A stretch of 63,435 bases of DNA, counting the filler, from Klebsormidium nitens (Eukaryota; Plantae; Klebsormidiophyceae): the NCBI GenBank assembly GCA_000708835.1. It is 5 parts of 5 records of this genome, joined end to end, with 100 filler letters (N's around TTAATTAATTAA, not from the genome) between each part and the next. Parts side by side here need not be neighbours in the genome. Positions count along the whole stretch, not along the records: positions 15,067 to 39,337 come from DF237868.1; 4 more parts are not named here. One strand, written 5' to 3'. Under the pieces are notes generated by a model. It did no database searches. It worked only from the letters and a program-made list of their open reading frames with translations, and had not been told where the DNA came from. Position numbers and translations under genes: made by a program. Position 1 is the stretch's first letter. Every line of letters begins with the position of its first letter. This document shows, piece after piece, positions 1-63,435 of the stretch.

Positions 1-726
1 GGTTAGAGAATCGGCATCGCTGTGCCAGACCGTCTCAGAGTAAAGAATCGACGGTTCACGTTCGATTAGACTACACTACCGTGTATGTCTAGATCGATAC
101 ATCTTAGATCGGACGGTAAGAGTTCCCAGGAGAAAGGCACAATGTTCACGAAGTCCCTGACAGCAGAATCATGACCAAGTGGCAAAATATTGGAGGGTTC
201 TTGATCACATGGTCTTTCATGTGAGATGGCAAGCCACTTGGCGGACTCTTTCCCCTGATATGACATCAAAATTGCGTCACCGCCTTATCCTGTTCACCTC
301 ATCCTCAGATTCTACAGTACCTATATAGGTAAGGCTATACCTTTTCTCAACGTGAGTGATCCATCATGCAGCGCAGCCAGCTGCTGCTGCCAGCAAGCAG
401 TCACTCACGTTTCGCAGGCTAGAATCGCCGCTAGATACCTACGTTCCGTCCAGCAGCTAGAAAATATGTTGCTGTACGTAGTGAGGATTGCGTCTGAACT
501 CGGGATCCTGGAGAGGCTGTGGCCAGGCCGCGTGGTTTGCAGCTTTTCGCTAGTCCTTACCGGAGTTGCCGACTGTGTCGGTGCATCTGCTCCCAGGAAA
601 ACCGCCAACTGATATGAGGTGGTTGTCCTTGGTGCCTATTAGCTTTGGTTCCTATTGCCTTACCGTACAGCAGCAGTCCATCAACAACCCAGATCGCGGA
701 GCGGCTTGGTGACGAAACCAGCTACC

Positions 727-3132
727 ATGAACTCCGTTCCCATTGCTTCTGCCACCCCTGACCCGCGGGCCAGGGCCCCTTACGGCTCCTCTCAAACGGT
801 GGAGAGCAGCATGTACAGTGTGGATGCGCGCCCTGCCGTGGGGGCTGCGGGCATGCCGGCAGCCAGCTCTGCTCGCGCTGCAGCTGATGATGTGGACCAC
901 CGCAGGAGCGACCTCGCAGACCCTGCAGCACTGGGCCTGGCTGCCTTTGCAGCCACCACCTTTGTCCTCAGGTAGGCTGCGCAGCCTGGCTCTTCCTTGG
1001 TACACCGCATGCAGAGCTCAGACGCTACGTCTGAATGTTGTTGCAAGTCGAGTTGCAGGGTTGCAGGGTCGATGGTTTTGCCTGCCTCCTATGAATGCAC
1101 CTCATGCAAACAGGTTGACCCCACTGGCAGGCAGGCGGCTGTCGAGGTGGAAGCCATCTCACAGCACTTGCTGGTTTGTTTGCAGCGCACACAATGCAGG
1201 CTGGGCGCCGGACCTGGCTTGGGTGGGGCTCGCTCTCTTCTACGGTGGCCTTGCTCAACTGCTGGCAGGTATGACCCAGGGACGGCTCTCCTCATGGAAG
1301 GTCCTGACAGCCATCATGGGGCTTCCGTTGGTGCTGCCAAGTCAAGGTCGGAAGCTTGAGTTGGTGTGGCCTCCCCCTGCTGACAGCCCCAGTGTGCCGT
1401 GGTATTTTGCGACTCACCCCCACTCTGATGCGCTGCACGCAGGCATGTGGGACTTCCGCAACAACAACACGTTTGGCGCCACCGCCTTCAGCACATATGG
1501 TGCCTTTTGGTTCTCCCTGGCGTCCTTCATCCTTTTCGTTGAGCTGGGCGTCTTTCCTGCCTCCCTCGACGTCAGCGAAGGCCTGGGCTGGTTCCTGGTG
1601 GCCTTCTTCATTTTTGTAAGCCCCTCACCCCTCTTCTCACGCATGCTTCATCTCGTCACCCCAGAGCGTCCAGCTAGCAGGGGTTCCATGCATACGGAGT
1701 GCCGCTGCTCTATGGGGGTCTGCGTTCTCGTTCGACTGTATTCAGATGAGAGTGTTTTCTGTCCTGTGCTGTGTGCCTCACCTGGAATAAAGCCTTGGGT
1801 GGGCGGCTCGATCTAGTAGCACATCCATGACAGGCTGACCTTAACGCTGGCTTGGTGCTGGTGGGTTTGCAGAACACATACGCCATGCTGGGCAGCTTGT
1901 TTTTGGCCAAGGCCACGCTGGCAGTGTTTGTCACCCTGGAGGTCACGCTGCTCCTGCTCTTCGTGGGTGAGCATACCCGGCTGGGCACTTAGACCATGGC
2001 AATGCCAGCATCAGATTTTCAACCTCAGCTGCTGAGCTGAATTCTGTTCCAACCGTATCGAAGTAGCCATACCAGGAAGCATTGTCGGACTGTCAGTGAA
2101 GCATTGAGCTTGTGTAGAGGATTGCATGGATCCAGGAGCAAGTAACTCCCTCTGCTCTGAGCATTTGCTTAGGAGGTTCCACAGTCCAGTGAAGGGTTGA
2201 AGTTACTTTCGCCCATGCGTTTGTTTTGCTCGTTATGCAGGCTTCTTCAAGGACAATACCGCGGGCGTGGGCTGGACCGCAGTGGGTGGCTACTTTGGCG
2301 TAGTCACCGCAGTGTGTGCCTGGTACAACAGGTCAGGCACTTACCATTGCTGCACGGGCTTGCCAGTCTCTCCTTTATACCTCAAAGCGGGCCTATCGAA
2401 CAGCATATGCATCATGCTTAATCACCAATGTGTTCAGACAGTATATGGCACACTTTGAACCTTGGCAGGGAGTAAACGATATCAAGCCTGCAAATCAGAA
2501 TCATCTTTCGTGCCATTTGCTTTGGTTTAATTTTAGCAGGATATTCTCAGTGCTTTCGGGTCATGTGGACTAGATAGATTGAAAGGAAAGGAAGAAGGCA
2601 AATGTACGAATGAGGCCAACTATCGGTAGTGATTTGATCTGCTTCTCTTGCAGTGCTGCTGTTCTGATCAATCGCGCAGCAACCGTCCACTTTATGCCTG
2701 TCGGTGAGTTCTGCTGGAGTGCCAGCACTCGTAAGCTTGTTCCGGCTCGTTATGTCTGTTTGGGACGTCCTTCCCCAAGCTTATTGCAGACAGCTTGCTT
2801 GACGGATCCTCAGGAAGATGTCTCTTGTAGATGCACTTCATTTGTTGTTTGCGTTTGTTAAGTGAACGTTATGGAGTTCGTGCTTCGGAAAGGTCGAATT
2901 AAATAGCGGCTTGGCAGTTTAGCCTTTCCTTTGTAATGCACGGGTTTGTTGTACGATGGCTTGGGTCGACTTGGTTCTCCGCCTGATATTCTCGTTGAGA
3001 TCACGTGTGATTTCTCTTCTAGGTGCCCCGGTGGTCGACAAGGAGAAGCTGCGCGCGTGGCATTCGCGCCGGAAGAATGTTCCCTCGGTTGACGATACTT
3101 ACACCAGCGACAAGAGAGACTCCTCCGTTTAG
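727..3132 (+). CDS. GPR1/FUN34/YaaH (SatP/Ato-like) acetate uptake transporter, 7 exons
   Basis: Exons 727-971, 1186-1268, 1443-1615, 1873-1966, 2241-2331, 2654-2703 and 3023-3132 splice in frame with GT-AG ends. They give the family motifs [53 protein letters not shown] and GGYFGVVTAVCAWY, and end in TAG at 3130-3132. Confidence 0.9.
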
Positions 3133-4684
3133 GAGAGGACGAGTTGCCCAAGTTAAGAACGAGGGGAACCGGCGTTGGATCCAACGGTTGCAATCAAAAT
3201 TTAGTGCCATCCACAGGCATCGAGTAAATCGGTTTGCCGTAGATTCTTGACCGGGTCGTTGGATGCTATAAGCAGCGTGGGTTGCTTGTGAGAGGGTGTC
3301 GTGTTGACCAACACTTGCAACCTATCACGACCTGTACAAAAGGTATGTATGCGTAAGTAAAGCTGCAGCAGTTACGGGAAAGTTGACAGTCTGTTGGATA
3401 TTAAAGAAAAATTTTGCTTCTTAGTATTAGGGGAGAGAGCCTAGAAAAGGTAGATAGAAGGTTGGGTTGCATGTGTATGGATGTGGAGATGAGCTGCAAG
3501 GGGGACAACCGGCCGTCCGAGGAGGGCTCACAACTGTCCCTTCCTCGAAAGCTTGAAAGGACGTTCGACCTTACTAGCTAGCTAGTTGAAGTCAGTAAAT
3601 TGTGCTCGCACAACTTAGATGTTTCGATCTTTGGAGAGGCAATTTAGATCTGAGAGGTTTCCGAGCAATTATATGATAGTGAGCCTAGTTGGACGGTCAT
3701 GGGTATGCTTGTAAAGTTTTGAAAGTCCATTCAGACGGTGGGCAAGAGACTTGGCTGATCATTCATAGGGTGTATCGATCACGTGCCAGGTCGTTTTCGA
3801 TGAGATTGAATTGTGAGTTCGTTGACTAGCGTGCACCGTCATGGGTCTGTTCATTTTGAAAGAAACAGGCCCGGCCTGAGCCACTATCGGCAAGTTCGCC
3901 ATATGCATCCGCGTGTATATGGTTGGGCTGGCTGATTCCATTCAAATTCTTGCATGTGTATGCATGGAGATCATCATGTGCTGCGGCCGCATGCATGCAT
4001 ACTAATCTGCGAACAAATATTCTTAAACAGTGGCATGCTATAGCTAGGAACGTACGTGCCGAATCATGCTGCATGCGACCATGCAAGATGGCTATCTTTT
4101 GACGATTTCAAGGCGTTGCCTGCCACTAGGTGCTTCAGCTGGCTTGTCACTGTGCACGGTCGGAGATCATTACCGTATAAGCGCCAGACATGATCGATCA
4201 TGGATGCAAGGGGCGTAATTAATTTAGACCGATCAAACGTATCAGACCACGAGTCACGTTCAGCCTCGGTTTACTTTTGTCGCACACGTAGTGCGGACCA
4301 CATGGTATATATGTAGCACGCTTCCATCTTGTGTTTCAATCATTGACCGCAACCAGAAATGCTATTGAGGTCAATTCTAAACCGACCGATCAGTCACTGA
4401 CAGGTTGTGTGACAAAACATCTGTTACTGTTTCCGAGCGCTACCTAGTATTTTCAAACGAGTTGATAGTCCTCGTTCAAAAGGGAAGAAACATTTGGACA
4501 GGCAATGCTCCACAACCCGAAATTAAATCAGGGCCCCCAGGCAAGGGCCAATTTACCAACTCGAACTTGAACGTAAAAGCTCCATATCTTTACTATTTAC
4601 ACAACGACGACCAGAGACTGCAATCAGGTACCGTGAGCATGCTGGATAGTTCAGGTCAACTCATTCAAGGAGAACCGCTCCGTC

Positions 4685-7600
4685 CTACTTCGCTTGTTCT
4701 GCTATTGCATCGAAATCCTGGGTTTCGGCGGAGAACCATATGTTCCACACCAGGGCTCCGGTTAGTTGGAAGAAAATGGAGGGAAAGAAGAGAGCCAACT
4801 GCGGAGCAAGAGAGAGAAGCACGATCAGATATGCTCTTCTGATCGGCAGAACGAAGAAGCGGGAGGGGAGCATTGCTGAGCTCAAGCGGCACTTGAGGAG
4901 AGGTCCTCCTGATCGCTGCACTCGCGCGAGCTGACCCGCCCTGCATCCGTCGCGGGTCCCCCGTCTTACCTTCCACGAGTCGGTCTGATCAAAGATGATG
5001 CCGGTGAGCGCCACCCCGACAATGCCCGGGACTGCGCCCACCGTGTTGGTGATGCCCTGCAAAACCACCCCAAAGAAACGACGCAGTCAGCCTCCCCTGA
5101 TCAGCCTCCACGCAGTGACATGCGTTTGTTCTTCGACGGGCCGCAGAGCCAGGCCGGCAGGGGGCAAGGCGCGCGGCGTGCGGGAGGCTCACCAGGAGGA
5201 CGGAGGCGTACTTGGGCGAGATGTCCTGGTGCGTGCAGTACAGGCCCGAGAGCGCAAAGCTGCCGAGGGACAGGCCCGCCGTCAGCACCGCAATGACCGC
5301 CCACGAGGGCAGGCCCGGGTTCAGCGACGTGGTCAGCATGCACGTGGCAGGGCCCAGGAAGGCGATCGTCTGGCACAGCTTGCGGACCTGCACGTCAAGG
5401 GGAGGAGAGAGTCAGAGCGACCGGAGCGACCGCATTGCAAGGGGGCCTTCGAAGTCCAGGCATCGGGCATCAACGCATGGCGACGCCTCGATACACAGTG
5501 AGGGCTTGAGCCCCGCAGCGCTTGGTGCGAGAGGTAGGCCAGAGTTGGGACTGCAGGGCGGACCTGCGTGACCGGCGTGCCGGCGGCGATGAGGCCGTCC
5601 GCCCAGGGGGCCGCCACGCTGGACATGACCACGGAGGCGAGGGGCGGCAAAATAGACACCTGCGCGCACGCAGCAGCAGCACCACACGTGAGGCACGCGC
5701 GCCAACGGGGGCCACAAGTTGGGGGCCAATGACTGCCCCAGCAATGACTGCAGCACGCACAGTGTGGCGGCACAGCGTGGGGGTCGCGAGGGGGGGGCGT
5801 GCGCTCACGAGGGCTGCGTGCGTGAGGTCGAGGTGGAGGACCTCGCTGAAGTAGGTGGGCAGCCACGCGAGCAGCGTGAAGTGGCCCCAGTTGCCGGCGA
5901 AGTGCACGTACATCATGGACCACAGCGGGGGGCGCGCAAAGAAGGCGCGCCACGGCACGGCCTGCAACCACCCAAGGATGCGCGCGATCAGTGCCAGTGC
6001 GCAGCGACAGCCAGGCTCGTGCAGCCGGGGACGGGCAAGCGGTGCGTGGCACGCTACCCGCTGGGTGCAGCAGGACACACACGGTCGCCAAGGAGGGGCC
6101 ACTGAGACGGCGGAAGAGCTGCGCCCCTCAACAAACAGAGAGCCGTCTAAGGGGAGGACCGACTAACGAGTGGAAAGGCTCAGTGGCGGCAAGCAGGCTG
6201 TCAAACTAGCCTGCCACGGCCAGGCCTGCGAGCAAGAGGACGATTGATACTAATCCTATTTTTCTAATAAAAAGGGGTAATAGAAGGGTATGAGAAGACG
6301 TAGGCGGGAAAGTAAGTACCCTCGGATCCAAACGGCGTATCTGCTCCAAACGTGACCGGGCTAAGAACCCGTTCCAACAGAGAGCAACTTTCGTGTAAAT
6401 CGACTCCGCATGAACGACTTGACAGGTGGGCAGCCCGCCCAGTGACCCAATATAGCGGTGGAGAGGGGTCTGAAATTCCACCGGCATAAGTCAACACAAT
6501 GATTGGCACTTTGAATGCGACTGCTGTCTTCCTTCCCTGTGCTCCAGGTACAGAAGACAAGGCGGAACCACGGGCAAGCCCTGGGTGGTCGGTGCCCTGT
6601 GGACCTGTCGGGTTTCGTGTTGTGGAGGCCCCACCTTCCCATCGGGGCTGGTGAACGAGGCCCCCCCGTGGCCAGCGGCCCCATGCTGCGCGTGGCTGTC
6701 TTTGTCGGAGTCGGAGTCGCTGCCGCTGGTGCTGGCCTCCAGCTCCTGCCGCTCCCGCTCGATCTCCGCTGCGGTCGCCTCCCCAAGAGCGGCCACGCGT
6801 CGCCGCAGGCTGCGTAAAGACCCGCGCACGCCGTTGTCGGATTTGCCTGCACCAGCGCCACTTCTGCTCGTCAGCGAAGCCCACACTCGACGGACGTCAG
6901 AGCCTAGTCTTGTTGCCACAAGGTGTCACGATAAGATATGCCCACAGAAAAAGAAGAGGCCGCAGCCGCTCGCATCCTTCGCCTCTCAACTGCCCCTTGC
7001 CAAGCAGGCAGTGCGCACCTGATTCGGATGCAGAGATGGGGTCGGCAGGCAGCACGGGCTGCTGTTTGTTAAAGGCGTAGCACCAGACAATGCCTGCCGC
7101 GCCGAAGAGGTAAAACACCGACTCCCAGCCCAGCGACTCAATCAGGGCGGGGGCCACCAGGAGCCTGCACGGAGGAAGGGGGCCGCTTGGTAATGAGGAA
7201 CAGCGGCTGGTCACGTTGCTAAGAGGTTTCTGCAGGCTACCCGAGCTGCTCTTCAAGCCCTCTTTGCTGATCGCCGTTTGCACTCATTTGCAGCCCACAG
7301 GCAGCCGTAGTAAGACATTGTGGCGTCGCGAAGGATCTGCCAGCCTGTGACTCCCACAAGAATGATTTGGGCAGAGAACACGCCGCTACAGCAGGGGCCA
7401 TCCCCCTTCTCACTGGAGGGGCCTTCCCCCGACAATGTGGCCTCACCCAGCAACGCTACCCACGTTGAGGCCACCAAACACGGTAGCCACTGCGCGGGCC
7501 CTCTCCCCTGGGGGCACCGTCTTGGCCACCAGGTCCGTTGCAGCCGGTGGCGACACCCCCTCCCCCAGGCCAACCTGCAGCGCGCCCCGCAGTCAGCATA

Positions 7601-9062
7601 TCAGCGGCCAGAGCACAGAAGCCGCCTGGGAGAGGTGAGTTGTCTGCGTTTGAAAGTTTGATTGCGCAATGGCGAGTCCCCCAAAAGTGCAACCTTTCAG
7701 GAGAGTTCAAAATCCTTCACAGGTCTCACTCTTGCCTTGACCAATCCCCAGCTTTCCAAGTGTAGTAACCAAGCGAAAGCAGTCAGGGAAGCACCCCGCA
7801 GCTTGCGGAGCCCCGCAAATGTCCTGAAGCATGTTCTGAGCTGTTCTGCTCACGAGGAGGCGGCAGAGGTAGAGGCCAGGGAGGAAGCCCACGGTGAGCG
7901 GCACGAGCGCAGTGGCCAGACTCCACACAAACACCCCGCCCGCCAGCACGCGCCTGCACCAGCGCACCCACCCACTCGTCACGGCACAACTGGCGCACCG
8001 GCTAGCAGAGCCCAGGGGCAACCCAATGATGGCTGTGGGGCACACACTGAATGGTGACGGGCCAACGGAGATGGGCCACTGGGCCATGACAAAGACACAG
8101 AGATAGCGAGCATCGGCCGCTGCTCGTCTGATTGAGCTGCATTCGCGGGTGAGGCATTGGTGTGGGCCTCACTTGCCCGTGAGGCGCGCTGCGAGCCAGC
8201 CGCCCGGCATCTGGCTCAGCGCATAGCCCCAGAAGAAGGAGCTCTGCACCAGGCCGGCAGTGGTGGCGCTCCACGAGTACTGGTGGCTCATGGGGACGAT
8301 GGCCACGCTCATGTTCACCTGCATGCACACACGCAGCCACCCGTGTCACACACGCACGCCCCCCCTGCCACCACCACAGCCCCTCTGCCCCTGCCCACCA
8401 ATGCAGCCATGGACACACTGGGAGCGCGGCCGCAACCCTGGGGGCCTCACTTTGTCCATGTTGCAGATGACGAAGGCCAGACTCGTCATGAGCACCGTCT
8501 TGTAGCGCTCCGGTAGGCTGTCCAAAGACTGCGTCACCGCTGCCCACCGCAGCTTTGGCTCCTCCTCTGCTGGGCCGATGTGCTGCTCCGAGGGGCCCAG
8601 CCCTGGCTTGGCAGCCTCCCCCGCCTCAGACCGCTTGTCGGCCACTCCTGCTTGGCCCCCTGACGGCCGGCCTCCTCTGGCCACCACCCAGCGCGCAGCA
8701 TTCTGATCCCGCTGTGGAACCAATGGAGCACGTAGAAGGAAGCCAGGGTGCAAGGCAGGTTGACAACCATGTGGCCGATTGGTGTCAAAGAGGGTTCGTG
8801 CGCGGAGTATCTGTGAACCTCTTGCAAGCTTCTGATCGGCCTGAAGGCTTTGCCGCGAACCCCCACTCAGAGCGCGAGCAGAACAGCCAGCCCTTGCCAG
8901 CACGACTGCCATTGATCAAGCTTTCCTCCAACCCACAAGCAATTCACCCTACCTTCCGAGCTGCCTTCAGGCCTCAGGCTCACGCCGCCCCCTCCGGCTG
9001 GAACTGCTGCCAGTGGGTCTGGGAGCATACGATGTCCATGCAGGGACCAGGGTACGTCCCAT
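4685..9062 (-). CDS. PHT4;5: PHT4/ANTR family (MFS, SLC17-like) anion/phosphate transporter, closest to plant plastid PHT4;5 (ANTR6); multi-exon, start codon uncertain
   Basis: Exon peptides ERYKTVLMTSLAFVICNMDKV, VQSSFFWGYALSQMPGGWL, VGLGEGVSPPAATDLVAK, WESVFYLFG, VPWRAFF..HFAGNWGHFTLLAWLPTYFSE, VRKLCQTIAFLGPA, FALSGLYCTHQDISPKYASVLLGITNTVGAVPGIVGVALTG and LFFPSIFFQLTG follow the order I recall for Arabidopsis PHT4;5. Stop codon at 4685-4687. Confidence 0.88.
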
Positions 9063-12543
<3,481 letters not shown>

Positions 12544-13897
12544 CCCGCACCGCATGCTAGGTAGGCCGCGGCAGCAAACGGGGTAAACTGATGTGTTCAG
12601 CACTGAGCAGAGGGCAATGAAAGGTACGGGTAAATTTGTCAACAAATAAAGCGGAGCCAACCAATGCTCGTGAGGTGAGGTGATCTCTGTTCTTACATAC
12701 ATTCTTTGTTGGCAAGGAACGGAAAGGGCCCGAGAGCTTCGGGAGTATTTGATTGGACTGGAAGTGGTTGAATTGCTTTGAGAGTGGGTTCCGAGAGTTT
12801 CGACGTCAGAACCATCGTTTCGCAAGTGTTGCAGAGGATTAATAAACTAAGCGAAAAACCAAGTATTTGTACAGACCGTTGCAAAATATCGATCGGTAGA
12901 TCCGGTGTACCGATGAACTGCGGCTTTGACATGTATACTTGATCACGAAGGTCAATCGTAATGCACTATTTTGCTCGGAACTGTCCAGGGGCTGTCCAAG
13001 CCCGGCCTGCTTGTTCGGCAGTTGCAATTTAGATTCAACGATACTTGTCATGGTATATTTGTCGAATTAGCAAAGCTTCCGACTCATTCAAACACGAGTA
13101 CCGTCCGTACGTCTGTACCATACGAACGCGTTATGAAAACAAGCCTTGGGCTGGCCGTATACAAGGTAACCTCATACTAGTCTTCTGTGCATCAGATCTG
13201 ACCAGTCGGACGTTATACCATGGGTCAACGTACTAGATTGGTTAATTGGAGAGATTACGTAAAAGACGCGCCGGCGCACGCTTGACTTATCGACGGAAAG
13301 TATGCATGTATAGTCGGATCTATGTTCGAGCGGCCCATGTGCAGGGTACGCTTCTAGGAGTGACCGCGGCGCGGCCATATGATCATGATCGATCATGATC
13401 ATATGTATTTGGCCATGCGCGCCGTGGCGCACGCATGGTGAAGTGAGCGCGGACGAGAGCATTGTCATGCGACAATCAACAAATACCACTTGACGAAGCT
13501 AAGTTCTCATGCCAGTCCGCTGGCAGCGCCGCCCCCATTAGACTCATTAGCAACATGGACACTTATAGAAGCGCGCGGCCATTTTCAATATGCAAGATCG
13601 ATCATACTAGACTTCTGACATTGCCGCAGCCTACCTTGCTGTCATCCCGCAATTAACTGCGCGTTGACCATGTCATGCGATATAGGCTCGGCATTTGATT
13701 GGGCTCGGTAACTAGAGCGGAACATGTTCATTGGCAAAACGTTAAACGGGGTTTAAACTACATGATGCGTTGTATAGTTGTATGCATTATATGAATGGAA
13801 GTCGTAGTGATGCATTATCAGGGTCGCTGGGTTTTCCAGCTAATTTGAAAAGATGGCAAGGATGAGTTATATGAAGCAATGAACAAGCTGAAATTAA

Positions 13898-14175
13898 GGC
13901 CTATCCTGGACCCGGAGGTTGCCAGAGTTGCCCGCGACGTCGCGCGACTTTCTGCGATTCTTCGCGACTTTACGCGACTGCTCCGCGACTTTGTTTCGCG
14001 ATCTTCGCGACTTTCACCAAAACCTCACTAAGCTTTCAAGGAAACATGTTTTCAAACAAGTTTTGGGTTTAGATGCTTGCAATGCTCCGCACGTTACGCG
14101 ACTTTTCGCGTCTTTCCGCGACTTTCGTCCGCGACTTTCACCGCGACTCTGCGACCTCCGAGTCCAGGATAGGCC
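13898..14175. mobile_element. Tourist-like (PIF/Harbinger) MITE, 278 bp
   Basis: TIRs of about 30 bp (GGCCTATCCTGGACCCGGAGGT.. / ..ACCTCCGAGTCCAGGATAGGCC) are flanked by a TAA target duplication (13895-13897 and 14176-14178). The interior is non-coding with many CGCGAC(T) copies. Confidence 0.8.
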
Positions 14176-15067
14176 TAAATTAGAGGTGGCGTGCTAACAT
14201 TCAAGGCAATCCTTGCAACACCCGCATTGCATGACCAACCTTGAGGCTCCGCACAGTGGCCGTCGCTCGTCGCCAAGAAGTCCGATTTGGAAGATCAGAT
14301 GGATAGCTCGAACATTAGCAAACGACAGCATCAAGCACATGACACGTACTGATTGGATGAGGCGTCTCCGGAAGCATGGGACATGATGATGTGAAACAAG
14401 TAGGTAATGCTGAAGGTCATAAAGCCTACTGAATCACCATCGCGTCAGTATAGTACTGTTGCTAACGGTCTCCGTATGGTTCGCCTTTTCCGACAGTGTT
14501 GTTGTCTGAGTCCGGTTCGATGGTACTGCTAATAGACGCGAGTGCACTCGTAAGCTGGGTTCAAGAACGCTCGAGGCGCTTGGACGCTGGGTTGAACGCT
14601 CAAGGCGCTCGGATGCCGGTTGAATACGGGGTCCGGTTGCGGTGGATGTTGATAACTTGTCTTAATGAAAGTCGAATTGGAAATGGCGATGCCAATTGAC
14701 TTAACTGAGCCCCCGCTCGAGAAGGCCTGCGGGTTGGTAGAACAGCCCCTACGGACTCTACGGCTTGGCAGGCCAAGATGGGCTGCCATAAGGGTAGGCG
14801 ACGTCGACCATGGTGCCCATAATCTCCAATACCACACTGATCAGAACAACCCAGGTAACTGCAATGCTTGCAACAGGGAAGCTGGGAAGCCTCCTATTGT
14901 ATGGAACCCGAATGACATCTGGCGTCCCGTTCAGTGCACAGGCTGACAGTGTGACGGCGGGGCTAGNNNNNNNNNNNNNNNNNNNNNNNNNNNNNNNNNN
15001 NNNNNNNNNNTTAATTAATTAANNNNNNNNNNNNNNNNNNNNNNNNNNNNNNNNNNNNNNNNNNNNG

Positions 15068-18000
15068 GTCCCCTGCTACGGCCCGCTGCTGGCCGCCCTG
15101 CGTCTGTGTCCCTGTGCCACGCTGATGCTGTCCGCCTCCGCTGCTCCCCCGCTGCTGTCCCTGGGTGGCACCCCCGCCCGGTCGCGGGCCTGCTGGCTGT
15201 GTTCCTGGTCCGGTGGCATCCGGCTCCTCATCCGAGTCGTGAGGGCTGCGTGGCCCGCCGCCAAGCCGTCGACGAAGTGTAGCTAATGCGCGGTCTGGTG
15301 CAGGTGCAATCAGGGCCGAGAGGATGCAGATGAGGGCGTTGGCGGCGAGGACCGAGTTCGCCGCCACCTGTCAAAGGGAATATGCGAGCAGCCCGATCAG
15401 CGGCAGGGACTCTACGTTCGTTGGGCAGTCGCCTTCCGAGTTGTCCGCCACCGCCTGCAACGCCATCTGAATCATCCCCATCCAGGTGAAACTGGTGACG
15501 TCAGCGGCGGGCTGCTCGTTTGCTGGCAGCTGCGTCGTAACTGCGACAAGCAGGCGAGACAGGCGATCCGCCGGAGTGCCCCGGCCCTGTACCCAGGCCC
15601 GTCCCGCTGACTCGTCCGCTCCTGTGCCACCCGCACTCCGCAGCGACGCGCTGAAGGCCCGTTTGGGCGGCCCCCCCTGCTGCGAACTACCTTTTCGCTT
15701 CCCCGCGGCTACTGCTGGCCCTCGCGCTCCCTCCGTGCTGCTCGCACGCGGCGTCTGCGGAGTCTCCCGTCTCCGGCTGCGCTTCTTGGCCGGCGGCCCG
15801 TCCTCTCCGTCATCTCCGCCGCTGTCGTCGTCCTAGTCGTCCCCTGCTGCAGGGCCGGTCGCAGGCGCAGCCGGAGGAACAGGTCCGGTGCGGAACGGCT
15901 GAAGCGCGGAGAGGTCCTTGACCCGCGTCACGTAGAGCTGCGTCCCTAGCGGCACCCCTGGGACAAAGAAACCCTGCAAACCGCTGGCACCCGGAAACTC
16001 CGAGGGCCATCTGCTCGGGTACTTGGCAGCACGGTCCGTGCAGCCCGCGGCCCAACCCCTGATAACTTGGCTGCCCCTGAGTCTAGCTGGAGCCTGGTCG
16101 CGCCACGCCAGGTACTCGTCGTAGGCGCTCACCTCCTTTCGTGCGCCCCCCCTCTGGAAGCCCCGAGTCTCCAAGAATCCTGCCGGCACCTCGTGCGGCT
16201 TCAGTCGCCGTCACCCGGTAGGTCTTCTGCTGCAGCATGTAGTAGGGAAAGAGCGCGCTCTCCGCCAGTGGCTCCACGATGTCCCGCCACTCCGTGCTCG
16301 CGTTCCAGCTGCCCATGTACGCGAGATGCACGAACCGCTGCTCCCCGTCGCCAACCTCCCGCTTGCGGACTGGGTCCACAGCGAAGCGCCCCACGATCCC
16401 CGAAATCTCGCGGTTGTCCAGGCTCGCCAGGAACGTCCGCAGGTCCCCGTCAAGACCGTCCATAAGGGAGTCTGGCAGGTCGCAGATCGCGATCAGGTGC
16501 ACCCCGTCCATCGTCACGCTCTCCGAACTGAAGCGGAAGTAGGGGTGGCCCAGCTGCAAGTCTCGCGGCTGCGTGCAACTGCGGGGATCGAACCTGAAGG
16601 TCAGAAAGTGGTGAATGCCGGGGAACCCGGGCTTGGCCTGATGCCGGAGGTGAACCTAGGCCTCGAGATCGACGGCCAACGGCAGCAAGTCCCGCACGCG
16701 GGGGCGGACTTCGAACAGCGCTCTGTCCGAAGCTGTTGTTTCCGCCTCCTTCCTGCCAAGCCGCTCCACTGCCGTCCCCGTGTCGCCCCACTGGTCCTTC
16801 GAGCACCCCGGAATCAGCGGCACGAGGACGGGCTGTCCCTTCTTCTCGAGCTGCACCAAGTAACCCAGGGCCCAAGCGTTACTGGCCAATGTGGTCTGCG
16901 TCTCGTCCGTCGAGTAGCCCACGAACCGCCCCAACTCCCAAGTGAGCGAATTCCCGTCCTTTTCTGCATTAAGCTCCCTGCTCCACACCGCCTCCATCGA
17001 CGTCCCCTCGCTGATCTGCTGCATCATCCGCTCAAGCAACGGCCCCGGCAACCCCAGCAACTTCTCGTCCTCGCCTTCGACCCCGTCCATTACAAACTTG
17101 GTCCGCTCCGTTGGGTACTTCTCTACCCACTTGGTTAGCATGTTCCGCCCCGCTTCCCCGAGCTGGCGTGGGCCCCCCTTCCTGAAAACAACTCCGTTCG
17201 CAAGCTCGTCTGGGGATGGCTGGAAGACATCGTCCGCCTCGAACTCCTCCAAGATGTCCATCTCCGGATTCGGGAACGGTTCTTGCTGGGAGAGATACTT
17301 TTTATACTTTGGGAGAAGTGCGGGGAAGAGCCTCCTGTCCCAGTCATCCTCGTCAACTGCACCAATGTCTGCAAGCAGGAATCTACGCAAAGCCGCCACA
17401 TCAGCCGGCTCCACGTTCTCCGCTCTCTCCAAGCTCGGCCCCGCAGCAACTCCAGTCGCTCCTCGCCTTTTGCTCCCACGTCCACGTGCCCCCACGTCCA
17501 CGGCCTCCTGCGCCTCGGGCTCCGCCTCCTCGGCTGTCTCCTCGGGGGATGCCTCCCGAGCCTCCTCAACGGTCTCCGCCGTCTCCTGGCGTAGCAGCCC
17601 CTGCGGCTCAGGGGCAGGAATCTGTGCCAAGGCCCGAGGGAAGCCCTTCTCCCGCTGCTCCGCCCCAAAGTAATGCCCCGCAAGCTCCCTGTATTTTTTG
17701 TTCGTCCGTCCCCTTGGCAATAGCCAGCCTGAGGATCACATGATTGGCTACAGCCCCCTGTTCCCCGACAAGGGCATTGGCAAGACCAATCATCTCGCTC
17801 AACAGTTTCTTCCGCTCTCCCCCCGGCTTCATCCCGAAGCGTGGCACCAAAGCCTGCAGCCTCTCTATGTCGAAACCCTCTTCCCCGTGCAAATCCCACA
17901 CGTTGTGCAGCCCTGGGTCCCAGGATTTCCCCGTTTCTGCCATTTTTGCAACTTTTGCAACTTTTTCTGCCTCCAAACTGCTGTTTGGCACACTGCCCGC

Positions 18001-18459
18001 CTGACCCGCAACCGGCACCGCTGCCCCGTGCTCTACGGAGCTGCGGGCTATCTCTCCCGCAGGGCCAGCTGGCTGCTCCGCAGGTCCTGCTGGTCTGGCA
18101 GCCCCGCTGGCTGCCAGATCTGGCAGGCCTGCACCTGCAGGCCTGCCCGCAGCTTCTGCGGTCTGCCCCGCAGCTTGGCTGGCTGCGGGCTGCTCCCCCG
18201 CTGTGCCTGCACTCCCGGGGTGGGCCTCTGCTGTTGCGGAAGTGGGGGCAGCTGGCAATGCTGCCTCCCTGCTGCTGGCAGCCTGTTCTGCTGGTTGCTC
18301 CGCAGCTTCCGCTGCGGCGCCGGGGCCTGGCGCTAGAATTTCGTTGGCCCTCCCGGGCCTCCTGCTGGTTCCCGCGGGCAGCGGGCTAGTGTCTGAGCCT
18401 GGAGCCTCGCCCTTCAAACGTGCTGACTTCCTAAGTTGCCCTTGGGCGCCACCTTGCAT
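15068..18459 (-). pseudogene. Disrupted intron-containing gene of unknown function 3' of the Gypsy pol (possible accessory ORF)
   Basis: A chain of same-strand ORFs (17608-18459, 16656-17720, 16083-16559, 15833-16189, then in-frame continuation to the gap at 15067) is joined by two frameshifts, one or two stops, and a plausible in-frame GT-AG intron (RALFE|LGHPYF). It includes an Ala/Pro-rich N-terminus, acidic tracts and an NLS-like PPAKKRSRRR. Confidence 0.55.
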
Positions 18460-18879
18460 CTTGCTTTCAAGTTCTGATCTGCAAGTGACTGCTGGAACTT
18501 GATCAGCAGTCTTCCCTAACTTCAGAGTTCACAGTGTAACGTGACCTGCGGGAGGTTGTCAACTTTGACTTTGACCTCCACTAAACGCGGCCCAAATTTT
18601 GCCACGTGGCAGCCCCGCGGTTGCCCGCCGGTAAATTGGACCTCGACCGTCGAAAATTGACCCCTCGCGCGCGCGCGGAACTTCTCAAGTCCGCGCGACG
18701 CGCGGCTGCTACCTAAATTAACCGCGAAGGCCGCCCGCGACTCCGCGGTGGGCGAAATTAATTTTCCGCACCCCTCCGCCAAGCGGAACCTCCGGCCGCA
18801 CTTCCCCGTAGAGGCGGAATTAACCGCTCGCGCGCCGCTCCAAACGCGGCGTGCCCCAAACGCTGTTTTTGCGGTCGCG

Positions 18880-21800
18880 CTACTCCCGGACCGCGCCCCG
18901 CGGTTGGTAGGGAAATAGCAGAACGATGTGGCGGGTCCAGCGAAGGCCTTGTGCGTCCTCGATCACTGCGATCTGGCAGGAATCATCGTAAAAGTAGCGG
19001 AAGAAGTACGGGCCTTCCCAGCCCGCGTCCAACTTGTGCTCGCGCCTGTTTTTGCGCATAATCACGACCTGCCCTGGCGTCAGGTTGGCAACTCGATAGA
19101 CGCCCCTGTGCTGGCGCCTCCGGTAGGCCGCCTCGCTCCGCACCTGCGTCACGTCCCGATTGGCTGAAGCGGCGGCCCGCAAGTTGGCCTGGTGTGCCTG
19201 CCTCAGCAAGATGTTGAACCGCCGAGTCGCGGTCAAGTCGCTCACCGCGGCCGTCACGTCCTCTGCGGCACGCTCCTGAGCCTCGTCTGTTTGAGCCTCG
19301 CCAATCATGTACTTGGCTGCCAGAAGGCGTTCTGAGGGCAGCACGGGCTGGCGACCGTAGATGATCTCGAACGGCAAGGCCCTGGTCGCCGTCCGGAAGC
19401 AAATCCTGATGATGAGCAGGGCCAGGAAAAAGTTCTCTGCCCACTTCTGGCCGTGGTCGAGCGCGAGCTTGCGGATATTCTTTGTCAGGATCTTCACGCT
19501 CGACTCGGCCGCTCCGTTCTGCCACGGCGCAAACGGCGTGATCGGCGTGACCTGCGTGCCCATGGCGTCAAAGAGCTCCTTCACCTCGTCCTTGTACAGG
19601 TCGTTGTCCATCACGGCCGTGGCCGGGCAGGCGTGCCCTGCAAACAGGTCCATCTTAGCCCATGCGGCCACCTCCTTGCTCTGCTTGGTCTTCCCAAGGC
19701 CGGCTCCGACCCAACCTGAAAAGTAGTCGTGCCACAGGTACACGTACGTGTAGCCCTCCGGAGTCGGGGGGAACGGGCCGAGCAGATCAACGCCGACCCT
19801 CTCCAAGGGCAAGTCCACCTCCGTGCTAGTCAGCGTGCGCCCGTCCGTCCGCTCGCGAGTCGGTTGGTTCACCGGTTGGCAAGTGGGGCAGCCGCGGACA
19901 AAGTTCGTGACATCTTCTGTGATTCCTTTCCACCAGAACATGTCCCTGATGAGTTTGAGTGTATTGGGTATTGACGGGTGGCCCCCACGGTCGTGGATCT
20001 GCTTCATCACCAGGTCCCTCTCCTCCGCGGTCAGCACGGGCTTGAGTACCGTGGGCCCTGGCACCTGCTTACGTCGGCGCGGTGCCTTGTTCTGAACATA
20101 GAGCCTCCCGTTCCTGACCTGAAATTGCTTAGCCCTGTTTCTGATTCCGCGCCTTGCTTCCTTGCGTCGGCTTGGAGTCCTCCCGCTCAGGTCCGGATAT
20201 TGCCTCTCGAACAGGTACAACGCTACCTCATCGTCGTTGATCAGGTAGTCCAACGGCCGCGGCAGCGGAGAGTGCGCGATGTCAAACTCAGGCTGCTCCT
20301 CCTCGTCCTCGTGGGGGCTAGCCTCTGTCGCGCTCACCTCCGACTCTGGTCCCTCCTCCAGGTTTGCCAGCACGTTCTCCTCCAGATTGTCGCGCGCATG
20401 TGTTTCCAAATTGAGCAGCACGAGCCGCGCCTGCCTTAGAGCTTCCCGTTCTTCTGCGTCCGGATTTGAGATCATGATTGAGAGTGCCACGCGCTCCAGG
20501 GCGGTCGTCCCCTCCAAAAACGGTGCGTCCCCGCCGTTCCTGATGAAGCGCGCCTTCCTCCGGAGCTCGTGCGCGGCGTCCAAAGATTCTTCGTTCTCAA
20601 GGGAGCCGTTCAGATCAGCTTCCCGCAGAGCGGACGCCGTGCGCAGGTAATCTTCGATGTCCCAGCCGAGTGTGGGGTCAAGATCCTGTCCGCGGATTTC
20701 CTCCAAAGCCTCCGCCACGGCGGGGTTCTCCACGGCTGGCTCTAGGGCCTCGCGCGTGCCCTGTGCGGGTTGCTCTAAGTCCAGTTGTGCAGGTCCAAAA
20801 GAGCCGGTACTTCCTTGCACCATTTGGATAGTGGCGGACCTGACCTCCGTATTCGCAGGGGCATCGTCCAGTGCCGCTTCCTCGAACAGAAGTGCCAGGT
20901 CACGTTCCAAACCCGCCCCTGATTCCTGGCGCTCCTTCTGACTCTGCGCTTGGTCCGCGCTGAGCTCTTTCAAAGGCGCGTTGAGTGTGGGCCTTCTGTT
21001 GGTCCGGGGCAGCTCAGGTGTGCGAGGTTCGTTCGCGTCGTCCTGAAAGTCCAGTCTCCTGCGCACCGGCCGCTCCGCTGGTCCCAGTTCTTCGCAGTCC
21101 GACTCGTGCGGGTCATCGTCCTGGTCCAGATGCATAGCCACGCAGTCGATGCAGTTCTTGGCGCGCCACGACACTAAATCCCAGGCCTCTCTTTCCAGCT
21201 CCGCTTCCCTGGAAAAGTACTCCCGCCGGATTCGGTTGCGCGCCTCGTCCATTGATTCCACGTACATGGTTCTGCGTCGGAATTTGTTGTAAGCTCTCCG
21301 CCCGGGAGCAAGCTGGCGCTCTCGCGCATCGAACTGGTTCAGCGGGTACCTCCGGAAGATCTCCCGGAAATCTGGCTTTGCCTTGCCCCGCCATGCCTCC
21401 AAGTACACCTGGCGTTGCTCCTTCCCCTGCTTCTGCCAGCTTTCGAAGGCGGCGCGGTCCCCGCGCATTTTGGCCTGATGTTCGCGATGCCGTTCCTCGT
21501 ACTTCCTCAAGAAGATCGCGTCCATCTTTCCTTCGTAAAGCGCCGCTCTCTCGTCCTGCTCCTCCAGCTCGGCCGCTCCGTAGCGGCGCTCGTTCAGGTC
21601 GACGTCGTCATCTGGTACGGAAGTACGCGCCCCTCTGGCTGCGCTGCACGGCTTGCACGTCCTTGGCTCGAGGAGCTGCGGATCAACCCGCTTCTTTGCC
21701 GGCTTGGTTTGACAGTCTGCAAAGAAGTGCCCTGCTTTGCCGCAATCAGAGCACTCCTTGGCGCTTCGCTCCTGTGCGACGTGGGTTTGGCCCTGGTCGG

Positions 21801-22035
21801 CTGCATTCAGGTCCTCCGCCTCTTGAGTAGGATGATCAACTGCTCCCTCGCTTAGAGCGGCGTCCCGGACGCTCAAGACCATGCGGACTGTAGGGTGGGT
21901 GGGTGGGGTTATTCCAGGGTCCTCCGCCGTACGAAACCGCGGTGAGTTCTTCTGCAACCAGCGGAGTGAAATAAACGCTGGGATGGTGTCATCAAACCGC
22001 TGCCAGGGAGGCGGGTGCCGCAGGCGGCGCCACAA
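18880..22035 (-). pseudogene. Pol C-terminal part: CCHC knuckle, long spacer, integrase
   Basis: CSDCGKAGHFFADC knuckle; integrase zinc finger HDRGGH..CPTC; catalytic core VGVDLLGPF..VMDND..NGAAESSV; C-terminal WEGPYF (GPY/F) motif; no chromodomain visible. Confidence 0.9.
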
Positions 22036-25000
22036 GGGGTCCTCGTCCCGGCGGTTCTACTTGTTGTACGCCTCCTGTACCTCAGGAAAGCGAACGGCCA
22101 GGTCAGCAATCATGATCCTCTCGTGCGCTAAGCGTTCCTGCAATTGTGAGCGCTTCCTGTGCCAGAAGCGGAGCTCGCTCTTGGCCCCGCGCAGCAGGTT
22201 GCGGAGTCCTGTTTCCGTCTCCTGCTGTTCCGGGTCCTCGGGAAAGCGCGTGAGCGGATCCCGCTCTTCCGGAGTGGCGATGTCGAACGTCTCATACAGG
22301 ACCTCCTCGCCGGGTGGCAAGGTTGCAGGTGCGGGCAGTGCGGGAAACGGTGTGGCAATCGGTCCGTAGCTTGATGTGTGCGGCGTCCGTGGCTGGGTCC
22401 CCTGCGTGGATGCTCGCTCAGCGGAGACCCAGGGGGGGTCCTGGCCTTCGGTTTGGGTTGCCCGCCAGCGCGGATCCTGGCGAGCGGGCTTCCACAAAGC
22501 GTACTCCTCCAGCAGGCTCGGCCACGTCCGGGCGCGCGCAATCACAAATCGCCGCTCTGATTCGAACCTCTGAGTTCGGGCTCGAGCCAGCGTGTGCGCA
22601 TACTCAATGGCTTTCTTGAGGGCGTGCAGCGCAGCTCGAGCGGCGTCTGGGCAGCACGGGGAGGACGTGGCACGTAAAAGCTGTCGCTGTCGCTGTCGCT
22701 CGTGTCGGTGCCGGACGTCGACCACACGGGGCTGAAGGACTCGTCCTCTGTGTCCGTGTCAGGTGCGGGGCCTGATCCCCGCAACATGCGAACTGTGGGC
22801 GCCCTGCAAATTGGGCCTGGTGCGGTGGACAGGTCCGGTGCCACGTAGGCCGGCATGTCTTCCAGGTCGCTGGCCTCTTCCCATGGCAACTGGGCCACGG
22901 GGTTGCGCAACAGCGGATCCACGTTCGAGTGCACTCGGCCGGGGCGGTACTCGACCCTGAAGTTGAACTCCATCAGGCGGATGTGCCAGCGCGCGAGTCG
23001 TCCTGTCAAGTTGGTCTGCTGATGCAACCAAACCAACGGGTTGTGGTCAACCCGCACCAGAAACGTGGGCCTGCCGTACAAGTACGACCGGAAGCGGACG
23101 GTCACCGCCCAGACAATCGCCAGTAGCTCGCCGTCCGTGGTGGAGTAGTTAGCTTCTGCGCCGTGCAACGCCCTTGAGGCGAAGGCTACGGGGAGCTCGC
23201 GATCGGCCCCGTCCAGCTGGCTCAGTGTGGCGCCGATACCCAGGCGGCTATAGTCCGTGTCCAGGATGAATGGCCTGTTGAAATCTGGGCGCGCGAGCCC
23301 CTGTNNNNNNNNNNNNNNNNNNNNAGGAAGATCGCGTCCATCTTTCCTTCGTAAAGCGCCGCTCTCTCGTCCTGCTCCTCCAGCTCGGCCGCTCCGTAGC
23401 GGCGCTCGTTCAGGTCGACGTCGTCATCTGGTACGGAAGTACGCGCCCCTCTGGCTGCGCTGCACGGCTTGCACGTCCTTGGCTCGAGGAGCTGCGGATC
23501 AACCCGCTTCTTTGCTGGCTTGGTTTGACAGTCTGCAAAGAAGTGCCCTGCTTTGCCGCAATCCAAACACTCCTAGGCGCTTCGCTCTTGTGCGACGGGG
23601 GTTTGGCCCTGGTCGGCTGCATTCAGGTCCTCCGCCTCTTGAGTAGGATGATCAACTGCTCCCTCGCTTAGAGCGGCGTCCCGGACGCTCAAGACCATGC
23701 GGACTGTAGGGTGGGTGGGTGGGGTAATTCCAGGATCCTCCGCCGTACGAAATCGCGGTGAGTTGTTCTGCAACCAGCGGAGTGAAATAAACGCTGGGAT
23801 GGTGTCATCAAACCGCTGCCAGGGAGGTGGGTGCCGCAAGCGGCGCCACAAGGGGTCCTCGTCCCGTTCCACCTGTTGTACGCCTCATGTACCTCAGGAA
23901 AGCGGACGGCCAGGTCAGCAATCATGATCCTCTCGTGCGCTAAGCGTTCCTGCAATTGCGAGCGCTTCCTGTGCCAAAAGCGGAGCTCGCTCTTGGCCCC
24001 GCGCAGCAGGTTGCGGAGTCCTGTTTCCGTCTCCTGCTGTTCCGGGTCCTCGGGAAAGCGCGTGAGCGGATCCCGCTCTTCCGGAGTGGCGATGTCGAAC
24101 GTTTCGTACAAGTCCTCCTCGCCGGGTGGCAAGGTTGCAGGTGCGGGCAGCGCGGGAAACGGTGTGGCATTCTGTTCGTAGCTTGACGTGTGCGGCGTCC
24201 GTGGCTGGGTTTCCTGCGTGGATTCTCGCTCAGCGGAGACCCAGGGGGGGTCCTGGCCTTCGGTTTGGGTTGCCCGCCAGCGCGGATCCTGGCGAGCGGG
24301 CTTCCACAAAGCGTAGTCCTCCAGCAGGCTCGGCCACGTCCGGGCGCGCGCAATCGCAAATCGCCGCTCTGATTCGAACCTCTGAGTTCGGGCTCGAGCC
24401 AGCGTGTGCGCATACTCAATGGCTTTCTTGAGGGCGTGGTTGCAGCGCAGCTCGAGCGGCGTCTGGGCAGCACGGGGAGGACGTGGCACGTAAAAGCTGT
24501 CGCTGTCGCTGTCGCTCGTGTCGGTGCCGGACGTCGACCACACGGGGCTGAAGGACTCGTCCTCTGTGTCCGTGTCAGGTGCGGGGCCTGATCCCCGCAA
24601 CATGCGGACTGTGGGCGCCCCGCAAATTGGGCCTGGTGCGCTGGACAGGTCCGGTGCCACGTAGGCCGGCATGTCTTCCAGGTCGCTGGCCTCTTCCCAT
24701 GGCAGCTGGGCCACGGGGTTGCGCGACAGCGGATCCACGTTCGAGTGCACTCGGCCGGGGCGGTACTCGACCCTGAAGTTGAACTCCATCAGGCGGATGT
24801 GCCAGCGCGCGAGTCGTCCTGTCAAGTTGGTCTGCTGATGCAACCAAACCAACGGGCTGTGGTCAACCCGCACCAGGAACGTGGGCCCGCCGTACAAGTA
24901 CGACCGGAAGCGGACGGTCACCGCCCAGACAATCGCCAGCAGCTCGCCGTCCGTGGTGGAGTAGTTAGCTTCTGCGCCGTGCAACGCCCTTGAAGCGAAG

Positions 25001-25120
25001 GCTACGGGGAGCTCGCGATCGGCCCCGTCCAGCTGGCTCAGTGTGGCGCCAATACCCAGGCGGCTATAGTCCGTGTCCAGGATGAATGGCTTGTTGAAAT
25101 CTGGGCGCGCGAGCCCCTGC
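21511..25120. repeat. Two diverged ~1.8 kb direct copies (21511-23304 and 23327-25120) either side of a 20-N gap
   Basis: Offset of 1816 at both ends. The copies differ by scattered substitutions and two compensating 4-nt indels. Confidence 0.92.
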
Positions 25121-26700
25121 GCTGCGCATATGGAGTCCTTCAGGGCCTGAAAGGCTGCCCGCTCTGCCTCCTCCCAACGGAACGGAACCCCGTCCTTTGT
25201 CAGCTCGTGCAGAGGCCTCGCTATCTTTGCGAAGTCTTTGATGAAGTGCCGGTAGTAGCCTGCCATACCCAGAAAGCTGCGGATCTCGGAGGGATTGATG
25301 GGATCAATCCAGTCGCGGATTGCGCGAACCTTCTTAGGCGCGGGTAGCAGCAGGTTGTGCGTGACGAGGTGACCCAGGTGCTCGGTCTCGCGCGCGCCGA
25401 AGTGACGTGACTTGCCGGGGCAGAGTTTCAGGTCGATTGTAATGACCTTCTGCAGTACGCGCTCCAAGCCTGCAAGATGAGCGTCAAACGTGGAGGTGTA
25501 CAACAGCGTATCGTCCAAGTACTGAGTCACGCACGCGTCCGGGCCCTGAATTTCCTCCTTGAGCAGCTCGTCCATCATAAGCTGGTATGTCCCCGGAGCG
25601 CCCGTGAGTCCGAACGGCATGCGAAGAAACTCGTACAGGCCCCTGTGGGTCAGAAAGGCTGTTTTGTGTACGTCGTCCGGGTGCACGGGAATCTGCCAGT
25701 AGCCCGCCTGCGCGTCCAGCGTGGTGAAGTAGCGCGCCTCTCCAAGGCGATCGAAAATTTCCGAGATGCGGGGCAGTGGGAACCTGTTTGGTACTGTCGC
25801 CTTGTTGAGCGCCCTGTAGTCAACGCAGAACCGCCACTTCCCGTTCTTCTTGCGGGCTAGTACCACGGGCTGAGCGTAAGGGCTGGTGGAACGGCGAATT
25901 ACGTGCCAAGCCTCCATCGGGTCAACCTGCTTGTCAATCTCCTCCTTCTCAAACGGGCTGTGCAGGCGGCCTGCCCTGCGGATGGGCGGGTGGTCGCCCG
26001 TGTCAATGCGGTGGTAAATGCCGCGTACCAGCCCCAAATCACCAGGATCCTTGGAGAACGCGTGCGGGTACCGGCGAAGCAAGGCGATCATTCTGGCCTT
26101 CTCGTCCGGGCTGAGGCTAGCGGCGAGCTGGAGTTGCGGCTCCACGGCGCGCCACTGCTCCTCGTCGCTGAGCCGGGGAAGGGGCGCTGCTTCCACGGTG
26201 GGCAGGGTGGCCGCGACGCGAACGGTGTCAGGTGGTGACGAGTCGCTCCGGGCTGGCTCCTGGCAATCATCTGGTAAGACCTCGACGCGAAAGCCTTTCC
26301 CTAGTACCAGCGGAAGCAGATCCGACCGTAGCAGGTAGCAAACCTCGTCCACGTCGTGGCCCCGAAACAGGTGGTGGTAGTGTTCAGATAGGTCTTCGTA
26401 CTCCTCGGAGCTGATTCGGGACAAGGTCAGAAGATGGTCGAGCAGGCGCCGCACCTCGTGCATAGAACGGAACATGATTCCAAAGGTGTAGTCCTGGTCC
26501 ACCTGCGGAGTCCCATTAAAGTCAGAGACCCACTCTATGTCGCTCTCGTCGACCTCTCCGTGACCCGGCCCGGTCCGGCGGCGTGGGGCTCCCGTTCGGC
26601 TTGGGGAGCCCGCCTTCGGGGCCAGGGTCTGGATCGCGCTTGGCGGGTGGGCGAGCGGCGTCTGCTGTCTCTTTGCAGGTCCGCTGGACTTTGCGAGCAC
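23689..26700 (-). pseudogene. Pol reverse transcriptase and RNase H
   Basis: KKNGKWRFCVDYRALN, LDAQAGYWQI, MPFGL, YLDD, FLGMAGYYRHFI, FILDTDYS..GATLSQ, NYSTTDGELLAIVWA and DPLSR motifs. Confidence 0.95.
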
Positions 26701-26775
26701 GTCCGCTCAAGAACGTGGCAGGGGAAAGCCGTAACCCCATGGGAATCGACGCGAAGCGCCCCCTGCAGTCGGCCG

Positions 26776-28350
26776 TCACCGGGAACCCGGGAGCGCAGCC
26801 ACGCCGGACCGATCACTACCACGGGCAGGTAGCTCTGCTGAGCGGAAGTAGTCGTCAGGCTCCTCGTCGTCGGATTCCTCGCCAACTAGCGGCGGTGGCT
26901 CGTCCTGGTTGTCCGGGTGCATTTCCGGCGGCGAGCCCTGGCCGCAGTTTTGAGCAGATCCAGCTGCATCCCGCGCTACTTCGGACGGCCCGTCCCTTTC
27001 TGGGTCCCTGCTAGGCCCGTCCGGGGGTGCGCCCGGCGAAGGGTCGTCGCCGCTGTGCCCCTCAGGGTTGGAAGGCCTCTCCTCGCTCCACGAATTGCGG
27101 GGCATCATCGACACGATTCCTGTACGCATGTCAACCTGGAAGCGCCACCCAGGTACGCGGCGGGGCACATGACGTGGAGGACGCCTTGGGGCTGTCCTTG
27201 CAGCCCGCGCTGTGGATTCCTCGTCCTCGCTCTCCGAATCGGAGTCGCCAGGCAGAAGATCTGGGAGGTCGTCATCAGTCGCCTCGCCGGATAGCTCCTC
27301 CCTGCACAAGAGATCAAGGTCGGCGGCGCGTTCTTCCTCAGGATCCTCGAGTTGTTCCTCCGGAGCTTCCACCAGCGGCGGCACGTCCTCGTCTGAGCCT
27401 GGCGCGTCATCGGGTAAATTGTTTTGCGCTGGCGCAGCGAGAGTGTGCTGTCTGTTCTCCGCCAGACCATCTGTCCACGGCGCAGCGGGTAGAACGAGCG
27501 CGTGAGGGACCATAAACTCGCTCAGGTCCAGAAGGCCGGCTTCGTCCGGGGCCTGGTGCAGGTCGTCGTCTGGAAAGTTGTAGCGGAACAGTGACGATGT
27601 CCTCCGGTCCGAGCGGGGCCTGCGTGCCGGTGCGCGAGCGCCGGGCCTAGCGCGGACAGAGCTCGTGGCCACCGAAACGCGCGGCCTGCATTGTACACCC
27701 CGCGGATCGACCAAAGGCAGGGCCAGGCGGCGTTTGCTGTACGGTAGCTGAAACTCGAACCGCTCCTTCTCGAAGTTGATGTGCCCGTTGATCGCTCGCA
27801 TAGACGTCGTGCCCAAGAGAAGATCGTAGTTGATGTGGTCTTGCACAATGAAGCGGGAGCCCAGCTCGAAGCTGCTGCCCATGCCAATTAGAGTGTCCAC
27901 CCAACCAATTGCTACGGTCTCGCGCCCGTCCGCACCTGTAAAAGTGGGTTTGCCCTTCCTGAACTTCGCACCCAAGTCTGCCCTCATCATAGTTTTGAAG
28001 GCCATCACGTTCACGTCCGCGCCAGAGTCGATGCCTCTCGGGCAACGAAGCGCGTCCACGCCTCCAATGCGCACTGGAATGAAAGCGATAGGAGTCTTCT
28101 TTAGCGGGTCGACGAACACCCGCTCCACCGTGCCTCCTCCTTCAACCTTGCGAATTGTGCTCGCTGGTACCAATCTGCGGGCGCCCTGCCTGGCCAGTGA
28201 TTGACCAGCCTTACGCGCGGTGCTCGCTATTTCGCTAACCATGCTTGGGCTTCCGTGCTGAATCAGGGTGTCAGTGGGAACCCAAGCGACCGGGAACGTC
28301 CCAGTGACGGTGGGCACGTTGCTGGCGCCCATCTGTGCGGACGACGCCAT
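26776..28350 (-). pseudogene. Pol aspartic protease plus acidic disordered linker
   Basis: IDSGADVNVM active-site motif and DLLLGT flap-type motif. In frame with the RT ORF across two TGA stops, and in frame with ORF 28435-29043 across one TAG. Confidence 0.85.
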
Positions 28351-28795
28351 ACCTCCTGCATCCTCATTAGGAGCGGCGCACCCTAGAGGACGCGCGTGCT
28401 GAGCAAGAATTTGAGCGGGTTGCGTGACGGCGGCCTATGAAACAGCTGGGGCGGACGGCGCCGCAGGTCGGCTCATAGTCGCAGGAGCGGCCCGCGGTGC
28501 GAGCGAAGGTGACTGCATCGTTCCTGGTCGCATCCCGGAATTAGCCGTGAGGCCGCCCTCGGAATTGTTAACCTGGACAGGGACGACGGGCGGAACCACC
28601 AGTACCGGCGTCCGATTGGGGGGCATCCGCAACCTGGCCCCGTGGTCGTCCAAAACATACGGTCCTTGCCGTGCCATCAAAACGGTGGGGTCGTCTGCCT
28701 CATCGTCCTCCTCCTCGTACAAATCCAGGTCGGGATCATCTTCCCACCCGAACACGGTCAGGTCCAAAACGCGAACCGTGGAAGGGTCTCCGTGC

Positions 28796-30058
28796 TCAGC
28801 GCCCTGAATCTCGAAAGTTTTTGTAGCTTTCGTACGGGGACGCCACTCCGCTGCCGTAAGTCCAATGAGCGGTGTTGGGACCGTCAATGGGCGGAAGCGG
28901 GCACTCCTGCTTGAAATGACCTGCCTTCCCGCAGTTCCAGCACGTGCGGGGACGCCCGTCTGGGCCCCGGCCTCGGCCCCTGCCCCTCCAGGGTCCGCTT
29001 CGTCCTCCGCGATCCTGGTATTGGCCGCGGTCTTGTGGGTCACGTTCTGGCTGGTTCTCCTGACGCCTGGCCGGCGGGCCAGCCTGTTGGCGCCCGTTCC
29101 CCTCGTGGTGAGGATGCGGTGAGGGGGCGCGCGCCTCTTCGTGGGCAGGCTTCTCCGATTCTACTGCAAGCCTGACAGTCCGCCTGGGGCTGCGGTCGCG
29201 CCCGGAGCGTTGCTTGACCTCCAGTTGGTGAATGATCTCCTCCGCAGCCTGTACGGCTTCGTCCATCGTGCGGTAGGTCTGGCCCAACATTCGGTCCTGC
29301 ACCTTTTCCGGAAGCGCCTTCCTGAAATAGTAGATGCGCGCACCGTCGTCCGCAATCTTGGCCTGCTCAAACATCTCGCCCATGCGAACGGAAAAGTCGT
29401 AGGCTGTCTCGCTCGTATCCATGCGCATGATGTCAATCCGGTTTAGGGAGTCCGCCATCTTGACGTGCCCGTACTGCTTGAGGAACATCCCTTTGAGCAA
29501 CTCCCAATCGTCTTGAAGCTCGCGGTCGTACCTGGCTTTGTAACCGCGCTCCTCTGCGTAGAACCACGCGCTCGCTGTCCCTGTCAGATTGTAGGCGAGG
29601 GCCATACTTTTCTGGCGGTCCGTGACGTCGCGGTTGCCACTGAATAGCATCTCGAGCGAGGAGATGAAGTTGTACGCGGCCGGGCCCATCTCGCGCTTCT
29701 GTCCCTTGAACGCGGCCACTTTGGGGGGCTGATGAATCTTCACGAGCTTGTTGGCAGGTGCTCGGACTTCCGCGGGCAGGACTGGGGCCACTGCGTAAGT
29801 AGGCGGTGGAACAAACGCGGGGCGCAGACCTGCATACTGATCTGGGGCGTAGGCAGCTTGGCCGTAGACGTTACCTGAATGTGCCATGGGTACCGCGGGG
29901 GCAGCGGGTAACTGGACCGGCGCTCCGCCCTGTGGGATATGAGTCGCGGTCACATACACTGGTGCTGGAATATGGCCTCCGGCGCTGGGCACCGGCGCAG
30001 GAGGAGGCGGGGCCCCGTGCATCACGTATGCTGGCGGGTAGACGGGTGCACCGTACAC
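28796..30058 (-). CDS. Gag (capsid-like helical domain + CCHC zinc knuckle)
   Basis: Retrotrans_gag-like segment LTGTASAWF..WELLKGMFLKQY, RGG-rich tract, and CWNCGKAGHFKQEC. Confidence 0.85.
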   Translation of the reverse strand: MYGAPVYPPAYVMHGAPPPPAPVPSAGGHIPAPVYVTATHIPQGGAPVQLPAAPAVPMAHSGNVYGQAAYAPDQYAGLRPAFVPPPTYAVAPVLPAEVRAPANKLVKIHQPPKVAAFKGQKREMGPAAYNFISSLEMLFSGNRDVTDRQKSMALAYNLTGTASAWFYAEERGYKARYDRELQDDWELLKGMFLKQYGHVKMADSLNRIDIMRMDTSETAYDFSVRMGEMFEQAKIADDGARIYYFRKALPEKVQDRMLGQTYRTMDEAVQAAEEIIHQLEVKQRSGRDRSPRRTVRLAVESEKPAHEEARAPSPHPHHEGNGRQQAGPPARRQENQPERDPQDRGQYQDRGGRSGPWRGRGRGRGPDGRPRTCWNCGKAGHFKQECPLPPIDGPNTAHWTYGSGVASPYESYKNFRDSGR

Positions 30059-31263
30059 TCCTGCAGAGACCTGACCAGCCGTCGGGCCAGGTACAACGTA
30101 AGAAGTGTCAAACGTCCCTGACTGAGCAAATCCCGCGGGCGGCGTAGGTGCGGGAGGTCTGTGCCCGGCTCCAACACCTGAGGCGGCTTCCTGGCAAACC
30201 CGCTCAGCTCCCTTGATGCTGGGGCGTACGGATAACCCCTCATCGTGGGCTGAGGCCCCTGAACCTGATCCAACAATCCTGTCGCTTCTGTGCGCCCCAC
30301 CGTGGGCGCCCTCGGTTCTGCCGCAGGTGCATTTGCTGGCGGGGGGAAGACGTACCCAGGAGCAAGGGCAATTGGGGCCTGCATATTAAACGCCGGGTAG
30401 CCATCTTCCCTCGCCCTGTACCTGATCGCTTCGACCTGAGTCTCTTGACCCTGGCCCAGGCCGCGGGTCAGTGCGCTCTGCGCTGGGGTTTCGTGTAATG
30501 CCCTGGTCGTTCCCCCGCCAAACTGCACATCGCGAGCGGTATCGTGATGCGTCAATCGCTGAGTTGCACCTGCGCCTGCGTGAATGGACGGATTGAATAG
30601 CCACTCCGGGCGAAGTCCCCGCGCCTCGCTAATAAACCCTGGTGCTCGCTGTTCTGCAGAGGCGCGCGCGGGCTGAGGGGTCAAGAAGGCAGGCCGTGCT
30701 TGTTCGAACGGGGCACCTGCATTCTGAACCTCGTTCCGCAGACTAGGTGAGCCAGTCCGCTCGTCTCTGAAGGTCTCCCGCTCGGCCCTCAGAAGTCCTC
30801 CCCGCGGGGATAGCCGAGGCCACTCCTCGTCGTCACTCGGCTCGCGCCCAATCTCGCGCGCTGAAGCGCGAACGCCTCCGCCACCTGCCTGTTGGAATGC
30901 CAAGTTCTGAGCAGCCCGCAGCTCGTCCTCCACCTTCACTTCACGTTTGGACTGAGCCTGTTGAGAAATTTGAACACCTCGAACGCGCACGTCCTGAGAT
31001 GCCATTTCCTGAGGGCCCTCAAGTGCGGTGGTGTCCCACAAGTCTTGCCTCTGGGTATGGTCACGGACTTCACCGTCCGTTCTCTCTCCCTCCCGAGCGG
31101 CTCCCATTTGGGCTGCATCTGGGGGGGGCCTGGTATCACGGGCTGGCTCTTGAGGCCCCACTTCAACGCCTGTACCGGGTTCTTGCGCAGCACCTCCGCG
31201 GAGCAGCGTTCCCTGGCGAGTAGTGATGCCAATCAACTCTGTTGGAATACCGCTGTACGCCAT
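30022..31263 (-). CDS. ORF upstream of gag (413 aa, low complexity); probably the frameshifted Gag N-terminus or an extra ORF0
   Basis: Long open frame starting with ATG about 60 nt after the leader hairpin array and overlapping the gag ORF by 37 nt in another frame. No recognisable domain. Confidence 0.5.
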   Translation of the reverse strand: MAYSGIPTELIGITTRQGTLLRGGAAQEPGTGVEVGPQEPARDTRPPPDAAQMGAAREGERTDGEVRDHTQRQDLWDTTALEGPQEMASQDVRVRGVQISQQAQSKREVKVEDELRAAQNLAFQQAGGGGVRASAREIGREPSDDEEWPRLSPRGGLLRAERETFRDERTGSPSLRNEVQNAGAPFEQARPAFLTPQPARASAEQRAPGFISEARGLRPEWLFNPSIHAGAGATQRLTHHDTARDVQFGGGTTRALHETPAQSALTRGLGQGQETQVEAIRYRAREDGYPAFNMQAPIALAPGYVFPPPANAPAAEPRAPTVGRTEATGLLDQVQGPQPTMRGYPYAPASRELSGFARKPPQVLEPGTDLPHLRRPRDLLSQGRLTLLTLYLARRLVRSLQECTVHPSTRQHT

Positions 31264-31323
31264 CTAGTTGTGGGTACTCGTCCAACTTCCCGTGCAACGG
31301 AGTCTTCAAATCTTTAACACGCT

Positions 31324-31644
31324 CCCTGCTTGACCGCAAGGCTGATCACTTTCTCCCCTGCTTGACCGCAGAAGATAAGGTCCTCCCCGCTTGACCACGG
31401 GCAGACTTCACGTCCTTCTCTGCTCGACCGCAAGAATCCTGACCTCCCCGCTTGACCACGGGCAGACCACGTTCCGCTCCACTTGACCGCGGAGTCTTCA
31501 GGTCCTTTCCTGCTTGACCGCAGGAATTACGTGCTCTCCCGCTTGACTACGGGCAGACCACGTTCAGCTCCACTTGACCGCGGAGTCTTCAGGTCCTTTC
31601 CTGCTTGACCGCAGGAATCACGTGCTCTCCCGCTTGACCACGGG
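31324..31644 (-). repeat. Array of 11 stem-loops with a conserved GGTCAA loop (element sense) in the retrotransposon 5' leader
   Basis: CT(T/C)GAC cores on the + strand at 31329, 31361, 31390, 31423, 31451, 31482, 31513, 31542, 31573, 31604 and 31633 (spacing 28-33 nt). Each is flanked by complementary arms, e.g. TTCCTGC-TTGACC-GCAGGAA. Confidence 0.9.
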
Positions 31645-32361
31645 TGTAACGATTACGACTGGTTAAGCCTAACCTCGTTNNNNNNNNNNNNNNNNNNNNN
31701 NNNNNNNNNNNNNNNNNNNNNNNNNNNNNNNNNNNNNNNNNNNNNNNNNNNNNNNNNNNNNNNNNNNNNNNNNNNNNNNNNNNNNNNNNNNNNNNNNNNN
31801 NNNNNNNNNNNNNNNNNNNNNNNNNNNNNNNNNNNNNNNNNNNNNNNNNNNNNNNNNNNNNNNNNNNNNNNNNNNNNNNNNNNNNNNNNNNNNNNNNNNN
31901 NNNNNNNNNNNNNNNNNNNNNNNNNNNNNNNNNNNNNNNNNNNNNNNNNNNNNNNNNNNNNNNNNNNNNNNNNNNNNNNNNNNNNNNNNNNNNNNNNNNN
32001 NNNNNNNNNNNNNNNNNNNNNNNNNNNNNNNNNNNNNNNNNNNNNNNNNNNNNNNNNNNNNNNNNNNNNNNNNNNNNNNNNNNNNNNNNNNNNNNNNNNN
32101 NNNNNNNNNNNNNNNNNNNNNNNNNNNNNNNNNNNNNNNNNNNNNNNNNNNNNNNNNNNNNNNNNNNNNNNNNNNNNNNNNNNNNNNNNNNNNNNNNNNN
32201 NNNNNNNNNNNNNNNNNNNNNNNNNNNNNNNNNNNNNNNNNNNNNNNNNNNNNNNNNNNNNNNNACCCGAAGAGTACACCGCGCTTCCTTCCCCGAGGGA
32301 ACAGCCTGTTCCTGAGGGAGGGAACAGCTCGGTTCACCGCTTCGGTAGTAATTATGTTACT
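31645..32361 (-). mobile_element. Gypsy 5' LTR (mostly in a gap; right boundary tentative)
   Basis: Begins TGTAACGATTACGACTGGTTAAGCCTAACCTCGTT, identical to 60870-60904. An imperfect inverted terminus GTAATTATGTTACT lies at 32348-32361. Confidence 0.6.
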
Positions 32362-32671
32362 GGCCCGCGGACAAAGCAATCAGTTCCGCATAAGATGGCA
32401 GGGAGTGCCTCGAAGCCGACGCCGACGGCTCCGAAGAGTTTCGAAGGAATGGCCACTTGAGAAGGTGCCAGCTGGGCTTTCCTCTACTGTGTACTGGTCA
32501 ACAGACCCAGAAACTCTGTTTGAAAATTGATGATCAGCGAGCACTTTCTAGGGCACTTCCCAGCCGTGTGCGCGGATTGGGGGGTGATAGCAGAGCAGCT
32601 GAGCAGCGCTATCATCGGCTATGGCGGGCTCTGCAGTCTTCCCAAAGCTTGAGCACTTCTGGGGGGGCAGA

Positions 32672-35600
32672 ATGGTGGAGCAGCATGGCGGAGTCATGCA
32701 TTACTTCTGCTCAAGCTTTGTTCCCCTGGTCGTGAAGAAGTTGAACAGCGGTGGTCCTTCCAGGCACAAGCGAACGGTTTCCCATCGACAGCGCATCTTC
32801 ATCCTCTTGCTAACCCTGTGCACTGTAGTTGGATTGCACTTCAGCTGGACTTCCCAAGAAAGTGTGAGTGTGATATAGGAGTTGCCAATATGGAGGCAAT
32901 TGTGGAGTTACAGCTACTAGTGTCACTAGTCTTTCATTGCATATGCATGCATAGGGTCTGGTGGATGGCTCCCTAATACATGCGAGCCGCTGGATTCCTG
33001 TTGTCTTCCCTTTCAACATATTTGCTCGCTTGCCCCTCAAGTCGAATAAGGCTTTTGTCAAACTCCTGCAGATTCCACGAGACAAAAACCATCTGAAACC
33101 TTGGGATAGTCAGGACAGCAGCTTGCAAAGTGCTGATTGGAGGCAGGCTTTCTTTCACTACTTCGTTCAACTGCCTATATCTTCCCTGCTGATTGCACGC
33201 AGTTATGCTGCACGTGCAAGTACGTCACAATCACAGCTACACCACCTCCATCAGCACAACCATCACATCTCACGCTTGCTGGGATCACCTCACACACTCG
33301 CTGGAGCTGAGTCAGGCCACTGGTTTGACTCATTGGAATGTGAAAAAAGCAGGTGGTTCTTCTGCACTGATGCAATCCACGGTCAAGTAGGAAATGGCTG
33401 CACCACTGTGTGTTGGGTACTGTTTTGTGAAATAAGCACTGCTGACCAGCTCTGACCACTTGTGGTTCCCACCTGCTGTGACCAATCTCACTTCATTTTG
33501 ACTATCTTTTGATCATTCACTTGTCAATGCCATGCTTCTTTTTTAGGATCAACATGAGAGCCGTGATCTCTTGGTGATTACATCTTCTAGCAATTGCGTA
33601 TCTTGGCGTTGATTTTGCTATTTATTTGCCTTCTACTCACCCATTTTTTGTTCACTTCAGGTGTCTTTATCTGTGAGCAAGGAGCCATTGCTAATCTATC
33701 AGCAGTACCACAGTGTGGGAGCTCATTCCCATCTTTACAACAGCACGTTTCTGTATCGGGGTCTCAATCAGGTCAGTTCAATCTTGCTTCCCTATGTATT
33801 TCTTCCTACAATGAAGGAGACATACTTTTTGACTGATCGTCAAAGCTCGTGTCTTCCATTAGGGAGCGACCTTTGTTCTCAATAGTGCTTGTAGGAATGA
33901 GCATTTTCCTTTGTTGCCTCTTCCCTTCGTTGACTTTCACATCATGTAGCATTGTTGTCACTTGAGTTCAGTCTTTCAACGTCATCTACTCTTTTCACAG
34001 CTTTTCCAAAAAGCTTCGACTCCGCTGACAGGACTGGCCAACGTGTGGCTTGTAAATTGCTTGCCTTCAACCACGCCCTTTATAACCATGGATTTTGGGC
34101 CACCATTTCGAACGTCAATGTTGACAGATGAGGGCCACAGAAGACACCATCATGCGTTCATTGCAGGGACATATGAGTCATAAGATATACCTCCTTAATA
34201 CTCAGAAGAGGTTGAGGTGGGCAAACAAAGCATGGGGCGATGTTGCGGAATGAAGTGACAAGTTAATACAGTGCTTAGTGGGGTTTCGAAGCTCATGATC
34301 TTGGACACTATTTTTCCTCCCGAGAACGTGGAAGTACAATTTTGCGTATTTTTGCTTGTGATGATTTGCACCGATTAACGCACCTCTGCTGCACCTAACA
34401 CGCCCGCGTCTGCAGGCGGAAGGATGCCTTCGCCCCAGCTCACGAGACTTGGACGCGGTTCCTCTTCTCAAGATCAACACCGACTCCTACTACCAGAATC
34501 TCATATGTGAATACACTGGCATCTTAGCGGTCGCCGCTCATGCAAGAGCGTTGCATCCTCGCCCCTGGGTTGGCTTTCAAAGCTGGAGGGCAGCTCAGAA
34601 GGGGGTGAGAGGAACGTCTACTTGACTGAGGTGCTGATTCGAATTGGTTGAGGGGACTGAGCGATGCATGTTCTGACAAGACGTGAGAAGGAAGCCTTGC
34701 TGCCTTCGCGTTGTCCATCAAGAGTAGTTAGCTCTCTGCAGCAGAACCCGAGTAGTTTTGTGCGTGCTTCCTATGCCTCTTCACGTCCACGCCACTTCGA
34801 CTTGCACTTACTTGTACTTCGTAGCTAGTATCTCGAAAGTACGATACAGTTTCTAGTGTCAATTTATTGCTTGCTGCTAACAACTCCCTGCGAAATAAGA
34901 TGCAGACTCAGTGCTCCCGCAAAGGTGCCTCTTTTCTTGCCAAAGCTGACTCGAACCATCGAGAATCTTTAGACAGACACTCGAGTCTTATTTTTTTATC
35001 GAAGAAAGTCCTTAAACAAAGGACGTGCTATTTTCTGTCTTTCCTCCACGATTCCTGGGTACGTTCCTCTCCGTTGAAGTTGATAAGCCAGGCCTTGAAG
35101 CAACTTCCCTTCCAATGTGTCCGGACAGTCTCCACGTCAGCATGACGCCATCCTGACCTCATGGTCTCGCCTTGCAGTTTGCTCTCCAACCACGGGCAGA
35201 AGCGTCTCTCTTGAGCGCGATTAGCAGTCGGGCGCACGGGGACGCGCTCTACTTCTGGTCGGATGGCGGGTTTCCGGGGGAGCACATCAGTGACTTTTAC
35301 GGGCATTGCAACTTCATACACGAGCACTGCAGGCAAGTGAATCGTTGTTGTTGTTCTTGAGTTACGAGGTACCTAGACGTGACAGATTGAAATGGGCGTC
35401 GCGCATTTGTTGTTCTGAGATAATTTTACGGCTATAGTCTGGGCTTCTTGGAAGAAAGGCAGTTACTTTCAAAAAAGTTGCTTGACAGAGCTGAGCGGAA
35501 AGCATGTTTCGTTTCTGTCGAACCAACCCCGTCCAAACCTGACTCCTCAGCAGCTTGCTTGTTGATCAGAATCCGGAAGAACACTCTTCCTTCTTTGAAG

Positions 35601-37737
35601 GGGACCAAGCAGTCTTCTTGACCGTTGAGACCGACAATCGAAGTTCGTCTGCTCATCATGACGATCGGAGAGACGTCCACTTCGAAGCTCGCATGGTTTT
35701 TCTGTTGGCATCTCCCGGACGGTCTCTTCGTCATCGTTTCACAACAAGTTCACATAGTCCCCTCCTCGTACCGTCCTTCGATCAGAGCAGCTTCTTCCAG
35801 TTGTGCGGACATCTCCTTTTCAATGGGTCTGCGCCCCCAGTCTCAACTCCTAAGACAGGACATAAGCTCCACGGGGATCTGAGTCAACCCGTTTACCCAC
35901 TTGTTTGCTGCAGCAGAGTCTTTGCTGACGTCACGAAAGAAGTCTTGGGTCGCCACGCTGCCGACCCAGCCGCGTACTCCGGGGCACCCCCGATGCCGGT
36001 CGACGGCGGGACGTACGCTTTCATGAGCTACTTCGTTCTGCCCACGGAGAGCCTAGTCGAGTACGCTCGTTTTGCAAAGTGAGTTCACTCCTATTCTGAC
36101 GTCAGTATGTTTTGTGATTATGCTTGGGTTGGTCGAGGCTTGAAGATTCAGCTGACAGAGATGAAGTTGGATTTTCGTAAGGAAGAGGATAAGGATAAGG
36201 ATAAGGATAAGGATATTTCGTAAGGAAGAGGCACTGCAGCGATCTTTTTGACGGGTTCGCAATGATGTTTCTTCTGTTGCCTTCGCTGCTCTGATGAGGA
36301 TCAGCCAAGTATGACGACACTGTCGTTTGTGAAAGGCGACCGTTTGAGGCCGCGTGTTGCGTTTGCCGTTGGCCCCTCTATTTGCGATTACACACGTATT
36401 TCGGTTTCGTCGCGTTCAGCCTGATGGCGCTATGCCTCTGAGCTTGATACGGATCTCCGATTTTGAAACTGCTTCGAATTTTCTTGCTGCTGTCCGCTAC
36501 CGGAACCCCTTCAGAGATTTGCCATATTCATGTTGTTTGTCGGAGGAAGCGCATCGCACTAAAGCTTCGAGGAAACCATCAGCTCTGAAACTCCAGGGTT
36601 CCGGACCTGTGAGCCTTAATCACACAGCTGTGCTCAACATGCTACTTTGCTCCGCGGCTCGAGGGGCCCACATTGGCCCAAAAACACCTGGCTAAAGTGC
36701 AAAGCGTGGAACGAATTTTTTTTGCGCGTGGCGGCCTGGCTTTTCCCAAGTTAGCTAACCTCTTCTTTCAACCACGCATACAGAGCGGCGATCGTGGCTT
36801 TGGACGACTCGTATTACTACCCGCACAAGGACGGCGGGTTCTGCATCATGGCGCACGGCGGCGGGGGAGCAGATGCTGCCTACGAGGTGAGTGTGCTGTC
36901 GCCCACCTAACGGGGACCTCTTTATCGTCCGTCGTACAGCGGTTTTGTACACGCAAATGTTAGCTGCAAGGATTCGTTGCCCCCTCTTCGAAGCCGTTGT
37001 AATTGTGAAGCTCAACCCTGCGCGAACTTTGAACGATTGAAAACTTTTTCCCTCCACCCTCCGAAGTGCTTGTCCAGAATTGGGTTTAGCGAGTACCAGG
37101 TTTGCAGGAAGACACGAACTTCAAATCTAGTTAAAATGTATTTCTTTGCAGTCGAGTCACTGTTACTGCTACATCCTGGAGCGGCTAATTAACGTGTGGG
37201 CGTACCACACTGGCAGGCGCATGATCTATGTCGACGCCACAACGGTAAGCATCCCAATGCTTTTTCTTGTAAAGCCTCTCCGTTTGTCTGATGCATTGAA
37301 CGTGCAGTCTTGCTCATACGGGCCTGTGTGGCTACGTGGCCTTGGTGACCCACTGAGTAGGAGTCCAATTGCGTTTCTTGTCGCCACGCTCGCGAGACAT
37401 GAGAGTCTGCCCAGTCACCGGCATGGTGAGAACCCCGTAGGAGTGCTGCAACGTGGATGTACTCCCTCGCAAAAGAAGAGGCAAGGACCTCATTTTCGAC
37501 CTGTGAATACATCTCTACCTATCTCTCTCGACAGGGATAGAGATTGCTGAACCTCTGATACTCTGCGTCTTGCCACAGGGGAATATGGAAGAACAGCACG
37601 CGTTATCTAATCGCACAATGTGGATGCAATGGTTTCAGCCTCCGCACTTTGAAGAGAGCCTAGAGAAATTTGAGACGTTCCATAACGAGAATGGAAACGG
37701 TCGAAACCTGTTACGGCGATTAAGTGAACAGGGATAG
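32672..37737 (+). CDS. Multi-exon type-II membrane protein, putative glycosyltransferase-associated (DUF4422-like); 5' exons uncertain
   Basis: An N-terminal TM segment (RIFILLLTLCTVVGLHF) is present. The 3' exons splice in phase: KVLKQRTCYFLSFLHDSW|FALQ..DFYGHCNFIHEHCR|VFADVTKEVL..YAFMSYFVLPTESLVEYARFAK|AAIVALDD..|SSHCYCYILERLINVWAYH..|GNMEEQ..SEQG* (TAG 37735-37737). The family call is recalled resemblance only. Confidence 0.6.
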
Positions 37738-38918
37738 ATATGGGCACCTGAGCGGTGAGGTTCACTCCACAGATGCGGATAGGCACGCCAGTCAAAGGTG
37801 TAAAAATCAGGTCTTAAGCTGCCCTTATCGTTGACTACAAGGTTTGCTACTGGACCTCCAAGGTAAAATACGGAAGAGCCGCATCGAACTTAGGACAGGG
37901 TACAGTTCAGATGCACCAGACTTGGAAAGGTTAGCGCGCGCGTGTCAGTCCTCGCTTTTAGTCTTAGACAGCAAGTTTAAGGGTTGTACGTAAGTAGCAC
38001 CAACCCTAAATCACAACAGTGCCAACTTGGCAAGACATGCGATGCAACCAATCCTGTACCAAAGCTCCAATCTATAGAAAATTGACAGTCCTAGCTCATC
38101 ACTAAGACCTTGAGAATCATAGAATCGTCGGAGCCTGCATGCCGGGGAGGGAGTAAGAATTTCATTCAAAGCTTACTCAGACTTGTCTCAGGCAGTCATA
38201 TTCGAGCTGCCCTGCCGGCATAATATGCGATTCCGGCCAGGTTCAAATTCGCGGCCGCATCCAAATCAATGCAGAGTGGTCATCTTCGCGTAGTGACGAT
38301 CATGAGTCCGATCATACATCAAGTACTAGTGTACCGGCCCTTAGTAGGTAGTAGGTAATAAGCTAGCTATCGGCGAGTGGCTTAGTGAACTGTGGAATGC
38401 ACTACCAATGCTTTTAGTACATGTGTCGGAATGATCCCATGTCGATTTAATTGAAGTGTACTGACATGTACCTAATTATTCAGCTAGTGCCATGTGCATG
38501 CCAGTGCACATATAGCTAGGTATAGCCATGCACTGACGGCGGTGCATGCAGCGCCAGGGCCTAGCTGGCGTATTGTATACGTGACTGCGGGCCGCCATGG
38601 CCGCCGGCCGCCTGCGGGTGCCGTCAGTGTGAAAGTTGGAAGCTAGGATATTGCAAGACTCAATGATCATGGCGGCAGCCTGTCGGAGCCCCGAGCTCCG
38701 AGGCTCTTGCCAGAAGTTTCCATGTGGACTCACACCAACTGTGCATCGCGCCAGCCCTTACATCTACTCAACCTGCTCTACATCATGGCATCCAATCGAG
38801 CCGCGGGGCCCCAGCGTGACGGGAGCTCATGCCAGGGCCGAAATAAACGGAAACAAATGGGTCTTGTTTCAGACCCAATGCACGTGCGTGTCAGCTCTGT
38901 ACCTTTATATGCACCAAT

Positions 38919-39163
38919 TTAATCCAGCGTTTGACCTCTCGAGTCTAGCCCAAAACCGAACGGGAAGAGCGGGTCGTATTCCTTGTCACCTACGTTCATC
39001 GGCAACTGTTCGACTCTTCGGAACCAGTTCCTTGGTAATCTCCCCGTAAACTCAACGTCTCCAAACAGTAGATCCGTCACGCCTGCTCCTTCAGAACCCG
39101 GGAGCCACGCCACGACTAGCGCGTCAATATCAGGCAGTAACGGCTCTACTGAAAGCGGACGAC
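38919..39163 (-). CDS. Last exon of a GH3 beta-glucosidase / beta-glucan exohydrolase
   Basis: [73 protein letters not shown] is the plant GH3 C-terminus. It is preceded by a CTGCAG acceptor. Upstream exons are not visible. Confidence 0.9.
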
Positions 39164-39436
39164 CTGCAGAAACGGTGAATGCTTTTTGGTTTTCAGGTTG
39201 AGATTTGTCAGAGCGTGAGTCGGTCAGTCTGCACGCATGTCGCCTTTCGTGAATGGATCGAATGCGTCTAGAATCAATTCTGATACGGATTGAAACGTGA
39301 CATGGACAACCGATTCAGCCCAAACAAGAAGATGCGTNNNNNNNNNNNNNNNNNNNNNNNNNNNNNNNNNNNNNNNNNNNNTTAATTAATTAANNNNNNN
39401 NNNNNNNNNNNNNNNNNNNNNNNNNNNNNNNNNNNN

Positions 39437-42400
39437 NGGCCGTTTCCGGCTATCTTACGAGGAAGCACGCGTCCTCCTCCAGCACGGCGCCATCCCGCTC
39501 CATTTTCGAAAGCGGCCCCTTTTGAACCACTTTTGGAGATCCTGCGTTCTCCGCCCGGTCGACTACGTAGATCCCCTTCACTTTCCGAGCTACAAGCACT
39601 ACCTTCCGGTCAACCTCAAGCTCACAGTTGCCGTTCTCCTTGAACAACACTGAGGCCACCTCGGTTGTCTTCTCACCTAGATCAGGTTTGCCGCAACCCC
39701 TGGAACGTACATCACGTTCTGCAGAGTCACCAAACAGTCTCCCGTCGGTGTTGCATACATCAGCTCAACCGAGCCGCTCCCCTCCGCCCACAAGGTTCCC
39801 CACATGTCACGTACGCGGATTCCGGGAGCAGAATTTCCACCGTGGCTGATCAGCGCGATAATGACCGTACGAAATTCGACTTTGACACGGTCGCACCATG
39901 ATGACTCCGAGTTCGTACCAGGGAGCTGGTACGCTTCGACTGTGCTGACACTATGCTGGCTGTACATAGCAAAATCATGCTCTGAAGAAGCTGCTTGCAC
40001 AGCGCACGCAAACATGGCTTTCAAGCAGGAATATCGTTCTCAAAGGACCTCAGATTGGCTGCCATGGTGGCCCACTTCCCTTGCACGCCGCCCTTCCAAA
40101 CTTCTAAAAGAGCTTCTAGGAACATTGTCGAATGCAAAGACGCCTCGCTTTTTGTTCGGAAAAATCGTTCATGATGCACATTGAGCAACCTTTTTATTGG
40201 GGTCTTCAAGCCAATCGTCTACCACCCCCATTTTTCGCGAGCAGCTCTACGGAGCTCTTAGCTCAGCAATGTCTGAACGTGGAAAAAGGCAACTTTTGAG
40301 CAATTCCAGGTGCTAGTATTTCATGTTTGATTGAGCTCAAAATAGCTACAATATTGTCTATAGTGGATACTCGACTTTCTAGCTGGTGGATTTCGCTTGA
40401 CAGACACCCCGGCTCTCGAAGCTTTACAATCGTCTTTTAGGGTAAGAACCAAATCGCAAAAATACAAATATACGTTGCAACAATATATATGGATGTCTCA
40501 GATGACCGTGAATTAGGGTTACATGTGACTCTCATTTGCCAAGTCGAACACATGGAGCCTCCAATTTAGGTTGCTCTCATTGCTTTGCCCAATTTCTAAT
40601 CGGAGGAGCTGACCATAGAAGCTCAGGAGCTTGTTAGTAAGCTGGAAGAGACGATCGTCAAGGTGCTTGTGTTTATCCAGATAGTTACATGGAGACGACC
40701 AGAAGATGAAAGATTTTCAGTACCTGCAGGCTACCAGCGTACCTACCTCATACGGTACCTAGCTCCCGTATGCCCTGCAATCTAGTACGGTACGTACAAG
40801 TTCTCGAGGTATCAGGGCGTTGATTCGTAAATGCAAGAAGCGTCGACGGTGTCCAGGCTTTAAAATTTAGACGTTGGTCCGGGTTCAAAATTGTTCGGCC
40901 GGACTCATATGAAGTACCTTAGGTACCTACCGTAATCGGACTTGCGGGTGTTGTGGGTGCAATAAAGTATTGTACCTACTCATACCGGTAATGGGTACGG
41001 CATCTGCAGTTTTGGTACCTGCTCTGATTGACAGTGGTTCCTTCAACCGGGCAATACTCAGTCACAAGCGCAGGGTTCCAACAGACCCGGGATGGAACCA
41101 TACGGGCCGGAACAAATCTCTACGGAGCCATGACTTCTCCAGGGAACCACCGTAATCTCCGGGTTTGACAGAGTTTCAAGGAAATTCCGGGCAACAAGCA
41201 CGGTAACTCTTTAGAGTTGTGTACTGTCCTTGTTGGACGGATTGCAGTCGCGACGAGCAAAAATTCTTGGGTTCTGTACACGGTACGCGGCGGTACCATG
41301 TACGCACCGAGGTTGCAGTGACTGCCAGTGCGGTGTCACCGCGGTACTACCGCGTCGTCCTCCGTGCAGTACCTGGTCTGAGATCCGCGTACGTGACATG
41401 TGCCTTGTCCCCGAACGTGTGAACTCTCGGCCACTCCCCTCGAACGACTCGAGGGTCTCAAATAGGCTCTTGTCCCCGGTTAGGTGCTTGGAGCTACCCG
41501 ATTCGACGAGCCACTCGTCGGCAGCTACGCCCTCAATCACTCCCTTGGAAGGTTTCCCTCCCTTCTTTTGCCTCGGTTTGAGCTCCCGCCTTTCCGGCTT
41601 GATGCACTTCTGGGCAATGTGACCAAAATTATTGCAATTGTACCACTTAGGCCTCTTGCGCATGCTCGCATCCTTGCCTTGGCTCTTCTCCTTGCTCCAT
41701 TTCCGCTGAGCTACATAATCCACAGCGGAGTCTGACCCACCACCGCCCTCTTCCTTGGGCAGCTGAAATCCTTGCTCATGCACCAAGAGCTTCGGCGGAA
41801 ACGCATCCACCGAGCTTGAGCCGCCCTCCGAAGCCATTAGGATTGTTGTCACGGTACTGAACGAGCTCGGCAACCCCGCAAGCACGCTCCAAGCCAGCTC
41901 ATCCGGCTTCAGCTCGAAACCGGTAGTTGTCAAGTTCCCAATCCTTTGCCCGAGCCACGTACATGGTCACGGGCTCATCCGACTTCATCTAGAGGGAATG
42001 CAACTCTTGCCTGAGCTGCATCTTCCTTGCATTGGATTTGCTTTTGTGGGTCGTCTCAAGGCAATCGGAAGACTCCTTTGCGGTCGTGCACGCCTCAATC
42101 GTCCCCAAATGATGGTCCTCAACGTTCAGCCCTATGATGGACCACCCTTTCGTCGAAATTTCTTTCTCGGCTTTCCCTGCCACTTGATCCCCCTTACAGG
42201 GCTTTCAGATGTTACTTGGCTCAAAGAGCACCCGTGATAAAGCAGACCGCCCCCACCGATGCCTTCATTGACAAGAGAGAACCATAGGCTGATTTGCACC
42301 GCGTTTTGCCGCTTCTCCTCAGGACGGAGCGTGGTTTCCTTCCTTGCGGATTTCACGTGTTGCCTACTCAATGGCTACAAGTGAAAGNNNNNNNNNNNNN

Positions 42401-45400
42401 NNNNNNNNNNNNNNNNNNNNNNNNNNNNNNNNNNNNNNNNNNNNNNNNNNNNNNNNNNNNNNNNNNNNNNNNNNNNNNNNNNNNNNNNNNNNNNNNNNNN
42501 NNNNNNNNNNNNNNNNNNNNNNNNNNNNNNNNNNNNNNNNNNNNNNNNNNNNNNNNNNNNNNNNNNNNNNNNNNNNNNNNNNNNNNNNNNNNNNNNNNNN
42601 NNNNNNNNNNNNNNNNNNNNNNNNNNNNNNNNNNNNNNNNNNNNNNNNNNNNNNNNNNNNNNNNNNNNNNNNNNNNNNNNNNNNNNNNNNNNNNNNNNNN
42701 NNNNNNNNNNNNNNNNNNNNNNNNNNNNNNNNNNNNNNNNNNNNNNNNNNNNNNNNNNNNNNNNNNNNNNNNNNNNNNNNNNNNNNNNNNNNNNNNNNNN
42801 NNNNNNNNNNNNNNNNNNNNNNNNNNNNNNNNNNNNNNNNNNNNNNNNNNNNNNNNNNNNNNNNNNNNNNNNNNNNNNNNNNNNNNNNNNNNNNNNNNNN
42901 NNNNNNNNNNNNNNNNNNNNNNNNNNNNNNNNNNNNNNNNNNNNNNNNNAAAGAGACCGCTTCTTTACCAACGTCGTCGCAATACGAAGAGCTTCCTTGG
43001 CTGATTCTTCCTCCCTAGCGCCGTGGGCCCATAATCAGTTGAAACAGAGCGTTGTTGGAAGTGATGTTCGATCAATCAAGTTCAGACAATGTATATGGAG
43101 TGTTCCGAGTCACGGCCCATCTTTAAGTCTACACTATAGCCTAGTAGACTCAGTGAACCGTCACCTAGTAAGACCAAAAATTTCACTCTATATCGTACAT
43201 CGACGGCTATCATCGAACCTCGACTATTATCGCCAAGTCATTCGGGTGTAACGCTGTAACTCGCGCGCAGTTCACCGTGTAACCGTACCTACTAGTACCG
43301 TCGAATTACCGTCGACGTCGTGATCCTAAAACCCTACAATGACCCAGAGATTTGGTATCAAAATGTCCGTATCTCAACATCCCTCCTTGCGGACTTCACG
43401 TGTTGACTACTCAATGGCTACAGTGAAAGAGGCCGTTTCTTCACCAACGTCGTTGCGACACTAAGAGCTTCCTTGGCTGATCGTTCCTCTCTAGCGCCGT
43501 GGGACCATAACCTATTGAAACACATCGTTGTTAAAAGTGATATTGAATCGTTCAAATTCACACGATGTATATGGAGTCTCTCAAGTCATGGCCTAGCGTT
43601 AGATCTACATCACTAGTTTAGTAGGCTCAGTGGAGCGTCACTATGTAAGTTCGACAATTCCAATCTATACCGTACATCGACGGCTAATATCTGTAATATC
43701 GAACCTACTTCATATCGACGGGTATCCCAATAAGTCATTCGGGTGTTACTGTTGGGATTGGGCTAGAATTCTGTACGTTTCACTCGTCATCGGGTCTTAT
43801 CATAGCGCCAGGCACTCATGCTCATCACTCATTGATGGCAGCCATGCATCCTNNNNNNNNNNNNNNNNNNNNNNNNNNNNNNNNNNNNNNNNNNNNNNNN
43901 NNNNNNNNNNNNNNNNNNNNNNNNNNNNNNNNNNNNNNNNNNNNNNNNNNNNNNNNNNNNNNNNNNNNNNNNNNNNNNNNNNNNNNNNNNNNNNNNNNNN
44001 NNNNNNNNNNNNNNNNNNNNNNNNNNNNNNNNNNNNNNNNNNNNNNNNNNNNNNNNNNNNNNNNNNNNNNNNNNNNNNNNNNNNNNNNNNNNNNNNNNNN
44101 NNNNNNNNNNNNNNNNNNNNNNNNNNNNNNNNNNNNNNNNNNNNNNNNNNNNNNNNNNNNNNNNNNNNNNNNNNNNNNNNNNNNNNNNNNNNNNNNNNNN
44201 NNNNNNNNNNNNNNNNNNNNNNNNNNNNNNNNNNNNNNNNNNNNNNNNNNNNNNNNNNNNNNNNNNNNNNNNNNNNNNNNNNNNNNNNNNNNNNNNNNNN
44301 NNNNNNNNNNNNNNNNNNNNNNNNNNNNNNNNNNNNNNNNNNNNNNNNNNNNNNNNNNNNNNNNNNNNNNNNNNNNNNNNNNNNNNNNNNNNNNNNNNNN
44401 NNNNNNATGGTATATTACAATAGTGTTCCTCACTATTGTCTCACGGATCTCTCCTTCCACTAGGCTCACCAGCCTACTAGGCTCTCTAGCCTAGGTCACA
44501 CACTACTAGGCTCACTAGCCTAGGTCACACTCACACTTAATCTTAGCCTTCGATATCCTCATCTACGGCTCACATCGACGGTCCTCTAAACCGCCTAACC
44601 TCAGCCCAATGTATAACCGCCTAACCGCTGTGCACGCACGACGGCGGTCACTAGTTCAAACCCTAACTTGGGCCGAACCCTAACCACAATAAATCGGTTG
44701 ACCATAATCACCGAATTATGGTTATTATCTGATTAACGTCGAAACCCTACCTTCAATATATCGTCGAACAACCGTCGACGTTTCCAGCGCCAATCTCCAA
44801 TTTTGCGTTTCTAAGCTTTCAGTATTGAAATCCATGCGCCTATGCTTCTGAATCTCATCCCCATCTCATCAACAAGCGCCCGCCCCACTTTGCGCCACGC
44901 CGTAAACGCCGTACCGGCAATCTCCATCGGATCCGGGCGGTCCTCACAGCCGCTCTTTGCGCCACACATTGGCTTCCTACACACCGAGCTTATGGGGCCC
45001 CTCTTCAAACAATTGAAGCAGTCCGCATTCCGCTTCCGGCAATGGGCCCAAACGTGGCCTTCTCTCCGCAAGCATAGCAAGTCCTCGTTTCGGGACCAGT
45101 TACACTTCTTACCCCTCCGGTGCTCGACCCCTTGATAACGGTTTCATACCGTTCCCGCTTGGCAACAAAGGCCTTTCCCAAACGCTCCTCCTCCTTCTCC
45201 TCCAGAGCTCCTAGCTCCGTCTTCAACTATATCTTTTGCTGCTTTTGCATGAGCTTTGGCTGAATAGTGTCCAACGTCAATTCCTCTTCATTCAACTCTA
45301 GATACTCAACAAGAGCTAGATACTCCTTTGGCAAACCATTCAAAGCATGGATTGCCACCTCTGTCTCGGAAACGGTTTGACCCGCGGTCTCCAAGTCCAC

Positions 45401-45707
45401 CTTAATCTTGCGAAAGTCACCTACGTATTCCGCAATGCTGTTTTCCCGGGTCAATCTCAAGCTTGTCAACTTATTTCTAAGTTGGACAACCCTTGCGTTG
45501 CTTGTCCTTTCAAATGTTCTTCTTAAGCTTCTTCCAAGCTTTGGCAGCCGTGGATTCACCAATGCACAACTTTACATACGCATCTTGAGTGTGAAGGATC
45601 ATCAAAGCCTTTGCTTGATTCGATGCTTTTCTTCCTTCCACCGATTCCGGTTGCTCAATAGCAACCCATTGTACTTAAAAGGGGCTCTAAATTCGGCCCT
45701 CCATACC
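39437..45707 (-). mobile_element. Cluster of fragmentary Ty1/Copia remnants (gag/protease pieces and LTR fragments), with gaps
   Basis: Protease-type pieces (VTLQNVMYVPGVAANLIS; WLVESGSSKHLTGDKSLF), gag UBN2-like pieces (LAWSVLAGLPSSF; HALNGLPKEY), CCHC remnants, repeated LTR-junction blocks at about 42950-43050 and 43430-43520, and an LTR fragment at about 44450-44770. Confidence 0.8.
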
Positions 45708-45936
45708 TGCTGAGAAATGGAATTGATTAACGGCCAAATTGTTTAGTTAGGCCCGACAGATTTGAACCGTAGGATCGTTAATTGTGTCGTATAATACTAG
45801 CCGTAAATTGTGGATTGTGTCGTGTAGTATCGACCGTACAATTAGAAGTTTACGTCGTTGAGTATCGACCGTCGGATTGCGTGTTGACTTGGATTGTGGA
45901 TCGTTAGATGTGAGTCGACTCGATTTAATAGTACCA

Positions 45937-48900
45937 TGTTGAAAGCAAGCGCCTTTCAAGTGCACAACTACTAGGAGTTCGTGGGGTTAATTCTTTAACA
46001 TGTGAGTCAAGTCTTATAGCCTAGCTGTTACCCTAGGTGTTCCAATCGACAATCGACGGTCCCTATTCGACGTTGCCTACAAATGTCCAATCGAACGGCT
46101 ACACCAATGAACCCATACACATCACCGAAGAACCCATGCACAATGGACTCAATTCTACGGCTTACTTTTCGCACATCCTACGGTGGATATTCAATCATGC
46201 AAGCTCAAAATCGTACGGCCGACCTTATGCATCAAACTCACGATTCTTTAGACGATGTATTATAGGAAATTAGGGCGTACTCAAGGCTAGTACCGCCCAA
46301 ATCTAACACTCCCCCACGCACTAAGTATCCTATGCAATTCATGTCTCCTTCTTGCACTTCAAGAAAAGTCCGGGTGACAAAGCCTTGGTCAAGATGTCCG
46401 CCTTTGTGTCCTCCGTCTTGCAATACGCGAAATCGCCCTCTTTTCGCGCCACCCGCTCCCGCGCAAAGTGATGAGGCCGATGTGCTTCGATTGTTGCGAA
46501 GCGATCGGATGCTTGAGGAGCCGTATTGCCCCCAATGGTTATCGCAACAAATTAGGGCCGTTCCGAGGTCCAACCCCAAGCCTCCCCCGAGTTTCCGAAA
46601 CCACAACGCCTCCTCAACAACGTTCTCCGCGCTCATATACTCCGCCTCTACTGTCAAGGCCGCCACTTGTCGGTTGAAGATGGCCTCGACCAACTCACCA
46701 CTCCTCGGTACATACATCAAGGAGACGTACCCCGTCGTAGAGCGTTTTGTTTGTGTCGACGTCCCCCGCATAATCGGCGTTGCAAAACGCCTCAAGGACC
46801 TCGCCGCTTCCCCCGAAGGTTATTCCGGCTTCCGCCGTCCCCGCCAAGTAGCACACCACCCCGAGGGCAGCCGCCTGTTAGAATTCGGTGATTATAGTTA
46901 GCCAAACTACTGTGATTAGGGTCCGGCCCGAGTTAGGACTGAACTACTGAGCGCCGGCGTGCGTGTACGGCGGTTGGAAGGGTAAAGCGTTAGGTGGTTT
47001 GGAGATTAGGCGGTTGAGAGCGGCCGTCAGTGTTAGCCGTAGATAAGGATATCGAAGGCTAAGATTGAGTGTGATTGTGAGCTAGGCTAGTGAGCCTAGT
47101 AGNNNNNNNNNNNNNNNNNNNNNNNNNNNNNNNNNNNNNNNNNNNNNNNNNNNNNNNNNNNNNNNNNNNNNNNNNNNNNNNNNNNNNNNNNNNNNNNNNN
47201 NNNNNNNNNNNCACCGCCTAATGCGCTTCCGTTGGCGCGCTCGTGTCGCGCGCCAACGCACCCATGGCTTGAGCGATGTCGGGCCGCGTGCACACGCTCA
47301 AGTACAACAAGCTTCCAATAAGCTCGCTGTAGGGAAATATCGCCTTGTCGAGCGGCTCACCCTCTCGTGTCAAGTTCTCCCCCGCACCGAGAGGGACCGA
47401 GCGCGCGCGTGCGCCCGCCAATCCGTGCCGCCCAAGAAGCTCCCTCGTAAGCTTCTTTTGCGTGAGCTTCAAAGTGCGCGCCTCCCAGTAGCGCGCCAAC
47501 TCCAACGAGAAAGTAGGTCGCTTCCCCCAAGTCGCGCACGTCAAACTTCTCTGCCATGTGCGCCTTCACCTTTGCAATCCGCCCCGCCCCACGAGAATGC
47601 CGTCCACCCACACACGGAGGGAAACCCGCTCCCCGACCACCACTCCCGTAAAGAGCGCCGCGTCCGCCGAGGACGCCACGAACTCAAAGTTCCCGAGCTC
47701 CTCCTTCAAGCGCGTGTGCCACGCATGCGGCGCTTGGCGCAACCCGTACAAGGTACGCTTGAGATGGCAAACCACGTTGGGCCCGCCTTGCTCGTACCCC
47801 TCCGGTTGTTGATTTCCTCCTCGAGCTCCCCGTTGAGAAACGACGTCTTGACGTCCAATTGGTGAAGCTTCAAGTCGCGTTTCGCGACTACCTATAGGAG
47901 CGTCCGCAAGGTGGTGTGCTTGCTCACGGGGGCATAGACCTCCTCAAAGTCTATCCCTTGCTTTTGCAAGTACCCCTTTGCCACCACCCGAGACTTGTAC
48001 CGCTCCACGTTCCCAAGCGCATCCCGCTTAATCTTGTAAACCCACTTTATGGGAACCCGCTTCATTCCCTCCGGTTTCGACAAGCTCCCACGTCCCGTTC
48101 TCCAACAAAGACCGCATTTGCTCGTCCAAGGACTTCCGCCAAAGCTCCCTCTCTTCTCCGCCTACGGCTTTTTAATACGTTTGCAGCTCCGGATGCCTCC
48201 CTAACCCCTTGGGATGCTCCCCCGTTTCCGCCGCCAGATTCGCTCAAAACCATTCTCCGGGCGCCCCCCTTTTGCGTGCGGGGTATCTCCTCGCCGCCTC
48301 CTCTTGAGCGCCGTCCCCTTCAACGGAATCCTCGCTCCCGGTGTCGGCCTCCCCCGTAGGAGTAGCCCCTACACCGGGCTGAGTGTCGGCTTCCTTCGTA
48401 AGGGTAGCCTCTACACCCATCCGAGTCGGGGGGTTAACACGACTCGGGCCGCGAGCACGCCCCTCCTCCTTCCCCGGATCGGGGCCAAGCTCAAAGATCT
48501 TGGAGGGCCCACGCTCATCCACGATGACGTCGCGAGAAGTCAACACCCTTCCATCCCGCTCGCGGAAATTGGTACGAGCTGGAGTTGGGCTCGTAGCCCA
48601 AAAACAACCCCTCGCTCGCTCATCGGCTCCATCTTCTTCCGGTGTCCCTTGGGCACGTGGATGTAGGCCCGCGCCCCAAACACCCGCAAGTGGCAAAGGT
48701 TTGGCTTCTCCCCATAGAACATCTCTCACGGGGTCTTGCCGTGCACGCTCGATGGAACCCGGTTCCGGGTGTAGTTGGCCGTCACCGTCGCCTCCGCCCA
48801 CAACTCCGGCCCCAACCCGGCGTCCTCTGGCAAATCCTGTGCTCTTTCCTCGAGCGTCCGGTTCAACCACTCCGCCGAACCGTTTTGTTCGGGAGAGTGC

Positions 48901-51215
48901 CCCGCCGAGGTCCGGTGCACCGTCCCTCTCTTCCCGAGGAGCGACGTCATCCCCTCGTTGACATACTCCCCGCCCCGGTCAGTTTCCACCCCCTTGACCT
49001 TCTTCCCGGATTGCAACTCCAAGCGGGCAAACACGCTCTCCGTGACCGCCGTAACGTCGCTCTTCCGCTTCAGCGGTTGCACCACCAAAAGCTTGCTATA
49101 GTCGTCTAAAAAAGTGGCCAAGTACCTTCTCCCCCCCTTTGATGTCACCGGCATCGGCCCGCACACGTCCATGTGCACGAGCTCGAGGGGTTCTTTGCTG
49201 GCCTTGGAGTCCGACTCCGTGTGGAAGGGCTCACGGGTTTGCTTTCCAATGATGCAAGGCGCGCACAGCGAGGTTCTCTTCTTCCGGAATGCCTCCGCTT
49301 TGACTCCCACACCTCGGACCGAGCCCCCCTCAACCATCTTGGATAGGTTTTCGTACCCGGCGTGCCCCAACCTCCGGTGCCACAACACCGGGCTCTCGGC
49401 TTCCCTCACGAGCAAGCACGTGTCCTCCCACGTGGGCTTCGGTTGGCACCCCATGGAGATGCCCTCCGCATTCTCCTCCGCTTGAAACACAACCTCTCCA
49501 TCCATGAAAACCTCGCACACCTTCCCGCGAAACACAACCTCCGCTCCTAACGCGGTTGCTTTTTTCACCGAAAAGAGGTTCTCGGCTACACAGGGAACAT
49601 AGGCAACCTCACGGAGAATAGTGACTTGCTCACCTCCGGGCGTCTCGCATCGTAACTCCACCGTGCCCGCCCCGACTACCTCAAGGAACCCCTGTTTCCA
49701 AACTTGATTGCACGGGTCCCCGGCTCAAGCATTCTCAACGTTGAGAAGACACACCTTGTCCCCATTCATGTGTTGGCTAGCCCCGGAGTCAACAATCCAC
49801 CTTCCGTTCTCCGCCCCTTCTTCGGCTACAAAGGCAATCCCTTGCCGGCCCCCAATTTCTTCCTTCTTTGGGCAATCCTTTTTCAATTGGTCCGACCTAC
49901 GGCAAGTGTAGCACTTCTTCCCCGTCTTGGGCTTCTCGGGCTCCCAAGCCCCGGACCGGCACTCGTTTGCAAAGTGCCCCAACTTTCCACACCTGTGGGA
50001 AACCATGAAAGCCTTTCCCGGACCACCCTTGCCCTTACCGGCGAAGTTGCCACCCTTGGCCACGTAGGCCACCGCCGTTGCCGAGCTCGAGGCCCCGCTA
50101 TCTTGCTCCCCAAGAAGCCCATGCCCTTGCTCAAAAACTTGCATCGTCGGAAGAAGCTCTTTCACCGGGTCTTTCTTGGTGGTTGTCAACACCGTTACTA
50201 CCCCCTCAAACCGGCTTGACAACCCGGCAAGCACGGCTAAAGGATAGGTCATCCGGCTTCATGTCCGAGCCGGCGGCTAGCAAATCCCGGTAAAGGTCTT
50301 GGGCTCTAACTACATAAGTGGCAACGGACTCACCGGGTTGCATCTTGAGGGTGCTCAACTCATACCGGAGTTTCAACTTCCGAGCCGCAGTTTTGTTCTG
50401 ATAGGTCTTTCCAGCGCGTCGCATGCTACCTGGGCATTCTCAGCGTCTAAAATTGCCCCAAGATGTTGTTGCCAGACGTGCAAACGTATCAAAGCTTTTG
50501 CTTCCTCGGTCCTCTTTGCATCACCGGCGGGGTCCGTAACCCCTTTCCACAACTTCTTGTGAGTCAAGAGAAGTTGCATCCTCCGTGACCACACCGTACA
50601 ATTGTCAACATCTAAAGGCTCTATGTGGACCTTGAGTCCTTCAACCATCTTTACCGCTGGCAAACAAACAACTCTTCTTGGGCTGGGCACTCCTTTGTGC
50701 CGAGCAGTGGTTTGTGCTACTCCACTCCTTTAGCCCCCACTGGAATACCTCTCACCAACCTAAAATTGTTGTTGCTAGCAACGGCTTACTACTCTCCCCT
50801 CACTCCCTAGCGTCGTAGGCCCATAACCTGTTGAAAGCAAGCGCCTTTCAAGTGTACAACGACTAGGAATGAGTGGGGTTCTTTCACATGTAAGTCAAGT
50901 CTTATAGCCTAGCTCAAGCCTAGCTATTACCCTAGGTGTTTCAATCGACAAATTGACGGTCTCTTTCGACGTTGCCTACAAATGAACCAATCGAACGGCT
51001 GCATCGAAGAACCCATACACATCATTGAAGATCTTACCCATGCACAATGGACTCAATCCTACGGCTTACCTTTTCGCACATCTTCGGTGGATATTCAATC
51101 ATGCAAGCTCACAATCGTACGGCCGACCTTATGCATCAAACAACCTACAGTTCTATGAACAAGAAATCATAGGATATTAGGGCGTACTCAACGCTAGTAC
51201 CGCCCAAATCTAACA
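45937..51215 (-). mobile_element. Full-length degenerate Ty1/Copia element (5.3 kb)
   Basis: LTRs at 45937-46308 and 50829-51215 (TGTTGAAAGCAAGCGCC..CCGCCCAAATCTAACA); TSD TACCA/TACCC; PBS GGTTATGGGCCT (50817-50828); PPT GGGGGAG (46309-46315). Frameshifted gag, WIVDSGASQHM protease, WHRRLGH/LVHMDVCGP/TDRGGEY integrase, KWVYKIK/LKRTLYGLRQAP RT, and RNase H remnant. Confidence 0.92.
46876..47213. mobile_element. Solo LTR inserted in the Copia RT
   Basis: TG...CA ends (TGTTAGAATTC..CA across a gap) with a perfect 5-bp TSD CCGCC (46871-46875 and 47214-47218). It is the reverse complement of the LTR-like segment at about 44500-44725. Confidence 0.85.
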
Positions 51216-51764
51216 TACCCCGACCACTAGTAGTACGGTACTACCGACCACTAGTAGTATAGTGCCCCGGTCACAAGTCCGAGTGGACTACAGGTCGTAT
51301 TGTAAGTGGTATAGTGACCGTCTGATGGAAAGGGGTCCTTATAGTTGAAGCGACTAGTGGGTGGTGGAAGTAGACCCGACCTAGGCTGAGGTACACCTAG
51401 CTACGGGATGTGAGTGACATTGGACTGTTGTCATGCAATGTATATTCATTCGAAGAGATGCTTGAAGGGAGAAAAGCGCTTCTCTGTGAAGGCGTTTATG
51501 TGTGAGGGTGGTTATACTTTAGCTTATGACAAGCATGAGTGAATGATTTCAACAAGTCCGACCAATTGTCACCTCCAAGTTGAGGTATAACAATCTTGTC
51601 AATACCCGCCATCTCCTTTGCGGTAATGCTTCCTTTATTGCAAAGTGTAATTAAAGCGTAAATGCGCTAAACTCACCTCATGCTTCTCTCAGTAATCGTT
51701 TTCAACTCCACAATACCCCTCATCATCTCCTTTACCTAGAAAGCGTTGTTGTGGGCCCCATACT

Positions 51765-52224
51765 TGTTAAAATCATACGTTCATGCTTGGAACCTACAAA
51801 GGATTCAACCACCCTCACATACAAGCGCCTTTACAAAAGGAGCGCACTAGCTCTCACCAAGCATCTCTTAGTATGGATGAGTGGGGTTCTTTTCGTGTAG
51901 TCAAGTCTTGTAACCTACCTCAAGTCCAGCTTTAACCCTAAATATTTCAATCAAGAAAGCGACGATCCCTATTCGTCGCTGCCTACTAGAAGAACCCATC
52001 GATTGGCTACACCGAATACACATTACAAAAGAACCCTTTCACAATGGACTCGACCCTATGGCTTACTTTCCGCGCATCTCACGGGGAATATGCAATCGTG
52101 CAAGCTCACAATCGTACGGCCGACCTTATGCAACAAACCTACGATTTTAAGGACGACTATATCACAGTACGCTCCAGGAGGAACATTAGAGCGTATCCAA
52201 GGCTAGTACCTCCAAAATCTAGTA
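51765..52224 (-). mobile_element. Third, more diverged copy of the 45937-type Copia LTR
   Basis: Shares blocks such as CAATGGACTC, GCAAGCTCACAATCGTACGGCCGACCTTATGCA and CTAGTACC..AAATCTA with both LTRs. A PBS-like GGGCCCCATAC lies immediately to its left. Confidence 0.7.
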
Positions 52225-52949
52225 TAAGGAGATACAACGAAACTGGTCTCTAATCCCGCCTTTTTCTATCACCATTTGGCCGTCGATCAATTTCACATCT
52301 TAATAACGTGCATGAGTTGTGACGATGATTTCATCATAAAAAAGATTCTTATTTGAGCTTCCAAGTACCTACATAGTTCTTTGAAAATCCTTCTTTCAGA
52401 GCCTATCTTACCAAAAACAATAGGCAGCGACATTTCTGCAGGTACGCGCCTTATCTTTTCCCGGAAAGATACGTAGCTGGATCAATCTGTTCGAGCCTAT
52501 ATGGAATGGAGGAAAGCTAAGTTTCAGAAGTTGACGACGAACGGGCCTTTGGTCATATCTTCACCAAAATGAAAATTAAAGCAGACAACATCATTGTAGG
52601 GCCAATATCAAAACTGAGTTTCAAAGCATTATATATTTTAGAGCCGCCGAAATCTAAACGGAAAAGGACTTTGTAATGGAAGGTACGGCATTTGCTGGCT
52701 TCTTTCATGTTTGCAAATGTATTAAATCCAGTAAAGCTCCCGTAAAGCTTTGATTCTTCAATATGCTTGCAAGGTTCCGTGGGTCGGCTGTGAAGGATAT
52801 TTTGGTGGTTGTCGGGCTCATGGTATAGATTGTTGAGATTCACCTTGTNNNNNNNNNNNNNNNNNNNNNNNNNNNNNNNNNNNNNNNNNNNNTTAATTAA
52901 TTAANNNNNNNNNNNNNNNNNNNNNNNNNNNNNNNNNNNNNNNNNNNNG

Positions 52950-55935
52950 AGGGTCCTCACTTTCGTGTCCTTTGAATTCGCAGGGAGGAGCAATGATGAG
53001 GACTGGGACGACAGCGTCGATGAGGAAGTCCGCAAGGTCCTGGAGCGTGCTTTTGTTTCCCCAGAGAAGAATGGGCAGCCTGAGCTTGACCTGAGGCCCC
53101 TACCCTCTAGCAACCCCTGTGCGAGGAGAGATGTTTCTATCGTTTACTTCCGGGAGTCGCCCAGCCTGCTGCTTACGAAGCTTCCCGGACGCAACGAGGA
53201 TGGCCTTACGAACGCCCAGACGCTGTTGGCGGGAAACAAGCAGCTGCACGCATCGGGACACGGCCAGGACCAGGTGCAGACGCGCGCGACTGCGCTCATT
53301 GCGCCTTCAGGAGGCGGGAAGTCCCGCACGGCGCTCGAGGCATCCTGCCATGAGTACAGCTTTTACTTGAGCTTCTCCACGGAGAAGGAGCCCGGGACAA
53401 ACATCCTGCGGCAGGCCATCGATCGACTCCGTGAAACGCATGGGCAGCGATACGAGGCAGTCGAGACTGACGGTCCTCGCCTGCGAGAGTTCCGCGACCA
53501 GCGGCTCCATGACATGAGGAAGTTCATCTCCCGCATCCTGCTGGCGTTCGCATTGGGCCTCCGCGAGTACCTGAGGCAGCACAGAGACAAAGCCAGCCCC
53601 AAGGGCTTCCTCCTATTCCAGCTCGTCGGCATCAGTGCACAGGAGGTGAGGGTTGCTTGTTTCCTGGGAGATCTTGGGGCAGGGGTTCAGACGTCAACCG
53701 ATGCTAGTCCCTTTGCTCCTGCAATAGCTGCTGAAGCTTCAACTCGTTCTCGCACTTTCTCCCCTCCGCAGTCTGCATCGTTGCATCTCATTGCCATCAC
53801 CTTCTTCTTCTGCTGCCTCCAAGTCGCTCATGGGTCTCTGTTGTATTTTCAGGACTGGCTGCTGAAGACTTGGGGTTGCCTGCTGAGCCTGTCGCGGGAG
53901 GCGGTGGAGCAGAAGCTGCAAGCGACGGTAGAGGAGCTGCGAAGGCTGACCAATCAGGACTTCTTCAACACCTACCTGGATGAGGCGCAAGCCGGGATGC
54001 GGGAAATGGACGGGTACTTCCCGAGCCGGGACAAGACTGAGGGGCGGCCGTTGCTGAACGGCTTGGTTCGGAGCCTGCATCATGGCATCTTTGCGCACTT
54101 TCACTTCAACCTGACAGGTACGTTCTGGAACTACCAGTCAGCCCCCATGGCAGGTTGACGCTCTTTGGCATGCTTCGCTTGATATCGCTCAGCGCATTTC
54201 AAGCCTTTGCCTGCAGCACCGCAATTTTCAGACCCTGCCATTCGTCTCTAAAGTCAGCCTTTTCATGCAGGCCGTCCAGCAGTCACTGATCTGGCCCCTC
54301 TTGCTTGAGTGCAATTTGTCTTTTCCCGGAGTTTCTCGTTGTAACGGGTTCCTTGGTCCCTGCAGGCACGGGGCTCAGCCTCCGCCTATCGCAGCAGCTC
54401 GATTCTGCCGTCGGTGAGGTGGGTGCCGCTCAGCTGACGTCCTTTACCGACTTCCCCCCCTTCACCACNNNNNNNNNNNNNNNNNNNNNNNNNNNNNNNN
54501 NNNNNNNNNNNNNNNNNNNNNNNNNNNNNNNNNNNNNNNNNNNNNNNNNNNNNNNNNNNNNNNNNNNNNNNNNNNNNNNNNNNNNNNNNNNNNNNNNNNN
54601 NNNNNNNNNNNNNNNNNNNNNNNNNNNNNNNNNNNNNNNNNNNNNNNNNNNNNNNNNNNNNNNNNNNNNNNNNNNNNNNNNNNNNNNNNNNNNNNNNNNN
54701 NNNNNNNNNNNNNNNNNNNNNNNNNNNNNNNNNNNNNNNNNNNNNNNNNNNNNNNNNNNNNNNNNNNNNNNNNNNNNNNNNNNNNNNNNNNNNNNNNNNN
54801 NNNNNNNNNNNNNNNNNNNNNNNNNNNNNNNNNNNNNNNNNNNNNNNNNNNNNNNNNNNNNNNNNNNNNNNNNNNNNNNNNNNNNNNNNNNNNNNNNNNN
54901 NNNNNNNNNNNNNNNNNNNNNNNNNNNNNNNNNNNNNNNNNNNNNNNNNNNNNNNNNNNNNNNNNNNNNNNNNNNNNNNNNNNNNNNNNNNNNNNNNNNN
55001 NNNNNNNNNNNNNNNNNNNNNNNNNNNNNNNNNNNNNNNNNNNNNNNNNNNNNNNNNNNNNNNNNNNNNNNNNNNNNNNNNNNNNNNNNNNNNNNNNNNN
55101 NNNNNNNNNNNNNNNNNNNNNNNNNNNNNNNNNNNNNNNNNNNNNNNNNNNNNNNNNNNNNNNNNNNNNNNNNNNNNNNNNNNNNNNNNNNNNNNNNNNN
55201 NNNNNNNNNNNNNNNNNNNNNNNNNNNNNNNNNNNNNNNNNNNNNNNNNNNNNNNNNNNNNNNNNNNNNNNNNNNNNNNNNNNNNNNNNNNNNNNNNNNN
55301 NNNNNNNNNNNNNNNNNNNNNNNNNNNNNNNNNNNNNNNNNNNNNNNNNNNNNNNNNNNNNNNNNNNNNNNNNNNNNNNNNNNNNNNNNNNNNNNNNNNN
55401 NNNNNNNNNNNNNNNNNNNNNNNNNNNNNNNNNNNNNNNNNNNNNNNNNNNNNNNNNNNNNNTGCTTGAGTTCCTCCGCGAGCCGGGCGGAGTCCCCTTC
55501 TTCTTCCCAGAGGAAGGAGCTGGACCTGATCACGCCTCGTACCTGAGAATCGCCGACGAGCGGTGGCTCGCCATCCTGCAAGCCAAGTGCCGCAAGAAGG
55601 TGCGAAACAAGGCACATGCCTTGGGCTCGCTCAACATTCGGACCATGTACAGAGGCGTGAAGGAAAGTAAGCGAGAAGAGAAGCGCAGAGAGCTGACGTC
55701 TCTCCTCAAGGAGAGGGGCGTGAAGGGTATCCTGCGAATCCTCTTGGCGTACCCGGCAGAGGTCAACGCGGCAAGCTATGCCCTGTCCACGCTGAGGCAG
55801 TCTGAGCGGCAGCGGCTCCAAGCAGAGGAGGGGAACGAGTTCGAAGTCGTGCAGCTGTGCATCTCAAAGTCGAATGCGCAGCATTTCCTGACGGCCAATG
55901 AGCGGCGTCACCTGGACTGTTTCAAGGGCGTTTGA
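52950..55935 (+). CDS. Crinkler (CR)-type P-loop NTPase + PD-(D/E)xK restriction-endonuclease-fold protein; N-terminus and middle in gaps
   Basis: Walker A LIAPSGGGKSRT, Walker B TYLDEAQ, FPSR..RPLL, and LTGTGLS across in-phase introns (53646-53852, 54118-54365). After the gap: LEFLREPGGVPFFFPEEGAGPD..ILQAK..RILLAYP..LCISKSNAQHFL; stop at 55933-55935. Confidence 0.75.
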
Positions 55936-57683
55936 TAGCACAATGCAATGTGTAATTACACAAGGGGTTTGGTGGCAACATTGTGTGCTGCAAGTGATAA
56001 GCAAAGAAGGTACGGATGGATACAAAAGGACCGTTGGCTGGTTAGAAGAGTCTAAGTCTGGTGCTGAAGGCGAGGTGTGTACACGTAGACCCACGTGAGG
56101 CGCCTGCTTGACCATTCTGAATCTGCCATGCTAGCGCTTCGTGTGCATACATGTAAGGGAGCCGATTACAATTGTCCCTGATCCTCGCGCTTGCAGACCA
56201 TGGAGATTTGCAGCATTCAAAATGTTGTTTTGGTATCATATTTGCATCTCAAGTGTGAACGCAAAATCAGCATGTGACACCATGCGATATTGCATGATGA
56301 GCGAAGAATGAGTGGCCTCGGTGTTGTGACAAGTGTTGCAAATTGCATCTGGACCACCACTCACTTACCCACTTTTCTCGCTTGGGACAAATACCATTTG
56401 CCACGCACTCCTTCCACTATTCCGATTGCAAGGCATTGCACGCTGGCTCTCGGCCTGAAAGTAATCATTTACTACGTGACGTTGCGCATCTGCGCCAGAA
56501 TAGCTTCGTAAGCATAAGAAAATGGCACTCATTAACAGCAGGTCTCACATGTTTGGCCCCTCAGTAGCAAATGCAAATTGGAAGAAGATCATACATGAGT
56601 CCTCACGTGGTACACCACCCAACCGTGAGCTCTTGACTACAAAAGCACAACTGATATTTGTTTCCCGGCATAGAACCTACATGTACTCTCCAGAATGTTG
56701 AAGAATGTCTCAACAGAAAAAGCGTTTTCACTGCGCTGGCGCAGTGACTCAAAGTGCATGTTTCATGTCACAAAGGATAGCTGCTCTTTTGCAGGAATCC
56801 CAGGAGGCACATGAAAGTCCGTCGAAAAGCTGGGAAAGTAACATGCTGCTGATTCAATCCATTAATCAATTCCACTTATTTGAAAATTCTTCTCAAAGCC
56901 GTCGGCGGCTTACATATAAGTTGAAAGTCTAAATGTAATTTCGAATCTTCAACCCTCTCAACAAAGCTACAGCTCTTAGCGACCAGGGTGCCCGTTTTAG
57001 TAGTGAGGGAAGCTTAAAACGTTGGTCACTACGATAGTCGAGTCGGCATTCACCCCTCGACGACTGAGCCGATTAATTTTTAAGCTTCCCTCACTACCTA
57101 CTAAAACGGGCAGCTTGGTCGCTAAGAGCTGTAGCATCCCTCTGCGCATTTATCTGTCCAAAAATTGGCCTGATTTGTATCATTGTGTTGGCCTACATAC
57201 ACATTGAAAGCCGGATACATTCGTGGAAGCCGTACGCAGGGAATTGCCGGAAAGCGCTCCAGGGCCCGGAATTCACCATTACCGCGCTGTGGTGGACCGT
57301 TCCCGTCCAGGTCCGAGCAGAGCACTCGGGGCCTGCAGCCCTGGCGAGCAGATTGTCCTGCTAACTTGCTAAGGTTGATACGTCACTCACGTTGAACGCT
57401 GTTGGAGATAGCTCTGCATTGCTGCCATCAGGCTCGGTTCTATGGAACTTTCGAGAATGACACGGAATCCCCGTCACGAGGTGACTCAGAATCCAGGTCA
57501 TCTGGGACAGGTGGTATTGGCAAGGTCTGGCGTCTTTTGGCGCCCCGCGGCGGAGCTTGAAAATGCTGGGGTTGCTGCCACATGTCCTTCTAGAAGCAAG
57601 AAGATGCTTCTATAGGTCAGCATCAGGTCAGCAATTGGTGACTTGGCACACTAGGCAGCGGCACCCGATGGCGCTCTCTGGCA

Positions 57684-60600
57684 TCCTCTGGCAGCTTTCC
57701 CAGCTTCTTTTGATGGGTTGCAACGGTCCCCACCTTCATTTCTCAAAACAACAAAGGGTTCATCTCTGGAAGGAGCCCTGGAGCAAGCTTGGAAGGTCGC
57801 AGTCCGTGGTCAGCGCGTCGTGCACACAGGTGTCTGGCCGTGCTCAGGTGAGAGCAGCTTGCCTTTCATTCCTTCTAACATTTTCCAAGGCCTGTGCTAT
57901 GTGCTTGAATGAATGTTTCCAGGCCTTTGTGCCCTTGTAACAGGAGGCAGCCTGGCATGCAGCCTGCACTGTGATCAGCTAGGATGCCTCAGATGTGTTG
58001 TCAACGCCGTATGCCTCAGATGTGTTGTCAACGCCGGCGTGCAGTTGTCTTTGCAATTAGCAACCTGCAATTGTTCTGGCAATCCAATCCATCAATACAC
58101 CTCATGCATTTTGGTACATAATCTTGGTGCAGGCTGGTTGGTCAGCGACAGCAAAGTGCATTGACAGCTGCGCCGCGCGCCAGGTTACAAGGTAAAGCTT
58201 TTGTGCCCAAGCTTATATCCTTCTGCAGATGACAACTTGCGCACCTGGCCGACCTGTGCACCTGCAGGCTCTTAAAACATTGCGCTCAAAGCGTGACCAA
58301 TGTCATTCGATGGCCTCTATGAGTCCCCACCTCAGATCAATTGCTCGTCAATGCGAGATCCTTCAAGGATTCTTAACTGATCATTTCTTGCAGCAGACGG
58401 CAGAGATTACCACACCACAACAGCAGGAGTCGGCAGCCTCGTTGTTTGCTAATAAGAAGCGCATCCGTGCTGCAGTATCGCCGCCTTCTTCTATGGTGAG
58501 CTCACCAAACCTGCAGGCACAGACTCTGCTGCTTGAGGGGGTGCACAGTTAAAGTCTTGGGATTCAAGATGGGCCTGTCTGAAAATGATACGTGTTGGGT
58601 GTGCGGAGTGCTGACAATCTGCATTGGCTTGGAAGCTCAAATGCTTAAAGCAGCTGGTGCAAATTGTCAGGCCCATACCGGGCACTTTCCAGAATCTTTT
58701 ACGATTGACAGAGCAGGGCAAAGGCTGACAATTTGCATTGGCTTGGAGGCTCAAATGCTTAAAGCAGTTGGTGCAAATAGGCAGGCCCATGCCGGCCCGG
58801 CATTTTTCGGAGTTCTTCTGTAGTTGATAGAGCACAATCTGCCAATTTGCACTGGCCTGGAGGCTCGAATGCTTAAAGCAGCTGGTGCAAATTGTCAGGC
58901 CTGGCATGCCGGGCACTTTCCAGAGTTTTTCTGTAGTTCATAGAGCAGAGTCTGACAATTTGCACTGGCTTGGAGGCTTGAATGTTTAAAGCAGCTGGTG
59001 CAAATTGTCAGGCCCGTACCGGGCACTTAGGGGTTTCTTTTGTAGTTGATGGAGCAGAGTTTGTCAATCTGCATTTGCTTGGAGGCTCGAATGCTTAAAG
59101 CAGCTGGTGCAAATTGTCAGGCCCATGCCGGGCACTTTCCAGAGTTCTTCTGTAGTTGATAGAGCAGAGTCTGACAATTTGCACTGGCTTGGAGGCTTGA
59201 ATGTTTAAAGCAGCTGGTGCAAATTGTCAGGCCCATACCGGGCACTCAGTGATTTCTTTTGTAGTTGATGGAGCAGATGTTGACAATCTGCATTCGCTTG
59301 GAGGCTCGAATGCTTAAAGAAGCTGGTGCAAATTGTCAGGCCCATGCCGGGCACTTTGTGGTTTCTTCTGGGGTTGACAAAGCAAAAGTCTGACGATTTG
59401 CACTGGCTTGGAGGCTTGAATGCTTAAAGAAGCTGGTGCAAATTGTCAGGTCCATGCCGGGCACTTTCCAGAGATTTTCTGTCATTGATAGAGCAGAGTT
59501 TGACAATTTGCACTGGCTTGGAGGCTCGAATGCTTAAGTCAGCTGGTGCAATTTGTCAGCTCCATGCCGGACACTTTCCTAGGCCCAGTCACCATGCCAC
59601 AATGTAATGTCTGTGTCTCATCGTGGCACTCTGATCCTGCAGGACTCGTTCGGCGCACCTCCCAATGATGCTCTCCCACCGTCAGACATCAGAGCGCTCG
59701 TGGCGAGCGCGGCCAGAGGCTTTCTCACCAACTCTAGGAGAGGCCATCGCATCTTCTGGAAGGTGGCGGGGACCCTGTGCCAGCGCGCTCGCGAGAAGCT
59801 CGGCGCTGCAGGCCTTCTCTGGTCGAAGGCTGCCTGGGATGGGAGCCTGCATGCCGCGATGGCGGGGCTCAAGGAGCTCGCGGGCACTGCAGACGCGGGC
59901 CTGCAACAGGGCTTTGAAGCCGTCTTGACATCGATCAAGCAGGCCCACCTGGAGGGGTTGCGGCAACCAGCATGCGCCTTCCGCGGAGCTCGCAAGACTG
60001 CTGCGAGCCCAGCGCACGCGAGCCCAGCTGCCACGAGCCAGGCCCGGCCCCCAGCTGGTGGTGCATCCAGGAAAGCGAGGCGAGCGAGGGAGGAACTGGC
60101 CAGCTACTTCTTTGGGGACAAAGGTGAGAGCGGCACCTTGATCGGTTTAGTCTGATCGAAGCACCTGATCGGCCCTTTGCGGGAGTCAGATTCAAAGCCT
60201 TCGTTTGGGGCACTTTTGCTTAAGGGTCCTCGAGTTTGCAACTGTACAGGACCCCAGAGCTCTCGTGTGTATGTCTAGGGATACGAGAAGGCGAGCTTCT
60301 ACGTCCATACGAGTCAACCAGGGCTTTACCTGTTTTCGTTTTTGATCCCAACTCTTTGTGCTTTCTTTTTCAGTTCCACACAGCTTCCTCTGCGGAGAAT
60401 GCAGCAACCCCGCGACCTTTGCGGTGCGCGGGAGCAAGGGAGGGAGCGACCTCAAGTACTCCTGCGGTGTGCATCGCGAGGTCACGGGCTGCTTCAGGAT
60501 CGAGAAAACCCGGACAGGTGAGCCCTGTGCAACTGCCGGTGTGCTGGCGTGTGATGGCGCTCAGACACATTTGTATTGTTCACTCGGCCAAAAGCTGCAC

Positions 60601-60800
60601 CAGGCCCAATCATGCATGTATGCAGAGTTTGTAGGCATGTTGGGTGCGTTCGCCGGCCTGTGTGTCCTGCATGTGAGCGCTCGTAGTAAAGGCATGTGCT
60701 TCTTGCTTTTTCAGAGTGGGCACGTGACTGTGAAGTGCACAAGTTGAAGGCAGAGCTGGCGCGAGCGCTTGACGAGGAGTCGCGGCTTAGGGGCAATCGG
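57684..60800 (+). CDS. Multi-exon gene of unknown function with a C-x2-C...C-x2-H zinc finger; ends uncertain
   Basis: GT-AG-bounded exons at about 59643-60123 (DSFGAPP..YFFGDK), about 60375-60517 (FLCGECSNPATF..KYSCGVH) and about 60716-60800 (EWARDCEVHKLKAELAR). Probable earlier exons at about 57684-57847 and about 58395-58494. Confidence 0.45.
58612..59580. repeat. Intronic tandem array of nine ~109-114 bp units, each with a 14-bp inverted repeat
   Basis: Anchor GCAAAT(TGTCAG) at 58659, 58773, 58887, 59000, 59109, 59219, 59328, 59438 and 59548. Arms CTGACAATTTGCAC / GTGCAAATTGTCAG enclose a 32-nt loop (e.g. 59171-59230). Confidence 0.92.
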
Positions 60801-60869
60801 GGTGAGGGTTTGTTTGGTGCAGAAGAACGTGCCCTTGACAGCTGATTTCAACGGACAGCACAAGATACC

Positions 60870-60935
60870 TGTAACGATTACGACTGGTTAAGCCTAACCT
60901 CGTTCTCGAAAGGATTTCGTTGACCGCGAGTTAGC
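60870..60935. mobile_element. End of a second copy of the Gypsy LTR, truncated by a gap
   Basis: First 35 nt are identical to 31645-31679, but the left flank here is host intron sequence. Confidence 0.85.
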
Positions 60936-61035
60936 NNNNNNNNNNNNNNNNNNNNNNNNNNNNNNNNNNNNNNNNNNNNTTAATTAATTAANNNNNNNNN
61001 NNNNNNNNNNNNNNNNNNNNNNNNNNNNNNNNNNN

Positions 61036-63435
61036 CAACACGATAGGACCCAATGACGAGTACCTCAACTACACTTCGACTCCCTACCATGAGTTTCAAC
61101 ACCTTGTTAAAGAGGACGTTCCGGGAGATGACTAACTTCCCGTCATGGTCCTGGAGCAACCTGTGTACACGCTTTCGAGTCCGGCTCGTAATCCATAATC
61201 ACACAGCGCTTGCTCACCGGATGTTGCTTACACCTCTGCTGCTTGGAGACGTGCCTAAAAGCTCGGGCGCCAAAAATTTTCAGATGCCGGACATTCGGCT
61301 TTTCACTGAAGAACGCCTCCCAAGCGGCCCTTTCCCATGGGCGGTCACGGGCGTCCGGTTTCGGGTATGATTCGCCGTTACCCACGGTTTCCGCCCAAGA
61401 TTGATTAGGCAACCCCGAGTCCTCAGGCATCGCCCGAGCTTTTTCCTCCAAACTCCAGGAAAGCCGTCCCGCCGACCCATATCGCTCGGCACTGCAGCGA
61501 GCGGTTTTTTCGTGAACCGTCCCCTTGCCCCTGAACACGTCTTCAAGGGCCTTGGTCGGGTCTAATTCCACCACCCACTGGTCGATTCAACTATATGGAC
61601 TCCTTCCATCTGTTGAAATCATTCACTATGCTTGTCACAAGCTAGGGTCTAACCACCCTCACTCATAAGCGCCTTCACAAAGAAGCGCCTTTCTCCCTTC
61701 AAGCATTTCTTAGAAATGAATGTCCATCACATGGCAATACTCCAAAGTACTTCCAATCCCGTAGCTAGATGTACTCTCTAAAAACCACTCGGACTTGTGA
61801 CCGGAGCACTATACTACTACTGGTCGATAGTACCGTACTAGTGGTCGGGATACTATACTAGTCGAGTCAACCCCCATCCAACGATCGACAAACCGAGTCA
61901 ACAACCAATCCGACGGTCGATACTTAACGACACAGACTTCCAATCTTATTATCAGCCTTACACGTACCAACCACCATCCTACGGTCTTTTTATTACGAAT
62001 CAATTCACAATCCTACGGCTCAATCTTTCGAGCCTAACTCAACGATTTGGCCGTCAATCAACTCCGTTTCTCAACACTCCCACGCGGACAATTTGTCCCG
62101 CTCAAACCTAGCCTCTTCTACCCGCTGTCTTCTTCACCTTGGCGTATCCACCCCTTGTCGGCCGCCGTGTCCCAAAAGTTTCGAGGCGCCGCTCGCACCC
62201 TATCCGAATAACCTTTGCCGTCCGTCTCCGGCGACATCACCCCCTCCGTCTTCTTCAAAGCTATCTCCGTCCGTGCTCCCACACTGTTGAGATACGGGAA
62301 AGTTTTAGGATCACGCCGTCGACGGTGATTCGACAATACCAGAAGATACGGTGACACCGTTTAAATGCGCGCGGGTTACATCGTTACACCCGAATGACTT
62401 GGCAATAACCGTCAATAATGTGTAGGTTCGATAATAGCCGTCGATGACTGCCTCCATACGGACCACATTGTCCGTCTCGATCTGCGCGCTTCTCCCCTCG
62501 AGCAGCACTTGTGCTCTCGCGTCAGTCGCTCTAGTTAGCGAGAACAAACTCGCCCGTGCCCTTGGAGCGTGCAGGACCTCCCTCAAGGTTACCGAACTCA
62601 CACCGCTCGGGGTTTTACACTTAAGCTCCACTTCTCCAATGCCCACTGCAATCCAAAACTCACCACAGATCCCCACGATCTTCTCATCACGCACAAGCTT
62701 TCTGTAGCTCGTGAATGGGCTTGGATCGGCCGTGACATGCTGGGTGGCGCCCGAGTCGACTATCCACACCCCTTTGCGCACATACACGTCGTCGCCCCAC
62801 GCCGTAAAGGCTACTCCAATTGCAGCCCCCGCAAACTCTCTGTCCTCTGCGCGGCCACTTGCGCGCGCGCTCTGCCTACACACTGCCTCGGTGTGGCCCC
62901 TCTTGCCGCACTTGCGACACTCGGCAGTGCGCAACCTGCACTTTGCCCTCATGTCGCCCACTTTGCCACAACAATAGCATGTTGGCGGGTTTGAGCTCCC
63001 GCCTCTCACCTTCGAGCTTCTTCCCAGCTCGTTTGAGCTTCCCCGGCCCTCTCTGAGCTCGAGTAGCCCCTATGTTTAGCGGCATATGCCACCGCTCCAT
63101 CTTTACCCGAAGTCCTGTCCACGGACCTCGCTTCAGCCCTTAACTTTAGCTTCTGCTTTCTCTGCATTAGCTTTAGCTGGATTACATCTAGAGTTAGCTC
63201 CTCCTCTCCAAGCTCCAAGACTTCCACAAGAGTGGCATACTCCATCGGCAAACTCTCCAAGGTGTGCACGACCAGCTCACCATCCGACACGGTTTGTCCT
63301 GCCGCCCTCAAATCTAGCTTGAGCTCCCGGGATTCCCCTAGGTACTCTGCAATGGCTTTCCCCTTGGTCAACCTTACACCCGTCAGCATCCTCTTGAGCT
63401 GAATGATGCGTGCATTGCTCCTCTTCTCATAGTTG
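61036..63435 (-). mobile_element. Copia remnants (integrase fragment, LTR 61611-62076, gag-protease) running off the window
   Basis: WAETV..KPNVRHLKIFGARAF integrase fragment; TG..CA LTR; CYCCGKVG..C and CRKCGKRGHTEAVC knuckles; WIVDSGATQHVT protease; HTLESLPMEY gag. Confidence 0.85.

Follow-up and report, generated by a model that had tools for sequence, protein, structure and literature searches.

Is a tandem repeat in the leader of a retrotransposon a plain minisatellite, or can it be kept for the fold of the RNA that it would encode? The question is raised by a short part of the genome of the streptophyte alga Klebsormidium nitens (scaffold DF237868.1; assembly GCA_000708835.1) contained in the 63,435-nucleotide stretch of DNA analysed here as a whole, which we call the window. 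At 31324..31644 on the minus strand, this scaffold carries eleven tandem units, each predicted to form a hairpin with a stem of 5-8 bp and a loop that reads GGUCAA or is a one-base variant of it. The original prediction had placed this array in the 5′ leader of a Gypsy element and proposed that it is under selection as an RNA structure rather than being a simple minisatellite. Hairpin sequences are given below for the minus strand, the sense strand of the element.

The retrotransposon that carries the array

As judged from the Pfam domains of its minus-strand ORFs, the array-bearing element is a Ty3/Gypsy retrotransposon in minus orientation, in line with the original prediction. A Gag ORF with a Ty3 capsid and a CCHC zinc knuckle (28796..30058) is followed by the Pol ORFs (18880..28350 overall), namely protease (26776-28350), RT/RNase H (23689-26700) and integrase (18880-22035), all on the minus strand and in the Ty3/Gypsy order. 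The closest RT relatives are K. nitens retrotransposon proteins (63-71% identity). Ahead of Gag lies ORF1 (30022..31263, minus strand), a disordered protein of 413 aa with no Pfam family, which is part of the annotated protein KFL_009190040 and whose N-terminus weakly matches the first ORF of a related element (L003). The full protein search with ORF1 and Gag returned, besides the protein annotated on this scaffold, only a bacterial protein that is unrelated. The two ORFs overlap by 37 nt (30022-30058) in different frames, and the public gene model joins them via a predicted intron. Since several frame breaks separate the ORFs of the element, the assembled copy may be defective or dead.

Elements of this group are about 15.5 kb long, and the 3′ LTR of the present one probably lies beyond the end of the scaffold. 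Downstream of the integrase, the minus strand of 15067-18880 holds several overlapping ORFs with no Pfam family; in position, this region corresponds to an annotated ORF of 1484 aa in the related element L002 (in the region 13121-17950). The RNase H-to-integrase part of pol also shows a 1.8-kb direct duplication (21511-23303 and 23327-25119, 97% identity) around a gap of 20 N, which is probably a scaffolding artefact or the trace of two collapsed copies.

At its coding side, the array is separated by 60 nt (31264..31323, minus strand) from the first ATG, that of ORF1. No ATG occurs on either strand of the 416 nt from 31264 to 31679; we considered the absence of upstream AUGs as evidence for the functional strand and rejected it, as the antisense strand is equally devoid of ATG. 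At its other side, the array directly adjoins the end of a very high-copy repeat (31645..31679), with a summed contig depth of about 2×10^5 against 15 for its unique, single-copy neighbours in two independent studies, and many contigs with differing flanks start at 31643-31645. On the element strand this repeat ends in ...TTACA, like an LTR end, and it is a candidate LTR end, MITE or satellite. No inverted partner, as the idea of a terminal inverted repeat or MITE would call for, was found after the neighbouring gap, and about 60 kb of other K. nitens loci contain no copy of it, perhaps because repeats of this kind were collapsed into gaps.

Next comes an assembly gap (31680..32264, 585 N), in which the 5′ LTR and the primer-binding site probably lie; the DF237868.1 piece contains neither a direct-repeat (LTR) pair nor an iMet-type primer-binding site. 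The array thus likely occupies the leader of the element, and it could also belong to the end of U5, since the LTR and the primer-binding site lie outside the assembled sequence. An annotated multi-exon host gene (405 aa; 32621-37737, plus strand) starts about 356 nt past the gap and diverges from the element, which therefore lies in or next to the promoter of this gene; the GC content, about 62% in the element, falls to 42-53% on the host-gene side.

Eleven hairpins with a common loop

Both TRF and a motif scan recovered the expected eleven units some 30 nt apart, the actual spacing being 28-33 nt across 31324-31644. TRF reports an array with a period of about 29-31 (31353-31643) and another one with a period of 91 (31390-31644, 2.8 copies). 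With up to one mismatch allowed, the window contains 17 sites that match GCTTGACCRC, as compared with 4.3 ± 2.3 in shuffles, and 11 of these 17 sites fall within 31328-31641, all on one strand. On the minus strand, the loop reads GGUCAA in nine units, GGUCGA in unit 4 and AGUCAA in unit 8, as the original prediction had it. Between the hairpins lie spacers of 10-14 nt that consist of 68% purines.

The stems differ between units and fall into three recurring types. Type A (CCCGU/GCGGG) comprises unit 3 (31386..31401, CCCGU-GGUCAA-GCGGG, −12.0 kcal/mol), unit 5 (31447..31462), unit 8 (31538..31553), which bears the AGUCAA loop, and unit 11 (31629..31644), which touches the high-copy repeat. Type B (CUCCGC/GUGGAG) is found in unit 6 (31477..31494, CUCCGC-GGUCAA-GUGGAG, with one G-U pair) and unit 9 (31568..31585), and type C (UUCCUGC/GCAGGAA) in unit 7 (31507..31526, UUCCUGC-GGUCAA-GCAGGAA, a perfect stem of 7 bp) and unit 10 (31598..31617). 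The other units are individual variants outside these types: unit 1 (31324..31341, CCUUGC-GGUCAA-GCAGGG, 6 bp with one U-G, −9.7 kcal/mol), unit 2 (31354..31375, UCUUCUGC-GGUCAA-GCAGGGGA, 8 bp with two U-G, −11.3 kcal/mol) and unit 4 (31416..31436, UUCUUGC-GGUCGA-GCAGAGAA, 7 bp plus one bulged G, −5.2 kcal/mol), the weakest hairpin of the array. All units are on the minus strand, and the stems quoted in the original prediction (those of units 1 and 2 and of types A, B and C) as well as its single bulge, that of unit 4, proved exact.

Successive units of types A, B and C make up a three-hairpin higher-order unit of 91 nt. Its duplication, also noticed before, is borne out by two full copies that are 97% identical (31447-31537 and 31538-31628, i.e. 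31447..31628, minus strand). A decayed twelfth unit (31288..31315, minus strand), which has kept the type-B spacer and 5′ arm (GAAGACUCCG) with a UUGCA loop and a stem of 4 bp, lies on the ORF side. From the position of this relic, the array appears to be oldest next to the ORF and youngest in the 91-nt block at its opposite end. No Rfam 15 covariance model matched 31200-31679, even at E ≤ 10.

Predicted fold, covariation and strand asymmetry

The strand on which the array folds best is that of the element. The minus-strand RNA has an MFE of −156.5 kcal/mol (z −4.2) with all eleven hairpins present, as compared with −119 kcal/mol (z −2.6) and two intact hairpins out of eleven for the plus-strand RNA, so that the strand-specific folding proposed as a check came out on the side of the sense strand. 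Taken singly, the sense hairpins have energies of −5.2 to −12.0 kcal/mol, and the summed single-hairpin energy is −111.3 for the sense against −75.4 for the antisense strand.

The variation between stems respects their pairing. In an alignment of the eleven units with one homologue from another element (L002; see below), 89.3% of the stem cells can pair; shifting the 3′ partners by 1-3 columns lowers this share to 38-51%. The alignment reaches a covariation score of 0.554, while shuffles give 0.371 ± 0.041 and none of the 500 scores as high, though the aligned units are paralogues from one assembled copy, with about seven distinct stems and about four to five independent compensatory events, so that the independent evidence is smaller than the number of rows. 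Changes on both sides occur in four of the seven stem pairs; for instance, pair 9-20 is C-G in seven rows and U-A in five, with no mismatch. The array thereby presents, as a prediction, what is typical of a psi-type region, i.e. stable stem-loops with exposed purines, together with covariation.

The imperfect pairs are unevenly distributed between the strands. Over the seven stem columns, the sense strand shows 12 G-U cells and 3 A-C cells, and on the antisense strand these counts are exchanged, which agrees with the earlier remark that plus-strand A-C mismatches become G-U pairs on the minus strand. Within contiguous stems, these cells reduce to about five independent transition mismatches, all of them C-to-U in the sense strand; a single G-to-A change of that strand is found in unit 4, the weak one. 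With about five independent events, the sense-strand G-U asymmetry is suggestive (binomial p ~0.03). A mutation bias acting on one strand is an unlikely cause of it, because G>A and C>T changes are nearly equal in the copies of the family described below.

Other copies of the family

For other copies of the element, contigs of public K. nitens runs were compared with the assembled copy over 30400-31679, and the following figures refer to the variants listed in this comparison. Further, diverged copies of the array are visible in these same-species contigs, and none of the six listed variants at stem positions breaks a sense pair. In one contig, unit 4 carries three changes (31419 T>C, 31433 and 31435 A>G) by which a perfect 7-bp stem replaces the bulged one. 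Elsewhere, 31481 A>G turns a G-U into a G-C pair, 31476 G>A creates an additional pair, and 31524 G>A leaves a G-U pair in the sense strand. The loop of unit 4 also differs by copy, being GGUCGA in the assembled copy and GGUGAA in others. Among the variants listed, other copies further show insertions of 1-12 nt, deletions and diverged units in the array, which thus varies between copies as tandem repeats of minisatellite type in UTRs do. Among the public runs, the array sequence was found in no RNA run.

In one run, the family copies show G>A at no fewer than 29 places and C>T at no fewer than 32. Deamination of methylated cytosines on both strands of K. nitens transposons has been described (PMC5890265), and the near-equal frequency of the two changes would fit such a two-strand process. 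In the neighbouring region 30400-31300, other copies show clustered G>A or C>T changes, of one kind per contig, and at one loose contig end every G is replaced by A. This decay of the family copies resembles hypermutation and agrees with a deamination of methylated DNA in the transposons.

Short decayed pieces of the array were also found under a second species label and in a mine-tailings metagenome. Scans of metagenomes and viral sequences for three CTTGACC motifs at the array spacing yielded only unrelated short-period repeats, and a Gag search in viral contigs gave no match.

A single U5 hairpin in a related element

As a step towards the origin of the array, we compared nine related loci with RT 60-71% identical, five of which (L001, L002, L003, L250 and L251) have a readable LTR end and leader. 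The hairpin array is absent from all five and is thus dispensable for the clade. The search for further leaders with a hairpin covariance model, as the original prediction had recommended, was unproductive: in about 230 kb of Klebsormidium-type loci, the model matched only its training sequences.

One relative nevertheless possesses the hairpin as a single unit. In L002 (K. nitens DF237703.1; LTRs at 2506-3682 and 18041-19218), both LTR copies contain in U5 the hairpin CCCGC-GGUCAA-GUGGG, which ends, on its 3′ side, 24 nt ahead of a primer-binding site of the tRNA-iMet type. It is present in the MFE fold and aligns with the type-B units. Like the units of the array, it displays the GGUCAA loop on the same strand, with a stem of 5 bp that includes one G-U; unlike them, it occurs once per LTR, inside the LTR and upstream of an identified primer-binding site. 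A weaker hairpin, GCCU-GGUCAA-GGGC, stands 142 nt upstream of it. In the related loci, only 7 of the 82 GGTCAA sites outside the array have a flanking stem of at least 4 bp, and four of these seven are the L002 LTR hairpins. Other relatives have U5 hairpins with other loops at the same place. On these sequence comparisons, the hairpin motif is older than the array, and the array is specific to this element family.

The leader of L002 carries a repeat of its own between the primer-binding site and gag (L002:3748-3859, four copies of 28 nt), which is unrelated to the array and unstructured (z +1.3); hence leader repeats arise in this clade without hairpins. The comparison of the two sequences shows, so far as they represent the clade, that leader minisatellites were born in it repeatedly and independently.

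Common to the LTRs of all the related Gypsy elements of Klebsormidium type is a conserved 10-nt motif, GGTATGGGAC (L001:8312; L002:3451 and 18987; L003:5181; L249:12218; L250:469; L251:847), which occurs nowhere in the window. By pattern match, an iMet-type site follows this motif at about 210-250 nt in L002, L003, L250 and L251, and a degenerate iMet-like site, read by eye, follows it at about 190 nt in L001. No tRNA gene was found in the related loci. In the array-bearing element, we considered the type-A motif UGGUCAAGCGGGAGA beside the repeat end as a primer-binding site, a near-identical 14-mer being present in L001, and rejected it: in L001, the corresponding motif is part of the LTR and precedes GGTATGGGAC, with the iMet-like site about 265 nt further on, and the motif does not fit the 3′ end of a standard tRNA.

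A proposed sense-strand RNA platform and its alternatives

Together, the covariation, the G-U asymmetry and the pair-keeping variants of other copies argue for a constraint on the sense-strand fold, as predicted from these sequences, over a plain minisatellite. The central claim of the original prediction thus stands in its direction, tempered by the small number of independent events behind it, about four to five compensatory and about five G-U ones. The Gag-binding, dimerisation, translational-control and decoy roles that it listed are, for their part, conjectural. We tentatively propose, as a reading that we hold to be possible rather than probable, that the array arose by lineage-specific tandem amplification of a U5/leader stem-loop and was kept as a sense-RNA structure that serves as a multivalent protein-binding platform, most plausibly for the nucleocapsid part of Gag. 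The starting unit would have been a small stem-loop like the single L002 hairpin just upstream of the primer-binding site, which would have multiplied in tandem within this lineage. Its fold would have been retained in the element-sense strand, i.e. in the leader of a genomic or messenger RNA, if the array is transcribed as we suppose. Such an RNA would display at least eleven near-identical GGUCAA-type loops on variable stems, with purine-rich single-stranded spacers between them, which is how multivalent protein-binding signals are built. This cis-acting platform would bind a protein in a multivalent manner, and the element's own CCHC Gag makes Gag the obvious candidate, through its nucleocapsid knuckle; the number of copies might then raise the avidity for packaging or assembly. 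It is by inference that we speak of transcription of the array, of hairpins in vivo, of a binding partner and of an effect on packaging. Dimerisation through kissing loops was also considered and rejected, as GGUCAA is not self-complementary and could form only a weak 4-nt pairing with G-U.

In a neutral origin, a palindromic unit would promote template switching or slippage while being reverse transcribed or replicated and so expand into a minisatellite, and the apparent compensation would stem from intra-strand templated correction of quasi-palindromes. Tandem repeats in the UTRs of plant Ty3/Gypsy elements are common, hypervariable and attributed to aberrant strand transfer (PMC7004042), and the unstructured 28-nt repeat of L002, the recent 91-nt duplication with its 97% identity, the decayed ORF-side units including the relic at 31288-31315, and the indels in other copies all speak for it. 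However, templated correction gives arms with perfect Watson-Crick pairing and not a decay limited to sense wobble pairs, nor does neutrality predict that pairing be preserved in all listed variants of other copies, or that the loop stay constant across diverged unit types and in L002; we regard this origin as rather unlikely. The array could instead work at the level of DNA, as a block of W-box (WRKY) TTGACC sites that acts as an enhancer or insulator in the 5′ untranslated region (for the W-box, see PMC6486541). On the plus strand, 10 of the 11 units contain TTGAC[CT], the variant TTGACT being the other canonical W-box form, the spacers contain ACGTG cores, and the LTR of L002 carries the W-box-like motif twice in the same orientation; besides, eleven sites in 320 bp resemble the gypsy insulator, with its 12 sites in 340 bp of 5′ UTR (PMC2374998). 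The W-box motif is only 6 bp long, and hence weak evidence, and the TCGACC of unit 4 breaks its TGAC core. Moreover, an array of such sites leaves unexplained why the inverted flanks differ by unit type and yet are complementary, and why wobble mismatches are restricted to one strand, which makes this role unlikely in our eyes.

U5 stems beside the primer-binding site assist primer placement and strand transfer in avian and murine retroviruses, and a multiplied U5-type hairpin might likewise aid reverse transcription at these steps. The sole homologue outside the array does lie in U5, just upstream of the iMet-type primer-binding site of L002, and other relatives have a U5 hairpin, with other loops, at the same place. 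But such a helper needs no eleven copies, the window has no visible primer-binding site, and we know of no complement of the GGUCAA loop in plant initiator tRNA, so that we consider this role very improbable. Returning to the sense-RNA platform, we also envisage a stronger version of it, in which the array would be a natural counterpart of the engineered hairpin arrays of MS2 type: a multiplied stem-loop with compensated stems would give the genomic RNA avidity for its own Gag, hairpin-rich copies would out-compete their sisters for packaging, and new units would be added at the end of the array that faces the LTR. This version, taken as a whole, seems to us unlikely.

Comparison with known systems

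The original prediction knew of no described equivalent, which was too strong a statement in view of the repeated stem-loops of RNA viruses and of the DNA-site array in the gypsy 5′ UTR (PMC5869531, PMC8206606, PMC6281560; PMC2374998). The packaging signal in the nsP1 region of alphaviruses consists of eight stem-loops tipped by GGG, the number of which matters for capsid recognition (PMC5869531), and "repetitive structural motifs" and dispersed packaging signals have been described in RNA viruses (PMC8206606, PMC6281560). Like these signals, the array is a series of short hairpins in which a fixed, G-containing loop motif is combined with variable stems (PMC5869531, PMC8206606, PMC6281560). 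In contrast with it, the viral signals lie in coding or leader RNA and form no head-to-tail tandem repeat with a higher-order unit. The array also differs from them in belonging to a retrotransposon of a streptophyte alga.

In the psi regions of retroviruses and retrotransposons, stem-loops are bound by the CCHC nucleocapsid; in MMTV, for example, Gag binds purine loops close to the primer-binding site (PMC8096270). The array resembles such psi regions in its likely position between LTR and gag, in the exposure of purines and guanines in loops, in its purine spacers and in the CCHC Gag of its element, but psi regions consist of a few unlike stem-loops, whereas the array has eleven near-identical ones.

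In the insulator of Drosophila gypsy, 340 bp of 5′ UTR contain 12 Su(Hw) sites (PMC2374998). It shares with the array its superfamily, its scale (about a dozen sites in some 330 bp) and, in all likelihood, its place between LTR and gag. In gypsy, however, the sites are motifs of double-stranded DNA (YRYTGCATAYYY) that are separated by AT-rich spacers and lack the potential to form hairpins, whereas the core of the array is embedded in covarying inverted repeats. The Su(Hw) consensus YRYTGCATAYYY with AT-rich spacers was not found in the array, the units of which read GCTTGACCRC with purine- and GC-rich spacers. The array also resembles the UTR repeats of the plant Ty3/Gypsy elements Tat/Ogre, tandem arrays that are likewise short and hypervariable and are situated in a non-coding part of the element (PMC7004042). 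Those repeats, however, are found in the 3′ UTR, neither a hairpin structure nor a fixed loop has been reported for them, and they are regarded as neutral, whereas the present array is on the 5′ side and has a predicted structure. In the literature on retrotransposon leaders and packaging signals, we found no such hairpin array in a retrotransposon leader. The design principle is known from RNA viruses, and tandem repeats are known from Gypsy UTRs.

Significance

To our knowledge, very little is known about how RNA is selected for packaging in the LTR retrotransposons of plants and algae. If the sense-RNA reading is true, the array would offer a simple and testable handle on packaging, with one hairpin, one loop and one protein, and the minisatellites of Ty3/Gypsy UTRs, which are usually treated as neutral, could be under structural constraint. 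Should the array function as DNA instead, it would be an algal equivalent of the site array in the gypsy 5′ UTR. The finding is relevant mainly to transposon biology, RNA structure and the genomes of streptophytes.
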